Assembly (NCBI GenBank): GCA_047946875.1
Contig: CP181398.1
Span: 713,041-777,040 of the forward strand
Reading direction: 5' to 3'
Source: Candidatus Kerfeldbacteria bacterium
Lineage (GTDB): Bacteria > Patescibacteriota > Patescibacteriia > UBA10025 > JAHIVO01
DNA length: 64,000 nt
The translations under genes were made by a program, and so were the position numbers. Below are positions 1-64,000 of the stretch, piece after piece (position 1 is the first letter of the stretch; every line of letters begins with the position of its first letter). Under the pieces are notes generated by a model. That model had not been told where the DNA came from. It did no database searches and saw only the letters and a list, made by a program, of their open reading frames with translations.

Positions 1-138
1 ACAAAGATTTTACAGCACCACGTGTTGCAATCGGCATAAAAAAAGGAGTGGATATTTCACCATGCCCTGTTTTTAATATTCCACTACGAGCTTTTGTTTT
101 TTTACTTTTTTTTAATAACTTAAAAGACATTTCATTAA

Positions 139-2226
139 TTATAAACTATTCACATTAGCTGTGCTATTGGTATTAGAATTACTATTAATAATAGTATTAG
201 TATTTGTTGAAGTACCTGCCACAACCTCTCCCTGGCCTATTGCCTGAGGATCATCTGGCAATGCCGATGTTATCATATCTTCAGAAATAGAAATCTCTTG
301 TTCGGTGAATGAGTCTGTTGAAACAATTTCACTTTTATCTAATAAAATCAATATATTTCCAATATCATCTGTAGTTGGGGTAATAGACACGTCAAAACTT
401 GCCCATATCTCAGATAAATATTGACCAACATGTTCAGGAACTTTATTTATTGACCAAGATATTTTTCTAGTGTTTGGATCATATGAAATATTTCCTGCGG
501 AAATTTTTGAATTACTTTCCCAGACTACTCCAGTTGGTAAGGTGGCACTAACAACAACAGGAGAAACTTCATTTGCCCCATTTCTGACATACCAATAGAT
601 CCTATATCTTGTTTCGCTACCTACCTGTGGAGGTATTGACCCAAGACCTACTTTGATATATTCATCATCATAATATCTGCCCTCTGCTCTTAATATTAAT
701 TGTGAATTAATTTTATTTACAACCTCATTACTTTCGACTTCTAATGTGCCATCATCAAAGTCAACGACATTATTTGATATAGCGCTTGCATTACTTGTAA
801 TTAAGAAATTAACATCTTCTTCACTATCAACTTCCAATGTATTTTGTAAGTTTATACTAAAAGCAATTTCACCCTCATCTCCCGGTTTTACGGAAGCTAA
901 ATCTTCAATACTATCTTGATCCCAAGCTATTGCACCATTTGAAATTACTCCGCCATTAACATCTGTTAAACTATCCCAATCCAACATCGACCCATCAATT
1001 TCTGCTGTAATTAACAAATCCTTAACTTCTGACTGACTATTATTTTCATAATTTAAAATATATTTTAATGTATCCCCTGACGAAACAGGAAATCCTTCAG
1101 CAGAAGCATTTACTGACATGGTTAATAACAATTGAGGATTAACTACAAATACTATTGCCGACTCTTCTTTCTGTATATTAAATTTACGTTGGTCATCAAG
1201 ATAACCAATTTGTAAATCAATCTCTCTCATATCTCCTTCTTCAGCATCAAGCACTGCATCAAAAGAAACCTCATAACTCTCCCCACTTTTTAATAATTCA
1301 ATATCCCAGATAGTCGGTTCATTGCTTGGTTCCGGATCATAACTATCCACAGTCATATCTACTGGCAAATTCATAGACAACCTAACATTAATCATATCAT
1401 CTGAAGATTTATTTGCTATTTCAAAACTATAATTACTAGCATACCCACTTACCACTTTTGATGGTACAGTAAAATTAAGGTCAAACACTGAATCATTGAT
1501 AGCTATGTCAAATTGATCAGATTTTTGAAATTGTGATGAAAAATTTGCTGGAGTATAGTTGAGTAGCCAAGAAAATGATTGATTTTTATTTAGCTCTCCA
1601 AACATTTTTCCATAAATCGTGACAGTCTCTGATGAACCACTCTTTATTTGTCCAATTGTCCAAGCATTATTAGCTTCATTATTTGCTAATGGTGAAGAAG
1701 AATTAAAAATATAATCTTCTGGTAACTGCAATATTAATTCCGAAGCTGCTATATCTACATCTGCCCGATTATATATAGTAATACTTATCTCTATACCATC
1801 TCCTGCTGAAACCAATAATGGTGTTTTTATTTCAACATCAAGATTATCCCCGCTAAACTTATCTTCTTGATTAATAAAATAATAAAAACCAAATAATGTA
1901 GCTGCTAAAACAACTACTAATATTAATATAACCCACCATATTGTCTTTTTTTTACGATTTGGGTCTTTTCTTTCTATTTTAGACATGTCTTCATTTTTAT
2001 TTTTACTACCTTTATAAAAAGCAGCAAAATCATTTACCTTTTCATTATTTTTTTTATCTCTTTGTTTGTATATATTACCAATAGTATCTGACTCATTACT
2101 TACAGATATTTTAATATTTTTATTATCATCTAAGTTTAATTCCTTTTTTATTTCCTTGCTTGCAATCTTAAACTCATCATTTTTTGACTTAGATAATTTT
2201 TCTTTTTTTATAATTTTTTTTACCAT
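139..2226 (-). CDS. Hypothetical membrane-anchored surface protein (695 aa). It has an N-terminal TM helix followed by a large beta-rich, Asn/Ser-rich ectodomain.
   Basis: Long intact ORF. One hydrophobic helix (WWVILILVVVLAATLFGFYYF) follows a K-rich N-terminus. No catalytic motif was recognised. Confidence 0.5.
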   Translation of the reverse strand: MVKKIIKKEKLSKSKNDEFKIASKEIKKELNLDDNKNIKISVSNESDTIGNIYKQRDKKNNEKVNDFAAFYKGSKNKNEDMSKIERKDPNRKKKTIWWVILILVVVLAATLFGFYYFINQEDKFSGDNLDVEIKTPLLVSAGDGIEISITIYNRADVDIAASELILQLPEDYIFNSSSPLANNEANNAWTIGQIKSGSSETVTIYGKMFGELNKNQSFSWLLNYTPANFSSQFQKSDQFDIAINDSVFDLNFTVPSKVVSGYASNYSFEIANKSSDDMINVRLSMNLPVDMTVDSYDPEPSNEPTIWDIELLKSGESYEVSFDAVLDAEEGDMREIDLQIGYLDDQRKFNIQKEESAIVFVVNPQLLLTMSVNASAEGFPVSSGDTLKYILNYENNSQSEVKDLLITAEIDGSMLDWDSLTDVNGGVISNGAIAWDQDSIEDLASVKPGDEGEIAFSINLQNTLEVDSEEDVNFLITSNASAISNNVVDFDDGTLEVESNEVVNKINSQLILRAEGRYYDDEYIKVGLGSIPPQVGSETRYRIYWYVRNGANEVSPVVVSATLPTGVVWESNSKISAGNISYDPNTRKISWSINKVPEHVGQYLSEIWASFDVSITPTTDDIGNILILLDKSEIVSTDSFTEQEISISEDMITSALPDDPQAIGQGEVVAGTSTNTNTIINSNSNTNSTANVNSL

Positions 2227-2260
2227 ATAACGTCTTTATTATAGCAAAATTATCAAATTT

Positions 2261-2995
2261 TTAAAAATCTCTTATTCTTAAGTCCTGCTCAGTTACATAG
2301 CTCAAATATCCACTTACTATACTATCCAATTCCGGTATTAAAACATTATTGTAAATAACTTTACTTAAATTACTAAAATTTTTATTAAGCATTAGTCTAA
2401 TTATTTTTATAGAATTATTAGATATATTAATACTTCCTTCAATAGCTTTATAACAATTATTGCATATCAAGCCACCCTTTTTATTACTAAAATAATTATT
2501 TTCATTTGATATTTTATTATTACAATGAAGACAATTATAAAGTTCTGGTTGATAACCTAAATAGCTGATATATCTTAAAATAAAATACCAAACTAACAAT
2601 TTATTATTATTATTTTTACTATTTTCTAAATTTTTTAAAATTTCTAAAAGTAATTTATATATTCTCTGATCCCCTTGGTTACCAGTATATGTACGATTTA
2701 CAACAAAACAAATATATTGCATTGTCTGTAAGTTATTTAAATTATTTTTTATATTACGAAAAATATTTACTGGTTCGGATGATGCAATAACATCATAATA
2801 TTTTCCTTGGATAATCATAAAATCAGCCAAAGTTATTGGTTCTAGATTACCAGCTAATTTACTTGTAATTTTCCTAACCCCTCTTGCAATAACTTTTATC
2901 AAGCCATGATCAGATGTAAAAACTATCAACAGACGATCAGCCTCCCTTATATTATCATGTTGTAAAATTAATCCTTGAGGAAAATATGTGCCCAT
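2261..2995 (-). CDS. recO: DNA repair protein RecO-like
   Basis: The size (244 aa) fits RecO. An N-terminal OB-fold-like region is followed by a C-terminal CxxC...CxxC zinc motif (LHCNNK...ICNNCYK). Confidence 0.55.
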   Translation of the reverse strand: MGTYFPQGLILQHDNIREADRLLIVFTSDHGLIKVIARGVRKITSKLAGNLEPITLADFMIIQGKYYDVIASSEPVNIFRNIKNNLNNLQTMQYICFVVNRTYTGNQGDQRIYKLLLEILKNLENSKNNNNKLLVWYFILRYISYLGYQPELYNCLHCNNKISNENNYFSNKKGGLICNNCYKAIEGSINISNNSIKIIRLMLNKNFSNLSKVIYNNVLIPELDSIVSGYLSYVTEQDLRIRDF

Positions 2996-3004
2996 GTGGA
3001 ATTT

Positions 3005-5926
3005 TTAATTCTTTTTAATTCCAAATATTATTTTTTTACCATTGACATCCAGCACTTTTTTCAAATCAACATTTTCTGGTATTCCTTCTAAACAATGAGA
3101 TGCTATTACTTCGCTGCAAAATTCTTTTTTGTAATGTTGTAGAATTCCTTTTAATTCTTCATCTTGAATTTCATGATAAACAGATACAGTGTCATGTATT
3201 GTTAATTTTGCATCCTTACGCATAGAATTAATATGTCTTATTAATTCACGAACCATACCTCGATGCCTTAATTCGTCAGTCATTGTAATATCGAGTGAAA
3301 CCTTGATGTCAGAAGTTTCTTTTGTTACAAATTCATTACCTTGCGGAACATCTTGAGAAATCACAACACTATCAACATTCATTTCTTCTTTGAGGATATT
3401 TTTTAATTCATCAGAAAAAATATCTGCTTTAATTACAAACTGAGACAAAGGCTGTCTTACTTTTAATTTATTCTCTTTTCGTAAACTATGTCCTAGTTCT
3501 ACAGCTTGACGCAATAGCTTCATACTACTAATAATTGTTTGATCAACGTCTTTATCTTCATTATTTGACCAATCTGCCAGATGAACACTTATAATATCAT
3601 TATCTTTTGGAATTAATTGTTGCCATAAATTATCAGCCAAAAAAGGTGTAAAAGGAGCTAATAATTTGGAAATTTCTACTAACACATAATGTAAAGTTTG
3701 TAGCGCCTCTTCTTTTTCTGTGTCTCCTTTTTTAAATCTATCTCTAGAACGTCTTAAATACCAAGTCGACAACTCATTAATAAAATCCGAAATACCTCGA
3801 CCAGCTTCAGTAACTTTATAAATATCTAAATTATTTGTTACATCTTTCAACAATTGATGCAATCGTGAAATTATCCATTTATCCAGTATATTATTTACTT
3901 TTGGTAAATCACCTGAATATTTTTTCAAATCATCACCTGCATACATTTTCCAAAATGATAATACATTCCATAGGATCATCCAGTTCTTCTTTACTACATC
4001 AGACAAATTCTTTTCATCAAATAATTTTACATCTCCCGGTTGGTTCATTGTAAAAAAATGCCAACGCAATGAATCAGCTCCATATTTATTAATCATTTCA
4101 AAATGATCTACAATATTTCCTTTTGATTTTGACATTTTCTTACCTTTTTTATCAAATATCAAATTCAAGCTAATAACATTTTTATATGGCGCTCCTTTAT
4201 CTAATAAAGCGGATACAGCCTGCAAAGTATAAAACCAACCACGTGTTTGATCTATTCCTTCAGAAATAAAATCTGCGGGGAAACTAATATTATCATCAAT
4301 TCTTTCTTTATTTTCAAATGGATAATGCCACTGAGCAAAAGGCATAGAACCAGAATCAAACCAAGCATCCATCACTTCATCTACACGCTTATATTCTTTA
4401 CCCTCTTTAACCAAAATAATATCATCAATAAACGGACGATGCATATCAAAATCATCACCAATTTTACTTGAATCTTTTGCTAATGATTTTAGCTCTTCAA
4501 TAGAACCAATACATATCTTGTCTCCATCCTCTGTTTCCCAAATTGGTAATGGAGTACCCCAATATCTTTCACGAGAAATTGCCCAGTCTTTTAACTCATT
4601 CAACCATTCTCCAAATCTACCATCCTTAATATAAGCTGGGACCCAATTAATTGTTTGATTACTTGCTATTAATTTTTCTTTTAAACTACTCATCTTTATA
4701 AACCAAGAATTTTTTGCATAATACAACAACGGTGTATCACAACGCCAACAGAACGGGTAATCATGTTTATATAGTTCTTCTTTTAGTAGTAAATTCTTAT
4801 CTTTTAATTCATCAATTATTAATACTTCAACTTTCTTGCTTTTTACAAAATGTCCAGCAAGATGACCAGTACTATCATTAAACTTACCATCTTCCCCTAC
4901 TGTATGATATTTTGGTAGTCCCACCTTCTCCCCTAACTGATAATCATCCTCACCATACATTACCGCTGTATGTACTACCCCGGTACCTTCTGATGTATTT
5001 ACAAAATCAGCTGGATAAACTTTATATGACGTATCTGTTTGTAATGGCTTAATATCAAATAATGGCTCATACGATATACCAACTAGATCTTTTCCTTGGA
5101 TAGTTTCAATTTCTTTATATTTTTCAAATAATTTTTCTGCAATAGGTTTAGCAAGTATATATATTTCTTTATCAACTTTTATCTTGACGTATTCAATATC
5201 CTCACCAATAGCTAAAGCTACATTGCCAGGCAAGGTCCATGGAGTAGTTGTCCAAGATAAAATATATGTATCTTTTTCATCAACAACTTTGAACTTAATA
5301 AAAACAGAATTTTCTTCTACCTCTTTGTATCCTTGTGCTACCTCATGTGATGATAGAGCAGTACCGCATCGTGGACAATGTGGGACAACTTTATAACCTT
5401 TATATAATAATTTTTTATCCCAAGCATTCTTGACTATCCACCATAATGATTCCATGTATTCATTTTCATAAGTTACATATGGCGTGTTGAGATCCAACCA
5501 AAAACCAATACGCTTGGTCATATCTTCAAAATCTTTTTTATATTTCCAAACACTTTCTTTACATTTCTGATTAAACTCAGTAATTCCATATTTCTCAATA
5601 TCAGGCTTACCTGATATACCTAGCTCTTTTTCTACTTGTAGCTCAACTGGCAAACCATGAGTATCCCAACCAGCTTTTCGCTCAACATAAAAACCTTGCA
5701 TAGTTTTATATCGCAAGATAACATCTTTATACACCCTAGCTAATACGTGATGAATACCTGGTTTTCCATTAGCAGTCGGTGGTCCTTCAAAAAAAACAAA
5801 AGATTTACCATCCTTAGTCTTGGCTAACGTTTTTTTGAATATTTCTTCTTTTTCCCAAAATTTTAATACTTCTTCTTCAATCTCGGGAAAACTTATTTGA
5901 TATGATTTTTTTTCTTTCTTTTCCAT
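3005..5926 (-). CDS. ileS: Isoleucine--tRNA ligase
   Basis: Class I aaRS HIGH-type motif (PPTANGKPGIHHVLAR) and KMSKS (KKMSKSKGN) are present. The 973-aa length and editing-domain architecture fit IleRS. Confidence 0.93.
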   Translation of the reverse strand: MEKKEKKSYQISFPEIEEEVLKFWEKEEIFKKTLAKTKDGKSFVFFEGPPTANGKPGIHHVLARVYKDVILRYKTMQGFYVERKAGWDTHGLPVELQVEKELGISGKPDIEKYGITEFNQKCKESVWKYKKDFEDMTKRIGFWLDLNTPYVTYENEYMESLWWIVKNAWDKKLLYKGYKVVPHCPRCGTALSSHEVAQGYKEVEENSVFIKFKVVDEKDTYILSWTTTPWTLPGNVALAIGEDIEYVKIKVDKEIYILAKPIAEKLFEKYKEIETIQGKDLVGISYEPLFDIKPLQTDTSYKVYPADFVNTSEGTGVVHTAVMYGEDDYQLGEKVGLPKYHTVGEDGKFNDSTGHLAGHFVKSKKVEVLIIDELKDKNLLLKEELYKHDYPFCWRCDTPLLYYAKNSWFIKMSSLKEKLIASNQTINWVPAYIKDGRFGEWLNELKDWAISRERYWGTPLPIWETEDGDKICIGSIEELKSLAKDSSKIGDDFDMHRPFIDDIILVKEGKEYKRVDEVMDAWFDSGSMPFAQWHYPFENKERIDDNISFPADFISEGIDQTRGWFYTLQAVSALLDKGAPYKNVISLNLIFDKKGKKMSKSKGNIVDHFEMINKYGADSLRWHFFTMNQPGDVKLFDEKNLSDVVKKNWMILWNVLSFWKMYAGDDLKKYSGDLPKVNNILDKWIISRLHQLLKDVTNNLDIYKVTEAGRGISDFINELSTWYLRRSRDRFKKGDTEKEEALQTLHYVLVEISKLLAPFTPFLADNLWQQLIPKDNDIISVHLADWSNNEDKDVDQTIISSMKLLRQAVELGHSLRKENKLKVRQPLSQFVIKADIFSDELKNILKEEMNVDSVVISQDVPQGNEFVTKETSDIKVSLDITMTDELRHRGMVRELIRHINSMRKDAKLTIHDTVSVYHEIQDEELKGILQHYKKEFCSEVIASHCLEGIPENVDLKKVLDVNGKKIIFGIKKN

Positions 5927-6015
5927 ATAATATTGTATAATGTACCAAAAAATGAACTATTTGACAAGAATCATCCATCAATATATTGTCTACCCAAATT
6001 ATCAAATGCTATTAT

Positions 6016-6050
6016 TGACATTCTTAATAATAAGTGTTAAATTATACTAA
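6016..6050 (+). promoter_or_regulatory. Candidate sigma70-type promoter (TTGACA-17-TAAATT/TATACT) upstream of the DUF47-pit pair
   Basis: TTGACA at 6016-6021 is followed by an AT-rich -10-like hexamer about 17 nt downstream. An SD-like AAAGGAG lies just before the ATG at 6096. Confidence 0.3.
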
Positions 6051-6095
6051 TTTCAAAAATAAAAATAAAAAATGTAACTTGAAAGGAGCGCAGAA

Positions 6096-6728
6096 ATGTC
6101 TATTCTGCCACAAAGTAAAAAGGAATTTTATGCTTTGTTTCATCACCTCGCTGGTTTGATCTACGCGAGTTCTGCACTGTTTCATGAGCTTATCTCGGAT
6201 TCTCTGGACCCCAAGCAATCTAAGGATACAATCGCTGAGATCATTGCCCGTGAAAAGCAGGCTGATCAAACGCTTAAAGATATTGCTGAGTTGGTGTCCG
6301 GCAAGTTTGTTACTCCGTTTTCTTCCCAAGAAACGCTCCATCTGGCTGAGCTGATGGATAATATCCTTGACCAAATAGAAAACGGAGCTGATTTGATCCG
6401 TGACTACGATTTTGGCGACATTCCTCCCGAAACTGGACAGATGTCGGCATTGTTAGCTAAAGGCTGCCAAGTACTTACTGAAATGATTAAGCCGCTATCA
6501 GATTTCCGTCACCCGTTCGACATGTACGCGGAAATTCGCGAACTAGAACACAAGGCCGACGTAATAAACAAAGCGGCAATCGCGAAGTACTATCATGCGA
6601 CAAGCAATTTTGAGGAGTTCAAACGATGGTTTATCATCCGAGAGCTTATCTCTACGCAAGAGAAAGCTGTGGATGCGCTGCGCGACGTATCCAATATTCT
6701 CAGAAGGATAATAGAGAAACATGTATGA
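6096..6728 (+). CDS. DUF47/PhoU-like Pit-accessory protein (putative phosphate transport regulator)
   Basis: A ~210-aa helical protein encoded immediately upstream of, and overlapping, a PiT-family gene. This is the typical DUF47-pit arrangement. The region is GC-elevated. Confidence 0.7.
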   Translation: MSILPQSKKEFYALFHHLAGLIYASSALFHELISDSLDPKQSKDTIAEIIAREKQADQTLKDIAELVSGKFVTPFSSQETLHLAELMDNILDQIENGADLIRDYDFGDIPPETGQMSALLAKGCQVLTEMIKPLSDFRHPFDMYAEIRELEHKADVINKAAIAKYYHATSNFEEFKRWFIIRELISTQEKAVDALRDVSNILRRIIEKHV

Positions 6729-7869
6729 GCTGACCCTACTGATACTAATATTCATCGCTGCGTTAGCATATGATGTGGTTAACGGATTTCATGATGCTGC
6801 GAATTCGATTGCAATGTCCATATGGAGCAATGCCTTGTCTCCACGGAATGCCATTATCTTGGCAGTTGTATTCAACTTCGCAGGCGCACTATCACATACC
6901 GCGGTGGCCTATACCATCGGCAAGGGTGTGGTATCATCTGATTTCGTTACCGGAACAATACTATTCGCTGCGTTAATGAGCGCTATCTCCTGGGGCATGT
7001 TCACCTGGAAGTTAGGTCTACCATCGTCATCAACCCACGCGCTCGTCGGCGGTCTCATCGGCAGTGCATTAGTTGCAAGTAATTTTGATTTTTCAGTTTT
7101 AATAGCTGAAGGAATAACCAAAATTATCGTCGCCATGTTCCTTGCGCCGTTTGCTGGGTTTATCGGTGGATTCCTTCTACTCGCAATTATTATTTGGCCA
7201 CTCTATGGTTTGAATAAAGGTTTACCCAAACTGAAACCACCAACCAACAGGATATATGTATGGATGAAACAATTCCGTAGTAGGAGAAATAGTTTTTGGA
7301 AAATAGCTTTGCTTATTCTTCCGATATACTGGCCTTATTGGAAATTGAGAGTTAATAAGCGTCCCACCAATCGCGTATTTAAAGTGATACAAATAGGATC
7401 AGCTGCGTGGATGAGTTTCACGCATGGCATGAATGATGCCCAAAATGCAATGGGTATTATCACTATGTCTCTCTTGTCATACGGTGCATTGACTGAATTT
7501 ACTGTCCCTCTGTCAGTACGGATTCTCTGTGCTCTGGCCATGGGAGTTGGTACAATGATTGGTGGATGGAAGATTATCAAAACCGTGATCAACCAGTTAG
7601 CTGGTGAGGAGTGTATGCCGATTGAAGGATTTGCTGCACAAACAGCTGCCGGTGGAGTTATCTTCGGAATGTCGCTTGTTGGTGCACCAATCAGTACATC
7701 ACATTCAATTTCCAGTACCGTGCTTGGTGTCAATGGTGCCCATGGATTAAAAGGAATCAATTGGGGCAAGGTTGGTGAAATGATCTTTGCATGGATTGTA
7801 ACAATTCCAGCCACGGCTATAATCAGTGCTATTATCTGGTATTGTTTCCATCTTTTTGGAAGCCAATAA
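6721..7869 (+). CDS. pit: Inorganic phosphate transporter, PiT (PHO4) family
   Basis: GFHDAANSIA motif near the N-terminus and its repeat GMNDAQNAMG in the second half. Polytopic membrane protein. 8-nt overlap with the upstream DUF47 gene. Confidence 0.9.
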   Translation: MYELTLLILIFIAALAYDVVNGFHDAANSIAMSIWSNALSPRNAIILAVVFNFAGALSHTAVAYTIGKGVVSSDFVTGTILFAALMSAISWGMFTWKLGLPSSSTHALVGGLIGSALVASNFDFSVLIAEGITKIIVAMFLAPFAGFIGGFLLLAIIIWPLYGLNKGLPKLKPPTNRIYVWMKQFRSRRNSFWKIALLILPIYWPYWKLRVNKRPTNRVFKVIQIGSAAWMSFTHGMNDAQNAMGIITMSLLSYGALTEFTVPLSVRILCALAMGVGTMIGGWKIIKTVINQLAGEECMPIEGFAAQTAAGGVIFGMSLVGAPISTSHSISSTVLGVNGAHGLKGINWGKVGEMIFAWIVTIPATAIISAIIWYCFHLFGSQ

Positions 7870-7909
7870 CTTAATTGTTCATTAATTGGAATATTCCAAT
7901 AACAAATAT

Positions 7910-7940
7910 AAACCGTATATTAAATTATACGGTTTTTTAT
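7910..7940 (+). terminator. Rho-independent terminator after pit
   Basis: Hairpin ACCGTATA...TATACGGT followed by TTTTTT. Confidence 0.6.
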
Positions 7941-7943
7941 TTT

Positions 7944-7977
7944 ATAAAAAAAGCGCAAACAATAATGTTTACGCTTA
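7944..7977 (-). terminator. Rho-independent terminator for the minus-strand DUF167 gene
   Basis: Hairpin AGCGCAAAC...GTTTACGCT with an A-run on the plus strand, which is a T-run on the minus strand. Confidence 0.55.
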
Positions 7978-8011
7978 TTTAGTACTTAGTAAGAATACTT
8001 ATGCTAATAAA

Positions 8012-8287
8012 TTAAGATATTTTATTTATCACATTACCCTGCTTTACTGGTACTAATAATATTTTCCTGTGATTCTTGTTTCCTCTAATTATTTCAATAT
8101 CTGATTTATTTATATTATAGTTTTTAGATAAAAATCTAACCAATTCAGTATTAGCTTTATTATGATCTGGTACTGCTGCAATTCTTATCTTAATAAAATC
8201 CCCCTGTCTACCAACAAGCTGAGTTTGTTTCGCGTTAGGTACTACTTTAACCTTTATTTGTGTAGTACTCTTTTTATTTATTATCAT
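8012..8287 (-). CDS. DUF167 (YggU-like) family small protein
   Basis: 91 aa. KVKVVPNAK... N-terminus and the overall pattern are typical of DUF167/YggU. Confidence 0.6.
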   Translation of the reverse strand: MIINKKSTTQIKVKVVPNAKQTQLVGRQGDFIKIRIAAVPDHNKANTELVRFLSKNYNINKSDIEIIRGNKNHRKILLVPVKQGNVINKIS

Positions 8288-8289
8288 TA

Positions 8290-9423
8290 TTATTTACAAC
8301 TCTGATAAGCCTTGATTGTATCCTTAGCACAATTCTCCCAAGTAAAATTCTGTGCTTGTTTTTTACCACTCTTGCTCAATCTTGCTTGTAATTTTTTGTT
8401 AGACAATAATTTCTTTAATGCGTTTGCTATCTCCATCTCTTTTTCTGGATCAACCAATATTGCAGCCTTACCCGCTACTTCTGGTAATGAAGATACATTA
8501 CTTGTTATTACAGGTGTACCAAGAGCCATCGCTTCTAATACTGGCAAACCAAATCCTTCATAACTTGAAGGGAAAGTGAAACAAGTTGCTTTTTTAATTA
8601 ATTCCATTTTTTGGTTATGAGTAACATAGCCTATATACTTAACTTGTTTTTTTAATTTTAATGCTTTAATCTCATCAAAAATTGCTTCACTACCAAAAGC
8701 CTTTGCTCCAGCTAAAATTAATTGGTATTCACTATATCCAGGTTCTGCTTGAAGTAATTTCTTATAAGCACGGATAAGAGTGACGATATTTTTTCTAGGC
8801 ATTAGTGTTCCAATATATAGAATATACTTTGGCCCAAGTTTGAATCTTGTTAAACTATCAATTTTTTTATTTTTTACTGAAATTTTTTCTATTGAAGCTC
8901 CCTCATGAACAACCTTAATTTTTTTACTAGAAACATTAAAAATCTCTTGTAAATCTTTTTTAGTACTATTGGACACTGCAATAATTTTATTAGCTTTGCG
9001 TAAACTCTGTGGTACTAATAATTTTGTACTAATTATTTGGGACGGGAACCAAGATGGATTTTTATATATTGCCAAATCATGAACTGTAATAATTGATTTA
9101 CGTGTATATGTTAATGGCAATGAAGATATTGGAGAATGAAATAGATCCAGATTAGCTTTCATTAGATATGCAGAAATAAGCATATGAGAATATGCAAATG
9201 GTAAAAATTTATTATATTGCGAAAAAGGAAAATTCTTTATTTTTACATTCTTTTGTGCGAACTCATCAAACTTTCTAAATCTCCAATCAAAAAATAATAC
9301 GTATTCATTTTTCTTATCGTATTTTAATAAATTCTTAACTAAATAATAAGTATAGTGGCCCACTCCAGCCTGCTCACCTAATTTTGGATTTAAAATTGTC
9401 CTACAATCAATACCTATTTTCAT
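8290..9423 (-). CDS. Glycosyltransferase family 4 (GT-B, group 1 glycosyltransferase)
   Basis: C-terminal GT1 signature EGFGLPVLEAMALGTPVITSN. 377 aa. Confidence 0.85.
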   Translation of the reverse strand: MKIGIDCRTILNPKLGEQAGVGHYTYYLVKNLLKYDKKNEYVLFFDWRFRKFDEFAQKNVKIKNFPFSQYNKFLPFAYSHMLISAYLMKANLDLFHSPISSLPLTYTRKSIITVHDLAIYKNPSWFPSQIISTKLLVPQSLRKANKIIAVSNSTKKDLQEIFNVSSKKIKVVHEGASIEKISVKNKKIDSLTRFKLGPKYILYIGTLMPRKNIVTLIRAYKKLLQAEPGYSEYQLILAGAKAFGSEAIFDEIKALKLKKQVKYIGYVTHNQKMELIKKATCFTFPSSYEGFGLPVLEAMALGTPVITSNVSSLPEVAGKAAILVDPEKEMEIANALKKLLSNKKLQARLSKSGKKQAQNFTWENCAKDTIKAYQSCK

Positions 9424-9429
9424 ATAATA

Positions 9430-11073
9430 TTACATTCTTTCAGGGGAACTTATTCCCATACTTGATAATACATTATTTAAAGTTATTTGTGCAACTTTCA
9501 TAATTTTTAATCTTCTTTCATCTACCTTCTTACCTTTTATTACTTGGCAATTGGTATAAAATTCATGAAAAGAAGCTGCAATCTCTGTGGCATAAATTGT
9601 TAATTTATGAACCTGATATGTATCAGCGACCTCAATAATTATTTCCGGCCATTTTAGCAATTTTTTAACTAATTTTGCCTCTTCATTTGAGATAGTTGTA
9701 CCTCTCTTGATCGGAATAAATTCTAGAGTTTCCGCTCTTCTTATTATACTACATATCCTAGCGTGAGCATACTGAACATAGTAGACAGGATTGTCCTTGG
9801 TCTTTTTTTTGGCTAAATTCATATCAAAATCCATATGCGTATTATAATCATGCATTAAGAAAAAATATCTAGTAGCATCCAAACCTACTTCATCAACAAT
9901 TTCTTCAAGAGTTATAAATGTACCGGCTCGTTTTGACATCTTTACTTCCTCCCCTTTTTTCAATAATCGGACCATTTGGGTAATAACTATATCCAACTTA
10001 CCATTAAAATCAAAAATTTTCATAGTTGCTTGTAAACGTCCAATATATCCATGATGATCAGCCCCGAAAAAATCAATCACTCTATCAAACTTCCTTCTAG
10101 AAAATTTATTCCAATGATAAGCAATATCCGATAAAAAATATACAGGGTTACCATCAGCTTTTATCAAAACTCGATCTTTCTCATCTCCATACTTACGAGT
10201 CCTCAACCAAATTGCTCCATCAGATTTATATAATAAATTTTTTCGTTTTAATTCTTTTAACATACGGTCAACCACACCAGTACTATATAATGTATGTTCT
10301 TCAAAAAATTTATCAAATTTAATACCTAACTTTTCTTCAGTAACCTTTTTTATATCAACAATCATCTTTTTCAGAATCCTACCTTTTATTTTGTCTCTAA
10401 TATCTTCCATTTTCTGATTCTTATTCATCTTATAATCAGGGATATATATTTTCTTTGCTAGCTCAGTTATATACTCACCTTGATAACAATAATCTGGGTA
10501 CTCAATTCTGATTCCCTTATGTTGCCAATAACGACGTAAGACTGACTCAGCTAGAATTGTTATTTGATTACCTACGTCATTTATATAATACTCTCTCTGA
10601 ACTTTATAACCTGATAATTTTAAAATATTAGCCAGAACATCTCCAGAGAAACCACCTCGACCATTCCCTAATGTAATTGGACCAGTTGGATTAGCAGATA
10701 CAAATTCAAGTTGAATTCTTTGACCATCTCCTAATTTATTTTGACCAAATTTATTTTTTTGTTCGATAATCTCTTCAACTTGTTTTCCTAAAAATTTATT
10801 ATCAATAAAAAAATTAATAAAACCTGGTGATACAACTTCAATTTTTATTAGTGGGGCAGAATTACCAAAATTCTTTTTAATTTCATCAGCAATTTCCAAC
10901 GGACCGCGATGAATCAGTGGAGCCAACTTCATAGCAATATTACATGAATAATCACCAAATCTTCTCTCAGGTGGATAATTTATTTCAAAATCAAAACCTC
11001 TCTCCTTCAAATCGGGCCAAAGAGATGATGATACCTTAATTATTTTATTATTCAAATATTGTTTTACATTCAT
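9430..11073 (-). CDS. argS: Arginine--tRNA ligase
   Basis: HHGYIGRL (HIGH-like) and MSKRAGTFITL (KMSKS-like) motifs. DALR anticodon-binding C-terminus (LDATRYFFL). Confidence 0.93.
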   Translation of the reverse strand: MNVKQYLNNKIIKVSSSLWPDLKERGFDFEINYPPERRFGDYSCNIAMKLAPLIHRGPLEIADEIKKNFGNSAPLIKIEVVSPGFINFFIDNKFLGKQVEEIIEQKNKFGQNKLGDGQRIQLEFVSANPTGPITLGNGRGGFSGDVLANILKLSGYKVQREYYINDVGNQITILAESVLRRYWQHKGIRIEYPDYCYQGEYITELAKKIYIPDYKMNKNQKMEDIRDKIKGRILKKMIVDIKKVTEEKLGIKFDKFFEEHTLYSTGVVDRMLKELKRKNLLYKSDGAIWLRTRKYGDEKDRVLIKADGNPVYFLSDIAYHWNKFSRRKFDRVIDFFGADHHGYIGRLQATMKIFDFNGKLDIVITQMVRLLKKGEEVKMSKRAGTFITLEEIVDEVGLDATRYFFLMHDYNTHMDFDMNLAKKKTKDNPVYYVQYAHARICSIIRRAETLEFIPIKRGTTISNEEAKLVKKLLKWPEIIIEVADTYQVHKLTIYATEIAASFHEFYTNCQVIKGKKVDERRLKIMKVAQITLNNVLSSMGISSPERM

Positions 11074-11150
11074 ATATATATATTATAACGAAAAAACTAC
11101 AATAAAAAAAGGATATACAATACTTGCATACCCTTTATAAAATAAATACT

Positions 11151-12053
11151 CTACTTTATTGAGCTACTTATACCAACTAATACGTCAGAAAAACTCCGAT
11201 TGTCACGATTAATACCAATTGGTAACCTAGGAATATCATTACAAGTAATAACTTTTCCTGACAATCTCTCTATCTCTTCCCATAGTTCACAACTTAAACC
11301 AATGATGAATTTGGAATATTCAACCATATAATTAGTAGGAATAGAAGCACTTTTACTAGGATTACCAAACGGTAAACAATATGGCAGAGAAATGTCCGGA
11401 TAATATGGAATAATACTATTACCCTCCATATAACCAACTGTCTTTCCTGACAATGGTACACCGATGAAAAAATCTCTCTCACAGAGCCAATCTATGACAT
11501 TATTAAATTCATAAACTGATTCAATCTCAAAAGTTGAATTTTTTCTAATAAATTGATTATTACACCAGTCTATCATAATACCGATAATACTTTTTTGAAC
11601 ATTCAAGCCTTTTTCCTTCATCAAAGATATTATCTGGTATAAAGTATCTCCGGAGAAACATCCATCATCAATAATAATAATTGGCTTGTCTTTCGGTAGA
11701 TTGTTTAACTGATCATCTATCGAGATACAACCAGGGCGGTTAGATAAGCCGATTTTTTTTAGAGTATTAATATCAGCAATTCTATTAATCTCTAAATAAC
11801 TATCAACCTCACAATATACTTGATCAATAGAAATAATAATCGCGTCGTTATTCTGTTGAATTTTCTGTTTCAATTGACTACTTAAATCTTCATAACTAAT
11901 CAATACTAATTCTGTAAACATTGAATTTAGATATTTAATTAATCGCTGCTGAATACTGACAAAAAAGTTATGATCAGGAATTTTATAATCAACCCCTCTA
12001 GTCCAGCGTTTCATCAAATATTCTAAATCTTCAGTAATAACATACCGTCTCAT
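11151..12053 (-). CDS. Phosphoribosyltransferase (PRTase)-domain protein, function unknown
   Basis: PRPP-binding-like motif IIIIDDGCFSGDTL. 300 aa. First gene of a tight minus-strand operon. Confidence 0.4.
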   Translation of the reverse strand: MRRYVITEDLEYLMKRWTRGVDYKIPDHNFFVSIQQRLIKYLNSMFTELVLISYEDLSSQLKQKIQQNNDAIIISIDQVYCEVDSYLEINRIADINTLKKIGLSNRPGCISIDDQLNNLPKDKPIIIIDDGCFSGDTLYQIISLMKEKGLNVQKSIIGIMIDWCNNQFIRKNSTFEIESVYEFNNVIDWLCERDFFIGVPLSGKTVGYMEGNSIIPYYPDISLPYCLPFGNPSKSASIPTNYMVEYSKFIIGLSCELWEEIERLSGKVITCNDIPRLPIGINRDNRSFSDVLVGISSSIK

Positions 12054-12601
12054 TGTACTCTCCTTTTTAATAAGTACTTAAACCAATATTCATGAAAAAT
12101 TCCTACAATCTGACTACTCGGAACTTTTATTCCTGTTTGCTGAAAACCTAATTTTTTATTGATTGAAATTATAGGAAAATTATCTTCTCTCATTCTTGTT
12201 AAAAGAAGTGTGGACTTACCAATATCACTCAAATGTATAAAAATATCTTGCTTAAGTAGTGTGCCCACTCCTAAATTTTGAAATTCAGGACTAACACATG
12301 TTTCTCTGAGCCAGATTAATTTACAACCCACAAATTTTTTGGGAAAAACCCCTAATATTCCACCTCTCTCATTATTTAATTCTTCAATTGTCATACTGTT
12401 CCACCAGGTTGCACCAACCACCTGACCATCAATCTCCGCAACCAAGCATTTAAATCCTGACTTTAATCTTTGAATATTCCACCGTCTTTTAACTTCTTTA
12501 ATCGATAAATCTTCATACCAAGGAAAACCAGAAAATGCTTTTCTATAAATAATTTCAATACCAATAACATCATTCACTGTATATTCTCTTATCTTCATCA
12601 T
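12050..12601 (-). CDS. GNAT family N-acetyltransferase
   Basis: Acetyl-CoA binding motif region (CVSPEFQNLGVGTLL). 4-nt overlap with the upstream gene. Confidence 0.7.
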   Translation of the reverse strand: MMKIREYTVNDVIGIEIIYRKAFSGFPWYEDLSIKEVKRRWNIQRLKSGFKCLVAEIDGQVVGATWWNSMTIEELNNERGGILGVFPKKFVGCKLIWLRETCVSPEFQNLGVGTLLKQDIFIHLSDIGKSTLLLTRMREDNFPIISINKKLGFQQTGIKVPSSQIVGIFHEYWFKYLLKRRVQ

Positions 12602-12631
12602 TAACTCCTTCTATTTATTTTTTAAAGAACT

Positions 12632-13165
12632 TTATTTGTTAACTACTTTAATCGCCATATTTACAGCTTCTGCTGGTGTTCTAGCTGATAATATCTTTAA
12701 CCTCTTTCTGCTATCTAAAAACGTACCCACTAATTTGTCGGTCCATCCCCCTGTCCCGATTAATGCAACTATTGGAATATTTAACTGATAACCAATAGCA
12801 ATCTCTGTTAGCGTTCCTGATCCTCCACTTACAGAAATAATAACGTCACATGAATTTACCAATACAAATTCCCTACCTCCACCACGCTCTAAACCGGTAA
12901 CAATGATAATGTCTGTATTACCATCCTTATCCCAAATATCTTTCTTCACCCCATAAGTTACCCCTACTGTCAGACCACCTTGTTGCTTAGCGCCTCTAGA
13001 TGCCGCCGTTGAAAGAGAATCATAATCTTTTTCTGCTCCGAAGACGGTAATATTTTTTGATTTTGCTATTAACCTACCTAACTCGAACGCTGATTTTTCG
13101 ACCTCTGAAGAATATTTAAGGTCTGCTCCAGAACCTATCACTCCAATTTGAATTTTTCTTTTCAT
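12632..13165 (-). CDS. LOG/TIGR00725-family Rossmann-fold protein (possible nucleotide N-glycosidase)
   Basis: GxGxxG N-terminus (IGVIGSG) and PGGxGTxxE-like motif (VSGGSGTLTEIA), as in LOG / lysine-decarboxylase-like proteins. Confidence 0.7.
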   Translation of the reverse strand: MKRKIQIGVIGSGADLKYSSEVEKSAFELGRLIAKSKNITVFGAEKDYDSLSTAASRGAKQQGGLTVGVTYGVKKDIWDKDGNTDIIIVTGLERGGGREFVLVNSCDVIISVSGGSGTLTEIAIGYQLNIPIVALIGTGGWTDKLVGTFLDSRKRLKILSARTPAEAVNMAIKVVNK

Positions 13166-13173
13166 ACTTTTTT

Positions 13174-13875
13174 TTAATTAATATTTATCTTCTCCATTTT
13201 GTAACAAGTAATATCCACATATCGATTTACTAATAAGGCAAAGAACTTCTCCCCCTTTATATTCACCTCTTCAAACTCTTTAAATTTTCCCTCTTTGTCC
13301 TCATAATCTTTTTTTAAAAGTTTCCCATAAACTCGAAAGAATGTTTTCTGATCTTGGCTCAAATCCTTTTTTAAAAAATCTTTAAGACTACTATATAATT
13401 TATTCTGATTTTCTACCGAATTTTTTGAACCACATTCAATCTCTACTCCACAATCTACAAACTGAGTTAATGGTCCAGGTTTCTTTAGATTCTTTGGACT
13501 CCAAATTACTATGTTCTGAAATGGCAATAAAGTTGATAATAATAAATTTTCTTTTTTTGGATTTGTTACGATTGTAAATATTCCAGTCTTAGCTGGCGTA
13601 CCATGAATATCAATAACATAGTCATATTTTTTAAATACTTGCATGAGTTCATACGCTCGACGTATTTCGTATTTAAAGCTATCTTTATTCCCCGGTGCTA
13701 CTCTATTTAAATCCGCGTCAATAAATCTTTTATTCTTTTCCAATGCCTCAGGATTTGAAATCTTCCAATCAAATCGAGATAAATTTTTTTGATCAGTAAG
13801 TTTTTTTAAGATTGGAATTGTAAACCCTTCATTACCGTGCGTTGCTGCTAAAAATAATATTTTTTTTCTTTTCAT
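13174..13875 (-). CDS. AstE/AspA-family (succinylglutamate desuccinylase / aspartoacylase-like) zinc hydrolase
   Basis: N-terminal HGNEG-type metal-binding motif (LFLAATHGNEGFT) and DIHG further on, typical of this carboxypeptidase-like family. Confidence 0.5.
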   Translation of the reverse strand: MKRKKILFLAATHGNEGFTIPILKKLTDQKNLSRFDWKISNPEALEKNKRFIDADLNRVAPGNKDSFKYEIRRAYELMQVFKKYDYVIDIHGTPAKTGIFTIVTNPKKENLLLSTLLPFQNIVIWSPKNLKKPGPLTQFVDCGVEIECGSKNSVENQNKLYSSLKDFLKKDLSQDQKTFFRVYGKLLKKDYEDKEGKFKEFEEVNIKGEKFFALLVNRYVDITCYKMEKININ

Positions 13876-13903
13876 ATTTTTTAAATTAATTTAAAAAGTA
13901 AAG

Positions 13904-15031
13904 TTATGCATCTTTAATAAGATCACACATTCCACAAGCAACACATCCTGCTTTATCAGTTGAAATTATACCCACTTTATCCATTAAACGTTTTGAAAAA
14001 TATAAAACTTCCAGAAAATCTTTCCAATTTACAGTTGGAGCAAATGGATAATTCGGAATATCTTCAAAATATCGTCCAGCTAGTGGTGAGGGAATAACCC
14101 CTATTTTAATTACTTCCTCTATACCTTGTTTGAGGCTAGCTATTGGCTCAGTTCCAACTACAAAACATGTTGACACCCTTCCAACACCAAATTTTTTTAT
14201 GGCACGTTTAAAGGACGCAATATATAAATCTCTTTTACAAAATTTATTTTTTCCGGGAATTAATTTTGCACGTACTTTTTCATCCCAACATTCTAAATTC
14301 ATCATCAAACTAGATACTCCTGAAGCAGCTAATCTATCTATCCAGTTCAAATCTTTTGGTGGAGTAATTTCTACTGCAATTTGTAATTTTGGGTATGCTC
14401 GTTTAACGGCCTCAACAACTGGTTGAATAAACTCAATACCCCTTCCATCTGAAAAAGTCATACCTCCATTTATTGTTAAACCCCCATATTGGTCTACAGG
14501 TATTTTTTTTAATGCTGAAAGTATTAAAGCAGGTTTTTTTCTAATTAAAACCAAAGATCTATTTTTTAATGATTTGTTAATTACACAAAATTGACATTGA
14601 ATGTTTTTTGAAAACAAAGCACAGTCTTCATAAATTGAAATTGCTAATTGACAGTTATGAACAGTAACGATCTGTGTGATATTAAAACCATTTACATTAA
14701 ACTTATACCATGATGGTGGTGTAAGAGCTTTGCCTCTACATAGTTCTTTATTCTTTTGAGAAATAATAATATTTCTTGAGTCCGAAGAAGCAATAGAAAC
14801 CTTTAAATCAACCTTTCTTTTTTTATAAAATGGCGCATTCACAAATAAACAATTTGAAAGTAGCATTTTTCCTCCCGAACTTAATCCACCTCTTTTTACA
14901 TTAGATGGATTTTGATCCATAAATAATTTTTCAACAGATTGTGTAAAATTAACTCCTTCACACAACATTTTTGCTTTTAATTCTATTAAATTTTTTGATT
15001 TAGTCATATTTTTATAATTTAAAAACCACAC
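13904..15031 (-). CDS. Radical SAM-like enzyme with non-canonical Cys spacing
   Basis: Cys cluster C-x11-C-x9-C-x2-C (NCQLA...EDCALFSKNIQCQFC), then a GGE-like glycine motif (TINGGMTF) ~40 aa later, then a TIM-barrel-like core and an extra C-terminal CxxCxxC (CVACGMC). Confidence 0.45.
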   Translation of the reverse strand: MWFLNYKNMTKSKNLIELKAKMLCEGVNFTQSVEKLFMDQNPSNVKRGGLSSGGKMLLSNCLFVNAPFYKKRKVDLKVSIASSDSRNIIISQKNKELCRGKALTPPSWYKFNVNGFNITQIVTVHNCQLAISIYEDCALFSKNIQCQFCVINKSLKNRSLVLIRKKPALILSALKKIPVDQYGGLTINGGMTFSDGRGIEFIQPVVEAVKRAYPKLQIAVEITPPKDLNWIDRLAASGVSSLMMNLECWDEKVRAKLIPGKNKFCKRDLYIASFKRAIKKFGVGRVSTCFVVGTEPIASLKQGIEEVIKIGVIPSPLAGRYFEDIPNYPFAPTVNWKDFLEVLYFSKRLMDKVGIISTDKAGCVACGMCDLIKDA

Positions 15032-15156
15032 ATAATAAAAAACCTCTTTTTCAGTTAAAGAGGTGTGTGGTTTACTACTTAATTAGAAACAAACCCTTTA
15101 ACTAAATAAAAAAGAGGCTTGTCTATGATGATTAATTATAATTTTAAAATTTTCCA

Positions 15157-15456
15157 TTATTTTAATTTTAGTCTATTGATTATTAATTGATAACCTCCTT
15201 TACCCTGGTTAATCCAATTAGCTACTCTTGCTACAGTGGTAGTGCTAACTTTTAATTTTTCTGAAATATCTCTATATGAAACACCTTTCACTATCAACTT
15301 AACCATTTGCCACCTATCACCAAGATCTGTCATTTCTTCCAAGGTACATAAATCTCTAAAAAACTTATTACATTCATCTTTGGTTTTTAATGAAAGTATT
15401 GCTTCGAATAATTCATTATTCTTCTTGACATCCCATTTAATATTTTTCTTAGGCAT
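15157..15456 (-). CDS. YerC/YecD (TrpR-like) family helix-turn-helix protein
   Basis: 99 aa. Conserved C-terminal ...YRDISEKLKVSTTTVARV... HTH typical of the TrpR-related YerC/YecD family. Confidence 0.7.
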   Translation of the reverse strand: MPKKNIKWDVKKNNELFEAILSLKTKDECNKFFRDLCTLEEMTDLGDRWQMVKLIVKGVSYRDISEKLKVSTTTVARVANWINQGKGGYQLIINRLKLK

Positions 15457-15562
15457 AGTATTATTTTGTATTACTGTGTTAACGCATTAATACAATAGCA
15501 TAACTATATTTATAGTCAAGTGACAGTTATCCACAAATAAGCTATTATGTTAAAATATAATT

Positions 15563-16009
15563 ATGCCAACAATAAATAAAAACAAACAAGCATATTTTGA
15601 TTACGAGGTTTTAGATGAATTTGAAGCCGGGATTGTTTTGAGTGGTTCAGAAGTTAAATCTATAAAAAATGGTCAAATTAACTTAAAAGGTAGTTATGCC
15701 ACTATCAAAGGTAATGCTCTATGGCTGATTAATGCCCATATTAGTCCTTACTTACAGTCCTCTACTCAAACATCCTATACTCCAACTCAAGATCGAAAAC
15801 TATTATTACATAAAAAAGAAATTGGCTCACTTATAGGCAAACTGAAGACTAAGGGCTTGACAGTATTGCCACTTTCTGTTTATACTAAAGGGAGTCTAAT
15901 AAAGATAAAAGTAGGTGTTTGCCGTGGCAAAAAGGCTCATGACAAGCGCCAGCTCATTAAAAAGCGTGAAACAGATAAAGATATTAGACGATTATTAAGA
16001 AATAAGTAA
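15563..16009 (+). CDS. smpB: SsrA-binding protein SmpB
   Basis: AYFDYEVLDEFEAGIVLSGSEVKSI... matches the SmpB core. The K/R-rich C-terminal tail fits too. Confidence 0.9.
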   Translation: MPTINKNKQAYFDYEVLDEFEAGIVLSGSEVKSIKNGQINLKGSYATIKGNALWLINAHISPYLQSSTQTSYTPTQDRKLLLHKKEIGSLIGKLKTKGLTVLPLSVYTKGSLIKIKVGVCRGKKAHDKRQLIKKRETDKDIRRLLRNK

Positions 16010-16034
16010 TTTTGCTTATTTTTTTAATACCATA

Positions 16035-16437
16035 GGGAGCGTTTATAATCGACAGTGCTATCACTATAAAAATCGCAAACCATCCAATTCTATTTATATG
16101 ATGTAAAACTATTAGTAGAAATTACACAAATGCCAAATCATTTGTAAGCAATGTGAAGACTGCATTTGCTAACGCATTTACACCTTCATTTGCGCCCGTA
16201 GTTGCCTAAAACCAACTGCCATCCTGCTCTTAATGTCTGATAGAGAGATCCAGGGTGTTATAATTCAGACTAGATATCAATTTTATCCTTTTAGTAGATA
16301 TTTAAAAAACATAAAGGATCGGATTGTTGGATTTTGCTTGTTATATACCAATGATCTCAAACAAAAAATAAGCTAAGTTTGTAGAAGTTTTTATATAATA
16401 ATACTAGACAGGGGTGCGACCCCCCTCGCTTCCACCA
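16035..16437 (+). ncRNA. ssrA: tmRNA (SsrA), ~403 nt
   Basis: The 5' GGGAGCG pairs with 3' CGCTTCC, including the G3:U70 alanine identity pair. The D-loop analogue UUUAUAAUCGAC resembles E. coli AUUCUGGAUUCGAC. A T-arm AGGGG-UGCGACC-CCCCU is followed by the acceptor strand and CCA at 16435-16437. The gene sits directly downstream of smpB. A candidate tag frame ends ...AFTPSFAPVVA* with stop at 16207-16209. Confidence 0.8.
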
Positions 16438-16474
16438 TAAATATAATAATTAAGTAAGAAGAATAAATTTCTAA

Positions 16475-17017
16475 ATGAGAAAAAAATTTAATTTTAATAA
16501 AAAAACTACTAAAAAACTGAATGTAAATCAACAAATTCGTGCCAAAGAATTAAGAGTAATTGATGAAAAAGGAGAAATGCTTGGTTTAAAAAGTTTTGTA
16601 GAAGCTATGCAAATAGCTAATGAAAGAGATTTAGATTTGATTGAAGTATCTCCATTGGCTGATCCTCCCGTATGTAAGATTATGGATTATGGCTCTTACC
16701 AGTATCAACAAGATAAAAAAGAGCGGAAACAAAAAGCTAAACAGAAAAAAGTTGAAGTCAAAGGGATTAGATTAACTCTGAAAATTGGTCCTAATGATAT
16801 GGAAACACGTAAAAAACAATCTTTAAAATTTTTGGCCAAAGGAAATAAAGTAAAAATTGACTTAATTCTAAGAGGACGTGAGAAGGCACATACTGACATG
16901 GCTAAAGAAAAAATTAAAGCATTTTCTGATTCTATTGCAGAGAGTGAGAATATAGAAATAGAACAAGACATAACTAAGCAGGGTGGTAGATTATTCATGA
17001 TAATCGGAAAAAAATAA
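16475..17017 (+). CDS. infC: Translation initiation factor IF-3
   Basis: IRAKELRVIDEKGEMLGL... matches the IF3 N and C domains. The true start may be a non-ATG codon upstream. Confidence 0.9.
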   Translation: MRKKFNFNKKTTKKLNVNQQIRAKELRVIDEKGEMLGLKSFVEAMQIANERDLDLIEVSPLADPPVCKIMDYGSYQYQQDKKERKQKAKQKKVEVKGIRLTLKIGPNDMETRKKQSLKFLAKGNKVKIDLILRGREKAHTDMAKEKIKAFSDSIAESENIEIEQDITKQGGRLFMIIGKK

Positions 17018-17105
17018 TCCTAACCTGCATACTAATATATATCATTAGTATTGTTATTTATCATAAAATTATATATAATAAACTACCACTAAGAATTACA
17101 TAAAT

Positions 17106-17318
17106 ATGCCAAAATTAAAAACTCATAAAGCAACTGTTAAACGCTTCCGCTTCTCAGGCGCCAAAAAAGGTAAAAAGAAAATATTAAGACGACAATCAGG
17201 TCAGGATCATTTTAATGCAAGAGAATCTGGTAATGTTACCAAACGAAAGCGTCGAGATGTTTCAGCTGCAAAAAGCACTATTAAAGCTATTAAACAATTA
17301 ACCCCATACAATAAATAA
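17106..17318 (+). CDS. rpmI: 50S ribosomal protein L35
   Basis: MPKLKTHKATVKRFRFSGAKK... is canonical L35. It sits in infC-rpmI-rplT order. Confidence 0.92.
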   Translation: MPKLKTHKATVKRFRFSGAKKGKKKILRRQSGQDHFNARESGNVTKRKRRDVSAAKSTIKAIKQLTPYNK

Positions 17319-17319
17319 T

Positions 17320-17661
17320 ATGAGAGTCAAAAGAGGTACTACCCACGTCAAAAGACGTAAAGCAATTTTAAAGAAAACCAAAGGATTTAAGTGGGGTAGA
17401 AAGAATTTATTAAAACTTGCAAAAAACGCAGCTACAAAAGCTGGTGCTCATGCTTATCGTGATCGTAAAGTAAAAAAAAGAACTGCAAGACAGCTATGGC
17501 AAATCAAAATTAACGCAGCTGCCAGACAGCATGATACTACTTATGGTAAATTTATAGATGGATTGAAAAAAGCAAAGATTGAACTTGATAGAAAAGTACT
17601 AGCAGATTTAGCAGAAAACAATCCAAAAGTCTTTGAAGCAATTGTTAAGTTATTAAAATAA
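17320..17661 (+). CDS. rplT: 50S ribosomal protein L20
   Basis: MRVKRGTTHVKRRKAILKKTKGFKWGR... is canonical L20. Confidence 0.92.
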   Translation: MRVKRGTTHVKRRKAILKKTKGFKWGRKNLLKLAKNAATKAGAHAYRDRKVKKRTARQLWQIKINAAARQHDTTYGKFIDGLKKAKIELDRKVLADLAENNPKVFEAIVKLLK

Positions 17662-17677
17662 GTTAAAAAATACAATT

Positions 17678-17713
17678 GGAGCGGTAGTTTCCCGCCGTTG
17701 GCGGGACAAGCTC
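17678..17713 (+). other. Partial copy of the tRNA-Asp 5' end (GGAGCGGTAGTT) followed by a GC hairpin (CCCGCC-GTTG-GCGGG)
   Basis: The first 12 nt are identical to the start of the intact tRNA-Asp 59 nt downstream. Confidence 0.45.
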
Positions 17714-17736
17714 TATAAAGATGTAATAATAAATAT

Positions 17737-17813
17737 GGAGCGGTAGTTCAGTTGGCTAGAACGCTACCCTGTCACGGTAGAGGCCGCGGGTTCAAGTCCC
17801 GTCCGCTCCGCCA
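17737..17813 (+). tRNA. tRNA-Asp (anticodon GTC)
   Basis: GGAGCGGTAGTTCAGTTGGCTAGAACGCTACCCTGTCACGGTAGAGGCCGCGGGTTCAAGTCCCGTCCGCTCCGCCA. The cloverleaf has a GTC anticodon in a CTGTCAC loop and an encoded CCA. It is close to E. coli tRNA-Asp. Confidence 0.92.
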
Positions 17814-17872
17814 CCTAGTTTGGATAATAAGACTAGGCTTGTTTTGGATATTAAAGATTCATTTATGCAAAG

Positions 17873-17916
17873 ACTTGAATTTACCTGAGCTAACAAGCGA
17901 GGGTAAATCAAAGTCC
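17873..17916 (+). other. Imperfect 14-bp-stem hairpin (GACTTGAATTTACC ... GGTAAATCAAAGTC) between the tRNA and its 3'-end duplicate
   Basis: Inverted repeat read directly from the sequence. Function unknown. Confidence 0.35.
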
Positions 17917-17953
17917 CGCCTGCCCCGTAAAAATGAACGGAGTGAATGACTGC

Positions 17954-17970
17954 GGGGTCCGCTCCGCCAC
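17954..17970 (+). repeat. Duplicated tRNA-Asp 3' end (GTCCGCTCCGCCAC, 14/14 identical), att-like remnant
   Basis: An exact 14-nt copy of the tRNA 3' acceptor/T-stem region lies 140 bp downstream of the intact tRNA. Confidence 0.5.
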
Positions 17971-18080
17971 TAAGCTTATAAAAATAAACCTAGTTTTTTT
18001 GTAGTATAAAAAGAAAAACACCATTTCTCTATCCGAAGATAAAAAAATGGTGTTATGAAACTTACTTATGAAATAGCAGT

Positions 18081-18494
18081 TCATCGCATTATCCAGACAG
18101 CTTCCATTGTAGCTATCACTTTACCACTTCTTGTTGTGGCTTCTCCCTTCATGATGATTTCATCGCCTGTCTTTTTACCTTCTCTATCTATCCAGCAAGT
18201 AATAACAAATGGCGATTTCATACTAAGTACATTAATGAACTTAACTGTCTGAGAAGCAGTTATAGCACTATTTATGCCATAACAGAAATAAATACACATG
18301 CCGACTGTATCATCAAATAATGCACCAATAGCACCCCCATGCGCAAACTTGTAAAAACTCAATGCTTCTGGATTAAGATTTGTGATTTCTACACTATACT
18401 TCTTCGTTTTGGCATTAAATTTACCAAGTTTATCAGCACCCAGTAATTTGGCTAATCGCGTTAGCTCTGTTGGTAGGCCCTCATATTTACCCAC
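18081..18494 (-). CDS. PaaI/hotdog-fold thioesterase
   Basis: HGGAIGALFD motif and a ~137-aa hotdog size. Confidence 0.65.
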   Translation of the reverse strand: MGKYEGLPTELTRLAKLLGADKLGKFNAKTKKYSVEITNLNPEALSFYKFAHGGAIGALFDDTVGMCIYFCYGINSAITASQTVKFINVLSMKSPFVITCWIDREGKKTGDEIIMKGEATTRSGKVIATMEAVWIMR

Positions 18495-18520
18495 AACTCC
18501 CCATTTCTTTGATTATATTG

Positions 18521-18555
18521 TCATTGTACATTTAACTTACATTGTACATTTAACT
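18521..18555 (+). repeat. Tandem direct repeat TGTACATTTAACTTAC x2 (3-nt spacer)
   Basis: Exact 16-nt duplication in the intergenic region upstream of the island genes. Confidence 0.6.
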
Positions 18556-18608
18556 TACTATATATATAGTATATATTGATATTTATGTCAATATGAGAGT
18601 GTATAATA

Positions 18609-18637
18609 TTGACCAACATCTAATCCTTTGGTAAGGT
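18609..18637 (+). promoter_or_regulatory. Promoter TTGACC-17-TAAGGT. It shares a ~40-bp near-identical block (AACATCTAATCCTTTGGTAAGGT.ATTTAATAT) with the promoter at 20681.
   Basis: A good -35 hexamer, 17-nt spacer and -10-like hexamer. The conserved block repeats at 20687-20720. Confidence 0.5.
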
Positions 18638-18699
18638 GATTTAATATAAAGAATAGAAATAAACATAGCAAATCTTAAAAACTTAAAAAGGAGGCAGAA

Positions 18700-19854
18700 A
18701 TGCAAAAATCGATTTTTATTGGGTTTAATTTTGGTTCTACCAATCTCAAACTGTGGGCAGTTGATTTAAATGAATATCTTAAAACTGCTCAAGTTATTGA
18801 CAGGGGTGAAATTGAGTTGACTAAAGACAATTCTATTGGAAATTTGACTGAGGCGGTTCGTCCTTTCATTTTTAACAATAATTGTTTTTCCCCCGACGAA
18901 ATTGGAGTAATTGGCGTACGATCCGCCATTCTAAAAGGATTACTACCTGGAGTGATTCATATAGATCATACATATATGAATGCACTGGATCAACCAGAAC
19001 TAATCGGTACAAAACACAGAACCAATGACTGCCCCAGGGTCGCATATCCAATCGCGACTGAACTTGATATTCCAATTTATACCGCAGACGCAATCTCATC
19101 AATTAGCCAAAATTATTGGGATATCGCTCGAACAACCGGAATTCCTGGAATATTTCGTGAAGGCTACGCTCACTATCTCAGCCTACGCTATCTTATTTAT
19201 TTAATCGCAAAAAGAAATAATATCAAAACCAATCAAGTTAACTGTGTATTAGTACATGGTGGTGGTGGAGCAAGTATAGCTGCTTGTGTCGGTGGAGATA
19301 TTGTCGTAACCAATAATCCAAATGAATGGAATCCATTTGGTGAACGAGCTGGAGCCTTACCTGCTCTAGAGGGTTCTAAGTGGCTATGGGATAAATTCAA
19401 AAAAGGGTCAACTATTGAAGAAGTGCAAAAAATACTCCTCAAAAAATGTGGCTATGTAGGTCATACCGGAGCTGAGAATTTTGAACAACTTCTCGACATG
19501 GTTCGTAAATGCGATAAAAATGCAACACATATTTTTAAAACTATGTGTTACCAATTTGGATGTGAAATCAACCAACGGGCACTAGAAGTAGAATCGGCAA
19601 TTACACAAAAAGATGAATTCCAAGGAGTATTCTGCACTGGAGGAATGTTCAAGGCTATGGAATTTATTCGGGGAGTTAATGTAAATGGCTCGACTATCGA
19701 TGGTATTTCAAAATGGCTTGAAACACAAAACAGAACTTCAGTATTTTCCGACGAATTTTCTGGAGAGTATGAGACTGAAGCACTAACCACACAAGTTCTT
19801 CGTGCAATAAAAGGAGATATTAAATCTCAATCATATATAATTCCAAACCTTTAA
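18700..19854 (+). CDS. ASKHA-superfamily kinase, butyrate/acetate-kinase-like
   Basis: N-terminal FIGFNFGSTNLK resembles the acetate/butyrate kinase INPGSTSTK. VLVHGGGGASIAACVGGDIV resembles the butyrate kinase HLGxGxSxAA segment. C-terminal FCTGGMF resembles FTGGIGEN. 384 aa. Confidence 0.5.
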   Translation: MQKSIFIGFNFGSTNLKLWAVDLNEYLKTAQVIDRGEIELTKDNSIGNLTEAVRPFIFNNNCFSPDEIGVIGVRSAILKGLLPGVIHIDHTYMNALDQPELIGTKHRTNDCPRVAYPIATELDIPIYTADAISSISQNYWDIARTTGIPGIFREGYAHYLSLRYLIYLIAKRNNIKTNQVNCVLVHGGGGASIAACVGGDIVVTNNPNEWNPFGERAGALPALEGSKWLWDKFKKGSTIEEVQKILLKKCGYVGHTGAENFEQLLDMVRKCDKNATHIFKTMCYQFGCEINQRALEVESAITQKDEFQGVFCTGGMFKAMEFIRGVNVNGSTIDGISKWLETQNRTSVFSDEFSGEYETEALTTQVLRAIKGDIKSQSYIIPNL

Positions 19855-19872
19855 TATTTGCTTAATAATCAT

Positions 19873-19907
19873 AGACGACCACTCTTTAACTTTGGTCGTC
19901 TTTTTTA
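19873..19907 (+). terminator. Rho-independent terminator (AGACGACC...GGTCGTCT + T6). A loose TTGACT-17-TAAGCT promoter for the next gene follows.
   Basis: Perfect 8-bp stem and U-run. TTGACT at 19908-19913. Confidence 0.65.
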
Positions 19908-19981
19908 TTGACTATATTTATACTCTTTGTTAAGCTAATTAAAATACAAAACAAAAATGGAACTTTAAAATTATTGGAGGG

Positions 19982-20602
19982 GTGGCAAATATGGTCAAAT
20001 TATTTTTTATGCTAGGTTCAATGTTAATACTTGGCTGGGCAGCATTACATACCGGTCATTTCAAATCATATGTTAATTCAGCTCCATACGCGATGGGATT
20101 TATAAAGCTCTTCTTTCTCGGCACGCTGGGTGAGCTTATAAAATATCGTATCTCAAAAAAAACCTGGAAACTCGATTACATTCTGGAAAGAGCTATCTTT
20201 TGGGGTTTATTTGGAATATGGTTTACTAATGCATTCCCTTTTTTTGCTGGAGGAACAGGAGCAATAATCACCAAAGGTCTTTGGTGGGATAATTTCCAAG
20301 CATTATCTTCAAGTTTATGGATTAACATCTTCGGTGGATATGCTTTATATATGATGATCATACACGAATATTGTAATCATCTAATAAAAACAAGGTATCA
20401 TGGTTGGCGTTTAAGTAACTTTGCAAAAAATGTGGACCGTCATTTTATTTTTTGCTTTCTTCCAATGACTCTTATCTTCTGGGTTTGTGCACATACAATC
20501 ACCTTCTCATTACCTCCTGATTTACAAATTCTTAGTGCAGCAGTTTTAGCAATAGCACTGGGTATATTCCTGAGTGTAGGAAGAAGAATAAAAACAGCTT
20601 GA
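19982..20602 (+). CDS. Hypothetical polytopic membrane protein (206 aa)
   Basis: Multiple hydrophobic helices. No recognisable family. Confidence 0.5.
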   Translation: MANMVKLFFMLGSMLILGWAALHTGHFKSYVNSAPYAMGFIKLFFLGTLGELIKYRISKKTWKLDYILERAIFWGLFGIWFTNAFPFFAGGTGAIITKGLWWDNFQALSSSLWINIFGGYALYMMIIHEYCNHLIKTRYHGWRLSNFAKNVDRHFIFCFLPMTLIFWVCAHTITFSLPPDLQILSAAVLAIALGIFLSVGRRIKTA

Positions 20603-20651
20603 ATAAAATTAATCAAGCATTACATAGACAGTAATAATAATAATCATATAA

Positions 20652-20709
20652 TAGGGTCAATTTATGACCCTATTTTTTTATTGACTAACATCTAATCCTT
20701 TGGTAAGGT
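20652..20709 (+). promoter_or_regulatory. Terminator hairpin (AGGGTCA...TGACCCT + T8) immediately followed by promoter TTGACT-17-TAAGGT
   Basis: Hairpin 20653-20679. The -35 is at 20681-20686 and the -10-like at 20704-20709. It carries the same conserved block as the 18609 promoter. Confidence 0.55.
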
Positions 20710-20768
20710 AATTTAATATCAAAAACAGAAATAAATAACGTTAATTTTACAGAAACGAGGTGTTTTAA

Positions 20769-22490
20769 ATGGCTACAAAGAAACGTAAAAAAATTGCCCT
20801 AATATCAGTGGCAAACAAAAAAGGTATTATCACGTTTGCCCGATGGCTCGTAAAGCTCGGTTACATGATACTTGCCTCAGGCGGTACAGCTAAGAAGCTT
20901 AAACAAGCTGGGATCCCTGTAACTGATACTTCTGACTTTATCGGAGATGCGCATGCTAAGATGATCAATCGTATCGCCACAAACAAGAAACATAAAATCC
21001 CACCGCGGGTTTTAAAAGCGATTCGCAAAGAAATTGGTGGCATCATTCTAAGTCACCGTGTCGCGACCCTATATCCACAGATACATGGAGGAATTTTAGC
21101 ACAGGACACTGAGCAACATCTTAATGATCTGGCTAAAATCTGCGCCCAGTGGATTGATATTGTCTGTGTTGACTTCTATCCACTTGATGGCGAAATAGCT
21201 CGTCCAGGGTCAGATCGCTTCTCTGTAATAGAGAAAATTGATGTCGGTGGACCAACTATGGTCAATGCTACAGCTAAATCAGCTGAAGATGGACGAACTG
21301 TGATCTGTGATCAAGTTGATCGTATACGGGTTATTAAAGCGATCAAAAAACATGGCGAAGTTCCTCTAAAACTCCGTCGTGAGCTGGCTGAAAAAGCCTT
21401 TTTCAAAGTGGCTGAATACTATCTCTCAGCTTCTCGATACTTAAGTGGTGGAAAGTACAATGGCGTCTTAGGTCGCCTACGCTCACTATGTAAGTACGGG
21501 GAAAATGCTGCTCAGACACCAGCCGGCTTATATGAGGTTGATGATAATGATTCTTTAGCACTACATAAATTCGAGATGATCGAAGGATGTGCACCAAGCT
21601 TCATTAATTTTACCGACTATAACCGTGGTCTTCAGGGTATTACCCATGCCATTGCTGCATTCCGTAAAAATAAATGTAAAGCAAAATACTTTGCTTTCAT
21701 TTACAAACATGGTAATGCATGTGGCGGTGCTTATGGTAATAACAAAGCCGAAGTATTAAGGAAAGCAATAGCCGGCAACCCACGAGCAGCCTGGGGTGGG
21801 ATTATCATTGCCAACTTTACGATTGGAGCAAAAGAAGCGGAGATAATCAGGACTCACAAAACCAAAAAGGTGGATCGCATAATAGATGGTATTCTTGCGC
21901 CATCAATTTCCATACCAGCAATTGAACGACTCAAGCGCGCTAAAGGTGCTTGTCGTATGTTGGTTAATCCAGCTCTCAAGTCCCCCTCTATGGACACTGG
22001 AAAAATCATCCACACGCTCCGCGGTACATTCGTACTGCAACCAAACTATGAGTATGTATTTGATTTTAACCATCCAAAAGTTAAGCAATTTGGAAAAATG
22101 ACTCTGCGACAAAAGTCTGATTTCCTCCTGGCTTGGGCGATCTGCGCTACTTCAAGTAGCAATACGATCACAATAGTTAATAACTGCATGCTAATCGGTA
22201 ATGGTACTGGTCAGGACGATCGAGTCGGAGCAGCCCAGCTTGCAACAAAGAAAGCACGTACTTTCAAGCATATGCTAAATGGATCTGTCTGCTGTAGTGA
22301 CTCATTCTTCCCATATGTTGATGGTGTAGCAACCCTTGTCCGCGCTGGTATTATCGGCATACTAACCGTTTCTGGATCCAGAATTAAAGGTGCTGGAGAC
22401 AAAGCAGTTAAGAAATTCCTTATTAAGAAGAATGTCTTACTAGTATGGATTCCGGTAGCCATCGGTCGTATCTTTTACGGTCACTGTTAA
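20769..22490 (+). CDS. purH: Bifunctional AICAR transformylase / IMP cyclohydrolase (PurH family), divergent long form
   Basis: N-terminal MGS-like IMPCH domain (ALISVANKKG...ASGGTAKKL...HGGILA). AICARFT motifs IDVGGPTMVNATAKS, KYGENAAQ, YKHGNACGGAYG, AWGGIIIANF, IGNGTGQDDRV and SDSFFPYVDG all align to E. coli PurH. Confidence 0.85.
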   Translation: MATKKRKKIALISVANKKGIITFARWLVKLGYMILASGGTAKKLKQAGIPVTDTSDFIGDAHAKMINRIATNKKHKIPPRVLKAIRKEIGGIILSHRVATLYPQIHGGILAQDTEQHLNDLAKICAQWIDIVCVDFYPLDGEIARPGSDRFSVIEKIDVGGPTMVNATAKSAEDGRTVICDQVDRIRVIKAIKKHGEVPLKLRRELAEKAFFKVAEYYLSASRYLSGGKYNGVLGRLRSLCKYGENAAQTPAGLYEVDDNDSLALHKFEMIEGCAPSFINFTDYNRGLQGITHAIAAFRKNKCKAKYFAFIYKHGNACGGAYGNNKAEVLRKAIAGNPRAAWGGIIIANFTIGAKEAEIIRTHKTKKVDRIIDGILAPSISIPAIERLKRAKGACRMLVNPALKSPSMDTGKIIHTLRGTFVLQPNYEYVFDFNHPKVKQFGKMTLRQKSDFLLAWAICATSSSNTITIVNNCMLIGNGTGQDDRVGAAQLATKKARTFKHMLNGSVCCSDSFFPYVDGVATLVRAGIIGILTVSGSRIKGAGDKAVKKFLIKKNVLLVWIPVAIGRIFYGHC

Positions 22491-22510
22491 TAAAACACAA
22501 CTATAAACCT

Positions 22511-22575
22511 AAAGACGATTCAATTATGAATCGTCTTTTTTTATTATTGACGAAATAATCACTCTTTGATAAGGT
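22511..22575 (+). promoter_or_regulatory. Terminator (AAGACGATTC...GAATCGTCTT + T-run) followed by promoter TTGACG-17-TAAGGT
   Basis: Hairpin 22512-22542. The -35 is at 22547-22552 and the -10-like at 22570-22575. Confidence 0.55.
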
Positions 22576-22639
22576 ATTATAATATCAAAAAATGTAAATA
22601 AACATTGTAACTTAAAAACAGAAAGAAAAGGAGCATAAA

Positions 22640-23644
22640 ATGAAAGCTCTCATTAGTACCAAACACTTTAACTTGTCGAATACTTACCCATTCTCTGAAG
22701 GAAAAGTAAGGGACATTTATAATCTGGATGAGCAACTATTGATCATCGCTACTGATCGTATTTCGGCATTTGATCATGTATTACCAACTCCCGTACCAGG
22801 ACGTGGCATAGTATTAACCGAAATGACTGTTAATTGGATAGATTTGCTGACAAAAGATATTGCCAATCTCAAAACCAAACTGCCAATTACTAATCATCTG
22901 GTTCATACCGATGTGGGAGAACTTCCTGAAATATTTCATCCGTTTGCTGATGAACTTACTGGTCGTTTCATGGTCGTAGAAAAATGTGACCCTATTCCAG
23001 CTGAATTAATCATTCGTGGGAATATTACAGGATCTCTATGGAAAGCTTATAAAAAAGCCGTTAAAGAAAATCCTGAAGCAACTACAGTAAACATCCTTGG
23101 TCATGAATTACCAACCGACCTTCAGGAGTCCGAAGAATTTCCTCATCCATTATTTACGCCATCAACCAAGGCGGAAGCTGGTCAACATGATGAAAATATC
23201 AGCTATGAACAAATGGTGATTATCTTCACCGAATGGTTGAAGAATAAAGAATATGATGTTACTGCCGAGGATCTAGCAATAAGCTGTCTAGATCTCTCAC
23301 TCATGCTCTTTACCAAAGCACGTGACAAAGCCAAAAAACTTGGCATAATCATCGCTGACACGAAGTTCGAATTCGGTCTCAAGGTTGTAGAAGGTATATT
23401 ATATCTTGTAATTATCGATGAGATCCTATCCTCTGACTCATCTCGTTACTGGCCGGCCGATGAATTTGCAATTGGCAAAAGCCAAAACAGCTATGATAAA
23501 CAGATTGTTAGAGATTATCTCAGCAAAGAACTCGAATGGGATGGGACTCTTCCAATTCCAGTTATACCTGATGAAATCGTTAAACAAATTATCGATCGTT
23601 ATCAAGAATGTATGACAATTTTATTCGATGAAAATCTTGACTGA
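22640..23644 (+). CDS. purC: SAICAR synthetase (PurC family), long form
   Basis: GKVRDIY...LLIIATDRISAFD is the PurC signature. 334 aa. Confidence 0.85.
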   Translation: MKALISTKHFNLSNTYPFSEGKVRDIYNLDEQLLIIATDRISAFDHVLPTPVPGRGIVLTEMTVNWIDLLTKDIANLKTKLPITNHLVHTDVGELPEIFHPFADELTGRFMVVEKCDPIPAELIIRGNITGSLWKAYKKAVKENPEATTVNILGHELPTDLQESEEFPHPLFTPSTKAEAGQHDENISYEQMVIIFTEWLKNKEYDVTAEDLAISCLDLSLMLFTKARDKAKKLGIIIADTKFEFGLKVVEGILYLVIIDEILSSDSSRYWPADEFAIGKSQNSYDKQIVRDYLSKELEWDGTLPIPVIPDEIVKQIIDRYQECMTILFDENLD

Positions 23645-23655
23645 TTAACATCTTC

Positions 23656-23724
23656 AAAGCGGCCCTAAAATAGGACCGCTTTTTTTATTACTCCCTTGAC
23701 AAAACAATGACAAAATGTTAGTAT
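23656..23724 (+). promoter_or_regulatory. Terminator (AGCGGCCCT...AGGACCGCT + T7) followed by consensus promoter TTGACA-17-TAGTAT
   Basis: Hairpin followed by a U-run. The -35 TTGACA is at 23696-23701 and the -10 TAGTAT at 23719-23724. Confidence 0.55.
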
Positions 23725-23839
23725 CATTAGTTATTGTTTGTAACTGAACTTTGACATAAACGCCGATGGTATGTGAAATATTTGTATCTCACATATTTTC
23801 ATCGGGAAATAAAAACTCCAAAAGGAACTGGAGACAAGA

Positions 23840-25222
23840 ATGAATGCAAAACAAGGAACTGCATTAGCAACTGACAAGATTGTCACTCATTTCAAACCGC
23901 ACGCAGATGAATTTGTGGCAATATATTTACTGCGCCGTTTTGGCCAGGAATTATTCCCAGGAATTTCTGATGCAAAAATCATTACCAAGGACGGTAGTGT
24001 AAAACTTTACAACCGTAAAGGATGGTTGAAAGTTGGTATCGGTGAAGGAATTTTTGATGAACATGGTCAACTCAATTGTTGTTGCGCTGATTTGGTCGCT
24101 CAATACCTAGGCATTGATCATTTGCCAAAAATTATATTGCTACTAAAACACATTCGTCGTGGTGACCTTTTTGGAAAAAGTACCACCTACGATCTAAGTG
24201 AATGCATCAAAAACCTCAATCATGACGGATGGTCGCCTGCCAAAATAGAAAAATGGTTAGCAACTTTCCTAGATTGTTATTTTGATGATAAAACTATCAT
24301 CAAAGGATCTTCCGTTGATGACGATCACCAAGGATACATTTTCCCAATCAGTGATGGAGAAACAAGAACGTTGTTTTCTAACAACACTTTATACCGTGAC
24401 TGGTTGAAAAAGAAAAACCTAAAAAGCAATCAACCTGAAGTTAGCAAACTAACTAACAATCTTAACCAATTCACCAAACGACCTCCTTCAAAAATATTTG
24501 ATATTTGTGAAGGAGCATACTTGATAGCAGTCTATCTTGGTAAACTCGAGTCATTTACTTGGACTTCAGCAATATTTGAAGCCAGTAAAAACTATCAGCA
24601 AGAATTCCTTGAAGCTTGTGATATCGTCAAACCTATGAAAGTGATTGTAGTTAGGCCTTACGATAATTGCAATAAAGCTAATATTATCAGAATACTTGCA
24701 ATCGACAGGACAATAAATAGACAAGGAAACAAATGTCTCCTTAATGCAGCCAAGTTTCTCAATAAGAATTTAGATGTATTGGTTATCCAACAACCGAATG
24801 GAAGCATCCAAGTTTTTATTACAAATATTCATCTCATGCATCTATGGCCGATGATTGTCCGCGCAATCAGACTGGAAGAGATGGTAGTCAATGACATGCC
24901 TATAGATAGCATTATCACTGACTATGATGTACTTGCTCAGACGGGCAGTCTAACCGAATTACCTCAATTGCCTCTGTGGTATTTCCCAGCAAACGGGAAT
25001 GGTGACGGATGGGCGCTATTAAACGGTGCACTGACGTTACCAAATGTCATCCCAAGTAATATCTATTTTGATGAAATTGTTAACATCATTAAGACAATGA
25101 TATTCTACAATGATGACAAAAATACATGGCAAAACTATGCGGATAATCGTATAGATGAATATCATGATTCCTGCAACAAACCGTCTACCGGTAATTGCTT
25201 GGGTGATTATTCAGCTCTTTAA
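23840..25222 (+). CDS. Hypothetical protein (460 aa), Cys-containing, possibly a DHH-like phosphoesterase
   Basis: N-terminal THFKPHADEFVA loosely resembles the DHH motif I (HxxPDxDxxxS). This is weak, and no other family signature was seen. Confidence 0.4.
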   Translation: MNAKQGTALATDKIVTHFKPHADEFVAIYLLRRFGQELFPGISDAKIITKDGSVKLYNRKGWLKVGIGEGIFDEHGQLNCCCADLVAQYLGIDHLPKIILLLKHIRRGDLFGKSTTYDLSECIKNLNHDGWSPAKIEKWLATFLDCYFDDKTIIKGSSVDDDHQGYIFPISDGETRTLFSNNTLYRDWLKKKNLKSNQPEVSKLTNNLNQFTKRPPSKIFDICEGAYLIAVYLGKLESFTWTSAIFEASKNYQQEFLEACDIVKPMKVIVVRPYDNCNKANIIRILAIDRTINRQGNKCLLNAAKFLNKNLDVLVIQQPNGSIQVFITNIHLMHLWPMIVRAIRLEEMVVNDMPIDSIITDYDVLAQTGSLTELPQLPLWYFPANGNGDGWALLNGALTLPNVIPSNIYFDEIVNIIKTMIFYNDDKNTWQNYADNRIDEYHDSCNKPSTGNCLGDYSAL

Positions 25223-25263
25223 CTAATTAACTACTGCAAAATAGCAGTAATAATATATAACCA

Positions 25264-25308
25264 AAAAGACCTAGGTTTTTACCAACTAGGTCTTTTTTTT
25301 AATTAGCT
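25264..25308. terminator. Bidirectional intrinsic terminator (AAAGACCTAGG...CCTAGGTCTTT) with an A-run before and a T-run after
   Basis: A perfect 11-bp stem lies between convergent genes: 23840 on the plus strand and 25309 on the minus strand. Confidence 0.6.
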
Positions 25309-27561
25309 TTATTGAATAACTTGAATATCCCCGTCAACCAAGGTTACAGTATTACTACATGCAACTTGAGACTGCGAATCAACGATACATACAGTATAAT
25401 AATGCGTACCAATATTTAAATCAGCATCAGCAGATCTAGTACTACTCTTATCACCTTCATCCAGATGAGTTACAGTCGTACGATCACCTATTGCTCTTAT
25501 ATATCCATCAGCTGGATACTTTGGTGTTGCATTTTCCTGATCCCATACTACCTTATAATAACTAAAATCAACTTCATTTGACTGATTCCAACTTAAAGTC
25601 ATACTACCATCAGCATAACTTCCTGAAAGAATCAAGGCTGCGGGCGCGGCATTAACGTGAATTGGAGTAACTTTTATTACATTACTACAATGAATTTGGT
25701 CTCCTACTGCGCATATTCTATAATAGTAACTCTTAGTACTCCTTGATGCATAATCTCTATAACTTTCATCTCCTTTATTCTTCACAGCGATATAACTATC
25801 GTCAGGATAACGTAGATCTGCATTAGTCTCTGATCTAACAACTTTGTAATATTTAAATCCAGAAATATCTTCTGCAACGTTATTCCACCATAATCCAACA
25901 CCTGAACTCTCTGCCGTTGCTGACATAGTTACAGTAACACTAGTTTCAGTGTCCTCATCCTCACTTGCATCTTCAGCATTATATGATTTTACTGAAAGAT
26001 CATTACTATAAATCAAGCAAGTTCCTTCTGTAGTATATTGACATACTCTATAATGATAAGTCTTACCTTTGGTAGCTGCCCAAGTATAACTATGTTTACT
26101 TGAATCAGATAAATATTTGTAATCATCACCAGGATAAACAGGATTCTCAGATTCACTTCTAACCAATTTAAATCCATTTGTTATTTCTACTCCTTCAACT
26201 GACCAACTCATATGAACTCCATCACTTTTTGCTTCTGCTAATAAGAAAATACCAATTCTATCCTCCTCAACCTCTTCTTCCTCAACTTCAACAGCAGCTG
26301 TCTTACCTTTCATGTTAACTACATTAGAACAAAAAATATTATCACCTTCATAAACTTCGCAAACACGATAATAATATGTGTTATCAATTGATACGTCCGT
26401 ATCAGTATAGTTTTCTCTTCCTTTACTATTTACTGCAATATATCCATTGTCTGGATATTTTAAATCTGAATTTGTCTCAGATCTTACAACTTTATAATAT
26501 TTCAAACCTAGACCAGATGCTATATTCCAATTAAGATATACGCCGTCAGTTTTTGTCTCAGCAGAAAGTGTAATTGGTGTAGCTTGAGCTGGGGCAGTTT
26601 GATAAATTACTTTTATTTCTTTGATAGTTCTATAACCATTAGCGTCTTCAGCAACAACAGTAATAATATTCTTACCAACAATTAAACTTAATTCATAAGA
26701 ATATTGACCAGCTTCATTATCAACTGCTTCATCATTTATCGTTAAAGTTGCATCAAAATCTGAAACAGTTCCTTCGATAATAATTTTATCATTACTAGTT
26801 ACTTCTGCATCAGCAGGAGTTATAATTTTTAATTCTGGGCCAGCATAATCAGCTAACACGCCCAACTTGTCAGTATTTTTTGAATCTTCTTCTTTATTCC
26901 AAGTATACCATTCGTTTGTTAATTCATCTTCACCAATATCTGAAACATCTACATTTTTATCTTCAATGTCATATAATGCAGACTCACCTTCAGTCACTTC
27001 TTTAGAGTCATTTCCAGTCACAACCTTCACCTTACTTTCAACAACCCCAACTTCAATATTCTCTTCACCTATAACTACATCAAAAGCAGTACCTAGTGCC
27101 TGAGCTGTTACATTTGCAGCTACAACTTCATATGTATTAGTTCTATCTTTGGCAACCCGATGATAACTAGCACCAGAAACCTGTGTGATTATTATAGAGT
27201 TACTTTTTAATGAAGTTAAAAATATTTCAGTATTGTAACCTAATCTTATTACATCCCCATTTTCTAATTCAATAATTGCTTTAACAGCGCTGTCGGTGCC
27301 AGTCTTAACACTATCTCCTTGATGTAATACTGTATCAGTTTCTACTGATAACCAATCACCATCATCAACTTTAATTGAAACTTCACCTTTTTGATAAGCT
27401 AAAGTTGCTGCTATAGATGTAGCTACTTCTTCAGATTTATTGATTGACAAAATGTTAATGTCTACTAAATCATCATTTTGAAAATACCAATATGCGCCCC
27501 CTCCAATTACAATCAAAGCAACAACTATTGCGATGATTGGGGTTACAATATTACTTTTCAT
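25309..27561 (-). CDS. Membrane-anchored secreted protein with a FecR-like domain and 4 tandem ~90-aa beta-sandwich (FN3-like) repeats
   Basis: N-terminal TM helix. A FecR-like segment (VKTGTDSAVKAIIELENGDVIRLGYNTEIFL). Four repeats of F/LKYYKVVRSETN...YYYRVC...CSNVV. Confidence 0.6.
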   Translation of the reverse strand: MKSNIVTPIIAIVVALIVIGGGAYWYFQNDDLVDINILSINKSEEVATSIAATLAYQKGEVSIKVDDGDWLSVETDTVLHQGDSVKTGTDSAVKAIIELENGDVIRLGYNTEIFLTSLKSNSIIITQVSGASYHRVAKDRTNTYEVVAANVTAQALGTAFDVVIGEENIEVGVVESKVKVVTGNDSKEVTEGESALYDIEDKNVDVSDIGEDELTNEWYTWNKEEDSKNTDKLGVLADYAGPELKIITPADAEVTSNDKIIIEGTVSDFDATLTINDEAVDNEAGQYSYELSLIVGKNIITVVAEDANGYRTIKEIKVIYQTAPAQATPITLSAETKTDGVYLNWNIASGLGLKYYKVVRSETNSDLKYPDNGYIAVNSKGRENYTDTDVSIDNTYYYRVCEVYEGDNIFCSNVVNMKGKTAAVEVEEEEVEEDRIGIFLLAEAKSDGVHMSWSVEGVEITNGFKLVRSESENPVYPGDDYKYLSDSSKHSYTWAATKGKTYHYRVCQYTTEGTCLIYSNDLSVKSYNAEDASEDEDTETSVTVTMSATAESSGVGLWWNNVAEDISGFKYYKVVRSETNADLRYPDDSYIAVKNKGDESYRDYASRSTKSYYYRICAVGDQIHCSNVIKVTPIHVNAAPAALILSGSYADGSMTLSWNQSNEVDFSYYKVVWDQENATPKYPADGYIRAIGDRTTVTHLDEGDKSSTRSADADLNIGTHYYTVCIVDSQSQVACSNTVTLVDGDIQVIQ

Positions 27562-27614
27562 AACTATTATTTTAATTATTATTTAATTTTATAATTGAAA
27601 AATATACACATATA

Positions 27615-30600
27615 TTATACCTCATCTACGTTAATTATTCTAACCTGCGGACCACCATTACCTCTAGGGATAACCATTAGTTCATCAGCTCCATCACCAT
27701 CTACATCACCTCCAGTTAGATGAACACCACCTAGGAAGGAATGATCAAAAACATAGAAATTTTTTAATAACTCTTCTTGAATATTATAGACTTTAACTAA
27801 GGGAGTGGCATTATCACCTACTCCAATAACTAGCTCTTTAGTACCATCACCATCTGTGTCTACACCCGCTACAGAAACGCCACCTTTGTAGTCTCGATGA
27901 AAAGCATAGAATCCTGGAGAAAGACGATGAATAAGATTACTACGTATTTGAAATATTTGAACATGAGGAGAACCCCATTGTGGACCAGTGATTATTTCAT
28001 CTGCTCCATCTCCATCAGCATCAGCAGTGGTTACATTAATACCTCCTCTAAAATTAACATCATAGGCCATGAAATTAGCTAACACTGTGCCATCGATAGT
28101 ATAAACCAGGACATGTGGCCCACCACCATGCATAGCTGATACTACTATCTCGCTAATTCCATCTCCATGAATATCGCCACAGGCGACATTCACTCCTCCT
28201 GTAAATTTACCATCCAAAACATAAAATCCATCATTAATTACATTACCATAACCATCGAATATTCTAACAAGTGGCCAGCCTCCTCTGCCTTGAGCTGTCA
28301 CTATCTCTTTATATCCATCTCCATTCACATCGCAAGCTGTGACAGTTACACCATTTCGTAAAGCAGAATCATAAGCAAAAAATTGTGCCTTAACAACACC
28401 ATTGCTATCAAAAACTCTAACATGAGGTCCCATCCCCTCACCAGTCCCGACAATAATTTCAGCTTCATCCGATCCCATTATATTTCCTGATGTTACATGA
28501 AAACTACCTCTCAAATTTTGAGCGTGAGTAAAGAAAGAAGAGCCTGCCGCTACTGGCGGAAGTTCAGATCCAGCAGTCGTGTCAGATGTCTTTCCTGAGT
28601 ATTCATAATAAACATTTGGTACGTTACCAGACGAATCAGTAATACCAAGAGCTCTTTCTAATGTAATGACCTGTCCATCAAGATTGATAACCGTAATATC
28701 ATACCAACCAGGCTGTAACAGTGACAAAGGTAAATCTACAGCGATCGAAGAACTATTTTGCACATAGGTTTTGTTTGCAGGAATATCTCCCAGATAAGTA
28801 ACTAGACCATGCATAAAATTTGCACCCTCTACTTTTACTAATAACCCTGAACCACTATCCCAATCTGGATTTACAACTCCAGGAGTCACACTACTTAAGC
28901 CCGGTGCAGGATTTGTATAAGGAGCGTCACCGGTTGTATCAATTTTGAATATCAAATCATTCCAACTGTCCGCAACATAAATTGAATTGTTGGCGGTATC
29001 AGGAGCTAAGCCTTTTAAATTATTAAATTTGGCCTCTGATTGAGTACCCATCTTATATCCTCTCTCTCCAGAACCTGCTACTAATTTTGTTAATCCTGAA
29101 GATACATTTATTTGTCTGACTCTCATAGAGCCACTTTCAGTAAAATATAAATAACCATCTGCTCCAAATTTTATATATTCTGGGTATGATAATGCAGCAT
29201 CAGAACCGATAGCTTCACGATAACCAGCCGACCCAGAACCAACTACCGTGGTAACTGCACTTGTAGCTAAACTTATTTTTCTAATAACATGATTATTTGA
29301 ATCAGCAACATAAATATTGCTACCCGAAGCATCGATAGTCAACCCAAATGGCCTATTGAACATTGCAGCTGATCCAACTGCGTTTGAATATCCAGCCGTA
29401 CCAGATCCAGCTATTAACCATGTTTGTCCATCAGATATTCTAACTTTACGTATTCTATTATTACCTGTATCGCTGACGTATAAATATTGATTATCAGGAC
29501 TTATGACAATCCCAGTTGGTGATTTAAAATATGAACAACCGCTAACCCCAGTTGTTCTAATATCGGACGAACATCTAGTACCTTCTTGGTATCCATTATC
29601 ATCTGAACCCGTAGAATTAATCAATCCAGAACCAGTAACCAAAAATGTACTAATAGGATCAGCTGTAAGATTAACCCCTCGAATCCTATTGTTCCAACGA
29701 TCAACAACATACAATCTTGTCCCTGAAGAATTAATCGTTATCCCTTGAACAGTCGAGAACCTAATTGGCAACACATCATAGTCAGTTCCCTCTCCGCGAT
29801 AATTATCTACACTAGATCCAATCACGTGACTAACCACCCCAGTAGCAACATCAATTTTTCTAACTTTATTATTTTCAGCAACATAAATATATTTACCATC
29901 ACTAGACATCGCCAAATCATAAGGCCGGCCAAATAAAGCTGAAGATGTGGCACCGTTTTTATTGCCCCACCTATCCGAACCTGCAAACAAACTGTTATCA
30001 GCACCATTACTTACATTAAAACGATGAATAGTACCTAAACCGGCATTGGCAGTATAGACATACCCACTATAATAAACTAACCCAGCAGGATAAATCATCT
30101 CTTCCTGAGCAGTGTCTTGATAAATTAAGGATGTTTGTTTTGTAGATAAATTAATTTTTCTAATTCTATCGATAGTCCAATTATCATGATCAGATACATA
30201 AAGTTCATTTCCATTTAATGCTACTCCCCAAACATTTTCAAACTGAGCTGCTGCTCCCACCCCCTCTGTATATCCAGACGTTCCTGATCCAGCAATTACT
30301 GTGATTGCTCCACTAGATGTATTTACAGATACCACGCGATGATTGCCATTATCAGCGACATATAGTGTGCCTCCATCAGTAGAAATATCCATCCGTCTTG
30401 GATCTGATAAGGATGAAGTTAAAGTGGTAACGGTCCCTCCAGCTGTTGAAACCTTCTTAATAGAATTATTTCCAGAATCTGCGATATACAAACTAGTCCC
30501 ATAAACTTTCACACCATAAGGACTGGACAATCCACTACTAACCACAGTGCTGACTGTACCACTTGCAGATATTCTTCTTACTTTAGAATTAGCTGTATCG

Positions 30601-30968
30601 GCTACATATATAGATCCATCAGGACCAATTGCTAATCCACGCGGTAATGCAAATTCTGCAGTAATAGATGCTGCATCTACATAACCATAAGAACCACTAC
30701 CAGCATATGTAGAGACTATCCCCGCACTTGTAATTTTTCTAATAACATTATTATATGTATCAGCTACATACCAATTACCTGATGAATCTCTAATAATGTC
30801 TTCTGCAAAATCAAAATATGCATTTAACTTATCTCCACCGTCGCCTCCAATAATTAATCCAGTATAATTTGATACATCCCCATAAGCTGCCTCTACATCA
30901 GATACACCAACAAAAAAAGCACCCAAGAAGAGCACCAAACTAAAAAAAGTATATAATAACTTTCTCAT
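27615..30968 (-). CDS. Giant secreted protein (1117 aa) with an NHL-repeat beta-propeller region and C-terminal FG-GAP/VCBS repeats
   Basis: Signal peptide. Many YVADxxNNxIRKI NHL-type repeats. C-terminal DxNGDGxxEIV motifs repeated five or more times. Confidence 0.7.
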   Translation of the reverse strand: MRKLLYTFFSLVLFLGAFFVGVSDVEAAYGDVSNYTGLIIGGDGGDKLNAYFDFAEDIIRDSSGNWYVADTYNNVIRKITSAGIVSTYAGSGSYGYVDAASITAEFALPRGLAIGPDGSIYVADTANSKVRRISASGTVSTVVSSGLSSPYGVKVYGTSLYIADSGNNSIKKVSTAGGTVTTLTSSLSDPRRMDISTDGGTLYVADNGNHRVVSVNTSSGAITVIAGSGTSGYTEGVGAAAQFENVWGVALNGNELYVSDHDNWTIDRIRKINLSTKQTSLIYQDTAQEEMIYPAGLVYYSGYVYTANAGLGTIHRFNVSNGADNSLFAGSDRWGNKNGATSSALFGRPYDLAMSSDGKYIYVAENNKVRKIDVATGVVSHVIGSSVDNYRGEGTDYDVLPIRFSTVQGITINSSGTRLYVVDRWNNRIRGVNLTADPISTFLVTGSGLINSTGSDDNGYQEGTRCSSDIRTTGVSGCSYFKSPTGIVISPDNQYLYVSDTGNNRIRKVRISDGQTWLIAGSGTAGYSNAVGSAAMFNRPFGLTIDASGSNIYVADSNNHVIRKISLATSAVTTVVGSGSAGYREAIGSDAALSYPEYIKFGADGYLYFTESGSMRVRQINVSSGLTKLVAGSGERGYKMGTQSEAKFNNLKGLAPDTANNSIYVADSWNDLIFKIDTTGDAPYTNPAPGLSSVTPGVVNPDWDSGSGLLVKVEGANFMHGLVTYLGDIPANKTYVQNSSSIAVDLPLSLLQPGWYDITVINLDGQVITLERALGITDSSGNVPNVYYEYSGKTSDTTAGSELPPVAAGSSFFTHAQNLRGSFHVTSGNIMGSDEAEIIVGTGEGMGPHVRVFDSNGVVKAQFFAYDSALRNGVTVTACDVNGDGYKEIVTAQGRGGWPLVRIFDGYGNVINDGFYVLDGKFTGGVNVACGDIHGDGISEIVVSAMHGGGPHVLVYTIDGTVLANFMAYDVNFRGGINVTTADADGDGADEIITGPQWGSPHVQIFQIRSNLIHRLSPGFYAFHRDYKGGVSVAGVDTDGDGTKELVIGVGDNATPLVKVYNIQEELLKNFYVFDHSFLGGVHLTGGDVDGDGADELMVIPRGNGGPQVRIINVDEV

Positions 30969-31205
30969 AAATATTTATAATTAATTTTTATTTTTATTTT
31001 TTATGCCATTGTATTATAGCACAGTTTTTAATTTTTTGCAAGGGCAAAAAGTAAATAAAAAAGGCGAGGAGTTTTAACACTACCCGCCTTGCAACAAAAA
31101 ATGAAATCAACGAACTAATAAGAAATAAACCGAGACTTACTGACAAACGTCAGTAATAATTGAACAAGACAGTAGTCTCCTTTTTTACATCTTATCTTAA
31201 CCTCA

Positions 31206-32180
31206 TTAGACCTTTGGGCACATCTTGATACTAAAATAAATTGTACCAGATGATACTTTTTCCCAAATGTTTCTCCAGTCAGGACCAACAAATCTAAGAT
31301 TGCTAGATATATATAGCAAACCTCCTTCCTCAATATATATCTTTCGATATTTACCAATTTCAAAGATTTCACCATCTTCACCGACCCTTCCAATCAGAGC
31401 TGCATAATGCCCACTAGGAATAGGAAAATTATCCGGATGAGGTAGATGTGATTTACTACGATCTAGTTCATCGTTTTTCAGATAAGCAACTTTAAATGTT
31501 GCTCCCTCTGGCCCACACGATGTTACTCCATCATTTTTATACAAAGTACTGTTACCACGAAAATGGTGTTTCCCCTTGGCTGAAATTTCCAACCAAGTAT
31601 TATCAGGTATTTGTATATAATAGCATGTCCAATGTGGATGATTCACTTTGTATTCAAATGGCTTACCACTTGATATATCAACCGGTTTTATCAGAGTCGC
31701 TTCTGGAGTTCCCATTAATATTGAATATGACGCTTTACCACCTTGATATAATCCAAAGATTATCGAGGCAAAAATTACCCAATATGTTTGAGTAGTAGTT
31801 GTTTTCCTCCAAAGCATCAAGAGAACACTAGCAACAAGAAATGTACCCAATATCCAATTGCCTAATTCTGAGCTGAAGCGAATGTATCCAGCAATAAAAG
31901 CATATGCAATGATTGCTATGATTAATGGGGGAATAAATCCAACAAAATAATGATCAGCTGATATCTTCAACCAACTCATTTTATTTGATTTCTTTTTTTT
32001 TACATCAGTGTCTTCTTCAGCATTAGCGGCTGTCGTTTCTTCTTCTGGGAGCTCTTTTTTTACTCTTTTCATCCTTTTGGTAATCAAAGGAAAAAACAAA
32101 AGGATAGCTGCCAGAATAATTATAGGAACAGCAATACTGATCTCTGTCCCTGGAATATACGGTATTCCATCAAAATTCAT
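31206..32180 (-). CDS. Membrane protein with a C-terminal beta-sandwich lectin-like (tentatively PA-IL/LecA-like) domain
   Basis: N-terminal TM segments and a K/E-rich linker. The C-terminal ~150 aa loosely resemble LecA (SGHYAALIGRVGEDGEIFEIG compared with CGALVMKIGNSGTIPV). The gene follows the SPFH gene with a 15-nt gap. Confidence 0.4.
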   Translation of the reverse strand: MNFDGIPYIPGTEISIAVPIIILAAILLFFPLITKRMKRVKKELPEEETTAANAEEDTDVKKKKSNKMSWLKISADHYFVGFIPPLIIAIIAYAFIAGYIRFSSELGNWILGTFLVASVLLMLWRKTTTTQTYWVIFASIIFGLYQGGKASYSILMGTPEATLIKPVDISSGKPFEYKVNHPHWTCYYIQIPDNTWLEISAKGKHHFRGNSTLYKNDGVTSCGPEGATFKVAYLKNDELDRSKSHLPHPDNFPIPSGHYAALIGRVGEDGEIFEIGKYRKIYIEEGGLLYISSNLRFVGPDWRNIWEKVSSGTIYFSIKMCPKV

Positions 32181-32195
32181 AACATTTCTCCTTTA

Positions 32196-33938
32196 TCATT
32201 TTTCTGATTTACCAAAACCATGAAACAATCCAGCTAAAGGTCCGAGGATGTTTTTAATTTCTGGGATAGCCCAAATATTAAGATTCAATCCTTGCAAGGC
32301 CTTAGCCACTTCTGGTACTGATTTCTCACCTAAGAGCAAAGCATAAATGAACGGCAATACAGCCTTTGCACTTTCTTTATCTTCAAGAGAAGAAATAGCC
32401 TCGATTTGAGTCTCAAGAGTTATCTTGATTACTTTAACATCAGCCTCACCCATCTTAAGACGGGCATCAGCATCAGCTTCACCAGTCAGTATAGTCGACT
32501 TTGCCTTACCTTCGGCAGCCTCAATAGCAGCCTTCTTCTCACCAACAGCTTTAGCAACCAAGGCTTTAGCAAGCTGCTCATTTGCCTTAATTGCACGTTT
32601 AGCAGCAGCTTCTTGCTTGATTTGATCAGCCACATCCTTCTCTGGATTAATATCAGGTATTTTGGACATTTCAAAACCAATGCCCATATAACCAATATCC
32701 TTCGTCAAAGTTGTGATGATTAACTCACTGAGTGGATCTCTAGAACGTAATGCTTCCATTAGGTCAGGGATCTTATTAGGATCAGCCATAAAACTACGAA
32801 TAGCATCACCAGCAGAAGCTGAAATCATACCTTTATGTTTAGAATCACCTTCTAATTTACCCTCAAGTTTTTCTTTTATCTTTTCAAAATCCCTGCCAAG
32901 ATTGGTAATAACATCTAGAGGTTTTTCAATCCACCACACAACTGTCGTATCACTTTCTACAGTTTGTGGTTCATCTCCGGTAAGCCAAGCCTTATCAATT
33001 GGCACGTTAAAAAATTGCCTAATAGTCGGAAATTTAATAAACTTCATAAGAAAAGGAATTCTTAATCTCCTGCCACGAAAAACTATCATATAGGCACGAC
33101 CAAGAAAAAACTTGATAGCCTGAACGTCCTCACCGATGTCTTCGGAACATGTAAACAAAACTCTAATTAATACCATCCCCAAGATTATGAGGTAAGTTAA
33201 GATATATCCATCACTGTCAGGAATCATGGCCAGACGAGAAAAGAAAAAGATGATAAAGAAAACAAATGAAGTTACCATCGGCATACTGTACTTACGTACA
33301 AGATCCTTTTCGAATTTTACAATTTTCTTTTTTATCTGATCTACACCTTCATTTTTCACTGACTTATAGTCTTCACTTACCGCAACTATATCACCAAACT
33401 CATTTGCTGGAGGTATTATACCGCCATTTTTCTTACAAGGTTCAATAATCTGGTTATAGAACCGATCAGCTTTCTTTTTCTTATCGGCAACTAGTTGTTC
33501 TTGTGTGGTGATAACGTTACGATCAACCTTATCTTGTAAACGCATCTTCTTCAGAATTAACATTTCTGACTCTAATACTGCTAATAAACCACTATGCTCC
33601 TTAATCCTTTTTTTTAAATAGTTTTCTTCTGTACGCAATTGATCTTTATAGCCTTCCACAATATCATCCTGTGGACGAGTACCGAGAAAGAAATACAAGA
33701 CAGCAGTAGGCATCCAAAAAATCAATCCGATTGTTGTAAACAATTCTCTAGCCAAATGATTTTCTGTCGCAATAAACACGCATACAAAAAATCCAAATAC
33801 TGTCCACAAAAAAGAGATTACTAGGGAATTAACAAGAACTTTATCCCAAGTCGTTTTGTTATCCCCAGTCGTTTTGTTAATTTCTTCTTTTTTTGGTTTT
33901 CCTTTTGGTAAATCTGGTAACTTGTACTTGCTCATCAC
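32196..33938 (-). CDS. SPFH/band-7 (flotillin-like) domain membrane protein with an extended N-terminal membrane region
   Basis: SPFH core (TVVWWIEKP...IITTLTKDIGYMGIGFE) is followed by a Glu/Ala/Lys-rich coiled-coil flotillin-type tail (AAKRAIKANEQLAKALVAKAVGEKKAAIEAAEGKAK). Confidence 0.7.
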   Translation of the reverse strand: MMSKYKLPDLPKGKPKKEEINKTTGDNKTTWDKVLVNSLVISFLWTVFGFFVCVFIATENHLARELFTTIGLIFWMPTAVLYFFLGTRPQDDIVEGYKDQLRTEENYLKKRIKEHSGLLAVLESEMLILKKMRLQDKVDRNVITTQEQLVADKKKKADRFYNQIIEPCKKNGGIIPPANEFGDIVAVSEDYKSVKNEGVDQIKKKIVKFEKDLVRKYSMPMVTSFVFFIIFFFSRLAMIPDSDGYILTYLIILGMVLIRVLFTCSEDIGEDVQAIKFFLGRAYMIVFRGRRLRIPFLMKFIKFPTIRQFFNVPIDKAWLTGDEPQTVESDTTVVWWIEKPLDVITNLGRDFEKIKEKLEGKLEGDSKHKGMISASAGDAIRSFMADPNKIPDLMEALRSRDPLSELIITTLTKDIGYMGIGFEMSKIPDINPEKDVADQIKQEAAAKRAIKANEQLAKALVAKAVGEKKAAIEAAEGKAKSTILTGEADADARLKMGEADVKVIKITLETQIEAISSLEDKESAKAVLPFIYALLLGEKSVPEVAKALQGLNLNIWAIPEIKNILGPLAGLFHGFGKSEK

Positions 33939-34103
33939 GAGCCTCCTTCTTTATTAGATTTATTGTTCGTTGTTATTTTTTTGTCAAAGTTCAATGAAAT
34001 AAGCCTTTTTTGCTTATTACCAACTATACATATAATGCACAGACAGCACTAAATCTTAGTATATAATATACTATTTGTCAATAGATATTTTGGGTATAAA
34101 AAA

Positions 34104-34135
34104 AGCGCTGACTAGGGTTAGTAGTCAGCGCTATA
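34104..34135 (-). terminator. Intrinsic terminator for the small membrane-protein gene (AGCGCTGACT...AGTCAGCGCT), T-run on the minus strand
   Basis: A perfect 10-bp stem. The plus-strand A-run (aaaaaaag) gives a T-run on the minus strand. Confidence 0.6.
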
Positions 34136-34169
34136 TTATTTGTAATTAGACCATTATATAATAGTCTAA

Positions 34170-34403
34170 TTAACCTTTTGACTTATCAGGTGGATCTTCT
34201 TCTTTTTGCTTCACAGCTAGATATGTCAGGATACTGGATAATAGCAAAAATCCTCCGATAAAAATACCAGCTTTCCATCCAACCATAGACAGCCACTCAT
34301 AAAGAGCTGTTACACAGCAAATAAAAAAGAAAGTCCAAGATGCTCCAGCAATCCGCCAGTACATCTTTTTGTCAGAAATTTTTTCCGTTTGTGTATCACT
34401 CAC
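34170..34403 (-). CDS. Small two-TM membrane protein (77 aa), possibly an NfeD-like partner of the SPFH protein
   Basis: Two hydrophobic helices. It lies between two SPFH genes. Assignment is by context only. Confidence 0.4.
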   Translation of the reverse strand: MSDTQTEKISDKKMYWRIAGASWTFFFICCVTALYEWLSMVGWKAGIFIGGFLLLSSILTYLAVKQKEEDPPDKSKG

Positions 34404-34437
34404 GGTAAACTCCTTTCAAAGATATAGAGCAGATGCT

Positions 34438-35574
34438 CTAAGTTACAGTTTGAATAAGGTTTTTAACTTCGGCTAATTCCGGCCAATCGTGACTGCTTAA
34501 TTTCTTAAGCAATAAACCAATCTGACCAGCACCCTTCGCTGCAATTTCTTCGATGTCATGTCCACGCATCAGCATGTAGGCATCTTTAAATGTTAGCGGA
34601 CAGCCATTTTGTGTTGCTTCATTCATAAGCATTACAACACGCTGTAGATCGATCTTGATATCAATCATTTCTGAAGCTTTCTCAAATTTTGTCCGAAGAA
34701 TTTGTTGAATATAATCCAACATATCTTTCGGAAGATTAAAATCTTCAAAAGCAACATCAGTGACGATTATACCTCGAGCGTTTAGCCTTTCATTCAATTC
34801 AGCTTTTACAGTATTTGTAATTTTAGTACGAATACTATCAGCTTCCCGTGAATCGTTTAATGAAGCAGCTGGAGCTGTCTGAGCAGATTCCAAATCTTGT
34901 TTGAACAGCTCTTCTAACTCCTGAATACTAAAGCCAAGTACTTGATTGTGCTTATACTTGACCAATTCAACCTCAGCTCGACTTTTACCAATTTTCAGAA
35001 CCATTTTTTCTGCTGCGCCAGGTTCAAGATTAGTTACGGCGAGAAGCAATTTGCCCCATGTCCATGGTTTGTACCAAGTCCATCCAATCTCATTTTCACG
35101 CCTAGCAATATGCCAAACAAGAAAAAGAGTAAATGAAAATGGTATACCATCGTTTCCCATAAAATTCTCATAGGAAAGAGTTTCCGTCTTTTCTCTTGTA
35201 TCAAGCTCAATGATGCCACCAAAAAATGGTGGCATGAAATTCAGCCCTTCTGATACAGCAATAGGTAATCTCTTACCAAAAAATGTCCACACACCTCGAT
35301 GGTATGTTTTTATTTTTGTGATACCAGCTAATAGCGTAAATATCACTATCGGGAAAATTGCTAGATAAGACTTGACCGTAAACAATAAAAAAATACTCAG
35401 AGTAACACCTAAAACAAAAACAAATTCTCGTGTATAAATCACTTTTTTTGCTTTCGTAAAATTAAGCTCTTTACTAGCTTTCTCATCTGTCTGAGAAGTA
35501 GTAATAACCACTTCTGTTCCTAACGATCCTTCGTCAGGTAATACAGTAGTACCATCACCAGGTTCTGATGACAT
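34438..35574 (-). CDS. SPFH/band-7 domain membrane protein (second paralogue)
   Basis: N-terminal TM helices, then an SPFH-like core (GVWTFFGKRLPIAVSEGLNFMPPFFGGIIELDTREKTETL ... ARGIIVTDVAFEDFNLPKDM). Confidence 0.65.
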   Translation of the reverse strand: MSSEPGDGTTVLPDEGSLGTEVVITTSQTDEKASKELNFTKAKKVIYTREFVFVLGVTLSIFLLFTVKSYLAIFPIVIFTLLAGITKIKTYHRGVWTFFGKRLPIAVSEGLNFMPPFFGGIIELDTREKTETLSYENFMGNDGIPFSFTLFLVWHIARRENEIGWTWYKPWTWGKLLLAVTNLEPGAAEKMVLKIGKSRAEVELVKYKHNQVLGFSIQELEELFKQDLESAQTAPAASLNDSREADSIRTKITNTVKAELNERLNARGIIVTDVAFEDFNLPKDMLDYIQQILRTKFEKASEMIDIKIDLQRVVMLMNEATQNGCPLTFKDAYMLMRGHDIEEIAAKGAGQIGLLLKKLSSHDWPELAEVKNLIQTVT

Positions 35575-35782
35575 ACATACCTCCTTGTTTTATATTCAAA
35601 CGTTTATTTCTCTAGTTTTGTATTCAATTGTTAAACAACAATTCAAGATAATTTATCATATTATACCTTTTTTGTCAACCCCTACTCTAATCATATTTAT
35701 CTTGACTAGCATAAAAACACATGATAAACTTTTATGAAAATAAAAACTCAAAACATAGCTCCTTGAAAGAAGGTGATTAAAA

Positions 35783-36124
35783 ATGCAGAAATATTCAATT
35801 AAAATTGCTTTTTCACTGTTAAAAGGTGATTCAAAATGGACAACAACTGCAGAAGCAGCGGAAATCCTATGTGCATTAATAATGGAAAATATTATTGATG
35901 ACTATATGCCAAATTCATTCGAGTTATCTTCAAAAGGCTCGGAAGATAAAAACGTATGGTTTGATTTTAATTTCCAATATAGTCGAGAATTTGAGACCCA
36001 AGCAAAAGCAATTCTTTGGGTTCATGATGCTGAAAATGCAATTATCGCATTATGGAATCAGAAAAAAGATTTTATTGATAATGTATGCTTTGAAAAAGAA
36101 GCCCACACTATTGAACTATCATAA
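35783..36124 (+). CDS. Hypothetical small protein (113 aa)
   Basis: An SD-like AAGAAGGTG lies upstream of the ORF, and the ORF is intact. There is no homology signal. Confidence 0.3.
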   Translation: MQKYSIKIAFSLLKGDSKWTTTAEAAEILCALIMENIIDDYMPNSFELSSKGSEDKNVWFDFNFQYSREFETQAKAILWVHDAENAIIALWNQKKDFIDNVCFEKEAHTIELS

Positions 36125-36185
36125 CAACACGACTAAATAAAAGCTCATTGAAAAAAATATGAGCTTTTTTATTATCCATTTTCTT

Positions 36186-36267
36186 TATTAAGCACCCTAA
36201 AGGGTGTATTCCTATTTATCTTTGTATTAGATCATTGTTCCCTAGAATATATTACCGGATTCCAGCC
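36186..36267. repeat. ~82-bp repeat unit (copy A) containing the 14-bp palindrome CACCCTAAAGGGTG. It is REP/BIME-like, or an IS200/IS605 subterminal hairpin.
   Basis: About 90% identical to copy B at 36866-36945. The palindrome is at 36193-36206, and an extra palindrome copy lies at 36309-36322. Confidence 0.7.
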
Positions 36268-36337
36268 TTCAGGATGTAATGCCACTTTTCCAATAACAAT
36301 AACTTTATCACCCTAAAGGGTGTAATCCTATCTTATT

Positions 36338-36853
36338 TTAAATCGTAAAATCAACAATTGGATAATTTGCAAAACATAAATTCATCCATTCCGTACCCTT
36401 CTTTGCAATCCAATAATCATAACTCGAAAATTGATAACTTTTCAAATTTTTTGTTAATCCGTGCTTAATTGGATTATGATGAATATAATTAAAATGTTTC
36501 CAATAATCAACCTCATTGCGAATACAATAATCCCAATAGTTTTGAAATATTTGACGTCCTTTTTTATTTTCCATTTTATTTATAAGATACGACGTTCTAC
36601 CATGCAGATAATTTATCCTATTAGAAATTGACTTGGCATGCCTAACTTTAAAGAGAATATAATAATGATTCGATAATACAACCCATGCCATTAATTCATA
36701 TCCACCACTTTGGAATTCAGCCTTTAGACTGTTTTGCAATAAAGTCTTTTTTTTGTCATTGTTAAAAATTTTCTGCTTACAATAGATTCTAGCTGTAATA
36801 AAATAATATTGATTATTAATAAATAAATGTGGTGGGTGGTGTATTTTGATCAT
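36338..36853 (-). mobile_element. tnpA: IS200/IS605-family Y1 (HUH) transposase / REP-associated tyrosine transposase (RAYT)-like gene
   Basis: 171 aa. HuH-like LSNHYYILF. The C-terminal conserved Y-motif NYIHHNPIKHGL matches the IS200/RAYT consensus YxHxNPVKxGL. The gene is flanked by palindrome-bearing repeats. Confidence 0.7.
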
Positions 36854-36865
36854 ATATTTTCTTCA

Positions 36866-36989
36866 TTAAGCACCCTAAAGGGTGTATTCCTGTTTATTTT
36901 TGCATTAGATCATTGTTCCCTTGAATGTATTACCGGATTCCAGCCCTGCCTACTCCTCCAAAGGCGGACAGGCGGTAGGCAGGCAGGGG
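36866..36989. repeat. Repeat copy B (36866-36945, CACCCTAAAGGGTG palindrome at 36871-36884) plus an adjacent GC-rich hairpin (CTGCCTAC...GTAGGCAG)
   Basis: A direct repeat of copy A. The GC-rich stem-loop at 36944-36989 is unusual in an AT-rich genome. Confidence 0.7.
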
Positions 36990-37006
36990 TATATTCCTGT
37001 TAATAA

Positions 37007-37861
37007 TTATTCTACCCAAACTTCTTCCCCATCACTTGTTATTATTACATCCCCTATTTCATCATTTCTAAATATCTCAATATTATAACCATTTAATTTG
37101 TTCAATGTTAATTTATGAGGATGACCGAAGCTATTTCCCTCCCCTGACTGAATGACGGCATAATCCGGATCAACAGCTTCCAAAAAATCAAATGAAGATG
37201 AATACTTACTTCCGTGATGAGCTACTTTGAGTACATTAGAATTTATATCAATGTTATTTTCTAATAATTTTTCCTCAACATCAATAGATGCATCGCCAGT
37301 GAATAAAAAAGAGGTATCTTGATATATAAGTTTAGATACTACCGAAGTGTCATTAATATCTTCTGGTGTTTCTTCATATTTATCAAATGGGTATAATATT
37401 TCTAAAGCCACCTCACCAAATTTATACTCTTGACCAAATATAGGTTCAGTCACTATCATATCTTTTATTTCCATAATTGATTGCCACTCTTTATAAGACG
37501 AGGATGAATATTTAACGTCAGAATATATAACTTGCCCAACTTCATATTTATTTACCACACCTATCAGCCCAGCCAAATGATCTTCATGAGCATGAGTCAA
37601 AATAATCAAATCGATTTTCTGTTGATAAAATGGTAAATGGTTACCTAACTTACTTACGACTGATGTACCGGGACCCCCATCAATCAAAATTGTATGATGA
37701 GACGGAGTTTTTATTAAAATACTATCTCCCTGGCCAACATCAAAAAATATTACTTCTAATAAATCTTGTGATTCAGTTTGTCTGACAATAAATAACAATA
37801 TCAAACACACTATTAATAAATTTCCTAATATAATTAATATTTTTTTATTACTTGATTTCAT
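37007..37861 (-). CDS. comEC: ComEC C-terminal metallo-beta-lactamase domain protein (encoded as a separate ORF from the ComEC membrane part)
   Basis: DVGQGDSILIKT...IDGGPGTSV...ILTHAHEDHLAGL MBL motifs. 4-nt overlap with the upstream ComEC membrane ORF. Confidence 0.8.
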   Translation of the reverse strand: MKSSNKKILIILGNLLIVCLILLFIVRQTESQDLLEVIFFDVGQGDSILIKTPSHHTILIDGGPGTSVVSKLGNHLPFYQQKIDLIILTHAHEDHLAGLIGVVNKYEVGQVIYSDVKYSSSSYKEWQSIMEIKDMIVTEPIFGQEYKFGEVALEILYPFDKYEETPEDINDTSVVSKLIYQDTSFLFTGDASIDVEEKLLENNIDINSNVLKVAHHGSKYSSSFDFLEAVDPDYAVIQSGEGNSFGHPHKLTLNKLNGYNIEIFRNDEIGDVIITSDGEEVWVE

Positions 37862-39348
37862 TTGGTTTTATTATTCTTTCTATTTAAAAATAAAAAAATT
37901 ATAGCAAGGATACTATAGCCAATTATTAACCACCAAAAACTAAGATTTCCAAAAGCATAAGAACTCCATTCAAATTGAGCAAAAAATTCTACTAACTTTA
38001 TTATATAAATTAGTACTAACCAAACTATCCAACCTACTATCATACCAAGAGGCTGCCAGATAAAACTTAAAATTGCAGCAATAAAACCAAGCGCCATAGC
38101 TAAAGGTATAGCTGGTAAAATTAGCATATTTGCCAGTGGAGCGATCAATGACAATCGCCCAAACTGAAATAAGATCAAAGGAAGAGTCATAATAGTAGCT
38201 GACAAAGTAGCGACTAAACTACTACGTAGTTCAAAAAAATCGGGTAACCATTTGAAACCTTTTTCTAAATATGGGGACAAATAAATCAAACCCATAGTTG
38301 CCAGAAATGATAACTGGAATCCTGCATCAAAAATAAGTACCTTAGGATTAATTATTACCATGACCACGGCTGCTAATATTAGTAGGTTTGTCACCCTGCT
38401 CTGTCGACCTAGTTGAGTAGCAAGTAACACTAGCATACCCATAATCGCCGCTCTAACAACCGAAGCTTGAGCACCAGTGATTAATACGAAGAATAATATC
38501 ACCCCTAAAGAAACCCAAAAAGAAACCTTCCTAGGAATCCATAATATTTTACATATATTCAATATCAAGATAGCAATAATTGTAATATTATATCCAGATA
38601 GAGCTACAATATGAGTCGTGCCAGTTAGATTAAAACTATTCATCAAGTCATCTGGAATCGCCTTCTTAGCTCCAAGTAATAGTGCTCCCAAAAAAGAAGC
38701 TTGTGGCTCAGCTATCAAGCCTTGGACAGCATTTGTAAAAACATTTTTTATTTTTAATAACCCAGACATTAATATATTACCTTGATCCTTTGCTATTAAG
38801 GAAATTTGTGGCCGATAACAAACAGTGTAAATATCGAAGCTACTTAAGTACTTATCATAGTTAAAAATCCTAGTCCCTGCTTCAGTCGAAAATTCTATTG
38901 GCTCAGGCGCTTGCATTTGGCACTTTATTTTCAAAACATCTCCATAATCATAAACAGGATATAGCTCTGTTTTTATTAGTACCTTTCCATTAATTTCGCC
39001 TTTAAATTTTATAGTTAACTTTGCGTGGTCTGAACGTTGATCTTTTTCTTTACTTACAATACCTATTAACTCAATTTCTTGATCATGATAATGCTGAATA
39101 TCTGTTACCCCAATATTATTGGACACAGAGATATCATATCGAAAAACACCAAGTACAAAGAATATTATTCCTAATCCTAGAACTAATATTATTTTATTTT
39201 TACCGAAAATAATTAAGATGCTTAACCCAACTCCACCTATACAGTATATGATAATCAAAGGAATAACAACGAATGACCGCAACCCTACCCCAATCACAAA
39301 AAAAATGCAGACTACTAGAAATATTTTAGATTTAGAAATATTACTCAT
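37858..39348 (-). CDS. comEC: ComEC/Rec2 DNA-uptake channel, N-terminal DUF4131 plus competence membrane domain
   Basis: A polytopic membrane protein with a ComEC-like competence domain. It lies next to the MBL-domain ORF. Confidence 0.75.
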   Translation of the reverse strand: MSNISKSKIFLVVCIFFVIGVGLRSFVVIPLIIIYCIGGVGLSILIIFGKNKIILVLGLGIIFFVLGVFRYDISVSNNIGVTDIQHYHDQEIELIGIVSKEKDQRSDHAKLTIKFKGEINGKVLIKTELYPVYDYGDVLKIKCQMQAPEPIEFSTEAGTRIFNYDKYLSSFDIYTVCYRPQISLIAKDQGNILMSGLLKIKNVFTNAVQGLIAEPQASFLGALLLGAKKAIPDDLMNSFNLTGTTHIVALSGYNITIIAILILNICKILWIPRKVSFWVSLGVILFFVLITGAQASVVRAAIMGMLVLLATQLGRQSRVTNLLILAAVVMVIINPKVLIFDAGFQLSFLATMGLIYLSPYLEKGFKWLPDFFELRSSLVATLSATIMTLPLILFQFGRLSLIAPLANMLILPAIPLAMALGFIAAILSFIWQPLGMIVGWIVWLVLIYIIKLVEFFAQFEWSSYAFGNLSFWWLIIGYSILAIIFLFLNRKNNKTK

Positions 39349-39402
39349 AAAAAAATTCCCCTATATTTTCGGGGAAGTTTTATATATCTATCTTAGTTTC
39401 TA

Positions 39403-39420
39403 ATTTGACAAAAGTCAAAT
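39403..39420. promoter_or_regulatory. Perfect 18-bp palindrome ATTTGACAAAAGTCAAAT upstream of comEC. Candidate operator.
   Basis: Read directly from the sequence. It sits 55-72 nt upstream of the comEC start on the minus strand. Confidence 0.3.
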
Positions 39421-39487
39421 AAAAAACAGCTACTTAAAATAAGTAACTGTTCTATAATTATATTAAAGCAATATGAACTGCCTTAAT

Positions 39488-39688
39488 CTATGGTTTGTTT
39501 AGCATCAAGGTGCCATTAACGTTAATACGATGAACCTCGGAAATACCGGCACAGCCAGCGTCTGGTTTAATCGCCACAACGTCTCCGCCAACTTGAGTTA
39601 CTACTCCTGATCCCTGCGAAAAATTCGAATCACTTTCATTAAGCTGGTATCTCACTGCTTGATCTACTGAAAATGTTTTTCCTGGCAT
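39488..39688 (-). CDS. Small GC-rich ORF (66 aa, Gly/Val/Ala-rich). The coding status is uncertain.
   Basis: About 48% GC in a ~30% GC background. An intact ORF with no recognisable motif. It could instead be a structured RNA. Confidence 0.3.
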   Translation of the reverse strand: MPGKTFSVDQAVRYQLNESDSNFSQGSGVVTQVGGDVVAIKPDAGCAGISEVHRINVNGTLMLNKP

Positions 39689-39908
39689 TTAACCATCCTT
39701 TGTTGTTTCTAAAGTGTTATTAATTTACTATGTTTGAATAATTCAACAATTTATTTGACCTATTAGAATCACCTCCCTTTTTTAAATAGTCAAAATTATT
39801 TTGTTGCCAAATTAAACTTATCAATAATTTAATCTAGCATTATTATCACTCTATGTCAAGTAATAAAAAAAACCGCTTGTCTAAACAAACGGTTTAATAG
39901 TGTAAATA

Positions 39909-41756
39909 TTACTCAACAGTTACTGATTTTGCCAGATTACGTGGTTGGTCTACATTTCGACCAAGTTCAACTGCTATATAATAAGCAAACAATTGAAGTG
40001 GTATGACCATCAATAACGGCATCAAGTAATATGTAGTGCTGGGCACATAAATAACATGATCTACATGTTCAGCGATCTCATCATCACCCTCGATAGCTAT
40101 TGCTAAGACTGGGCCACCTCTTGAAGTTATCTCTTTTATATTAGAGATAATTTTCCGATAATAATCATCCTTTTTTGGAACGATAACCACCGTAGGGAAA
40201 GTCCCATCTATCAAGGCGAGTGGGCCGTGCTTCATCTCAGCTGTTGCATGACCTTCTGCGGGAATATAAGAAATTTCTTTGAGTTTTAAGGCTCCTTCGA
40301 GAGCAACAGGATAATTTATCCCACGTCCCAAATAAAAGAAATTCTTAAAATGTGAATACTTCTTGGCAATTTCACGAATTGTTTCCCTTTGATCAATAAT
40401 ACTAGTTATCTGATCAGGGATTCTTTTCATATCCTTAACATAACGATCAATCCATGGTTCATGTGGCACATGCCTCAACTTGCGCATATACAAAGCTAGA
40501 AGATTCAAAACCATCACCTGAGAAGTGAATGCTTTAGTAGAAGCAACTCCTATTTCTGGACCGGCATTAATATAAACACCTTTCCCAGCAATACGTGCAA
40601 CAGAACTTCCGACAGTATTAGGGATACCAAATGTTGGTAATCCCATAGCCTCAGCACGTCTCATAGCAGAAATTAGATCAGCAGTTTCACCGGACTGGGA
40701 AATAGTCCAAATAGCAGACTTATCAGGAAATAATGGTAAACGTTGATTAGCTAGCTCAGAAGCATTCTTAGATTGCGCAAAAGCTCTAGCCACTTCTTGA
40801 AATAAAATTTCACCAATCATACCAGCATAAAATGATGTGCCGGCAGCTACAAAAAAATGAGCTTGCAAATCAGCTAGTAATTCTCGATGGTCAAATAAAC
40901 CTCCGAGAACAACGTCACCATCGACCAAACGACCACCAATAGTATTTACCAAACAACGAGGTTGCTCACATATTTCTTTGAGCATAAAATGATCAAAATT
41001 ACCTTTTTTTATCTCTTCCACCTTCATTGTAATAGCTTCAACTTTTGGTGAAATAGCAATTTTGTCAAAATCAAATATCTGACAACCTTTCTCCATAGAA
41101 ATAATACCAATTTGACCGTCCTCAATGATGATTTGCTTATCAACATGCCCCACTATAGAAACCGCATCTGAAGCAATGATATATTCCTTTTTATCATCAT
41201 TAACTCCAATCACAACAGGACTTCCATTTTTAGAAAATACTACCTGACCAGGATGATCATGAAACATAACAGCAATACCATAGGTACCTTCTACCTTAAG
41301 TAATGCAGTCCTAACTGCTTCCAATGGGTCCCCATTAGCATACACACCTATCAAGTGTGCCAATACTTCAGTATCAGTATCACTAGTGAAAACATGACCA
41401 TCTAATTTCAAAACTCTTTTCAAGTCATGATAATTTTCAATGACACCATTATGGACAACAACCACCTTTTTATCAGCAGATGAATGAGGATGTGCATTTA
41501 TATCGTTTGGCTCTCCATGGGTCGCCCAACGAGTATGAGCAATACCACAATTACTAGGATGCTCAAACAGTTTTTCTCGCTCAAGCCTCTCCCTGAATGG
41601 TTCGACTTTGCCCATCTGTTTAACAATAAAAATATCAGATCCATCGTGCAAAGCAATGCCAGCCGAATCATATCCGCGATACGCAACTTCCTTGATACCC
41701 TTAAACAAAATTGGTACAGCAAGATTTGGTCCGACATAACCAACAATTCCACACAT
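39909..41756 (-). CDS. glmS: Glutamine--fructose-6-phosphate aminotransferase
   Basis: N-terminal MCGIVGYVG nucleophile and two SIS domains. 615 aa. Confidence 0.95.
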   Translation of the reverse strand: MCGIVGYVGPNLAVPILFKGIKEVAYRGYDSAGIALHDGSDIFIVKQMGKVEPFRERLEREKLFEHPSNCGIAHTRWATHGEPNDINAHPHSSADKKVVVVHNGVIENYHDLKRVLKLDGHVFTSDTDTEVLAHLIGVYANGDPLEAVRTALLKVEGTYGIAVMFHDHPGQVVFSKNGSPVVIGVNDDKKEYIIASDAVSIVGHVDKQIIIEDGQIGIISMEKGCQIFDFDKIAISPKVEAITMKVEEIKKGNFDHFMLKEICEQPRCLVNTIGGRLVDGDVVLGGLFDHRELLADLQAHFFVAAGTSFYAGMIGEILFQEVARAFAQSKNASELANQRLPLFPDKSAIWTISQSGETADLISAMRRAEAMGLPTFGIPNTVGSSVARIAGKGVYINAGPEIGVASTKAFTSQVMVLNLLALYMRKLRHVPHEPWIDRYVKDMKRIPDQITSIIDQRETIREIAKKYSHFKNFFYLGRGINYPVALEGALKLKEISYIPAEGHATAEMKHGPLALIDGTFPTVVIVPKKDDYYRKIISNIKEITSRGGPVLAIAIEGDDEIAEHVDHVIYVPSTTYYLMPLLMVIPLQLFAYYIAVELGRNVDQPRNLAKSVTVE

Positions 41757-41798
41757 ATTAACTCCTTACGTTATTATGTAAAAGTTCTATTTTATTTT

Positions 41799-42542
41799 TT
41801 ATTTTAATGTTTTCCATATATGTTCAAATATCATTTTATTAGTTTGAAAAATACCATGGTCAGTAATTATTAAACCGATTGGCTTGTTTTCTTTGTTAAG
41901 CGATATCATTGCCAACTTACCAGAGTAGATGATCATATATGTCGGTGAACCTTCAGACTTGGATATCCACTTACGTTCATCCATTCCCCAAAGCTCGCCG
42001 CCAGATCCAATAGCTACTACCTGACATCTGATTTTTTTCTTTATTCTTTCCTTAGCAAAATTAGGAAAATCTTTATATATATGTTTACGCACATCAGAAG
42101 AAGAATATACAAAATATTCCCGATCCTTAACCTCTGACATAGTTAGTAAAACATCTTCTAATATAATTTTAATGCCCTGAGAACCTTCATAATACTTAGC
42201 AACAGGTTTTTCTTCTGGACGATTATAGATTAATTTTAATTCTGGCATTATATTTTCTAACTCTGACTGTGAATCATTTAATCTCTTTACATCTTCTAAT
42301 ATTAGATTGTTTAATCTTTCTGGATCTTCCGCCAAAAAATATTGATGCTTATCTTTATGATAATAACTAACTATCCCTTTATCTATTAACATTTTCAAAA
42401 TATCATAAGTTGTTCCCCGATTCACATCAGATTGCTGAGCAATTGCTCTTACAGAAGAAGGTCCTAAATTTAATAATGATAAATAAACGTTAATTTCTTT
42501 TTCTGAAAAACCTAATTTCTTTAAAATTCCATTAATATCCAT
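41799..42542 (-). CDS. TrmB-family transcriptional regulator
   Basis: N-terminal wHTH (LSLLNLGPSSVRAIAQQSDVNRGTTYDILKMLIDKGIV) plus a C-terminal sensing domain. Confidence 0.6.
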   Translation of the reverse strand: MDINGILKKLGFSEKEINVYLSLLNLGPSSVRAIAQQSDVNRGTTYDILKMLIDKGIVSYYHKDKHQYFLAEDPERLNNLILEDVKRLNDSQSELENIMPELKLIYNRPEEKPVAKYYEGSQGIKIILEDVLLTMSEVKDREYFVYSSSDVRKHIYKDFPNFAKERIKKKIRCQVVAIGSGGELWGMDERKWISKSEGSPTYMIIYSGKLAMISLNKENKPIGLIITDHGIFQTNKMIFEHIWKTLK

Positions 42543-42777
42543 AAATTGTTACGTTTTTTATTAATAAATAAGCCTATTCATTATAATTCAATAGAATATA
42601 TTGTCAATAATTTTCCTACAAAAACTGTGTATAACTTATTTATTACCTAATATTAGCAATTTATTTATATATATATTGTCATTTTTGAATGAACAAAATC
42701 AATAATATATCATACCTAATCAAGTGTAATTACTATTATTAAATAACTAAACTTAATATAGGTTGATATACCTTAAT

Positions 42778-43872
42778 CTATTTTTTGTATTCCTTCAAGT
42801 ATTGTTCAATTATTTCGTCCAACTTTCCATCCAATATTTCATTGACATCATTTGTCTCATATTTTGTTCTATGATCCTTAACCATTTTATATGGATGCAA
42901 AACATAAGATCTTATTTGATTACCCCAAGCAGCTTCCTGATACTCCCCTCTCAGCTTTTGTTTTTCTTCTTGTTTTTGTTCAATATTCAGCTGATGTAAC
43001 TTACTTTTTAATATTTTTAGCGCCGTCTCCTTATTTTGTAATTGCGATCTTTCATTTTGACACGAGACTGTAATACCGGTAGCCTTATGAACAACTCTAA
43101 CAGCTGAATAAGTAGTATTAACTGACTGTCCACCATGACCCGAAGCCATAAAAGTGTCTATTCTTAAATCTTCATCTTTTATTTCAACTTCTTGTGCTTC
43201 TTCTAACTCTGGCAATACTTCTACTAAGGCAAATGAAGTATGTCTCATCTTTTCAGCGTCAAATGGAGATATTCTTACTAACCGATGAACACCAGCATCT
43301 GATTTCAAAAATCCATATGCATATCTACCTTTAATGTGCATAGTCACACTCTTAATGCCAGCTTCTTGCCCCATAGACTTGTCGACAATTTTAACTAACC
43401 AGCCTTTCTTTTCGGCATAACGAAGATACATACGTAATAACATTGCAGACCAATCTTGCGCATCAACACCACCCGCCCCAGAATGTATAGCAACTATTGC
43501 ATTCTGAGTATCATGTTCACCAGCTAACATTATATAAAATTCTAAACTATTAAATTGTTTTTCAAGTTCTTTAAATTTAGTATTAAGTTCTTTTTTTAAA
43601 GAGTTATCTTTTTCTTTCATAGCCTCTTTGGTAATAGCTAATAAATCATTAACATCATTTGAAATAACATTCCATTTATTCAATTCTTCTTTTAATTCAT
43701 CAAACTTTTGACTTTTTTCTTTTGCTAAATTTTGATCAGACCAAAAATCTGGCTCTGACATTTCGAACTCTAATGACTTAACTTTATTTTTAGTATTATC
43801 TAAGTCTAGTTTCTTCCAGGTACTTAATATCTTGTCCTGTAATTTTTGTACTTGTTCTAATAATTCTTTCAT
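42778..43872 (-). CDS. prfB: Peptide chain release factor 2 (no programmed +1 frameshift evident)
   Basis: SPF tripeptide motif, GGQ motif (ASGHGGQSVN), and N-terminal alignment to RF2. The ORF-track start at 43938 adds 22 unlikely residues. The start is better placed at MKELL (43872), which has an AGGT 10 nt upstream. Confidence 0.88.
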   Translation of the reverse strand: MKELLEQVQKLQDKILSTWKKLDLDNTKNKVKSLEFEMSEPDFWSDQNLAKEKSQKFDELKEELNKWNVISNDVNDLLAITKEAMKEKDNSLKKELNTKFKELEKQFNSLEFYIMLAGEHDTQNAIVAIHSGAGGVDAQDWSAMLLRMYLRYAEKKGWLVKIVDKSMGQEAGIKSVTMHIKGRYAYGFLKSDAGVHRLVRISPFDAEKMRHTSFALVEVLPELEEAQEVEIKDEDLRIDTFMASGHGGQSVNTTYSAVRVVHKATGITVSCQNERSQLQNKETALKILKSKLHQLNIEQKQEEKQKLRGEYQEAAWGNQIRSYVLHPYKMVKDHRTKYETNDVNEILDGKLDEIIEQYLKEYKK

Positions 43873-44037
43873 AATAATATACCTATCATAACGTATAATA
43901 CCCCTTTTAGGCAAATAATTTGACACTACTAATGACATTAACTTATACTTACATAATATATTTAGGAGGACATATATGTCCTCCTTTATCTATTAAAAAG
44001 AAAAAATAATTGAACCTTAATAAAATGGAGTTTCATC

Positions 44038-45369
44038 ATGAAACCAAAAAAAATTCCAAAATGGCTAATTGAAAAAATGGAAGGAATTGATCATTTTCGC
44101 CTGCTTTTTACTGATGTTCTTGGCACTCTTAAAGAAATCAAAATACCTCGAATAGAAATATTTGAAGTATTGGAAGGTGGACAAGGATTTGACGGATCTT
44201 CTATTGCTGGATTCGCCAGACTCGAAGAATCTGATCTAATGGCCTTTCCACGTTTTAAATCTTTTCGAGTTCTGCCACCTAAAATCTCAGGGAACGGTAA
44301 AACAGTCGGAATATTCTTCTGTGATATCAAAACGCCAAACGGTAAACCATTTGTTGGTTGCCCCAGACAATTGCTTAAAAAGATAAGAAATAAAGCAAGA
44401 AGAATGGGTTATACCTTCAACGTTGGTCCAGAGCTAGAATTTTTTCTATTTAAAGATAAAATTTCTTTGAAACCACTAGACGGTCGAGGGTATTTTGATG
44501 CTACTACTGAAGGTCCGGGCAACAAGATTGTAGAAGAAATGGTTGACGCCATACAATCAATCGGCATTCATATTGAATGTTCCCATCATGAAGTAGCCCC
44601 TAGTCAATATGAAATCAATGCTAAATACAATGAAGTATTGACCGTAGCTGATCAAGTGATGCTATGTAAATGGATTATTAGACAAGCAGCCGAAATAAAT
44701 GGTGTATACGCCACGTTTTCTGCTAAACCTCATAAAGGTAGCAATGGTTCTGGCATGCACACTCATATGTCACTATTTAAAGGAGAAAAAAACTCATTTC
44801 ATGACAAACGAAATAAGTACAATCTGTCTTTAACAGCTAGACAATTCTGTGCCGGGATTTTAAACTATGTTGGTGATTTTACTGCCGTTACTAATCAGTG
44901 CGTTAACTCGTACAAAAGACTAGTACCAGGCTTTGAAGCACCAGTATATATATCCTGGGGTCAAAAAAACAGATCTTCATTAATCAGAGTGCCTCACTAT
45001 AGACTTGGCAAAGAAAATGCCACTAGGATTGAGTTACGCTCCCCTGATCCATGTTGCAACCCATATCTAGCCTTTGCCGTTATGCTGTCTGCTGGTCTCG
45101 ATGGAATAAATCGCAAATTAAAACTTTGCAATCCAATCGAAGATAATATTTTTTATATGTCAACTGATGAACGACGTAAATTAAAAATAAATAATTTACC
45201 AAGTTCACTCCAAGAAGCCGTAAAAAATGCAGCCAGAAGTGCTTTCGTAAGAAAAACACTTGGAGCACATATCCAGGAAACGTTCCTTAGTAATCTTCTC
45301 ATAGAATGTGAAGATTATAATACTCATGTCAGTGAATTCGAACTTGACAAAACTGTTCGAGAAATGTAG
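44038..45369 (+). CDS. glnA: Glutamine synthetase type I
   Basis: GS beta-grasp N-domain and catalytic domain motifs (NGSGMHTHMS, the ATP-binding region). Confidence 0.9.
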   Translation: MKPKKIPKWLIEKMEGIDHFRLLFTDVLGTLKEIKIPRIEIFEVLEGGQGFDGSSIAGFARLEESDLMAFPRFKSFRVLPPKISGNGKTVGIFFCDIKTPNGKPFVGCPRQLLKKIRNKARRMGYTFNVGPELEFFLFKDKISLKPLDGRGYFDATTEGPGNKIVEEMVDAIQSIGIHIECSHHEVAPSQYEINAKYNEVLTVADQVMLCKWIIRQAAEINGVYATFSAKPHKGSNGSGMHTHMSLFKGEKNSFHDKRNKYNLSLTARQFCAGILNYVGDFTAVTNQCVNSYKRLVPGFEAPVYISWGQKNRSSLIRVPHYRLGKENATRIELRSPDPCCNPYLAFAVMLSAGLDGINRKLKLCNPIEDNIFYMSTDERRKLKINNLPSSLQEAVKNAARSAFVRKTLGAHIQETFLSNLLIECEDYNTHVSEFELDKTVREM

Positions 45370-45419
45370 CTTACCAAAAAACCTCTATTTTAAAAAAGTA
45401 GAGGTTTTATTTTATAGTT

Positions 45420-45890
45420 TTATTTTTCTAAACCTTTTGCAGCAAATTTATTAAACTTTGCTATTTTTGAATCTGGACTAATCTTATTCATACTAGTGAT
45501 TCTTTCTAAAAAATCATGTTTCATTATTCCTTGTGAAGCAGAAGTTTGAGCTTCTGAAATTATAGCTTGAATTAATGAATCAGGATCAGCAGATCCACCT
45601 TTTTTTAAAATCATTCTTAGTTCTTGTATTATTGGCCCCAGCTTCTCAGTACTTGCTGCTGCTAATTTAGAAAGTGTCAAATCAGCATCTTCATTATTAA
45701 ATTTCTTCTTTATTGTAGAATAAAAATCCTCAAGAGCCTTCCCAAGCCCCTCTCGAACTGATAAAGCTGATTTGATCATTTCAGCGCTGTTGTCCTCGCC
45801 AGTTTCAGTTTCAATAGATGTATTATCATCTAAAACTGGTTTTTTTACTTCTTCCTTACCAACGTCAGGTGATTTTCCAAAATTTTCCAT
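45420..45890 (-). CDS. Hypothetical protein (156 aa)
   Basis: An intact ORF with an acidic N-terminal region. No family was recognised. Confidence 0.4.
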   Translation of the reverse strand: MENFGKSPDVGKEEVKKPVLDDNTSIETETGEDNSAEMIKSALSVREGLGKALEDFYSTIKKKFNNEDADLTLSKLAAASTEKLGPIIQELRMILKKGGSADPDSLIQAIISEAQTSASQGIMKHDFLERITSMNKISPDSKIAKFNKFAAKGLEK

Positions 45891-45914
45891 AGTATTATTT
45901 TATATTTATTAATG

Positions 45915-46238
45915 TTACAAATCTTGTATACATTCGACATATTCTTTATTTCTCTCCCACTTACACTCATTATTAATACATAAACAATTATCTTCTTGAT
46001 TACAGGCATATTCATCACGCCATTCACAAGTAGTATAAATATTTGATGCTTTATTTTTACTCAAACACAATTGACCTGAACATCCACCTATCTTACAATC
46101 AACATCACTTACACATTCAATAACTTGATTGAGGTTGGCTACTTTATTAGTATTATCAATATTACTATTATTATTTTTGGAACCAGGCTCTTCATATAAA
46201 ACAAATAAAATACCAGAAATCATAATTGCTACGAACAA
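45915..46238 (-). CDS. Small secreted Cys-rich protein (107 aa)
   Basis: Signal-peptide-like N-terminus. About 10 Cys residues in ~70 aa. Confidence 0.4.
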   Translation of the reverse strand: MFVAIMISGILFVLYEEPGSKNNNSNIDNTNKVANLNQVIECVSDVDCKIGGCSGQLCLSKNKASNIYTTCEWRDEYACNQEDNCLCINNECKWERNKEYVECIQDL

Positions 46239-46274
46239 AAGAATAATAATTATTTGCTTTGTTTTAATATATTT

Positions 46275-46487
46275 CTAAAAATTTAATAAATCACCATAAT
46301 ATGAATCCATTGTATTCATAAACCACGGTACCATAAACACAGCAGCAATCATCGGTAAAATTATAACCGCAATACCAATAATCAAAGTCCACATTCTTAT
46401 TTTTCTTTGCTTTTCTAATGACTGAAATATTTGTTCAGAAATTACAATATTTTTATTGAGTAGTGCTTTAAGTTCTTCTTCAGACAT
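46275..46487 (-). CDS. Small membrane protein (70 aa)
   Basis: Two hydrophobic helices. Confidence 0.35.
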   Translation of the reverse strand: MSEEELKALLNKNIVISEQIFQSLEKQRKIRMWTLIIGIAVIILPMIAAVFMVPWFMNTMDSYYGDLLNF

Positions 46488-46492
46488 ATATT

Positions 46493-47452
46493 TTATTTTA
46501 GTAATTTATCTAAACTTACAATACCATACCCCAAATCTTTTAGTTCAGTTATTAGTTCTGGTAATATTTGTGCAGTTGTAGAATTTGCTGCTTGCATTAA
46601 GACAATAGATCCGTTAGAAATTTTTGATAACACTCTTTCTTTAGATTCAGCTGGAGAATAATCACTAGACCAGTCCAAGGCATCTACTGACCAAGTAATA
46701 GGACAATAGCCTTCTGCAACTATAGTTGTTACTACATCTTCATCAGCTTCACCATACGGAGGTCTAAAAAATGGCTTAGTAGTTTTACTCGTCAAAGACG
46801 ATATAGCGCTCTCAGTCTTGGTTAACTGCTCAACTATACCGCTAGTTGGCAAATCATTAAAATGAGGATGGTTATAGCTTAAATTATATACAGAAAAACC
46901 AGCATCATTAATTTTATTTATCAACTCAGAATTCTCCTCTGCTACATCACCTCTAGCAAAAAAATCAGCCTCTACATTACTAGAAGTTAACGAATCAAGA
47001 ACTTTTTGAATATCACCCTCTTTGGTCGTGCCAACATTAAAAGTCAAACTTACATTTTTCTCTGACGTACTGCCACGAGAATAAACACTATCACAACTTT
47101 CTAAATCAAATGAATCAGCAGATGCTGTATTTATATTAACATTTTTGTTGCTGTTAGAATTTTCATTGGAATTTTTATTTTCATTTGTATTGCTATTTGT
47201 ATTTGTATTTTGAACCACTTCAGTAAATTCTGGAATATTTTGTTCAGGATAAATTAAAGTCACTTCATTATTACCACCAAATAATGATTTTAGTATCAAA
47301 TATACCACAAAAATAATTGCTAAAATAACTAAGATTTTAACATACTTAAAACCAGACGCTTTAGGCTTATTATGATATTTTTGATAACTTTGATAACCTG
47401 GCATATATTTAATATCTATTTGTATTATATAAAAAATACCACAATAAAACAA
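46493..47452 (-). CDS. Polysaccharide deacetylase (NodB homology domain), membrane-anchored
   Basis: TM anchor and an N/S/T-rich linker. NodB-type motifs are present (LTFNVG..., HPHF). Confidence 0.7.
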   Translation of the reverse strand: MFYCGIFYIIQIDIKYMPGYQSYQKYHNKPKASGFKYVKILVILAIIFVVYLILKSLFGGNNEVTLIYPEQNIPEFTEVVQNTNTNSNTNENKNSNENSNSNKNVNINTASADSFDLESCDSVYSRGSTSEKNVSLTFNVGTTKEGDIQKVLDSLTSSNVEADFFARGDVAEENSELINKINDAGFSVYNLSYNHPHFNDLPTSGIVEQLTKTESAISSLTSKTTKPFFRPPYGEADEDVVTTIVAEGYCPITWSVDALDWSSDYSPAESKERVLSKISNGSIVLMQAANSTTAQILPELITELKDLGYGIVSLDKLLK

Positions 47453-47489
47453 TCTTTAGCTTATTATCAAAGATGTATTACTATACTAT

Positions 47490-48038
47490 TTAATTATTGA
47501 TAATAAATCCGACTTCCTGACTTTTTTTATTCCATAATTTTGCCATGAAATACACTACTTCAAATACTCCAAAAAATATTCCAACATAAAATAAATCGCC
47601 TAGGGCAGCACTTCTAAAAAATGGCATAGCCATATAATAACTATCCATAAGTCCGGTTGCTGTCTTGCTATATAATGGTGTGAAAGCCCAAACTGCAAAA
47701 TTTGTAATTAAATAAAAAATAGCAGAACCAGCCAATGTACCTCCAACTACTCGTAATACATTCTTATTTTTTCTAATCCACCAGCCAATCATACCAAAAA
47801 TAAGAAAACTACCCCAAGTAAACAATACTAATGAATGTAAACCAATAATCATATCCGAAAACATCATCACTCCTACTGCTAATAATACTCCCCACTTTGA
47901 TTTTAAATATACTCCACTAAGTAGCGCCAAAGCACCAATAGGTACAAAATTAGCAGGATGTGGAATTACTCTCATAATAAAACTTGCCGCAATAACTACC
48001 GCAAATAAACAAAGAGTAATAATAGTATTTTTTTTCAT
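47490..48038 (-). CDS. Six-TM membrane protein, candidate vitamin B12 (cobalamin) uptake/S-component-like transporter
   Basis: A ~182-aa polytopic protein directly upstream of the cob(I)alamin adenosyltransferase and nrdJ genes. The functional call rests on context only. Confidence 0.35.
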   Translation of the reverse strand: MKKNTIITLCLFAVVIAASFIMRVIPHPANFVPIGALALLSGVYLKSKWGVLLAVGVMMFSDMIIGLHSLVLFTWGSFLIFGMIGWWIRKNKNVLRVVGGTLAGSAIFYLITNFAVWAFTPLYSKTATGLMDSYYMAMPFFRSAALGDLFYVGIFFGVFEVVYFMAKLWNKKSQEVGFIINN

Positions 48039-48060
48039 TTTTCTTTTTTAAAATTAGAAT

Positions 48061-48606
48061 TTAGTAATCAACTGAGTCGCGTGCCAGAATTCCTTTTTGA
48101 TAAGGATGTTTAACCTCTTTTATTTCTGATACATAGTCAGCTTGTTTTATAATTTTATCAGGTGCATTACGACCAGTCAATACCAACTCAAGTTTGGCTG
48201 GCTTCTGCTTGATCAGAGTTAACACCATAGTGATAGGGATCAATTTCTCACGTATTGCCACATTAATTTCATCCAATATTATTAGATTATACTTTCCTGA
48301 TTTCATCTCCCTATTCACATATTCTAATGCCTGTAATGCAGCTTGCTTATGAACTTCAAAAGATTTACGATCTCCTAGTATTTTTATAAACCCTTCACCT
48401 AAAGCGGTAATTTTTAAATATGGTTTTAGCTTCTTTACAATATCCAATTCACCTGAACGCCATGGACCTTTAATAAACTGAACAATAAGCACTTTCTTCT
48501 TGTAACTAATCATCCTCATGGCTAAACCAAGAGCGGCAGTAGTCTTACCTTTTCCATTACCGGTATATACATGAACCAGACCTCTATTAACTTTTCTTAA
48601 TTTCAT
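48061..48606 (-). CDS. cobO: Cob(I)yrinic acid a,c-diamide / cob(I)alamin adenosyltransferase (CobA/CobO/BtuR family)
   Basis: P-loop GNGKGKTTAALG and the family-typical ...VQFIKG... region. 181 aa. Confidence 0.85.
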   Translation of the reverse strand: MKLRKVNRGLVHVYTGNGKGKTTAALGLAMRMISYKKKVLIVQFIKGPWRSGELDIVKKLKPYLKITALGEGFIKILGDRKSFEVHKQAALQALEYVNREMKSGKYNLIILDEINVAIREKLIPITMVLTLIKQKPAKLELVLTGRNAPDKIIKQADYVSEIKEVKHPYQKGILARDSVDY

Positions 48607-48611
48607 AAAAA

Positions 48612-50933
48612 TTAACCTAAGCTACATGCAGAATAACCACAACTAGGGCAAGTAGAACAACCTTCTTTGATTTCCATGTTAGTCTTACAATCAGGACAAA
48701 CTTCTATGACATGGCTCTTATGTACGGCAGGTACTTTTACTTTTTCCATTTCTTTATCAGTATCTTCTTCCATCTTCATAGTTGTATCTTTATTACCATT
48801 ATTACCAGCCAATTCTGCATAATTATAACTGTATGTTTTTTCTTCAACTTTTTTATTTACCTTGCCAATATTTAATACTTGCGCTTCTCTAGATTTATCA
48901 CGATAAATAGTTACCCCTTTACAACCAAATTTATATGCCATGGTATACACTTTATCAATATCTTCAGTAGTTGCGTCCTGGGGGAAATTTACTGTCTTAG
49001 AAACAGCATTGTCTGTATATTTTTGAAATGCTGCCTGCATCTTCAAATGCCATTGAGGAGTTATGTCATGAGATACTACAAATACACGTTGCCATTTCTC
49101 AGGAACCTCGTCCATTCCCTGGACTCCACCCGATAAAGCAATTTTCTTCATTAACTCTTCACTATAAAATCCTTCTCTCTTAGCCACCTGTTCAAATAAA
49201 GGATTTACTTCTACCATCTCATTATTATCCATAACGTTTCGAATATAAGAAATAGCAAATAATGGTTCGACACCTGAAGAACAACTAGCAATAATACTGA
49301 GAGTCCCTGTTGGTGCAATAGTATTTGTAGTTGCATTGCGCATCTTAGGTGCGTCTGGTTTATCAAATATACTTCCTTCAAAATTTGGCATCTGACCTCT
49401 ATCTATCGCTAAATCTTGCGACATCTTTTTGGACTCATCTTCAATAAATTTCATAGTCTTCTCTGCAAATTCTATTGCCTCTTGAGTATCATATGGTATA
49501 CCTAGCATAATCAATAAATCAGACCAACCCATTACTCCTAATCCTATTTTTCTATTATTATGAACCATTTCTGTTATCTGAGGTAAAGGGTAATTACTCA
49601 TATCAATCACATTATCCAAGAAATGAATTGCAGTTCGGATTGTTTCTCTTAACTTGTCCCAATCTACTTCTATTTTCTCACCCAAAGAAAAATCACCTTT
49701 AACCATCTTAGCTAAATTGATAGAGCCTAAATTACAAGCTTCAAATGGTAATAATGGCTGTTCTCCACAAGGATTAGTTGATTCCATCTCCCCAATCTGA
49801 GGAGTTGGGTTCTCTTTATTAATCCTATCAATAAAAATAATACCAGGATCACCATTTTTCCAGGCTAAAGTTACAATTAGATCAAAAACTTTACGAGCAT
49901 TTAGTGTATCTATTGGCTTTTTATCTTTTGGATTGATTAAGTCATAATCTTCATTTTTTTCTACCGCTTCCATAAATTCCTCTGTAATTGCTACAGAAAT
50001 ATTAAAATTATTTAATTTACCATTATTTTCTTTTGATGTGATAAATTCAAGAATATCTGGATGATCTATGCGTAAAATACCCATATTAGCCCCACGACGT
50101 GTACCACCTTGCTTCACAGTCTCTGTAGCAGCATCAAAAACAGTCATAAATGATATTGGACCAGATGCTACCCCTTTAGTAGACATAACCCTGTCATTCT
50201 TTGGTCGAATACTAGAAAAAGAAAAACCGGTTCCACCACCAGTCTTATGTACTAAAGCAGTCCATTTAACTGCATCAAAAATATTCTCCATTGAATCACC
50301 AACTGGCAAAACAAAACATGCTGCTAGCTGTTGCAAATCTTTACCCGCATTCATCAAAGTTGGTGAATTTGGTAAAAACTCTAATTCAGTCATCATATGA
50401 TAAAATTTTTCTTCTGTTTTTTCTACATCTACCGGCTTTGAAAGTAAAGTATCATGCTGTAAATCTGCTTTTGCAATATTACCTGCTACTCGATGAAATA
50501 ATTCAGATGGTGTTTCAATAACTTTACCTAACGCACTTTTCTTAAAATATCTTTTACTAAGCACTCTTAGAGCATTGATAGATAAATTTGTATCTAGCTC
50601 TGAAGTACCGACATAAGAACCCTTCTGCTCACGAAGCTTCTGATGCTCCTTACGATATAAAATATATGCTTTAGCGATTTTAGTTTTATCCTCTTTTATC
50701 AATACTTCTTCTACTATATCCTGAATTTGTTCAACAGTTGGGAATTTAGTATGATCAAATTGTTTTTTTAATGTATCGATTACTTTTTTTGATAATTTCT
50801 CAGCCTGTTTCATATCATCTATCTCAACTGACTTACCTGCTTTATAAATAGCGTTTGTAATCATTGATTGATCAAAGGGGACAACACGTCCATCTCTCTT
50901 TTTAATTTTTTTTATTTCTTTTCCCTTAAGCAT
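48612..50933 (-). CDS. nrdJ: Adenosylcobalamin-dependent (class II) ribonucleotide reductase
   Basis: N-terminal ATP-cone, RNR class II catalytic core, and a C-terminal Zn-ribbon (CPDCK...CSTCPSCGYSAC). Confidence 0.9.
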   Translation of the reverse strand: MLKGKEIKKIKKRDGRVVPFDQSMITNAIYKAGKSVEIDDMKQAEKLSKKVIDTLKKQFDHTKFPTVEQIQDIVEEVLIKEDKTKIAKAYILYRKEHQKLREQKGSYVGTSELDTNLSINALRVLSKRYFKKSALGKVIETPSELFHRVAGNIAKADLQHDTLLSKPVDVEKTEEKFYHMMTELEFLPNSPTLMNAGKDLQQLAACFVLPVGDSMENIFDAVKWTALVHKTGGGTGFSFSSIRPKNDRVMSTKGVASGPISFMTVFDAATETVKQGGTRRGANMGILRIDHPDILEFITSKENNGKLNNFNISVAITEEFMEAVEKNEDYDLINPKDKKPIDTLNARKVFDLIVTLAWKNGDPGIIFIDRINKENPTPQIGEMESTNPCGEQPLLPFEACNLGSINLAKMVKGDFSLGEKIEVDWDKLRETIRTAIHFLDNVIDMSNYPLPQITEMVHNNRKIGLGVMGWSDLLIMLGIPYDTQEAIEFAEKTMKFIEDESKKMSQDLAIDRGQMPNFEGSIFDKPDAPKMRNATTNTIAPTGTLSIIASCSSGVEPLFAISYIRNVMDNNEMVEVNPLFEQVAKREGFYSEELMKKIALSGGVQGMDEVPEKWQRVFVVSHDITPQWHLKMQAAFQKYTDNAVSKTVNFPQDATTEDIDKVYTMAYKFGCKGVTIYRDKSREAQVLNIGKVNKKVEEKTYSYNYAELAGNNGNKDTTMKMEEDTDKEMEKVKVPAVHKSHVIEVCPDCKTNMEIKEGCSTCPSCGYSACSLG

Positions 50934-50976
50934 ATTTTTATATTTCCTTTAAGTCTATTCTTAATAGACGATTAAT

Positions 50977-51014
50977 AATTTCCGGCAGAGCCGGATCCGG
51001 CTTTGCCGGAAATT
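50977..51014 (-). terminator. GC-rich palindromic hairpin between nrdR and nrdJ (possible attenuator or terminator)
   Basis: AATTTCCGGCAGAGCCGG/CCGGCTTTGCCGGAAATT, a nested palindrome. Confidence 0.4.
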
Positions 51015-51015
51015 G

Positions 51016-51477
51016 TTATTTATTTTTTTTAATAATTTTTTTGAGTTCTCGTTGAAAAGCTTTTGCATCCTTAAACGATCGATAGACCGAAGCAAAACGG
51101 ATATAAGCTACCTCATCAACCCGACGCAAATGTTTCATTATAATATCACCTATCTTACTAGCTTTAATTTCATGATTATTACCAGTGTGTTGAATATCAC
51201 GTTCAATCCTGTTTAATAATCTTTTGAAATTATCCTGAGTAATAGCTATTTTCTCAAAAGATTTTCTTATACCAGACTCCAGCTTATCCTTACTATATAG
51301 CTCAGTGCCTCCATCCCTCTTTATAACTGTTAGATTCAAAATTTCTACCTCTTCATAGGTAGAGAACCTAAAGCTACACTTCAAACATTCACGTCTACGG
51401 CGTATAGCCATCCCCTCATTAATTAAACGTGAATCTGTAACTTTTGAATCTGCATGCTGACAAGCTGGGCATTTCAT
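51016..51477 (-). CDS. nrdR: Transcriptional repressor NrdR
   Basis: N-terminal Zn ribbon MKCPACQH...CLKC plus an ATP-cone. Confidence 0.92.
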   Translation of the reverse strand: MKCPACQHADSKVTDSRLINEGMAIRRRRECLKCSFRFSTYEEVEILNLTVIKRDGGTELYSKDKLESGIRKSFEKIAITQDNFKRLLNRIERDIQHTGNNHEIKASKIGDIIMKHLRRVDEVAYIRFASVYRSFKDAKAFQRELKKIIKKNK

Positions 51478-51489
51478 AACACTTTTATA

Positions 51490-51536
51490 CTATATGTAGT
51501 ATACCTTTACTCTATTATACCACAACATATAGAAAT
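51490..51536 (-). promoter_or_regulatory. Two candidate NrdR-box-like palindromes upstream of nrdR (possible autoregulation)
   Basis: ACTATATGTAGTAT and CACAACATATAGAA resemble the NrdR box consensus acaCwAtATaTwGtgt. They are spaced ~28 bp apart. Confidence 0.3.
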
Positions 51537-51897
51537 TGCAAGAGTGGGGGTATAATTTTAGGCTAACCTTAGATTAAATAAAAGATTTGAGCTATCCAAA
51601 ATGGTGAATAATGTTAAAAAAATACAAAATTTTTTCTTACTGTGGATAAATTCAATCAAATCAGGCGTTAAAAAAAGACACATTAAATGCATATGTCTGA
51701 AATTGTAAATTTTATTTTTATTTTCGAAAAAAGATGATTCCCCTTTCTTACTATTTATTTTATATGAAAAACATGAAAATGTAAACTATCTTATTTATTA
51801 ATAAAAATGAATATTTTGATTATAATTGTAAATAATATTTTCCAATACTACAAAATATGAAAATGTCCTGGGGAAAACTCTTAAGCCAGTTCATATT

Positions 51898-51932
51898 AAA
51901 CAAAAACGCCCCACTCTATCGGGGCGTTTATA
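51898..51932 (-). terminator. Intrinsic terminator downstream of ftsZ (AAACGCCCCACTCTATCGGGGCGTTT)
   Basis: A perfect GC-rich hairpin with a T-run on the minus strand. Confidence 0.65.
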
Positions 51933-51954
51933 ATTATATTATTAAATATTTGAG

Positions 51955-53187
51955 TTACATCATTTTCTTTCTTATAAATGCAGGTATTTCTAAATCATCC
52001 TCTTCTTTTGTTGGTGCAACTTCTTCAGTATTTGCTTCCATTGGCTGAGAGGTTGGTACTGCCGGCTTATTAGCAACTGGCTTAGGTGCTACATAAGGAG
52101 TTTCTTTAATTTTTGATGAAGAAAATGATGGTTTAGATGCTGGTGGGTTAAAAGAAGGTACAGTATCCCTATCTTTATTCATTTCAAATTCCATAGGTTT
52201 AATTTTTTTGACAGATTTATGTTTTCCACCAAATCCTGTGGCAATTACTGTGATTTTTATCTCATCTTTCAAAGATTCATCAATTACTGCACCAAACACG
52301 ACTCGTGCATTAGGATCAGCGGAAGCTGTGATAATCCTAGCAGCCTCATTAACCTCATACATTCCTAGATTTGAACCACCGGAAACTGTAAACAATATTC
52401 CTTTAGCGCCCTCAATAGACAATTCTAACAATGGACTATCAATAGAAGCTTTGGCAGCATCTACTGCTCTGTTATCCCCCGCTCCTTGTCCTATGCCCAT
52501 TAAAGCGGATCCAGCACTTTCCATAATGGACCGTACATCAGCAAAATCAACATTAATCAAACCGGGTATGGTTATTAAATCTGAAATACCCTGCACACCC
52601 TGACGCAACACTTCATCAACCGTACTAAACGCTTCTAACAAAGATGTTTTCTTATCTATTATTTGTAATATTCTATCATTAGGAATAGTAATAATTGTGT
52701 CCACGCGATCGGATAATTCACTTAAACCACTTTCAGCTATCTGCTTGCGTTGAGCACCTTCAAATGCAAATGGTTTAGTTACAACTGCAACAGTCAACGC
52801 GCCAACATCTTTAGCAATCTCGGCTACTAAAGGAGTTGCTCCTGTACCTGTACCACCACCAAGACCGCAGGTAACAAATACCATATCAGATCCTTTTAAT
52901 AAGTCATGAATTTCGTCTTGATTCTCCTCTGCAGCTTTTCTGCCTATCTCTGCATCCATACCAGCTCCTAGCCCACGTGTTGTAGTTTTACCAATATGAA
53001 GCTTATTTGTTGCCTTAGAATGATGTAATGCCTGTGCATCGGTGTTTATAGCCACAAAATCAACTCCTCTGATCTTACTATCGATCATACGGTCTATAGC
53101 AGCTCCACCTGAACCACCAATACCGACAACTTTTATTTTTGCAAAAGTTTCAATTTCCGGCTTTATTTCCATATTATTAGATTTCAT
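51955..53187 (-). CDS. ftsZ: Cell division GTPase FtsZ
   Basis: Tubulin signature GGGTGTG ([13 protein letters not shown]). Confidence 0.95.
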
Positions 53188-53199
53188 AAATTATTAATA

Positions 53200-54456
53200 T
53201 TAAGGAATCAAAGTTTTAAACCATTTCTTCATTGAATTAGTTGCATCTGAAACAGAAGAAAACTTTGGAATTTTAATTTTACCTGAAGAATCACCATCTC
53301 TAGAATTTAATGTAACACCCCAATAAAGTAATCCGATAGCTGTAGAAAAATTAAGATCATTTACTTTATCCACTGGGGTCGTACCTAAATTCAAAGGATA
53401 ACCTAAGGCGGCAGGAAGTTTAAACTCTTTTTTTGCTACCTCAACCAAACCAGATAATTTTGATCCACCACCAGTTAAAACAATACCAGCAGGTAATAAT
53501 CCGGAACGGTCAATCTTTTGTAATTCTTTATCAGCAATTTTAAATATTTCTTCACATCTTGCTTCAATAATCTCCGCTACATGTTTCTGTGAAACTACCC
53601 CCTCTTCACGAGAATCAAGCTCACCTAAGTTAATCTCTTCACGCTTATTTATCTCATCAGGTAAAGCACTCCCATATTCAACTTTAATTTTTTCTGCCAA
53701 GTCTATAGAAGTTCGCAAACCGATAGCAATATCATTTGTAATATGACTAGCACCGAGAGGTAAGATAGCACTATGCAAAACATCACCTTCTTCGAATACT
53801 AACAAGCTTGTTGTAGCTCCTCCGATATTCAAAATCGCAACTCCTAGATCTTTCTGCTTTTTAGTAAGTACAGATTCTGAACTTGCCAAAACACCTACAA
53901 CTAAATCATCGATATCTATACCTGTACGATAAATACATTTTGTTAAATTTTTTACTTGTGAAGTGAGTCCTTGAATAATCTGAGCATCTACTTCCAAACG
54001 AATTCCAGTCATTCCGATTGGATCTTTTATTCCTTTCTGATTGTCAACTGTAAAGCTACGTGGGATGACATGTAATATTTCGTAATTGGGTGGAGTCGCT
54101 ACAGCCTGAGCTGCTTCAATAACTCTTTCTACATCCTCTTCTCTAATCTCTCCATCAGATTTGGAAACAGCTATAACTCCATGACTATCCTGTGATGTAA
54201 TATGACTACCATTGATCCCTATGTAAGCATGCTCAACAGGAATACCAGTCATACGCTCTACAGTCTCCAGAGCGCCTGAGATTGATGATACAGCATCTTC
54301 AATACTGGTGATTGACCCTTTACTAACACCTTCTGTTGGATTCTCAGCAGCACCAAGAATATGTATCTTATTATCATTCGGATTTACTTGACCTACCACT
54401 ACTCTGATTGTAGTTGATCCTATATCTAGTCCTGTAATTATTTCTTCCTTTGCCAT
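53200..54456 (-). CDS. ftsA: Cell division protein FtsA
   Basis: Actin-fold ASKHA motifs (GLDIGSTTIRVVVG, VLTGGGSKL). Located upstream of ftsZ. Confidence 0.9.
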   Translation of the reverse strand: MAKEEIITGLDIGSTTIRVVVGQVNPNDNKIHILGAAENPTEGVSKGSITSIEDAVSSISGALETVERMTGIPVEHAYIGINGSHITSQDSHGVIAVSKSDGEIREEDVERVIEAAQAVATPPNYEILHVIPRSFTVDNQKGIKDPIGMTGIRLEVDAQIIQGLTSQVKNLTKCIYRTGIDIDDLVVGVLASSESVLTKKQKDLGVAILNIGGATTSLLVFEEGDVLHSAILPLGASHITNDIAIGLRTSIDLAEKIKVEYGSALPDEINKREEINLGELDSREEGVVSQKHVAEIIEARCEEIFKIADKELQKIDRSGLLPAGIVLTGGGSKLSGLVEVAKKEFKLPAALGYPLNLGTTPVDKVNDLNFSTAIGLLYWGVTLNSRDGDSSGKIKIPKFSSVSDATNSMKKWFKTLIP

Positions 54457-54571
54457 ATTTTAGAGTGTATTATATTAACTTATTTAATTCTTTATCTTAT
54501 ATATATTATAGAATAAATTTTCATTATTTGCAAAAGAGTTTTGAACTGAACACATATATTGTTTATTAGCT

Positions 54572-54940
54572 CTATTTTGAGAATATATATGGTGCAAATA
54601 TTAGTACTCCTATTATAACCGCTCCTATTGATGTTACAAGAACAGTAGCCGCCATAACATCCTTAATTACCTCTGCATAAGAATGAATTCTTGGCTTTAA
54701 TATATCAACCATTTTTTCAAATATTGTATTAATCAATTCTAATACAATAACCATAGTTATCACCAAAAATAGGATGATTGCTTGCCATAGAGCAACTTGA
54801 AAATATACCATCATTACAACCACACCAAGCCCAATCATAACATGAAGTTTAACATTCTGCTCATTTTTAAATACATACCAAAAACCCCTCATTGCATATT
54901 GGAAACTTTTACCTAATTTATGAAAATTAATGATAGACAT
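54572..54940 (-). CDS. dgkA: Prokaryotic diacylglycerol/undecaprenol kinase (DgkA family)
   Basis: A 122-aa three-TM protein with an ELINT(I/A)xE-like motif (LELINTIFE). Confidence 0.8.
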   Translation of the reverse strand: MSIINFHKLGKSFQYAMRGFWYVFKNEQNVKLHVMIGLGVVVMMVYFQVALWQAIILFLVITMVIVLELINTIFEKMVDILKPRIHSYAEVIKDVMAATVLVTSIGAVIIGVLIFAPYIFSK

Positions 54941-54947
54941 AAATATT

Positions 54948-55391
54948 TTATAACTTTATTTTATCATATTTTTGCATTATGGTCTTTTCTTTCTGCTTCA
55001 TTCTCTGTTCATCTTTGTTGTTCAAGTGGTCATATCCTATCAAATGCAATAAACCGTGAGTCAACATATAAGCGATTTCCCATTGTATAGTTTTGCCATT
55101 TTCTTTGGCTTGCTTTTTAATATATGGATAAGAAATAATTATTTCACCGAGGTAACTTTTTTTATTTATTGCCTTCAAACTTTTATATTCCGGAAAAGAC
55201 AAAACATCAGTAGCTTTATTAATACGACGATAACGATTATTCAATTTTTTCATCTCAATGTTATCGATAATAGCGACAGAAACCTGACAACCTATTAGCT
55301 GTTTAAACTCATTACGAATCAGTTTAAACAATTTATCAATTTGCTTTTTATGGATACTAAAACCTCCAACATTATTTATACTTATCTTCAT
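54948..55391 (-). CDS. ybeY: rRNA maturation endoribonuclease YbeY
   Basis: Zn-binding HGLLHLIGYDH motif. Confidence 0.88.
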   Translation of the reverse strand: MKISINNVGGFSIHKKQIDKLFKLIRNEFKQLIGCQVSVAIIDNIEMKKLNNRYRRINKATDVLSFPEYKSLKAINKKSYLGEIIISYPYIKKQAKENGKTIQWEIAYMLTHGLLHLIGYDHLNNKDEQRMKQKEKTIMQKYDKIKL

Positions 55392-56486
55392 TTATAATCT
55401 TATTTCAGAATTAGTATTACTGTTAGTGGTAGTGTTAGTATTTGAATTAGAATTAACAGCTGTGTTTGTATTTAAATTAGTATTACTGTTAGTGTTAGTA
55501 TTTGTTCGAGATGGAGTAGAAGCGTTAAAGCTATTGGACATCATTTCAAAAACAGTGCTAAAACTTGCTTCACTCAAGATATTAATATTATAACTCAAAA
55601 CATAAATTTTACTACTCTTAGAATAATAAACATTCAAACCATCTAAACTAATTACGCCATTTAAATCATTTTCCCAATTACTAACTGTTTTTATTAAGGA
55701 AGAATTAATCCCGGGAGACTTAGTTAGGTACCAATCACGAGCAGATAGATTAGCTGGATTATCTTGAATACTTACTACAACAAATTCTTCTCCAGAAGTA
55801 AATATTTTACCCCCTGGATTAATAGGATCATTATCTACTACCCAAGCAGATGGATATAATAATGAAAAACCACTAACAACATCGTTATAAAATCTTACTT
55901 TCTGACTATTTTCTAATTTACCCTCTCCTTTCGGGTCATATCCTCCTACAACTTCCTGACCGTCTGTATAACCATCTGTATCCGTATCAGCCAAAGAAAT
56001 ACTGGTACCAAATAAAGCCTCTTCAATGTCAGTCAAACCATCTTTATCAGTATCTAAACTACTTCCCACATTAGAATTTATATTCAAATTGACTGGTATA
56101 TTAGTATTGACATTATCATTGAACAAATTTAGATTAACATTTTTTACATTCAAATTAGAATTACTATTTATATTAGTATCTAAATTAGTATTTGAATTAA
56201 CATTAACATTGATATTTTCATTTGAATTTGAATTTACAGTACTATTAACATTCTCTATAGGAACAATAGGTTCTGGTTCACTGTCTTTCTGTAATAACAT
56301 ATATACTCCTCCCCCAGCAATTGCTAAAACCAACACAATTATTGCTATAATTAAGAAATAATTTTTTCCGCCACCACTAGAATTATCTTCAACATAAAAC
56401 TTACTTGGCATTGTATATATTTTTGTCTTTTTTACTTTAGAAGAATCACTATTTTCCTGTAAAATTTCTTTTTTGTCTTCTTTCAT
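55392..56486 (-). CDS. Membrane-anchored protein with low-complexity N/T/S-rich regions and thrombospondin type-3-like Ca-binding repeats
   Basis: DTDKDGLTDIEEALFG...DTDTDGYTDGQE repeats. N-terminal TM helix. Paralogous to the neighbouring 213-aa protein. Confidence 0.6.
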   Translation of the reverse strand: MKEDKKEILQENSDSSKVKKTKIYTMPSKFYVEDNSSGGGKNYFLIIAIIVLVLAIAGGGVYMLLQKDSEPEPIVPIENVNSTVNSNSNENINVNVNSNTNLDTNINSNSNLNVKNVNLNLFNDNVNTNIPVNLNINSNVGSSLDTDKDGLTDIEEALFGTSISLADTDTDGYTDGQEVVGGYDPKGEGKLENSQKVRFYNDVVSGFSLLYPSAWVVDNDPINPGGKIFTSGEEFVVVSIQDNPANLSARDWYLTKSPGINSSLIKTVSNWENDLNGVISLDGLNVYYSKSSKIYVLSYNINILSEASFSTVFEMMSNSFNASTPSRTNTNTNSNTNLNTNTAVNSNSNTNTTTNSNTNSEIRL

Positions 56487-56505
56487 GAAAATATTTTAAT
56501 TAATA

Positions 56506-57147
56506 TTATAAATTTTTAATAGCCTCCTGAAGATCCAATAACAAGCCCTCTCCGTTAGGATTATATCCATTTTCTATCTCTACTCCATCATCCATTCCAT
56601 CTCTATCAGTATCTTTAAGTTTAGGATTTGTTTTATAAACCTCTACCTCCTCACGATCAAATAAACCATCTCCATCAGTATCTTTGCTAGTCAAACTTGT
56701 ACCAATTTTTATTTCTTCTTCATCTGATAATCCATCTCCATCAGTATCCAATGGACCAGTATTTACATTTATTGGTAATGTCACATCAGTATTATCTATA
56801 TTAGTAGTTGAATTACTATTTGTTGCTGGGGGATTATAATTAGTCAAATTTGTATTACCAGTATTTGTAGTATTTTCTGAACCACTATCAAAAAAACCAC
56901 TAATAATCACATAAGCCATACCCAAAATTACAACTATAACAAATATAACCAAAGCTCTCATCGGACTCCCCTTCCTACTATTAATAGGATTTGAATTAGT
57001 AGGAAGTACTGGTTGTTTAACTATTCTAGATCTACTTACTGGTTTAGATTTTTTTATCACCTTCTTACTAACTGGAGTTTTTTCAACTTCAGCGAATATA
57101 TCTTCAACTTGTTCTTTTTTATTTACCATATTTCTATGCTCCTGCAC
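56506..57147 (-). CDS. Membrane-anchored protein with three TSP3-like DxDxDGxxDxxE repeats
   Basis: DTDGDGLSDEEE, DTDGDGLFDREE and DTDRDGMDDGVE repeats. Confidence 0.6.
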   Translation of the reverse strand: MQEHRNMVNKKEQVEDIFAEVEKTPVSKKVIKKSKPVSRSRIVKQPVLPTNSNPINSRKGSPMRALVIFVIVVILGMAYVIISGFFDSGSENTTNTGNTNLTNYNPPATNSNSTTNIDNTDVTLPINVNTGPLDTDGDGLSDEEEIKIGTSLTSKDTDGDGLFDREEVEVYKTNPKLKDTDRDGMDDGVEIENGYNPNGEGLLLDLQEAIKNL

Positions 57148-58855
57148 CTGCTGGTGGTGGAATGTTTACACAATTTGTACTTGTAGTATTAATTGTGACA
57201 TCAACCATTCCACTTGTAGTTGATAAATCAGCGTCATCATAAACTACAGCGTATACTTGGCGAACACGTGTTGTTGTTGTTGTTGTACAATTTTGATTAC
57301 CAATAATTTCCGCCTTAGCAACTGGGATAAAAGGCAATTTAAAATTACTTGTCTCAGCTGCATATTTTTCCATCGCCTCATCAAGATAAGTGATTGTACT
57401 GGCTCCAATTCCAAAAATAATTGATAAATCAGACGCCGGTACTGCTGGCGTATTCTCTGCCAAAGGTCCAGAACCACCATTTTTATAAATTTCAACCTGA
57501 ATCACAAGACCATCGTCAGACGAATCTGACTTAAACCTAATAGTATCACCATTATCATAATCACCTACATATTGCGCACCTGCATCATCAACATCCATAA
57601 ATGCATTAATTACAGGAGCTGAATTTGGCATATTCAATTCTACCTCTACTGGTGCGCTTGTAGTAAAATTCGTCCCATCGCCAGCTACTGCGGTTAGAGT
57701 GCTTACACCGTTTGGTAATACTAAAGTCTCCCAATATTCACCTGGATTATTAAGTGAATCATATTCATATAACTGAGTACTTTGAGGACTGCCATCAATA
57801 AAATATTCTACCTGTTGAACATTAGTCTCATCCGTTGCCAATGCCTTAACAATAATAGTATCACTAGTAAAAGGTTGATTAGGATCAATTGTTCTATCTA
57901 ATGGACTAATAATGCTAACTACCGGTGGAATAGTATCTGCTGAAGCTGCAACAGTCAGTACTAATGTTTGAGTATCAGTAGGAACGGTAGCAGCATTGGT
58001 AGCACTAATAGTTACACTATATGGTGATAGTCCACTTGTCCCTGCATCCAAAATTCCAGAAATGATACCTGTAGTTGTATTAATATCTAAATTTACTGGT
58101 AAACCAACTGCATTAAAACTTGTAGGAATATTATCAGCTACAATCTGATAATGAAAATCATTTCCTTCTTCTCCACTAGCAGTCAATGAACTAGAAATAA
58201 CTGGGGTGACATCAGAAGTAGAAGTATATTCACAAACTGATGGACAAGACGTTGTATTACAAACTCCATTTGTACCAGATGTACACTCAAGGTCATCGAT
58301 ACATTCATCTACCATACAAACCGTATTACAACACTTATCTGAAGCATTGGAGCCACATTCAGCATTAGAAGTGCATCCAGTTGGTGCACCTGCGGTATTA
58401 TCTACTACCACAGTTCCTACAGCTGTATCAGTATTAAAGTTGCCTAAACGATCTTGCATTTTAACAGATATTGAATATGTATCACTGGCTAACGAACCAG
58501 AATTCCAAACACCACCATAAATTCCATCTCCTTCAATAGCATCCCCACCAGCTACCCCATTGTCATACAAAATTGTTGTATCTACTAATGTTCCATTACT
58601 ACTTTTTATCAATGTTTCTACTGAAGCTATACCAGAAATATCTTCAACACCAACTGAAAATTCAACATCTTCATTCTGTCCGATAGTTACTGGTGCCACC
58701 GTAAAAGAAGCATTAATAATAGTAGGTCCACCAAATGGATTATCAGTAACTTCAAAACTAGGTGTAGTTGATATAGCTGACACGGTATATGCTACTAAAG
58801 ATACACCGATAACAACAATCAGCACGATTAATAAGTTTAATTTTTTCATATGCAT
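57134..58855 (-). CDS. Secreted Cys-rich beta-rich protein (573 aa), Ig-like/BIg domains suspected
   Basis: Signal peptide. A cysteine cluster (CTSNAECGSNASDKCCNTVCMVDEC...). No catalytic motif. Confidence 0.5.
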   Translation of the reverse strand: MHMKKLNLLIVLIVVIGVSLVAYTVSAISTTPSFEVTDNPFGGPTIINASFTVAPVTIGQNEDVEFSVGVEDISGIASVETLIKSSNGTLVDTTILYDNGVAGGDAIEGDGIYGGVWNSGSLASDTYSISVKMQDRLGNFNTDTAVGTVVVDNTAGAPTGCTSNAECGSNASDKCCNTVCMVDECIDDLECTSGTNGVCNTTSCPSVCEYTSTSDVTPVISSSLTASGEEGNDFHYQIVADNIPTSFNAVGLPVNLDINTTTGIISGILDAGTSGLSPYSVTISATNAATVPTDTQTLVLTVAASADTIPPVVSIISPLDRTIDPNQPFTSDTIIVKALATDETNVQQVEYFIDGSPQSTQLYEYDSLNNPGEYWETLVLPNGVSTLTAVAGDGTNFTTSAPVEVELNMPNSAPVINAFMDVDDAGAQYVGDYDNGDTIRFKSDSSDDGLVIQVEIYKNGGSGPLAENTPAVPASDLSIIFGIGASTITYLDEAMEKYAAETSNFKLPFIPVAKAEIIGNQNCTTTTTTRVRQVYAVVYDDADLSTTSGMVDVTINTTSTNCVNIPPPAGAGA

Positions 58856-59144
58856 TTCGTTAATTATTATTTATTTAATTAATTTTTATATATTTAATTA
58901 ACTATATTATACAATAAATCCAATAAATTATAAACATCATTTTATATACATCCCTGATCCAACATATAACATGATATATCTACACTCGGACAAGCCAAAT
59001 CCTCCGAATCACTTAAACTACATTCCTATAACAGAGATCCTATAGTATCCCCCACAAGTTATAGCAGTACCACACCAGCCACCAAAGTGATTATTATTTT
59101 ACTACTTACAAGTTTATTTTTCTACTAATAAATATCCCTTTGAT

Positions 59145-62100
59145 TTATAAAACTAATAAAAATTGTGCACCACTGGCACCAGCTAGATTTCCTGTGATAT
59201 TCCAGTCTGCACCTCCGTTAGTTGATTTAAAAATATCACCACTGGCACCAGTTCCCGCGTAAATTGAATTGCCAATTTCTGTTAAAAAGAATACACCGGT
59301 AGCGCCAGCTAGATTTCCTGTGATATTCCAGTCTGCACCTCCGTTAGTTGATTTAAAAATATCACCATTATTAGAAGTTCCGGCGTAAATTGCACCTCCG
59401 ATTTCTAGTAAAGAGTATACACGAGTAGCGCCAGCTAGATTTCCTGTGATATTCCAGTCTGCACCTCCGTTAGTTGATTTAAAAATATCACCATCAGGAC
59501 TAGTTCCCGCGTAAATTGCACCTCCGGTTTCTAGTAAAGAATATATAGTATTAGCGCCAGCTAGATTTCCTGTGATATTCCAGTTCGCACCTCCATCAGT
59601 TGATTTAAAGATACCACCATTAACACCAGTTCCCACGTAAATTGCACCTCCGGTTTCTAGTAAAGAATGTGCACCACCACTAGCACCAGTTATATTTCCT
59701 GCGATATTCCAGTCTGTACCTCCGTTAGTTGATTTAAAAACAACACTATTTGGACTAGTTCCCGCGTAAATTGCACCTCCGGTTTCTAATAAAGAATATA
59801 CAGTAATAGCGCCAGCTAGGTTTCCTGTGATATTCCAGTTCGCACCTCCATTAGTTGATTTAAAAACAACACTATTTGGAGTAGTTCCCGCGTAAATTGC
59901 ACCTCCGGTTTCTAGTAAAGAATATACTTCATTAGCGCCAGCTAGATTTCCAATATTATTCCAGTTCGCACCTCCGTCAGTTGATTTAAAGATACCACCA
60001 TTAGGTCTCGTAGCTGCAAGTAATATAGGGCAATCAAGCGGGCAATTAGCATTATTTTCACCTGGTTCGCAAATACCGTTGGGACAGACCGGTCCAAAAA
60101 TCGAAAGCGTTAGCCAGTTAGTATCAGCACCACATGCGTTAGTAGCCGTAACGCTACGAGTTTGAATAATTGCTGCTGTTGGAGTACCGGAGATTACACC
60201 CGAAGTGGCATTAAGGCTTAACCCAGCAGGCAAAGGCACAACTGAGAGACTATATGTAATTGGTAGAGTGCCCTGAGAAATAGTAATACCATAAGAAAAT
60301 GAAACACCTACTGTACCAGTAGCGCTTTGTGTATTAACAACAGGAGCGATACAGGCAGCTAGTGGTGGAATTGTGCCAGTAGTAATTGATAATATACCAT
60401 CAACACCCATTGTACTGACATTAGCCAATTGATTCCAATTAGTTCCATTATTATAGGAACTATATATCCACGAATGTCCTACCATTCCATCTGTGGCCGC
60501 AAAAAGAGTGTCAACACTATCTTTGGTAAATTTATTTACCACAAATGCATTAGTTGTGTTAAAATCCTCTCTCAAATCCCAAGATGCACCAAAATTATCT
60601 GAAGTAAAAATATCTTCAGCACTACAGCAACCACCGGTTATAACACGATTATTTGAAAAGAATAATGTTTCAATATTTTGTGTCAAACTGACATTTGGAG
60701 TGGGAGCCCAGGCAATACCATCATCAGAATATATTACTTCTTGGCGTGACACCCCTCCACCAGCATATAAACGTCCATTTCCTTCTATAATACTATATGC
60801 ATGAAAGCCTACTCCCAAAGTTGGAAAACTTGTCACCTCTGTCCAATTAGCTCCCTCATCATTTGAATGAAAAACTACTCCACCATTATGAGTTGTAAGG
60901 TATATATCCACTGGACCAATAGTTGCTATACCTGTAACCCCTTGTCTTCCTATTGCATTAGTCATTTGAATCCAAGTTGTTCCATTATTAAGAGAACGAT
61001 AAAAATTTTGTCCAGCTCTAGACCCTATATATAATATTCCACCTCTTTCATGTATATCTGCAAATTGCGTTTCCCCTGGATCTAATCCTGTTGAAGCCGT
61101 CCAAGAACCCCCTCCATCATCTGAATAAAATATTTGACCATTCAAACCAGTAGCAGCTAATATTCTATTTCCTGAAATTAATAAATCGTAAACATGAGTA
61201 ACGCCTGGCAAATCACCAGTATTAACCCATGTCGCTCCACCATCATCTGACCTCAAGACATCTCCATTTGGATAAGTTCCAACTAATAAAGGACCACCAA
61301 CTACAAGTGGACAATCATTATCAGTTGCAAATGTACATCCCAATCCTGCAGGACAACATCCATTGCTGGCAACCTGACATGCACAATCTGGATCTTCAAC
61401 AATAGTACACGTAGGAGGACAACCACCACCACACCCATTAGGAACACAAACAGGGGCACCACATGCACCAGCCACACTAGGTATATTATCATAAAAACTA
61501 ATATTACCAGCGTTATCTTCTGCTATCACGTCTACATAAAATGTTGTATTTGAAATATCAGAAGTCCAAACACCTTCAAAAATATTATCTAAGTCTGGGT
61601 CTGTCATTGCTACAGGATTATTAGCACTAATTACTGATATTCCATCAGGATTTTGTAATACTGCTTGTACACTAGCTATACCATCAGCGTCTGTAACCTC
61701 AGCCCTAAAACAAAAGTCAGTGCCTGTACCACCAGTAGGCGGATTAACAGTTGGCATGATAATTTGAGGTCCACCATTTCCTCTAACATTAACCAATATT
61801 TCAATACTTTCACTCCTATTCCCAGCTGTATCTACTGCCTCTGCTTGAATAGAATGCCAACCATCAGTCAATACATCTGTATTAATAGCATATGAGTATG
61901 GAACCAACGGATCAACAAACTGTCGATGATAATCAATATAGAAATTTACATGCTGAACACCACGATTATCATTAGCGTCTACTTCAATATCTATATCACC
62001 AACTACCGCTGTACCATAAATTGGCGTTGGTGGATGTATAAAAGATATTGTTGGCGCGATCTTATCATTCATCTCATTATCTACAGGAATAGTTATAGTA

Positions 62101-63986
62101 GCACTACCAATATTCCCATACATATCATATGCATCTATCCGAATATCATGCTCTTCATTAAGATACCCTAAGGTGTCCCATTCCCAAGTCCATTGATTGT
62201 TAGCAACATGAGTTGCATTACCTCGGAAAATATTATCAACAAAAACTTGAACATAATCAATCCAATTCAAATCATCTACTGTAATATCTATATCAATTAC
62301 ATCTTTTCTTTGACATATTATTCCAGCTCCACATGGAGTAACTTGATTACAAGGCGGGCCAACACCTGAACAAGTACCCGGAATATTACCAATAGTAACT
62401 ACTGGAGCAGTAGTATCAAAATTTTCTACCTTTACAAAAATAGTTTTAGTAGAAACAAGCGTTGTGTTATCTGTCGCCGTAGCTATAAGTGTATAAATAC
62501 CATTTGGCGTATCTGGAGCAATTGGTGGACCAGTACAATCCCCAACAGTATCCCAAAGGTGTGTACCAGAATATGGATTTGATAATCCTCCAAACACATG
62601 AAGGGCACAAGGAGTTTCTACCCCATCACTATCAAACGCATGTATTTCTACACCTATAATACCGCCATCATCAGAAGCGACAACATCTATTGGTACAGTC
62701 CCCGTAATAGTCTGACCATCTGCCAAAGAAATAATATCAATGAAAGGAGGATTGTTAACAACTCCAGAATTATTTATTACTAAAGTATATGTAGGGCTAT
62801 TGCTCCAATTTCCAACATTGTCATATGCTTTTAATAGTAAACTATGATTACCATCAACATACTCATTAGAAATAAAATTCCATGACCAACTAGCAGGATC
62901 ATCATCTGTATACTTGTATTGACCATCGATATAAAATTCTACTTTAGCTACACCCGTAGCTGTAGCAATAGGCAGATCAGTCAAAATAACTTCTACGGCC
63001 TGTGTTCCATTAACATTATTAAAAATATTAGCTACCGGAGCAACAGTATTTAAAGTAACCGCATCAAACTGAGGACCAACACGATCTGTGATCGTCCCAG
63101 TAACATTCTTAAAATAATTAAAACAATTACAATCTGCATTAGTAAAAGAACTGCATGGATCAAACACTCCAGCCAAACCGATATTCCAAGTATTGAATCC
63201 CCCATATATTAAGTATTCTAAATGTCCATAAAGATCTACATTCTTACCATCTGGAGATACTATATATTGATAAGTATAAGAATTTGAAGGGCAGAAATAT
63301 TCTTGATTTGTATCATCCCAACAAGTACTTGTATTAAAAGGTGCTAAACAAATATCAAAAATATTATAAGGATCAGTCGGCATACTCAATCCAAGACTTG
63401 AGCCCAACTTATCACTCCAAGAAGGCCAACCTGAAGAAGTAAGATTTTTGATATAAGTACCTCCTTCTAGTTTTGGAAATTCTCCATTTATTTCTTTATA
63501 TTCCAAAGCGCCAGTATAAATGTCATTAAGATCACTAACTCTCTTCATATCTCGATGCATTTTTTCTTTATTAGTATCTGTATCATTAATAGTAAATTTC
63601 CAATTAGCTAACAATGCATTATAAATACTTAATGTTTCAGCAGAAGCTCCTTCGTTATATGAAATCAAATATAATTGTGGGTATAAGGCATCTCCAACCT
63701 GTGCTGCACCGTCAAAACCAGTACCTGAGATATTCCAAGCTGCTACATATACTGTTCTACCTGACCTGATCGCGTTATATCCATCCACTACAATATCTTG
63801 TGGGGCTGGGGCAGCAGAACCAAAATGATTAAAATACCATTCTCTAGCTGACTTACCTTCTTCATTTTCATAAACCCTAATACCAATCGCATCGTCTGAC
63901 AAATCTCGTAAGAAGAAAAATTCTTTTAATAATTCATCCACCCCAATAGTACTAGGTGTACCTTCATGAACCACCGTATCAATCAC
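59145..63986 (-). CDS. Giant surface protein (at least 1613 aa) with Ig-like domains, BNR/Asp-box beta-propeller repeats and six C-terminal tandem ~43-aa repeats
   Basis: Asp-box motifs SxDGGxxW/NW (SDDGGATW, STDGGANW, STNGGADW). C-terminal repeats FKSTNGGADWNITGNLAGA..YSLLE.GGAIYAGT. The ORF start lies 14 nt from the window end, so the gene may extend further upstream. Confidence 0.7.
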   Translation of the reverse strand: MIDTVVHEGTPSTIGVDELLKEFFFLRDLSDDAIGIRVYENEEGKSAREWYFNHFGSAAPAPQDIVVDGYNAIRSGRTVYVAAWNISGTGFDGAAQVGDALYPQLYLISYNEGASAETLSIYNALLANWKFTINDTDTNKEKMHRDMKRVSDLNDIYTGALEYKEINGEFPKLEGGTYIKNLTSSGWPSWSDKLGSSLGLSMPTDPYNIFDICLAPFNTSTCWDDTNQEYFCPSNSYTYQYIVSPDGKNVDLYGHLEYLIYGGFNTWNIGLAGVFDPCSSFTNADCNCFNYFKNVTGTITDRVGPQFDAVTLNTVAPVANIFNNVNGTQAVEVILTDLPIATATGVAKVEFYIDGQYKYTDDDPASWSWNFISNEYVDGNHSLLLKAYDNVGNWSNSPTYTLVINNSGVVNNPPFIDIISLADGQTITGTVPIDVVASDDGGIIGVEIHAFDSDGVETPCALHVFGGLSNPYSGTHLWDTVGDCTGPPIAPDTPNGIYTLIATATDNTTLVSTKTIFVKVENFDTTAPVVTIGNIPGTCSGVGPPCNQVTPCGAGIICQRKDVIDIDITVDDLNWIDYVQVFVDNIFRGNATHVANNQWTWEWDTLGYLNEEHDIRIDAYDMYGNIGSATITIPVDNEMNDKIAPTISFIHPPTPIYGTAVVGDIDIEVDANDNRGVQHVNFYIDYHRQFVDPLVPYSYAINTDVLTDGWHSIQAEAVDTAGNRSESIEILVNVRGNGGPQIIMPTVNPPTGGTGTDFCFRAEVTDADGIASVQAVLQNPDGISVISANNPVAMTDPDLDNIFEGVWTSDISNTTFYVDVIAEDNAGNISFYDNIPSVAGACGAPVCVPNGCGGGCPPTCTIVEDPDCACQVASNGCCPAGLGCTFATDNDCPLVVGGPLLVGTYPNGDVLRSDDGGATWVNTGDLPGVTHVYDLLISGNRILAATGLNGQIFYSDDGGGSWTASTGLDPGETQFADIHERGGILYIGSRAGQNFYRSLNNGTTWIQMTNAIGRQGVTGIATIGPVDIYLTTHNGGVVFHSNDEGANWTEVTSFPTLGVGFHAYSIIEGNGRLYAGGGVSRQEVIYSDDGIAWAPTPNVSLTQNIETLFFSNNRVITGGCCSAEDIFTSDNFGASWDLREDFNTTNAFVVNKFTKDSVDTLFAATDGMVGHSWIYSSYNNGTNWNQLANVSTMGVDGILSITTGTIPPLAACIAPVVNTQSATGTVGVSFSYGITISQGTLPITYSLSVVPLPAGLSLNATSGVISGTPTAAIIQTRSVTATNACGADTNWLTLSIFGPVCPNGICEPGENNANCPLDCPILLAATRPNGGIFKSTDGGANWNNIGNLAGANEVYSLLETGGAIYAGTTPNSVVFKSTNGGANWNITGNLAGAITVYSLLETGGAIYAGTSPNSVVFKSTNGGTDWNIAGNITGASGGAHSLLETGGAIYVGTGVNGGIFKSTDGGANWNITGNLAGANTIYSLLETGGAIYAGTSPDGDIFKSTNGGADWNITGNLAGATRVYSLLEIGGAIYAGTSNNGDIFKSTNGGADWNITGNLAGATGVFFLTEIGNSIYAGTGASGDIFKSTNGGADWNITGNLAGASGAQFLLVL
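59170..59990. repeat. Tandem DNA repeat, ~129-bp period, about 6 units, within the giant surface protein gene
   Basis: Near-identical blocks (ccggtagcgccagctagatttcctgtgatattccagtctgcacctccgttagttgatttaaaaatatcacc...) recur every ~129 nt. Confidence 0.8.
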
Positions 63987-64000
63987 TAGTTTTAAGGTTG

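What the first reader, a model, noticed from the sequence alone, without database searches (positions are those of the whole stretch)
11151..15031. Tight five-gene operon of nucleotide- and amino-acid-modifying enzymes: PRTase-like, GNAT, LOG family, AstE/AspA-like, radical-SAM-like
The five minus-strand genes are separated by gaps of -4, 30, 8 and 28 nt, so they are probably co-transcribed. They combine a phosphoribosyltransferase-domain protein, an N-acetyltransferase, and a LOG-family protein. LOG-family proteins typically cleave the N-glycosidic bond of nucleoside monophosphates. The operon also has a Zn deacylase of the succinylglutamate-desuccinylase/aspartoacylase family and a radical-SAM-like enzyme. 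This toolkit looks like a pathway that builds or remodels a modified base or nucleotide-amino-acid conjugate, rather than any canonical housekeeping operon. Its location immediately downstream of argS may be coincidental.
Basis: inference. Interest (0 to 1): 0.55.

Follow-up and report, generated by a model that had tools for sequence, protein, structure and literature searches.

The report
Histidine-starvation operon of nucleotide-handling enzymes
The five tightly packed genes are real, but they are the downstream part of a longer transcription unit in an ultra-small (CPR) bacterium that is switched on when histidine runs short, which points to an undescribed histidine-supply route that goes through a ribose-phosphate intermediate.

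Summary
The five minus-strand genes exist with the stated gaps. One correction: the radical-SAM gene starts at 15007, not 15031. All five domain calls hold: type I PRTase fold, GNAT, SLOG cluster 4 (LOG-like), AstE/AspA-like, and a variant radical SAM (Cx8CxxC).

It holds a YerC/HisR-type repressor gene (15157-15456) with an operator over its promoter. A 19-codon leader ORF with tandem His codons follows (15098-15157), then a terminator/antiterminator. Together these form a histidine attenuator.

The five genes are not a fixed unit. A close relative has the same locus without the radical SAM. Elsewhere the radical SAM sits alone behind YerC plus leader (14 of 17 bacterial loci), or beside a HisG-like ATP-PRTase (two lineages).

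The PRTase always travels with an enzyme that cuts ribosyl-N bonds: SLOG, PNP plus HAD phosphatase, or IUNH. All ten PRTase loci are under a histidine device, either YerC (six loci, five of them with a His-codon leader) or a T-box with a CAC specifier (four). HisRS, tRNA-His and HAL are frequent neighbours.

Best reading: a histidine-limitation-induced, PRPP-dependent pathway that restores histidine supply. The regulation is well supported. The chemistry is inferred. I found no description of it in the searched literature.

The parts
15492..15519 (-). Promoter-like site of the unit: TTGACT, 16 nt spacer, TATTGT with an upstream TG
   Evidence: Consensus scan and sequence. By itself this is only a consensus match. 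Its position relative to the operator and to yerC is conserved in related loci.
15468..15493 (.). Operator-like palindrome (GTATTAATGCGTTAACAC plus a third half-site) that overlaps the -10 box; presumed binding site of the YerC/HisR-like repressor
   Evidence: It is the only match in the 64 kb window. The same type of palindrome lies upstream of yerC in L005, L009-L013, L015, L018, L020, L021 and L032. A second copy lies in front of the leader in L013, L015 and L021. Other loci carry ACTTTA-N6-TAAAGT, which is the published HisR consensus (PMC9413887).
15157..15456 (-). yerC/hisR-like gene (99 aa, TrpR family)
   Evidence: Pfam Trp_repressor 92 bits. NCBIfam TIGR02531 YerC/YecD 82.8 bits against a cut-off of 42.2. 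YerC of B. subtilis is HisR, a repressor that needs histidine to bind DNA in vitro (PMC9413887).
15098..15157 (-). Leader ORF MENFKIIINHHRQASFLFS*. Its ATG overlaps the yerC stop (TAATG). Tandem His codons lie at 15125-15130.
   Evidence: Sequence. Equivalent short ORFs or C-terminal YerC tails with HH or HHH occur in L005, L009, L010, L013, L015, L016, L018, L021, L025 and L028. CAYCAY occurs in 11 of 20 such regions against a 17.5% background, P = 2e-4.
15036..15124 (-). Attenuator RNA: segment 1 (15111-15124), segment 2 (15085-15099), terminator stem-loop 3:4 (15042-15064) and T6 (15036-15041)
   Evidence: Hairpin 1:2 is -10.8, antiterminator 2:3 is -14.3 and terminator 3:4 is -8.0 kcal/mol. 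The whole region has z = -4.8 against mononucleotide shuffles. Masking the His codons plus the downstream footprint replaces the terminator with 2:3 pairing in 10 of 12 loci. Across 10 loci the terminator helix has 95% of cells paired, 4 of 8 pairs compensatory, and 0 of 500 shuffles as good. No Rfam family matches.
13904..15007 (-). Variant radical SAM enzyme (367 aa) with Cx8CxxC plus a C-terminal CxxCxxC
   Evidence: NF045502 180 bits (cut-off 125). TIGR04043 136 bits (cut-off 304, so not a member). Conserved cysteines in alignment A1. AF2 pLDDT 92. Foldseek hits LipA, RlmN, MqnE, NifB and ThiH.
13174..13875 (-). AstE/AspA-family Zn-dependent deacylase-like protein (233 aa, catalytic domain only)
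   Evidence: PF24827 49 bits (cut-off 25). Aspartoacylase NF002601 84 bits, below its cut-off of 180. An HGNE...DIHG motif is visible in the translation. Orthologues sit next to the PRTase in L020, L029 and L031.
12632..13165 (-). SLOG cluster 4 / TIGR00725-like protein (177 aa), the LOG-like candidate N-glycosidase for nucleoside monophosphates
   Evidence: PF18306 102 bits. TIGR00725 96 bits (cut-off 106.9). PF03641 LOG only 16 bits. GGGRE and GGSGTLTE motifs are present and kept in L020 and L025. Other loci have PNP+HAD or IUNH+HAD at this position.
12050..12601 (-). GNAT N-acyltransferase (183 aa). Its stop overlaps the PRTase start by 4 nt.
   Evidence: PF00583 24.4 bits (cut-off 20.7). 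Weak RimI hit. An orthologue directly precedes the PRTase in L020 and L029 (E = 1e-46).
11151..12053 (-). Type I phosphoribosyltransferase-like protein (300 aa) with extra N- and C-terminal parts
   Evidence: PRPP loop and an invariant CERDF motif. Pfam hits are just below cut-off. A PDB profile search finds only PRTases and PRPP synthetase. AF2 pLDDT 94. Foldseek hits XPRT, APRT and HGXPRT at E = 5e-5 over about 150 residues. The family is small: 41 clusters among 5.8 billion.
11108..11136 (-). Terminator-like hairpin with a T-run that ends the unit before argS

Best explanation
The five genes are the structural genes of a histidine-limitation-inducible transcription unit that starts about 450 nt further upstream. 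The unit has a promoter overlapped by an operator, a yerC/hisR-like repressor gene and a 19-codon leader ORF with two adjacent His codons. A four-segment RNA then forms either a terminator or an antiterminator. When His-tRNA is scarce, the ribosome stalls on the His codons and covers segment 1. Segment 2 then pairs with segment 3, the terminator does not form, and transcription runs into rSAM-AstE-SLOG-GNAT-PRT. When histidine is plentiful, the terminator forms and the repressor closes the promoter. (Regulation is shown by sequence and comparison; I put it at about 0.9.) The structural genes are a mosaic of exchangeable modules: (i) the variant radical SAM, (ii) a PRPP-dependent transferase, (iii) an enzyme that cuts a ribosyl-N bond, and (iv) an N-acyl transferase/deacylase pair. 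Inferred function: they restore histidine supply through a phosphoribosyl intermediate. The PRTase plays the role that HisG plays in the canonical pathway, since in two lineages a HisG-like protein sits beside a variant radical SAM of the same superfamily (48% and 26% identical to this one). The radical SAM then carries out a radical rearrangement or dehydration on that adduct. SLOG (or HAD plus PNP/IUNH) either provides the free base or recycles the nucleotide by-product. GNAT and AstE add and remove an N-acyl group on an amino-acid-like intermediate. The order of steps and the substrates are guesses (about 0.15-0.2).
For: Regulation. YerC family membership, and YerC is HisR. Operator unique in the window and conserved in position. 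Leader with in-frame HH or HHH in 11 loci. Alternative RNA structures. Covarying terminator. Independent confirmation: the four PRTase loci that lack YerC have T-box leaders of 86.7-92.9 bits, all with the specifier GAA-CAC-A, which is His. So 10 of 10 PRTase loci carry a histidine-linked regulatory device. YerC sits directly upstream of the radical SAM in 14 of 17 bacterial loci. HisRS is in or next to the unit in L015, L023, L026, L027, L029, L030 and L032. tRNA-His genes occur in L023, L027 and L029, and HAL in L023, L029 and L030. Links between modules. PRT with SLOG (window, L020, L025). PRT with PNP+HAD (L021, L023, L030). HAD::PRT fusion with IUNH (L026). Radical SAM with a SLOG-like gene (L011). 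Radical SAM with an orthologous PNP in an archaeon (L017). Variant radical SAM with a HisG-like gene under YerC in L012 (48% identical radical SAM) and L032 (26% identical, same cysteine motifs).
Against: No enzyme activity was tested and no transcript data exist. A PRTase followed by an N-glycosidase is formally a futile cycle. The operon has no aminotransferase or dehydrogenase, so it cannot be a complete histidine pathway. I could not check whether canonical his genes exist elsewhere in this 1.31 Mb genome. In L015 and L026 hisS is the last gene of the regulated unit, so the real regulatory target there could be hisS, with the enzymes as passengers. GNAT and AstE occur in only four of ten PRTase loci. 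The leader is degenerate in some loci: one His in L020 and L026, and none seen in L011/L019. The archaeal radical-SAM loci show no histidine signal.
Confidence: 0.45

Rival explanations
1. Starvation-induced nucleotide turnover and salvage. Uncharged tRNA-His serves as a general amino-acid-starvation signal. It turns on enzymes that break nucleotides into base plus ribose phosphate (SLOG, HAD+PNP/IUNH) and rebuild them (PRTase). This would parallel the way (p)ppGpp acts on PpnN and the purine PRTases in E. coli (from my own knowledge).
For: Every PRTase locus pairs the PRTase with an N-glycosidase. The PRTase core is closest to purine/pyrimidine salvage PRTases. The PNP resembles uridine phosphorylase (my reading of the sequence). 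PurH and PurC lie 6-9 kb away, and a PurB-like gene lies next to the radical SAM in L002.
Against: It does not explain the specificity for histidine seen in three different devices, nor the HisG-like partner of the radical SAM. It does not explain the neighbouring HisRS, tRNA-His and HAL genes, or the roles of the radical SAM, GNAT and AstE. The PRTase family is a rare, divergent clade with extra domains, not a standard APRT, HPRT or UPRT.
Confidence: 0.2
2. One reading: a dedicated pathway that builds or remodels a modified base or a nucleotide-amino-acid conjugate (natural-product-like), unrelated to core metabolism.
For: The enzyme types (PRTase, LOG-like, GNAT, deacylase, radical SAM) recur in nucleoside-antibiotic pathways. 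BlsE, a radical SAM enzyme of blasticidin S biosynthesis, is among the structural matches. The use of LOG-like hydrolases there is from my own knowledge. AstE-GNAT-PRT is a conserved block in three lineages.
Against: The set is mosaic and its members are swapped for analogues. It is controlled by histidine/tRNA-His sensors, which typically control aminoacyl-tRNA synthetase, biosynthesis and transport genes. No transporter, resistance or scaffold genes are attached. The organisms have 1-Mb-class genomes.
Confidence: 0.12
3. Inducible detoxification of a HisRS-blocking antimetabolite, such as a histidyl-adenylate mimic. Inhibiting HisRS lowers His-tRNA, which opens the attenuator or T-box. GNAT would acetylate the toxin (as MccE does). 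AstE or the S66 peptidase would cleave it (as MccF does). SLOG, PNP or IUNH would destroy the nucleoside part.
For: A Peptidase_S66 (the MccF family) follows YerC in L027, which also has two HisRS-like genes. The GNAT is RimI-like. The induction logic fits.
Against: A PRTase and a radical SAM have no role in such a scheme. GNAT and AstE are present in only four of ten loci. PADLOC finds nothing. I know of no natural HisRS-directed aminoacyl-nucleotide.
Confidence: 0.1
4. tRNA-His-directed function, for example salvage of queuine or queuosine (tRNA-His carries Q34). The N-glycosidases would release the base and the radical SAM would act as a queuine-lyase-like enzyme.
For: The leaders are also rich in Asn and Tyr codons, which Q-tRNAs read. 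An IUNH and a radical SAM take part in a published bacterial queuosine salvage route (from my own knowledge; the papers found mention queuosine hydrolase and queuine lyase).
Against: CAC and CAU are both used in the leaders. The regulator is of the HisR type and the T-box specifier reads tRNA-His only. HisG-like and HAL neighbours point to histidine itself. No NCBIfam queuosine model matched.
Confidence: 0.05

Closest known systems
his operon leader-peptide attenuator of Escherichia coli/Salmonella, and the His attenuators of Firmicutes described in PMC9413887
   Same: A short translated leader with consecutive His codons lies immediately upstream of mutually exclusive terminator and antiterminator hairpins plus a U-tract.
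   Different: It has only two His codons rather than seven. The leader ATG overlaps the stop codon of a repressor gene, and in some lineages the His-rich peptide is the C-terminal tail of that repressor. No Rfam family matches. The genes it controls are not his biosynthesis genes.
HisR (YerC) histidine repressor of Firmicutes, TrpR family (PMC9413887)
   Same: The protein scores above the YerC/YecD equivalog cut-off. A palindromic operator overlaps its own promoter, which implies autoregulation. Several CPR loci carry the published ACTTTA-N6-TAAAGT-type consensus.
   Different: The window and many loci use a different palindrome, GTATTAAY-RY-GTTAAYAC. Neither the ligand nor DNA binding was tested. 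The regulon differs from the published one, which covers the his operon, hisXYZ and yuiF.
T-box leaders (Rfam RF00230) with a His specifier
   Same: Four related PRTase operons are preceded by full-length T-box matches with GAA-CAC-A in the specifier position.
   Different: They are not in the window itself. Their scores (86.7-92.9 bits) lie just under Rfam's gathering score of 93. The genes they control (PNP, HAD/AstE, PRTase) are not among the classes usually under T-box control, namely aminoacyl-tRNA synthetase, biosynthesis and transport genes.
HisG, ATP phosphoribosyltransferase (first step of histidine biosynthesis)
   Same: It is a PRPP-dependent transferase under histidine control. In L012 and L032 a HisG-like protein (Pfam HisG 40 bits, cut-off 25.5) sits between YerC and a variant radical SAM, so it is partnered with that enzyme as the type I PRTase-like protein is in the window.
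   Different: The window protein has the unrelated type I PRTase fold. Its acceptor substrate is unknown.
LOG / PpnN nucleoside-5'-monophosphate phosphoribohydrolases
   Same: Rossmann-like SLOG fold with GGGR and GGxGTxxE-type motifs. The function is replaceable by phosphatase plus nucleoside phosphorylase or hydrolase, as expected for an NMP N-glycosidase.
   Different: It belongs to SLOG cluster 4 / TIGR00725, not to the LOG family proper (PF03641 16 bits, cut-off 27). No member of this cluster was characterised in what I could find.
MSMEG_0568 (NitD) radical SAM of the Nit1C cyanide-response cluster
   Same: It is the nearest named family (TIGR04043, 136 bits) and shares the variant cysteine motif. 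Both occur near a GNAT (Nit1C composition and my own knowledge).
   Different: The score is far below the family cut-off of 304. The neighbours differ: no nitrilase, AIR-synthase-like gene or flavoprotein. The function of NitD is itself unknown.

Membership tests
Radical SAM superfamily | CxxxCxxC cluster-binding motif | tested here: not met
   The motif is C129-x8-C138-x2-C141 (alignment A1). Pfam Radical_SAM scores 23.6 bits, below its cut-off of 29.5.
Radical SAM superfamily | Partial TIM-barrel fold of radical SAM enzymes, or membership of a curated variant model | tested here: met
   NF045502 variant_rSAM scores 179.7 bits against a cut-off of 125. The AF2 model (pLDDT 92) matches LipA, RlmN, MqnE, NifB, ThiH, HydG and viperin, E = 3e-7 to 1e-4.
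Radical SAM superfamily | Reductive cleavage of SAM to a 5'-deoxyadenosyl radical | not testable with these tools
   This needs a reconstituted enzyme.
MSMEG_0568 family (TIGR04043) | Score above the curated cut-off, and the Nit1C gene neighbourhood | tested here: not met
   136.1 bits against a cut-off of 303.7. No Nit1C genes occur in any of 21 loci.
Type I phosphoribosyltransferases | PRPP-binding loop: four hydrophobic residues, two acidic residues, then S/T-G-x-T | tested here: met
   IIIIDDGCFSGDT. D129, D130 and G135 are invariant, and S134 is conserved in at least 90% of the 21 sequences.
Type I phosphoribosyltransferases | Pfam or NCBIfam score above cut-off | tested here: inconclusive
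   Pribosyltran 24.2 bits (cut-off 26.3) and PRTase-CE 24.5 bits (cut-off 27). A PDB profile search returns only PRTases and PRPP synthetases, at E >= 1e-3.
Type I phosphoribosyltransferases | Core alpha/beta PRT fold | tested here: met
   Foldseek against PDB: XPRT, APRT, HGXPRT and OPRT at probability 1.00, E = 5e-5 to 1e-3, TM (target) 0.43-0.57, over about 150 of 300 residues.
LOG family (PF03641) | Score above cut-off | tested here: not met
   16.4 bits against a cut-off of 27. The cytokinin riboside 5'-monophosphate phosphoribohydrolase model scores 25 against 300.
SLOG cluster 4 (PF18306) / TIGR00725 | Score above cut-off | tested here: met
   PF18306 scores 102.1 bits against 26.3. TIGR00725 scores 96 against 106.9, which is just below.
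AstE/AspA succinylglutamate desuccinylase/aspartoacylase family | Catalytic-domain model above cut-off, and the H-x-x-E...H zinc-ligand pattern | tested here: met
   PF24827 scores 49.2 bits against 25. THGNE and DIHG are visible in the translation. The C-terminal domain of full-length members is absent (233 aa), and the equivalog models for AspA and AstE are below cut-off.
GNAT acyltransferases | Pfam Acetyltransf_1 above cut-off, and a Q/R-x-x-G-x-G/A CoA motif | tested here: met
   24.4 bits against 20.7. QNLGVG is visible in the translation. No equivalog passes: RimI scores 25 against 86.
HisR/YerC repressors | YerC/YecD model above cut-off | tested here: met
   TIGR02531 scores 82.8 bits against 42.2.
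HisR/YerC repressors | Histidine-dependent binding to a palindromic operator | not testable with these tools
   Only the operator-like palindrome and its conservation were seen.
Leader-peptide transcription attenuators | A short ORF with regulatory codons placed just 5' of segment 1, mutually exclusive 2:3 and 3:4 pairings, and a U-tract | tested here: met
   The response to His-tRNA was not tested.

The most novel reading that the evidence does not exclude
CPR bacteria, and through the radical SAM some DPANN archaea, possess a previously unknown PRPP- and radical-SAM-dependent route that makes histidine or its imidazole precursor. This route would replace part of the canonical ten-step pathway. 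The first step would be carried out by either a type I PRTase-like or a HisG-like enzyme. The whole would be governed by a HisR-type repressor plus a His-codon attenuator, or by a His T-box.
Probability: 0.25. Interest if true: 0.9.

Novelty: new variant of a known kind. Interest (0 to 1): 0.68.

Why it matters
Ultra-small CPR bacteria and DPANN archaea are generally thought to lack most amino-acid biosynthesis and to depend on hosts. Here three independent histidine sensors converge on one set of uncharacterised enzymes. The sensors are a HisR-type repressor, a His-codon attenuator and a His T-box. Regulation of this kind has been used successfully to assign functions to unknown genes. It gives a concrete, testable handle on four orphan families: the variant Cx8CxxC radical SAM, SLOG cluster 4/TIGR00725, the 300-aa PRTase clade and the short AstE-like deacylase. 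It also bears on how these organisms cope with histidine shortage. In addition, it documents leader-peptide attenuation and T-box control in CPR, including a variant in which the regulatory peptide is the tail of the repressor itself. If the pathway reading is right, it would be a new way to make or salvage histidine. If it is wrong, the regulatory finding still stands and narrows the possible functions.

Tried and rejected
I used the look-up of encoding contigs instead.
3. Defence-system reading (SLOG and PRTase-CE are 'conflict' domains): PADLOC gave only an 18.8-bit PRTase_III-A hit and nothing for the others. Rejected.
4. Known RNA families on the window leader: none. The best hit was a wrong-strand Bacteroid-trp match at E = 0.17.
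5. Nit1C/MSMEG_0568 membership of the radical SAM: the score is far below cut-off and the neighbourhood differs. The function of NitD is unknown anyway.
6. Queuosine-salvage idea: kept only as a weak rival.
7. Sequence search of the radical-SAM profile against PDB: no relative found.
8. Literature searches for YerC plus radical SAM, histidine biosynthesis in CPR/DPANN, T-boxes in Patescibacteria, and PRTase-CE or SLOG cluster 4 found nothing that describes this system.
9. I first read the hairpin at 15064-15042 as a boundary between yerC and the operon. I abandoned this after seeing the leader ORF and the alternative pairings.
10. The unconstrained minimum-free-energy fold of the leader gives a nested 1:4/2:3 structure, because segments 1 and 3, and segments 2 and 4, are near-repeats. 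The attenuator model therefore rests on sub-hairpin energies, masked folds and covariation, not on that single fold.

Full report
**1. The observation**

The window contains five consecutive minus-strand ORFs: 11151-12053, 12050-12601, 12632-13165, 13174-13875 and 13904-15031.

The only correction concerns the first gene. The GTG at 15031 lies in the tail of an upstream hairpin. The deposited protein is 367 aa (P0001, 'radical SAM protein, Candidatus Kerfeldbacteria bacterium', 1.31 Mb contig). The gene is therefore 13904-15007.

A hairpin plus T-run (11136-11108) follows the last gene, and argS has its own TATAAT box. The organism is a CPR/Patescibacteria bacterium with about 32% GC.

**2. 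Domain assignments**

All five assignments hold, with qualifications.

- **PRTase-like protein.** It scores just under the Pfam cut-offs (Pribosyltran 24.2/26.3; PRTase-CE 24.5/27). It has a textbook PRPP loop, IIIIDDGCFSGDT, that is conserved in 21 homologues, plus an invariant CERDF motif. A profile search of PDB sequences returns only PRTases and PRPP synthetases. An AlphaFold model (pLDDT 94) matches XPRT, APRT, HGXPRT and OPRT over a core of about 150 residues. The rest of the 300 residues is family-specific.
- **GNAT.** It passes Acetyltransf_1 (24.4/20.7).
- **'LOG' protein.** It is SLOG cluster 4 (102 bits) and nearly TIGR00725 (96/106.9), not LOG proper (16/27). It keeps GGGRE and GGSGTLTE motifs.
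- **Deacylase.** It passes AstE_AspA_cat (49/25) and shows the HGNE...DIHG pattern, but it has only the catalytic domain.
- **Radical SAM.** It fails Pfam (23.6/29.5) because its motif is Cx8CxxC. It passes NCBIfam variant_rSAM (180/125) and is a distant relative of MSMEG_0568 (136/304, not a member). Its model (pLDDT 92) matches LipA, RlmN, MqnE, NifB, ThiH, HydG and viperin. A conserved C-terminal CxxCxxC suggests a second cluster; this is an inference.

**3. Is the five-gene set conserved? No, it is a mosaic**

I fetched 19 genome loci around radical-SAM homologues (44-67% identical; CPR bacteria and Micrarchaeota) with 10 kb flanks. None had the PRTase, GNAT, SLOG or AstE gene at E <= 1e-3, apart from one weak AstE-like hit 3.5 kb away in L014.

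The closest relative of the window is L020 (ArgS 91% and YerC 94% identical). It has YerC-AstE-SLOG-GNAT-PRT-ArgS-GT4-DUF167 with no radical SAM. The sequence on both sides of the missing gene is nearly identical, so this is a clean indel.

The PRTase family is small, with 41 clusters in 5.8 billion proteins. Its ten distinct loci have the following gene orders:

| Locus | Gene order |
|---|---|
| Window | rSAM-AstE-SLOG-GNAT-PRT |
| L020 | AstE-SLOG-GNAT-PRT |
| L029 | PNP, TIM barrel (AP_endonuc_2), AstE, GNAT, PRT |
| L031 | PNP, TIM barrel, AstE, PRT |
| L021 | PNP, TIM barrel, kinase-like protein, HAD, PRT |
| L023, L030 | PNP-HAD-PRT |
| L025 | SLOG-PRT |
| L026 | HAD::PRT fusion, then IUNH, then HisRS |
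| L027 | PRT with a divergent YerC, Peptidase_S66 and an unknown gene |

Three patterns follow from these loci.

- The constant partner of the PRTase is a function that cuts ribosyl-N bonds. It is either SLOG acting on the nucleotide, or a phosphatase plus a nucleoside phosphorylase or hydrolase. It is present in nine of ten loci.
- AstE(-GNAT)-PRT is a conserved block in three lineages.
- GNAT, or HAD in other loci, abuts, overlaps or is fused to the PRTase.

The radical SAM is linked to the same network in four ways:

- It sits next to the PRTase module in the window.
- In L011 a SLOG-like gene lies between YerC and the radical SAM (weak: phmmer 5e-5, no Pfam hit).
- In the archaeon L017 it follows a PNP that hits the PNP of the PRTase operon in L029 at phmmer E = 6.5e-80 and is, by my reading of the sequences, about half identical to that of L021.
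- In L012 and L032 a HisG-like ATP-PRTase (Pfam HisG 40 bits, cut-off 25.5) sits between YerC and a variant radical SAM. The L032 copy is only 26% identical but has the same Cx8CxxC and CxxCxxC motifs.

Radical SAMs of this variant type are thus partnered with PRPP transferases of two unrelated folds.

**4.

In 12 of the 19 genome loci, plus L028 and L033, a YerC-like gene lies immediately upstream of the radical SAM on the same strand. That is 14 of the 17 bacterial loci. One of the three exceptions has no upstream DNA. YerC also accompanies the PRTase in six of ten loci.

The window protein (15157-15456) passes the YerC/YecD model (82.8/42.2). B. subtilis YerC is HisR, a TrpR-family repressor of histidine biosynthesis and uptake genes. 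A purified homologue needs L-histidine to bind a 20-bp palindrome (PMC9413887).

In the window a palindrome, GTATTAATGCGTTAACAC, with a third half-site overlaps the -10 box of a TTGACT-16-TATTGT promoter. It occurs nowhere else in the 64 kb. The same type of palindrome sits at the same place in a dozen loci. It occurs a second time in front of the leader in L013, L015 and L021. Other loci carry ACTTTA-N6-TAAAGT, the published HisR consensus.

Directly after yerC comes a 19-codon ORF whose ATG overlaps the yerC stop (TAATG): MENFKIIINHHRQASFLFS* (15098-15157), with CAT CAT at 15125-15130. Four RNA segments follow it, in which segment 1 resembles segment 3 (CCUCUUU) and segment 2 resembles segment 4 (AAAGRGG).

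- Hairpin 1:2 is -10.8 kcal/mol.
- Terminator 3:4 is -8.0 kcal/mol and is followed by U6.
- The alternative 2:3 pairing is -14.3 kcal/mol.

I masked the His codons and the stretch a stalled ribosome would cover. The terminator is then replaced by 2:3 pairing in the window and in L005, L009, L010, L015, L018, L020, L021, L025 and L028, but not in L013 or L026.

In-frame HH or HHH is found in a short ORF or, in L009, L016 and L025, in a C-terminal extension of YerC itself. H-x-H variants occur in L002, L008, L032 and L033. Tandem CAY codons occur in 11 of 20 such regions against a 17.5% background (P = 2e-4).

On an alignment of ten loci, the terminator helix has 95% of cells paired and four of eight pairs with compensatory changes. 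No shuffle out of 500 reaches the observed percentage paired or covariation score, and slid controls reach only 52-66%. No Rfam family matches the region.

This is the anatomy of a histidine leader-peptide attenuator placed behind an autoregulated repressor gene, similar to the two-level control of the E. coli trp operon.

**5. Independent confirmation from relatives**

The four PRTase loci without YerC (L023, L029, L030, L031) each have a full-length T-box match directly upstream of PNP. The scores are 86.7, 88.3, 92.6 and 92.9 bits, just under the gathering score of 93, with E about 1e-19 in local searches. All four have GAA-CAC-A at the specifier position, which is a His codon.

All ten PRTase loci are therefore wired to histidine or tRNA-His, by YerC (six loci, five of them followed by a His-codon leader) or by a T-box. 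The neighbourhoods add further histidine-related genes:

- HisRS in L015 (directly after the radical SAM), L023, L026, L027, L029, L030 and L032.
- tRNA-His genes in L023, L027 and L029.
- Histidine ammonia-lyase-family genes in L023, L029 and L030.

**6. How it most likely works**

*Shown by sequence and comparison.* The unit is promoter/operator, yerC, leader, attenuator, rSAM, AstE, SLOG, GNAT, PRT, terminator. Histidine sufficiency should close it at two levels, and a shortage of His-tRNA should open it.

*Inferred.* Genes under such control normally raise the supply of the charged tRNA, so the enzymes should serve histidine supply. A HisG-like enzyme sits beside the variant radical SAM in two lineages, as the type I PRTase-like enzyme does in the window. 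This suggests that the pathway starts, like the canonical one, with a phosphoribosyl transfer from PRPP to a nitrogen of a purine- or imidazole-type acceptor.

- The radical SAM would then perform a radical step on that adduct. One chemically natural option is a 1,2-diol dehydration of the type that the radical SAM enzymes AprD4 and viperin perform, which is the reaction type of imidazoleglycerol-phosphate dehydratase. This is speculation.
- The N-glycosidase could make the free base that the PRTase re-attaches at another nitrogen. Alternatively, it could recycle a nucleotide by-product such as AICAR. PurH and PurC lie 6-9 kb away, and a PurB-like lyase follows the radical SAM in L002.
- GNAT and AstE look like a pair that adds and removes an N-acyl group on an amino-acid-like intermediate, as in arginine and lysine biosynthesis.

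I cannot order these steps from sequence.

*Weak points.*

- A PRTase plus an N-glycosidase is a futile cycle on paper.
- The operon has no aminotransferase or dehydrogenase.
- I could not inspect the rest of the genome for his genes.
- In two loci hisS itself is the last gene of the regulated unit.

**7. Rivals**

- Starvation-induced nucleotide turnover and salvage, analogous to PpnN and the PRTases under (p)ppGpp control (0.2).
- Inducible detoxification of a HisRS inhibitor, by analogy with MccE and MccF. L027 has an S66 peptidase and two HisRS-like genes (0.1).
- tRNA-His/queuosine salvage (0.05).

None of these explains the histidine specificity, the HisG-like partner and the module swapping together. 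None is excluded by an experiment.

**8. Comparison with what is known, and novelty**

The regulatory parts are new members or variants of known kinds:

- a HisR-type repressor;
- a His leader attenuator, here coupled to or fused with the repressor gene;
- His T-boxes, which in the searched library are not mentioned together with Patescibacteria.

The enzyme set under their control matches no described histidine regulon or pathway. PMC9413887 lists his genes, hisXYZ and yuiF. Searches found no description of this system.

The radical SAM belongs to a narrow subfamily. About six representatives at 50% identity score 280 bits or more. They sit inside a wider variant-rSAM group of 171 representatives at E <= 1e-30.

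I rate the finding as a new variant of a known kind: an amino-acid-responsive operon with an unprecedented enzyme content. I give roughly a one-in-four chance that it encodes a new route to histidine.

**9. Verdict**

The domain calls and co-transcription are right. The claim of a fixed five-gene unit is wrong. The idea of a nucleotide-amino-acid pathway is plausible, but it should be reframed around histidine.
- Interest is 0.68.

Noticed in passing
window 15526-15535 (minus strand): A perfect DnaA-box-like motif, TGTGGATAAC (reverse complement GTTATCCACA), lies immediately upstream of the -35 box of the yerC promoter. It is the only exact copy in the 64 kb. The same motif occupies the same position upstream of yerC in L005, L009, L010, L018, L020 and L021.
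   Followed up: partly
window 15022-15073 (minus strand): A 10-bp outer inverted repeat, AAACCACACA...TGTGTGGTTT, encloses the attenuator terminator and its T-tract (-18.4 kcal/mol). It is conserved in L020 and includes the spurious GTG 'start' at 15031. Its role is unknown.
   Followed up: partly
L009, L016, L025 (also L002, L026, L033); L012 and L032: In several lineages the His-rich regulatory peptide is not a separate ORF but the C-terminal tail of YerC itself, for example ..NHHHNPSFSGKG*. In L012 and L032 the His codons lie in frame just after the TGA stop of yerC. This could mean read-through, re-initiation or a different reading of TGA.
   Followed up: partly
L023:6009-6241, L029:3472-3711, L030:5007-5237, L031:3832-4066: Full-length T-box leaders with a His (CAC) specifier occur in CPR bacteria. 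All score just under Rfam's gathering score (86.7-92.9 against 93), so a default Rfam scan misses them.
   Followed up: yes
L029:1-3400, L030:1500-4900, L023:2750-5860: These regions form 'histidine islands'. A histidine ammonia-lyase-family gene, one to three tRNA-His genes and HisRS are clustered directly upstream of the T-box-controlled PRTase operon. It is odd to find a histidine-degrading enzyme next to genes induced by histidine shortage.
   Followed up: no
window 13876-15035 versus L020:6140-6180: The radical-SAM gene is a clean presence/absence difference between two close relatives (ArgS 91% identical). The flanks are nearly identical on both sides. The L020 leader has CAT CAA (His-Gln) where the window has CAT CAT.
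   Followed up: yes
window 20769-22490, 22640-23644, 23840-25222: PurH (AICAR transformylase/IMP cyclohydrolase) and PurC (SAICAR synthetase) are present. A 460-aa protein with no Pfam match follows them. Late purine-pathway genes, which handle imidazole ribotides including AICAR, therefore lie 6-9 kb from the operon.
   Followed up: no
L017:8242-9962: In a Micrarchaeota genome the variant radical SAM is preceded by a second, unrelated radical SAM (310 aa). It is also preceded by a PNP_UDP_1 protein orthologous to the PNP of the bacterial PRTase operons. This points to transfer of part of the system between CPR bacteria and DPANN archaea.
   Followed up: partly
L006:4456-5892 and L018:7623-8918: A TrpB-like PLP enzyme (PALP, about 430-480 aa) lies on the opposite strand, directly upstream of the radical SAM in L006 and of yerC in L018.
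   Followed up: no
window 16035-16437 and 15563-16009: tmRNA (84.8 bits) lies next to smpB, followed by infC-rpmI-rplT and tRNA-Asp. This is an ordinary housekeeping arrangement, syntenic in L020 and L021.
   Followed up: yes

Follow-up and report, generated by a model that had tools for sequence, protein, structure and literature searches.

The region from 17954 to 25308 of the 64-kb stretch of DNA analyzed (the window), from the small genome of a Candidatus Kerfeldbacteria (Patescibacteria) bacterium, keeps its flanks in relatives while its interior differs between them. It is therefore best read, with a probability of about 0.68, as a variable slot next to tRNA-Asp that holds self-contained pur modules, in which ordinary late purine enzymes have been reshuffled. 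Pfam and NCBIfam searches place a thioesterase, a butyrate kinase (Buk)-like kinase, a membrane protein, PurH, PurC, and a 460-aa protein in series after the tRNA gene. The gene order and domain calls of the first-pass annotation hold in an HMM check (4HBT, Acetate_kinase, MGS with AICARFT_IMPCHas, and SAICAR_synt); of the two proteins it left unassigned, the 460-aa one has no Pfam or NCBIfam match and the 206-aa one no family. The same annotation had suggested an undescribed or accessory system; the accessory character stands, as reshuffled metabolism, and the idea of a new system does not.

The modules are monocistronic and share a plan consisting of a promoter, an A-rich leader, a Shine-Dalgarno sequence, the coding sequence, and an intrinsic terminator. 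A hairpin with a T-run follows each gene, as proposed at the outset for five of them (folding energies between -12.7 and -20.6 kcal/mol), and the region has an excess of terminator-like sites (18 observed versus 7.1 expected). The layout is modular and insulated, as first described, and is not an operon. The absence of PurB, PurE/K, and the earlier enzymes from the window was also borne out: no pur genes besides purH and purC were found among window ORFs of at least 150 aa, and tblastn gave no match to PurE within the 64 kb.

The left boundary of the slot is the tRNA-Asp (GTC) gene at 17737–17813 on the plus strand (ARAGORN; Rfam tRNA, 70.4 bits). The left flank (smpB-tmRNA-infC-rpmI-rplT-tRNA-Asp) is kept in relatives, and so is the right flank, where a FecR-like gene accompanies the 460-aa gene; tRNA-Asp is likewise found after rplT in the related loci L002/3, L005, L006, and L010. 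The rplT genes of two sister genomes, L008 and L010, are 96–98% identical to that of the window, and both sisters are colinear with the window in the flanks and non-colinear in the interior. DNA colinearity with both stops at 17813–17828 and restarts at 22520 with L008 and at 23688 with L010. Nucleotide identity to the sisters across the colinear right part, which takes in purC, the 460-aa gene, and all DNA beyond them, is 75–83%. Between these flanks L008 carries an unknown gene, purH, purE, and purC, while L010 (a 5-kb contig that crosses repeats, such that mis-assembly is possible) has no pur genes and passes directly from tRNA-Asp to the 460-aa gene. The earlier proposal of accessory, horizontally exchanged content at tRNA-Asp is upheld by the differences between L008 and L010 within the same flanks and by the xenologous purH described below.

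A degenerate copy of the 3' part of tRNA-Asp, composed of a T-arm-like segment and an acceptor end with a small hairpin interrupting, lies at 17910–17970 on the plus strand and matches no Rfam family. An exact 11-nt repeat of the tRNA 3' end, CCGCTCCGCCA, is found at 17959–17969 (chance expectation, 0.08). This repeat and the adjacency to a tRNA gene would fit a reading in which the whole of 17.9–25.3 kb is a single foreign island, recently integrated at tRNA-Asp in a site-specific manner, as would the raised GC3, the differing content of the sister genomes, and the tRNA-end repeats and GIY-YIG remnant at the same place in L010. However, such an origin is very unlikely. The tRNA-end duplicate brackets only ~145 bp, so that the gene set is not enclosed, and it is conserved: L005 and L006 carry related GC-rich spacers that end in the same copy. 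Searches revealed no integrase or recombinase gene in or beside the region, no island-flanking repeat, and no PHROG matches. Moreover, the DNA from purC rightward is colinear with the sisters, as noted above, and the pur genes hold the same position in relatives with 60–70% housekeeping identity. Of the tRNA-adjacent acquisition first proposed, the duplicated tRNA end and the exchanged accessory content stand, while membership of the 460-aa gene does not.

Base composition is mildly elevated. The GC content is 37.2% in 17954–25308 versus 33.6% elsewhere in the window, and the region ranks with the most GC-rich stretches of its length there, as 18 of 567 sliding windows are at least as high. 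Single genes range from 35.7 to 43.0%, with purH (43%, the highest in the region) alone above 40%; the contrast of 40–45% against ~30% initially claimed is consequently reduced to a mild rise. GC3 is 0.26–0.36 in the region genes versus 0.16–0.26 in most neighbors, and the pur modules have elevated GC3 relative to their neighbors in the window, L005, L006, and L008. The PhoU/PHO4 segment at 6.1–7.9 kb has a GC content above that of 17954–25308.

Four of the modules are linked by a common promoter, TTGAC-N14-yTTTGnTAAGGT-nAnnTAATAT, with an extended -10 element and a conserved downstream box. The sites, all on the plus strand, precede the kinase gene (TTGACC-17-TAAGGT with a TG extension, 18609–18637), the membrane-protein gene (TTGACT-17-TAAGCT, 19908–19936), purH (TTGACT-17-TAAGGT, 20681–20709), and purC (TTGACG-17-TAAGGT, 22547–22575). 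These assignments agree with those made initially, including the separate TTGACA-17-TAGTAT promoter of the 460-aa gene. The four sites belong to a four-copy 53-nt repeat, one 71-nt pair of which is 85% identical (direct-repeat family D1/D2, which includes the kinase promoter), and there are no others in the 64 kb; the exact CTTTGNTAAGNT is confined to these module promoters. The motif is clade-specific and recurs in relatives: 16 of 18 matches in 1.54 Mb lie 48–69 nt upstream of purH, purC, purE, or kinase starts, in this clade only. The kinase leader, which extends to 18699, is A-rich (58% A) and unstructured (-0.8 kcal/mol), and 18606–18705 shares 79% identity with the purC promoter-leader of L008. 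A generic promoter scan did not exceed chance (60 found versus 52.8 expected), and the promoters rest on repetition and conservation rather than on that scan. The shared element suggests that the four plus-strand modules are co-regulated as a small regulon, as distinct from an operon. Similarity between promoters within one genome could also reflect recent duplication instead of selection; this cause is disfavored because the promoter is conserved across genomes. No PurR homologue was found, and the PRTase-like protein encoded nearby has no PuR_N domain.

PurH is encoded at 20769–22490 on the plus strand (Pfam MGS and AICARFT_IMPCHas; terminator at 22511–22538) and belongs to a Patescibacteria/Nitrospirota PurH clade. 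Bifunctional AICAR formyltransferase/IMP cyclohydrolases of this type use 10-formyl-THF to turn AICAR into FAICAR, from which they form IMP. The protein retains the KH(G)NxCG, SN, GQxxR, and SDxFFP motifs and aligns with PurH structures in the PDB, but it carries a ~30-aa insert in the MGS domain and scores 303.7 bits against the NCBIfam equivalog PRK00881, under the cutoff of 402. The conserved Lys of the cyclohydrolase RVKTLHP motif is Ala in the window protein; 80 of the 86 family members have Val there. Given the sub-cutoff score and the missing Lys, the cyclohydrolase activity is putative.

The divergence of PurH could be taken to indicate a nucleotide-derived natural product (formycin-, pyrazofurin-, or coformycin-like), with PurC- and PurH-like enzymes acting on a non-purine scaffold. 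The sub-equivalog score and the Lys-to-Ala change would suit this reading, as would the match of the IMP-cyclohydrolase part to ForH of formycin biosynthesis (PDB 6nko, E=5e-19) and the proximity of an unusual kinase, a thioesterase, and a membrane protein of no family. Canonical PurH structures are far ahead of ForH, however (E=1e-49), PurC lies above its housekeeping equivalog cutoff, and scaffold-forming enzymes are absent. The Lys substitution is also family-wide in Patescibacteria/Nitrospirota PurH proteins with ordinary pur neighborhoods. Natural product synthesis is extremely improbable. Across 87 Patescibacteria/Nitrospirota loci, neighbors of the PurH family include purB (20), purC (24), purM (12), and guaB (6).

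The ancestry of PurH differs from that of its surroundings. While rplT (98%), infC (93%), an NHL-repeat protein (93%), and PurC (83%) are highly similar to their L008 counterparts, PurH shares merely 46% amino acid identity with the L008 protein. In contrast, PurH is 85% identical (76% at the nucleotide level) to that of the distant L005, whose housekeeping proteins are 63–78% identical to those of the window. Judging from these identities, the purH module is a xenologous replacement. Homology to L005 spans 20674–22622, from the purH promoter to the next promoter. Similarly, L023 and L005 share a 105-nt promoter-leader (87% identical), but identity between the purH alleles fused to it is 43%; RVKTLHP, the canonical form, is found in one allele and RVATLYP in the other.

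PurC is a long-type, 334-aa SAICAR synthetase encoded at 22640–23644 on the plus strand (Pfam SAICAR_synt, 200.8 bits; terminator at 23656–23682). It clears the NCBIfam equivalog PRK13961 (301.8 bits versus a cutoff of 251) and is by this score a canonical SAICAR synthetase, the enzyme that produces SAICAR from CAIR, Asp, and ATP. At 83% identity to the L008 protein, purC is vertically inherited relative to this sister. In L002/3, L005, L006, L008, and L013, purE is a neighbor of purC or forms a fusion with it. The view that purC and purH without pur neighbors mark a special shunt or small-molecule pathway is countered by the purE located between or fused to them in relatives and by the purB, purC, purM, and guaB neighbors of the PurH family. 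The full de novo pathway to IMP is reported for approximately one third of CPR genomes (PMC11608272). If the organism lacks purF/D/N/L/M/E/K/B, PurC and PurH would have no de novo substrates, and the description as ordinary purine biosynthesis would be wrong.

The hotdog-fold (4HBT) thioesterase, encoded on the minus strand at 18081–18494 (Pfam 4HBT, 23.3 bits versus a cutoff of 20.6; terminator at 18017–18054), is lineage-specific, with no homologue in the 92 loci examined. The kinase at 18700–19854 (plus strand; terminator at ~19873–19901) is a divergent carboxylate kinase of the butyrate/acetate kinase (ASKHA) family, with 34.4 bits to Pfam Acetate_kinase and 130 bits to NCBIfam butyrate kinase, short of the cutoff of 222. 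It aligns with Thermotoga maritima Buk2 (1saz, E=1e-18), retains the HGGGG.SI and ER.G.LP motifs, and has only two weak homologues (27–29%) in 5.8e9 proteins. Kinases of the same family lie upstream of purH in L003/L015 and L023. The 206-aa polytopic membrane protein at 19982–20602 (plus strand; hydrophobic segments; terminator at 20650–20674) has no above-threshold match in Pfam, NCBIfam, or PHROG and fits no transporter family; it is missing from all 92 loci examined and is likewise lineage-specific.

The first-pass annotation had envisaged a salvage shunt for a host without de novo purines: an AICAR/SAICAR-type riboside or intermediate would enter through the membrane protein and be phosphorylated by the kinase, after which PurC and PurH would carry it to IMP. 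Its sole positive support is that the kinase and membrane genes bear the purH/purC promoter; the same-family kinases ahead of purH elsewhere, the window without purE, and the absence of de novo nucleotide synthesis from many Patescibacteria (PMC11809585) are also compatible with it. A further point in its favor is that one sister genome is without all of these genes, and the kinase, membrane, and pur genes are consequently dispensable. Salvage by this route is nonetheless unlikely. Butyrate and acetate kinases, with which the kinase aligns and whose motifs it keeps, phosphorylate carboxylates and not ribosides, so that a nucleoside kinase is not supported; import lacks a transporter family match in Pfam or NCBIfam, and the membrane protein occurs in no relative. 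L005 and L008, the closest relatives with purH and purC, have purE and neither the kinase nor the membrane gene. Furthermore, PurC needs CAIR and Asp, its product SAICAR still requires PurB, and the PurH family adjoins purB, purM, and guaB in other genomes.

Alternatively, the Buk-like kinase could be a new late-purine partner that activates formate (as formyl phosphate) or a carboxylate (CAIR or bicarbonate), replacing a folate-dependent or PurK/PurE-type step that these reduced genomes would lack. Several purine steps (PurK, PurT, PurC, and PurP) use acyl-phosphate or carboxyphosphate chemistry, the catalytic motifs are kept, purE is missing from the window, and a Buk/Ack-family kinase precedes purH under a pur-type promoter in three lineages. 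On the other hand, the three kinases are mutually ~24% identical and the kinase is missing from most relatives with purH and purC; the association could reflect promoter capture in a permissive slot, and we know of no biochemical precedent for such a role in this family. A purine step for the kinase is therefore quite unlikely. Its occurrence ahead of purH in three lineages still hints at a functional link, for which the variable-slot reading leaves no account.

The 460-aa gene (23840–25222, plus strand) is a conserved right-flank gene rather than the cassette member initially proposed, as it is kept even where the pur genes are missing (L010). Its promoter (TTGACA-17-TAGTAT with TGT before the -10 element, 23696–23724, plus strand) is kept in all seven homologous loci. 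A structured 5' leader follows at 23759–23839 on the plus strand (fold z-score, -3.2). Hairpin 1 (23763–23805) has a bulged 14-bp stem that is invariant at its base and covaries at its top, and a GGGAAA linker follows; hairpin 2 (23816–23833) pairs the Shine-Dalgarno GGAG. Among seven sequences, compensatory changes occur in 7 of 8 upper-stem pairs, hairpin-1 cells are 100% paired, and 0 of 500 shuffles match. A covariance model (R1) found matches in 1.57 Mb solely upstream of this gene family, and the leader has no Rfam family. The leader probably controls translation by sequestering the Shine-Dalgarno sequence; no alternative pairing coupling the two hairpins was evident. The encoded protein, of an unannotated family with ~1200 clusters, is a divergent DHH/DHHA1-fold phosphoesterase, and judging from this fold its substrates are probably nucleotides or very short oligonucleotides. 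A bidirectional terminator at 25263–25297 is common to this gene and the convergent FecR-like gene.

A mechanism can be proposed for the variable slot. The repeated terminator-promoter-leader junctions would probably act as homology arms, at which recombination between related genomes would allow modules to be gained, lost, or replaced. The window purH would have been replaced by one from a lineage resembling L005 and higher in GC; purE, which lies between purH and purC in relatives, would have been lost, and one sister genome would have dropped every pur module. The kinase and membrane-protein modules, beside which the thioesterase gene lies divergently, would be lineage-specific riders that took on the pur-type promoter, and the mild rise in GC and GC3 would be the trace of module turnover.

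Several components can be compared with known systems. Relative to canonical PurH/ATIC (PDB 4ehi, 3zzm, 1g8m), the window PurH has the same two domains, the same AICAR-formyltransferase motifs, and pur neighbors in relatives, but differs in its sub-cutoff score, MGS insert, replaced RVKTLHP lysine, and change of SVSDK to SVANK. Small translational riboswitches and protein-binding leaders likewise place a conserved 5' hairpin, whose base and bulge are invariant and whose top covaries, before a hairpin that pairs the Shine-Dalgarno sequence; the leader described here is without an Rfam match and occurs before one gene family only (seven examples). In contrast to DHH/DHHA1 phosphoesterases (NrnA nanoRNase/pAp phosphatase, PggH, GdpP, RecJ, and MYG1-like proteins), the 460-aa protein has a ~100-aa helical insertion, DEH instead of DHH, and no detectable similarity to Pfam DHH/DHHA1 or any PDB chain. 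The Escherichia coli PurR boxes and the Bacillus/Lactococcus PurBox/PurR system also give each of several separately transcribed purine genes a copy of one short cis-element, always in the same place with respect to the promoter, an arrangement that, there as here, implies common control without an operon. The present element (yTTTGnTAAGGT-nAnnTAATAT) overlaps the -10 element and transcription start and resembles neither; here the modules are adjacent, have their own terminators, and include non-purine genes.

The locus as a whole resembles integron cassette arrays in its single-gene units, varying content, one fixed site, and repeated junction sequences. Integron cassettes are promoterless, bear attC sites, and depend on IntI, whereas the units here have their own promoters and terminators and no attC sites or integrase. 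With tRNA-linked genomic islands it shares variable, compositionally deviant content after a tRNA, a duplicated tRNA 3' end, and sisters that differ; unlike such islands, it is without an integrase, its repeats bracket a short spacer only, and turnover proceeds module by module. This module-wise turnover, with breakpoints at promoter/terminator junctions, suggests homologous recombination as opposed to the site-specific kind.

The locus downstream of tRNA-Asp (17737-17813) is accessory and horizontally reshuffled, and it consists of ordinary purine genes, organized as modules in a way that resembles a regulon, together with two riders (non-purine genes). It is not a new kind of system, and its enzymes are ordinary. 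Profile searches against Pfam and NCBIfam support the gene calls of the first-pass annotation, which are a 4HBT thioesterase (18081-18494, minus strand; a weak 4HBT match in Pfam), a kinase of the acetate/butyrate kinase family (18700-19854), a membrane protein (19982-20602), PurH (20769-22490), PurC (22640-23644), and a 460-aa protein (23840-25222). The 206-aa membrane protein was not assigned to a family by either database. The anatomy first described is largely right, including the claim that other pur genes are lacking, as ORF and sequence searches of the window found no purE, purB, or others. The GC content of 40-45% was overstated: the computed value for the region is 37.2% compared with 33.6% in the remainder of the window, and purH is the sole gene in the region to reach 43%. 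Only 18 of 567 sliding windows of the same length are as GC-rich as the region, and the third-position GC (GC3) of its genes is 0.26-0.36 versus about 0.16-0.26 in most neighbors. A pair of PhoU-like and PHO4 phosphate-transporter genes at 6-8 kb (6096-7869) exceeds the region and is the most GC-rich in the window (GC 0.44, GC3 0.41-0.47). These two proteins share only 25% and 41% identity with their counterparts in the related locus L005, compared with 76-78% for the flanking LeuRS and glycosyltransferase, and the pair looks like another replaced cassette. The window belongs to contig SWBX01001791.1, from a metagenome-assembled genome of Candidatus Kerfeldbacteria (Patescibacteria/CPR). A description of the locus was not found in the literature on purine genes in Kerfeldbacteria or CPR.

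PurC is a canonical SAICAR synthetase, with a full-length match to SAICAR_synt (Pfam, 200.8 bits) and a score against the NCBIfam equivalog PRK13961 (301.8 bits) that exceeds the cutoff of 251. PurH contains two domains, with Pfam matches to MGS (45.6 bits) at the N-terminus and AICARFT_IMPCHas (160.7 bits) at the C-terminus. Its scores fall below the curated NCBIfam equivalog cutoffs (PRK00881, 303.7 versus 402 bits; TIGR00355, 275.3 versus 528), yet this divergent protein can still be aligned end to end to solved PurH structures. The formyltransferase residues K313-H314 (KHxNxCG), S464-N465 (SN), Q482/R485 (GQxxR), and S510-P515 (SDxFFP) are kept in the window PurH, and the motif residues are kept in 84-93 of 93 family members. 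The roles of the Lys-His dyad and of the SN, GQxxR, and SDxFFP residues are established for ATIC. Additional cyclohydrolase residues are kept as well, namely the Tyr of (N/D)xYP, the Asp of IDxGG, and the Lys of AAK. Lys66 of ATIC, located in the cyclohydrolase RVKTLHP loop, has been named a conserved residue (PMC9525906). This lysine is replaced in the window PurH, where the loop reads RVATLYP (residue A99), and the 86 clade sequences carry Val (80), Ala (3), or Lys (3) at this position. The loop found clade-wide in the Patescibacteria/Nitrospirota PurH (loci L003-L093) is HRVVTLSR, where canonical PurH has GRVKTLHP. This PurH clade without the cyclohydrolase lysine is a point of interest.

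Nucleotide synthesis is usually said to be missing in Patescibacteria. The first-pass annotation took the non-adjacent steps catalyzed by PurC and PurH as a sign of a special pathway, either a salvage shunt or a route to a small molecule, and three lines of evidence do not bear this out. First, the window-type PurH clade, which is widespread in Patescibacteria and present also in Nitrospirota, has recurrent neighbors when genes are clustered across 87 of its loci: purC (24 loci), purB (20; an adenylosuccinate-lyase-type Lyase_1 gene, mostly adjacent to purH), purM (12), maf (11), and guaB (6). Because purC, purB, purM, and guaB recur, the PurH family sits within ordinary neighborhoods of purine genes. 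Second, the closest relatives carry a PurE-like gene, either lying between purH and purC or forming a fusion with purC. Third, a survey of 399 CPR genomes reported the whole de novo pathway to IMP in ~32% of them (PMC11608272), and the non-adjacent steps are therefore no evidence for a special pathway.

The genes are arranged as modules. A hairpin and T-run follow all six genes, as first proposed for five of them; the hairpins fold at -12.7 to -20.6 kcal/mol, and the TTGAC of the next promoter starts directly where the T-run of the preceding terminator ends. One 53-nt element is repeated before the kinase, membrane, purH, and purC genes, with 85% identity across 71 nt between the kinase and purH copies. 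The core sequence within it, CTTTGNTAAGNT, has exactly four occurrences in the 64-kb window, each at one of the four module promoters. The element (TTGACn-N14-yTTTGnTAAGGT-nAnnTAATAT) comprises a consensus -35, an extended TG, an unusual TAAGGT -10, and then a conserved box, and is followed by an unstructured leader of ~50 nt (48-60% A) and a strong Shine-Dalgarno sequence. The proposal that each of the five plus-strand genes has its own promoter holds, while that of the 460-aa gene (TTGACA-17-TAGTAT) differs from this pur-type element. The pur-type motif has 18 matches in 1.54 Mb of fetched loci, and 16 of these, all within this clade, sit 48-69 nt upstream of purH, purC, purE, a kinase gene, or a 393-aa gene in the sister locus L008. 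One cis-element is thus present before every member gene and kept across species, as in a regulon. A ZTP-like or other riboswitch before the pur modules was considered and rejected, as there is no Rfam match at E up to 1 and the leaders are A-rich and unstructured. The locus supplies a testable, clade-specific promoter/operator common to its modules, in organisms for which almost nothing is known on gene regulation.

A Trp-repressor-family protein of 99 aa (15157-15456, minus strand; E = 3e-26) is encoded divergently from smpB, and its position is kept in L002 and L008. This syntenic gene is a candidate for the regulator acting at the pur-type promoters. A PurR-type regulator was also considered and rejected, as the nearby 300-aa PRTase-like protein lacks a PuR_N domain. 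A run of five minus-strand genes (11151-15031) encodes PRTase-CE-like (300 aa), GNAT (183 aa), SLOG cluster4/LDcluster4 (177 aa), AstE/AspA-like (233 aa), and radical-SAM-like (375 aa) proteins. The run is partly kept in L006 and L008 and may be a nucleotide-centered system.

Comparison with related loci suggests how the modules move. Directly upstream of the region are, in order, smpB, tmRNA, infC, rpmI, rplT, and tRNA-Asp, and this left flank is common to relatives, as is a right flank made up of the 460-aa gene, a convergent FecR/Glucodextran_B gene, and an NHL-repeat gene. The tmRNA gene (16035-16437) is matched by Rfam (84.8 bits, E = 3e-32) and was not reported by ARAGORN on the window. 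The five-gene cassette of the first-pass annotation is not a constant set in relatives; it is the variability of the content between the same flanks that is confirmed. The slot between tRNA-Asp and the 460-aa gene holds a kinase gene, purH, and a purC::purE fusion in L003/L015; purH, purE, and purC in L005; purH and purC::purE in L006/L014; and purH followed by purC::purE on the opposite strand in L013. The sister locus L008 holds an unknown 393-aa gene, purH, a 55-aa ORF, purE, and purC, while the other sister, L010, has no pur genes, its slot being filled by ~0.7 kb in which tRNA-end repeats accompany a GIY-YIG remnant. The 393-aa protein of L008 (4807-5988) is encoded first after tRNA-Asp, in place of the window kinase, behind a pur-type promoter, and matches no Pfam or PHROG family.

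The sister status of these loci is reflected in the identities of rplT (98% for L008, 96% for L010), infC (93%), and the NHL-repeat protein (93%) to the window. DNA colinearity with both ends at the tRNA (17813-17828) and resumes at 22520 in L008 and at 23688 in L010. Comparison with L008 gives 83% identity for PurC, in line with a sister relationship, but only 46% for PurH. In contrast, PurH shares 85% amino acid and 76% nucleotide identity (20674-22622) with L005, where housekeeping proteins reach only 63-78%, and the L005-homologous segment starts with the purH promoter and ends inside the following promoter-leader. A comparable break is seen between L023 and L005, as their 105-nt promoter-leaders are 87% identical up to the start codon while the purH genes behind them are only 43% identical (canonical RVKTLHP type in L023 versus RVATLYP type). 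Additionally, the GC3 of pur modules is above that of their neighbors in L005, L006, and L008. The slot is a site where single-gene modules are gained, lost, and replaced, with breakpoints at repeated junctions. The source of the window purH is most likely a higher-GC, L005-like lineage, the direction of transfer that we infer. Loss of purE is expected because near-identical promoters flank it in L008 and could recombine; recombination between them, the mechanism we infer, would delete purE. The portable promoter-leader junctions and the xenology of purH between sisters are points of interest. Late purine genes behave as accessory, exchangeable units inside a single genus: the flanks stay the same while the genes they enclose may be carried, swapped, or missing. 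This bears on how these symbionts tune host dependence.

The rider stretch of thioesterase, kinase, and membrane genes (17971-20672) is lineage-specific and absent from all 92 fetched loci, except for same-family kinases that precede purH in L003/L015 and L023 and share only ~24% identity. A search of 5.8 billion proteins turned up just two weak homologues (27-29%) of the window kinase. It scores above the cutoff for Pfam Acetate_kinase (34.4 versus 22 bits) and below those for NCBIfam butyrate kinases (130.3 versus 222 and 114.3 versus 289). Alignment to butyrate kinase 2 (Buk2) indicates that NxGST, VR, HGGGGxSI, and ERxGxLP are kept, and the protein is therefore probably an active carboxylate kinase. 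Kinases of this family recur ahead of purH. The window kinase might conceivably act in purine chemistry. Its promoter-leader shares 79% identity with the one in front of L008 purC, a resemblance that suggests promoter capture. The divergent thioesterase/kinase intergenic region contains a perfect tandem 18-nt duplication (18522-18557; two copies of CATTGTACATTTAACTTA) followed by an AT palindrome.

The first-pass annotation also proposed tRNA-linked horizontal acquisition. The variable content and deviant composition stand, as L008 and L010 vary between identical flanks and GC3 is 0.26-0.36 versus about 0.2, while an integrase and element-wide tRNA-end repeats were not found. No integrase or recombinase domain is present among the window ORFs (Pfam, NCBIfam), and the only tRNA-end repeat copy (17959-17969, exact) lies 145 bp from the tRNA, within a stretch that duplicates the 3' part of the tRNA in degenerate form. 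A phage origin was rejected, with no PHROG match for the thioesterase, kinase, membrane, 460-aa, or L008 393-aa protein. Degenerate tRNA 3'-end copies are found in the spacers after tRNA-Asp in the window (17910-17970), L005 (9743-9905), and L010 (1477-2155). The spacers of L005 and L006 are GC-rich, ~160 nt, strongly folding, and related to that of the window; neither the window nor the L005 spacer matches a known RNA family. In L010, 28-nt repeats (CTCCGCCATGCTACCATTCGGTGCATGA) surround the GIY-YIG nuclease remnant, and small GIY-YIG ORFs also occur between tmRNA and infC in L002/L003 and L006.

The 460-aa gene was initially grouped with the cassette. This grouping is not supported: all seven close homologues are convergent with a FecR-like gene at the same site, including in the pur-less L010, and the gene therefore lies outside the slot. 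The protein and its seven homologues have no Pfam or NCBIfam match even at E up to 10, a PDB sequence search gave no match, and EGFR matches from PDB profile searches of the family are spurious. An AlphaFold model from 7 sequences was poor (pLDDT 60.7) and was superseded by one from a 60-sequence alignment, and the predicted structure has a two-domain DHH + DHHA1 fold. The variant motifs HxxPHxDE and FDEH are invariant in the family, while DxD/D/DHH/D/GGGH was not detected by the family profile. The protein represents an unannotated DHH-fold family of ~1200 clusters.

The leader of this gene (23759-23839) is kept in 7/7 homologous loci. Hairpin 1 is bulged and has 14 bp; its base (CCGRUGR / UCAUCGG) is invariant and its top covaries throughout. 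It is followed by a GGGAAA linker and then by hairpin 2, in which the Shine-Dalgarno sequence is base-paired and which is likewise present in 7/7 sequences. Compensatory double changes occur in 7/8 upper-stem pairs (among 7 sequences only). No cell of hairpin 1 is unpaired. In the test against slid registers, pairing reaches 95.5% of cells compared with 30-52%; none of 500 shuffles reached the observed values. A covariance model matches only the 7 training loci, all before this gene family, in 1.57 Mb searched, and there is no Rfam match. A metagenome-wide search for CGCCGRTGR-N18-45-ATCGGGAAA returned at least 120 matches, and those listed were all chance matches in GC-rich coding DNA with no hairpin. 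These comparative data make the leader a promising candidate cis-regulatory RNA, specific to this gene. This new covarying, Shine-Dalgarno-sequestering RNA and the DHH-fold family are further points of interest and, with the PurH clade lacking the cyclohydrolase lysine, testable items from the locus.

A tentative reading, to which we give a probability of roughly three in ten, would join these observations. These Patescibacteria would exchange genes in units of promoter-gene-terminator modules, and the slot would be an integrase-free, integron-like cassette array. Homologous recombination would swap coding sequences, such as radically different purH alleles and the Buk-like kinase rider, while the promoter-leader junctions in front of them stay conserved. 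The leader of the DHH gene would be a new riboswitch-type element. If this is true, swapped coding sequences would plug directly into one shared regulatory circuit. The tRNA-Asp slot resembles an integron in that an array of cassettes is located at a fixed site, and differs from an integron in that it has no integrase.

Follow-up and report, generated by a model that had tools for sequence, protein, structure and literature searches.

A probable REPtron in a Candidatus Kerfeldbacteria genome: a REP-associated tyrosine transposase gene among short hairpins with a GGAAT foot

The window, that is, the whole 64,000-nt stretch of DNA that was analysed, carries a gene for a REP-associated tyrosine transposase (RAYT, or TnpAREP), whose neighbours are a ComEC-MBL gene and an orphan ORF of 113 aa. 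Three A-type REPs, one B-type REP, and one GC-rich variant are located within 150 nt of the RAYT gene, which is the arrangement of a REPtron. An A copy, a degenerate B copy, and another A copy are found downstream of the gene, and the GC-rich variant followed by an A copy upstream of it. A GGAAT foot is present beside every hairpin at the locus. The features are as follows, with the sequences of the hairpins in the sense of the RAYT gene and E-values from the REP profile described below.

35685..37006, no strand: 1322-bp block missing from two syntenic relatives (alignment A3)
35783-36124, plus strand: 113-aa orphan ORF, divergently oriented to the RAYT gene
36178..36267, minus strand: left 90-nt direct-repeat copy, containing REP A1 (repeat search, BLAST, and profile)
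36190-36214, minus strand: A-type REP A1, within the left direct repeat; E 1.7e-5 at 36193-212
36212..36270, no strand: 59-bp segment precisely missing from contig L003 (alignment A2)
36255..36279, plus strand: degenerate B-type REP B1, CATCC-TGAA-GGCTG-GAATCC; E 0.005 at 36256-76
36306..36330, minus strand: A-type REP A2, GGATTA-CACCC-TTTA-GGGTG; E 2e-4 at 36309-28
36338..36853, minus strand: RAYT / TnpAREP gene, 171 aa (NCBIfam, Pfam, GenBank name, AF2 fold, dN/dS)
36710..36734, plus strand: B-type REP-like sequence within the RAYT CDS, CAGTCTAAAGGCTGAATTCC, encoding SLKAEF; E 2e-4 at 36712-32
36856..36945, minus strand: right 90-nt direct-repeat copy (repeat search and BLAST, 93% over 90 nt)
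36868..36892, minus strand: A-type REP A3, GGAATA-CACCC-TTTA-GGGTG; E 1.7e-5 at 36871-90
36935..37004, minus strand: GC-rich long hairpin region, with the hairpin at 36944-36988 (folding, 9-bp stem)

Judged by its sequence and its modelled fold, the 171-aa protein is a REP-associated tyrosine transposase. It scores 108.8 bits against the NCBIfam model NF047646 (REP_Tyr_transpos), above the cutoff of 80, and 26.8 bits against the IS200 equivalog NF033573, well short of the cutoff of 55. The identical protein is present in GenBank under the name "REP-associated tyrosine transposase", on a 1,309,938-bp contig of a Candidatus Kerfeldbacteria MAG, and at least five contigs from at least two samples carry it. 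A sequence search of the PDB returned the E. coli TnpAREP structure 4er8 as the sole match. The AF2 model, built on 20 homologs, has a pLDDT of 90.8, and its top Foldseek match is 4er8_A (TnpAREP with a REP hairpin; E 6.9e-11, TM 0.68/0.71), followed by a second tier of IS608, ISDra2, and IS200 transposases at ~1e-5. The first-pass annotation had described a 171-aa ORF with a C-terminal tyrosine motif and had proposed a match to PF01797 (Y1_Tnp) and the absence of an adjacent tnpB as checks. The ORF is there and contains NYIHHNPIKHGL, the PF01797 score is 30.3 bits against a cutoff of 23, and no tnpB adjoins the RAYT gene among the ORFs of the window. A single RAYT copy is found in the 64-kb window and 9.9 kb of flanking sequence, out of a genome of 1.31 Mb.

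The catalytic tyrosine motif reads NYIHHNP, in which YIHHNP occupies residues 123-128, and is of the class-2 form Y---NP. Tyr123, Asn127, and most of the YIHHNP motif are invariant in alignment A1, and 54 homologs have YIHHNP and 10 have YIHYNP. The window protein begins with a proline-rich N-terminus (HHPPHLF), and the motifs of the family as a whole are an N-terminal HHPPH, NHYH, [NQ]YWD, and YIHHNP/YIHYNP. The histidines of the HuH motif hold the catalytic metal. An HuH-like N-terminal motif had also been noted in the first pass; the motif is in position, but its second histidine is not there. The site reads N-H-Y-Y, with a tyrosine replacing the second histidine (H65Y), and the intact His-hydrophobic-His pattern is absent from the window RAYT. 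Tyr65 aligns with the second histidine of the E. coli TnpAREP HuH. Among the 82 homologs spanning the HuH region, 81 have H-x-H and 73 have NHYH, and the tyrosine occurs in the window protein only. Quentin et al. take missing core motifs to indicate that a protein is non-functional (PMC6006769).

The dN/dS of the RAYT gene against an ortholog of 81% identity is 0.07, at saturated dS. The dN to two outgroups is the same for the window RAYT as for its sister lineage (0.19 vs 0.19 and 0.22 vs 0.22). These comparisons indicate that the RAYT is under purifying selection without acceleration of the rate in its own lineage. The H65Y change is real, and is either recent or tolerated.

The two direct repeats share 90% identity over 102 nt in the repeat search (36166-36267 vs 36844-36945) and 93% over 90 nt by BLAST (36178-36267 vs 36856-36945), in good agreement with the ~80-bp repeats of ~90% identity reported in the first pass. 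The homology between left and right copies stops 3 nt short of the RAYT ATG. The right copy consists of the 3' half of a B-type stem with its foot (GGCTGGAATCC), a 43-nt spacer, an A-type REP, and the RAYT leader, and the ~80–100 bp direct repeat as a whole is best described, from its sequence, as such a composite of half a B unit, the 43-nt spacer, an A unit, and the leader. The 14-mer CACCCTAAAGGGTG is present in exactly three copies in the 64 kb (36193, 36309, and 36871), all at the RAYT locus, where 0.2 chance matches would be expected at up to two mismatches; a third copy near the two repeats had been claimed and was recovered. The same 14-mer had been called a perfect 14-bp palindrome, which it is not. 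Its reverse complement is CACCCTTTAGGGTG, with two mismatches, and because of these the 14-mer is resolved into an asymmetric loop of 4 nt closed by a 5-bp stem (CACCC/GGGTG).

REP A3 is located 18 nt 5' of the RAYT start codon, and an A-type REP is found upstream of the RAYT ATG also in L005, L007, L008, L010, and L011. REP A2 is located 9 nt 3' of the stop codon. The orientation of B1 is opposite to that of the A copies. The GC-rich hairpin, which had been seen in the first pass, is confirmed at 36944-36988 with a 9-bp stem, directly 3' of the ComEC-MBL stop codon. It is flanked on both sides by GGAAT-like feet, a member of the repeat family D3 (GGGTATATTCCTGTT) at this hairpin copies the tail of the A hairpins, and comparable GC-rich hairpins are found in L005 and L004. 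This hairpin looks like an extended-stem variant of the REP. A terminator-like score is obtained for A1 and A3 on the plus strand, where a T-run follows each hairpin. No Rfam family matches at or near the locus, the matches in the window being a tmRNA and a tRNA elsewhere. The B-type hairpin at 36256-36276, the copy in the CDS at 36712-32, and the GGAAT foot had been overlooked in the first pass.

The REP unit can be defined by comparison of the loci of seven RAYT homologs with 54–81% protein identity. A 20-nt motif made of the GGAAT foot and the hairpin is common to all seven, in two oppositely oriented variants. It flanks the RAYT orthologs in L005, L007, L008, L010, L011, and L013, with type A in the sense of the gene and type B antisense. 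The unit of ~20 nt comprises a GGAAT(T/A) foot, 1–2 nt, a 5-bp GC-rich stem, and a 4-nt TTTA/TTCA loop; this foot stands in place of the canonical 5' foot GT[AG]G. In gene sense, type A reads GGAAT(T/A)-C-ACCC-TTTA-GGGT-G with the stem CACCC/GGGTG, and type B reads C-AGCC-TAAA-GGCT-G-AATTCC with the stem CAGCC/GGCTG. Type B is therefore an inverted type A in which the central stem pair has changed from C:G to G:C. The ACCC-type and the AGCC-type are always in opposite orientation (L008, L010, L011, and L013), and in a distal cluster of L013 the two types are reversed as a pair. These two subtypes of alternating orientation amount, at the sequence level, to a BIME-like arrangement.

The central stem pair was surveyed in 54 copies with a search pattern in which the foot, the loop, and the outer stem were fixed and the central pair was left free, with no pairing required. 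Of these copies, 26 have C:G, 21 have G:C, 5 have T:A, and 2 have a non-Watson-Crick combination, so that 52 of the 54 are paired. This covariation supports a hairpin under selection. A profile HMM was then made from 45 REPs, all of them from other genomes, in which the five foot positions are G in 45/45, G in 44/45, A in 45/45, A in 33/45, and T in 44/45. In the window, this profile finds exactly five sites, namely the three A copies, B1, and the B-like sequence in the CDS, the next match having an E-value of 1.7. Unlike the 20-nt motif, the surrounding spacer is not conserved across orthologs of 54–81% identity. The REPs occur in arrays of up to ~8 units in both orientations, and L006 carries at least four tandem ~100-bp copies of the RAYT leader and first codons. 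The modules of 143–146 nt, folded as single-stranded DNA on both strands, form short local stems and not the long hairpin of a REPIN, with insignificant folding z-scores of about -0.5 to -1.5.

REPs of this family can be found away from RAYT genes in other genomes. L013 has ~24 copies in 15.8 kb, all extragenic, with clusters 2.7–5 kb from the RAYT. Orphan copies are present in L004 and L001, which are short contigs free of RAYT genes, and L001 shares 26 consecutive identical bases with A2 of the window. A scan for CACCCTAAAGGGTGTAWTCC of genome and metagenome contig collections, which exclude the source genome and L003 (although L003 carries the motif), gave one match each on the unrelated contigs L001 and L004. 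A distal REP cluster in L008 was also considered as evidence of dispersal and rejected, since it adjoins a second, divergent RAYT paralog (27% identity by tblastn) and is not independent of it. In the window genome itself, no REP copies were found outside the locus in the 64-kb window and the 9.9 kb of flank, together ~74 kb or ~5.6% of the genome; the flank is the sister contig L014, which lies upstream of window position 1. A Poisson estimate suggests that zero copies in ~5.6% still allow up to ~50 evenly spread copies genome-wide and exclude several hundred. With the second histidine lost and the REPs seen around the gene only, the REPtron of this genome looks minimal and is possibly disabled.

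Within the 1322-bp block are the RAYT gene, all of the REPs, both repeat modules, the GC-rich hairpin, and the 113-aa ORF, which has a promoter and a terminator of its own. In L016 and L017, two relatives in which the gene order ComEC, ComEC-MBL, Band_7-like, 77-aa, and Band_7 is kept, only ~10 nt are found in its place, and no REPs occur in 22 kb of these two relatives. The ComEC-MBL proteins are 83–85% identical, with the window, L016, and L017 roughly equidistant. Parsimony slightly favours a gain of the block in the window lineage over a loss in the relatives. The RAYT orthologs have a different gene neighbourhood at every locus compared. The 113-aa ORF has no match in Pfam, PHROG, or PADLOC and no homolog beside the other RAYTs, and so shows no sign of a functional link with the RAYT.

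A smaller difference is seen within the population. Over 860 bp, the 59 missing bp are the sole difference between the window and L003, a 2.6-kb contig that comes from a different metagenome. A GAA microhomology allows the gap to be placed equally well at 36209-36267. The homology between left and right repeats ends at 36267, and the edge of the indel can therefore coincide with a module boundary. The left and right modules differ at 5 of the 59 positions, which makes a recent copy from the right module unlikely. The simplest reading is a recent loss in L003, by slippage or excision, and an alternative is an insertion from an unseen third copy. It is doubtful that the 59-nt spacer module at 36209-36267 is a discrete unit recently excised or inserted by the CPR RAYT beside an A-type hairpin. 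If it were, the indel would capture RAYT-mediated mobility of a REP module directly in nature, and, given the H-Y-Y sequence, either the tyrosine would be tolerated as a metal ligand or the histidine would have been lost only after the event.

Among the known systems, the E. coli REPtron (TnpAREP; Bertels group 2, Quentin subclass 2.2; Y/Z REPs and BIMEs) shares with the window locus the HUH/Y1 fold, the Y---NP motif, and a gene flanked by its own REPs, with one gene copy here in ~74 kb. In both, two REP subtypes alternate in orientation, as do the Y and Z REPs of the BIMEs. The window protein is 24% identical to 4er8, however, and its second HuH histidine is a tyrosine. The REPs of the window clade have short, perfect stems of 5 bp that lack a bulge, their foot is GGAAT and not GTAG, and no dispersed copies are found in the ~74 kb. 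The transposases of the IS200/IS605 group recognise subterminal hairpins on single-stranded DNA. TnpA of IS608, ISDra2, and IS200 resembles the window RAYT in its catalytic fold, whereas the RAYT falls below the IS200 cutoff and has Y---NP in place of Y---Q, and the locus has one copy in ~74 kb, no tnpB, and ends that are direct repeats.

Two further subclasses share particular traits with the locus. In subclass 2.5 (Bertels group 3, from Pseudomonas and Stenotrophomonas), the REPs are likewise short perfect palindromes with the foot 1–2 nt from the stem, and occur as inverted pairs with a spacer in between. The proteins of that subclass have DH[LF]H and YI[VI]ANP, though, the copies number in the hundreds per genome, and the modules here do not form the long REPIN hairpin. 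Subclass 2.8 of Quentin et al. comprises RAYTs from Cyanobacteria that combine HYH and YIHYNP motifs with an N-terminus rich in proline; it has close relatives in unrelated phyla, REP insertions in some genes, and long canonical REPs with a 5' GT[AG]G foot (PMC6006769). The NHYH, YIHHNP/YIHYNP, and HHPPH motifs of the window family are similar to these, while the REPs of the window clade are short and carry a GGAAT foot, and the W motif is WD and not W[YH]. The window RAYT seems to resemble subclass 2.8 most, an assignment that is provisional because motifs and not subclass HMMs were compared.

Taken together, the locus is quite probably a REPtron, in which a domesticated HUH/Y1 single-stranded DNA endonuclease-transposase (RAYT/TnpAREP) is accompanied by its cognate REPs. 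The first-pass annotation had likewise preferred a RAYT with a REP/BIME cluster to an ordinary IS200/IS605 element, and this preference is borne out by the NF047646 match, the failure against the IS200 model, the 4er8-like fold, and the seven homologous loci. By analogy with E. coli TnpAREP and IS608 TnpA, the RAYT would bind the folded hairpin and foot on single-stranded DNA, the tyrosine of YIHHNP would cleave and rejoin the DNA beside the hairpin, and cleavage and rejoining would spread or rearrange the REP modules. Binding, cleavage, and current activity of the RAYT are what we infer from this analogy. Several observations weigh against the REPtron reading: no REPs are found beyond the locus in the ~74 kb, although the classical hallmark of REPs is a high copy number across the genome; the second HuH histidine is a tyrosine; the foot is GGAAT in place of GT[AG]G; and the modules give no long hairpin of the REPIN type.

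Three other readings have been weighed against the REPtron. An autonomous IS200-like insertion sequence, in which the gene and its hairpin ends move as a unit and the flanking repeats are those ends, would account for a block that is present here and missing in two syntenic relatives, for the differing gene neighbourhoods of the RAYT orthologs at all loci compared, and for the hairpins on both sides of the gene. We nevertheless consider it very unlikely. The protein does not reach the NCBIfam cutoff for IS200 (26.8 vs 55), its tyrosine motif is Y---NP and not the class-1 Y---Q, no tnpB is present, and the 74 kb contain a single copy. In place of a distinct LE/RE pair, the two ends form a direct repeat, and REPs without an adjoining RAYT occur in L013, L004, and L001. 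Moreover, the indel extends over the 113-aa gene, which is unrelated and has a promoter and a terminator of its own, and the limits of the indel are therefore not the hairpins. Still harder to credit is that the hairpins and the duplicated RAYT leader are local regulatory elements (terminators, attenuators, or an autoregulatory operator) and not transposase substrates, which we hold to be highly improbable. The terminator-like A1 and A3 with their plus-strand T-run, the left/right homology that stops 3 nt before the start codon, the tandem leader copies of L006 (at least four, each ~100 bp), and the hairpin that is always found just 5' of the ATG fit such a role. On the other hand, the 20-nt motif is kept over orthologs of 54–81% identity while the spacer sequence is not, the units occur in both orientations, in arrays of up to ~8 and kilobases from RAYT genes, and a 5-bp stem is a weak terminator. 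The regulatory and substrate roles are in any case compatible.

A decaying relic, with a RAYT that is catalytically dead through the change from HuH to HuY, a REP family that is extinct save for the copies adjacent to the gene, and nothing active, is unlikely but deserves more weight than either of these. It draws on the H65Y change, which is unique among 82 homologs and aligns with the second HuH histidine of E. coli, on the absence of REPs from the other ~73 kb, and on the one degenerate B copy. Against it, the ORF is intact with all of the remaining invariant residues kept, and the dN/dS of 0.07, with a dN to the outgroups equal to that of the sister lineage, leaves no relaxation visible. 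The identical protein has been recovered from at least two samples, on at least five contigs in all, which also speaks against decay, as does the population-level 59-bp indel at a module boundary, which suggests recent change. In addition, the H-to-Y replacement could itself be very recent.

Most of what is known about RAYT/REP systems comes from Proteobacteria and Cyanobacteria, and a text search of the literature found no paper linking RAYTs to Patescibacteria/CPR. To our knowledge, the REP family of this clade, which combines a GGAAT foot with a 5-bp stem and has two orientation-specific variants that covary, has not been described. The protein is already annotated as a RAYT in GenBank, and the locus, read as a REPtron, is a further example of one, in a CPR bacterium. 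The understanding of REPtrons is unchanged by it; their known range is extended and test material is supplied. Since the unit is very small and has two covarying variants, the REPs of this clade lend themselves to tests of how hairpin and foot are read by a RAYT. The locus also offers several natural experiments, namely a unique His-to-Tyr replacement in the metal-binding motif of a gene that is still subject to purifying selection, a 59-bp indel between strains at a module boundary, and a 1.3-kb islet that is present or absent between congeneric genomes.

The B-type REP-like sequence inside the RAYT CDS has counterparts in other members of the family. Sequences of the CAGTCTAAAGGCTGAATTCC type are found in the RAYT CDS of L005, L006, L007, and L008, and degenerate forms of the motif occur in L010, L011, and L013. 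The synonymous codon identity at this motif is 0.71–0.78 against a mean of 0.55, and equal peaks are observed at NHYHILF and EWMNLCF.

The entire RAYT/REP locus (the gene for the 171-aa REP-associated tyrosine transposase and its short hairpin-plus-foot repeats) lies, together with an orphan ORF, in a 1322-bp block at window positions 35685-37006. The block is missing from two relatives in which the gene order is otherwise conserved, the corresponding sites being L016:3615-3735 and L017:6411-6530. Its right edge is marked by the promoter of the Band_7-like gene, TAGGGGTTGACA-N17-TATAAT. The orphan ORF and the ComEC gene bordering the block are as follows.

35783-36124, plus strand: orphan ORF of 113 aa
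37007-39348, minus strand: ComEC as two ORFs with a 4-nt overlap

One ComEC ORF carries the DUF4131 and Competence domains (496 aa) and the other the metallo-beta-lactamase (MBL) domain (284 aa), and the same two-ORF split is also found in both relatives. Over its final ~8 codons the MBL ORF departs from its counterparts in the relatives, exactly where it meets the inserted block.

Two further features were recorded elsewhere in the window.

16035-16437, plus strand: tmRNA (Rfam, 84.8 bits)
59145-63986, minus strand: ORF of 1613 aa at the window end

The tmRNA was not reported by ARAGORN. The assembly index records no exact product for the 1613-aa ORF, while the other tested window proteins do have one.

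An intergenic orphan REP copy, TTTATCACCCTAAAGGGTGTAATCCT, has been observed at L001:1199-1227 in an Anaerohalosphaeraceae MAG (Planctomycetota). This copy matches the window's REP copy at 36304-36329 exactly for 26 nt and stems from another phylum, and no RAYT is present on the 3.9-kb contig.

Additional elements have been identified near homologous RAYTs. At L008:575-1117, 1.3 kb upstream of the P0005 RAYT, there is a second RAYT-like gene that shares only 27% identity with the window protein and has its own cluster of the oppositely oriented A and B REP variants (L008:288-385), and therefore two REPtrons, each a RAYT gene with its own REPs, occur within 3 kb. Components of a diversity-generating retroelement (an RVT_1 reverse transcriptase and a bAvd-like protein; L013:2818-4320) are located 1-2.5 kb upstream of the P0010 RAYT, with REP arrays on both sides. 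A short coding tail, ...LYKQAV[DE]RI... (the C-terminal end of a HisKA_7TM-type neighbour), has been observed near three RAYT orthologs (L005:150-195, L007:9850-9889, and L006:1225-1285). It may represent a conserved linkage or a piece of a co-transferred segment, and the L006 copy is perhaps just a remnant.

Upstream of P0003, the L006 ortholog, four or more tandem ~100-bp repeats (L006:1-421) each include the hairpin CACGC-TTTC-GCGTG along with the gene's initial four codons. Within the P0003 coding sequence there is an in-frame 33-nt duplication (L006:530-600) in which LKAEFQSGG appears twice and which includes the REP-like sequence. An additional copy of the duplicated segment is found downstream, at L006:1017-1046.
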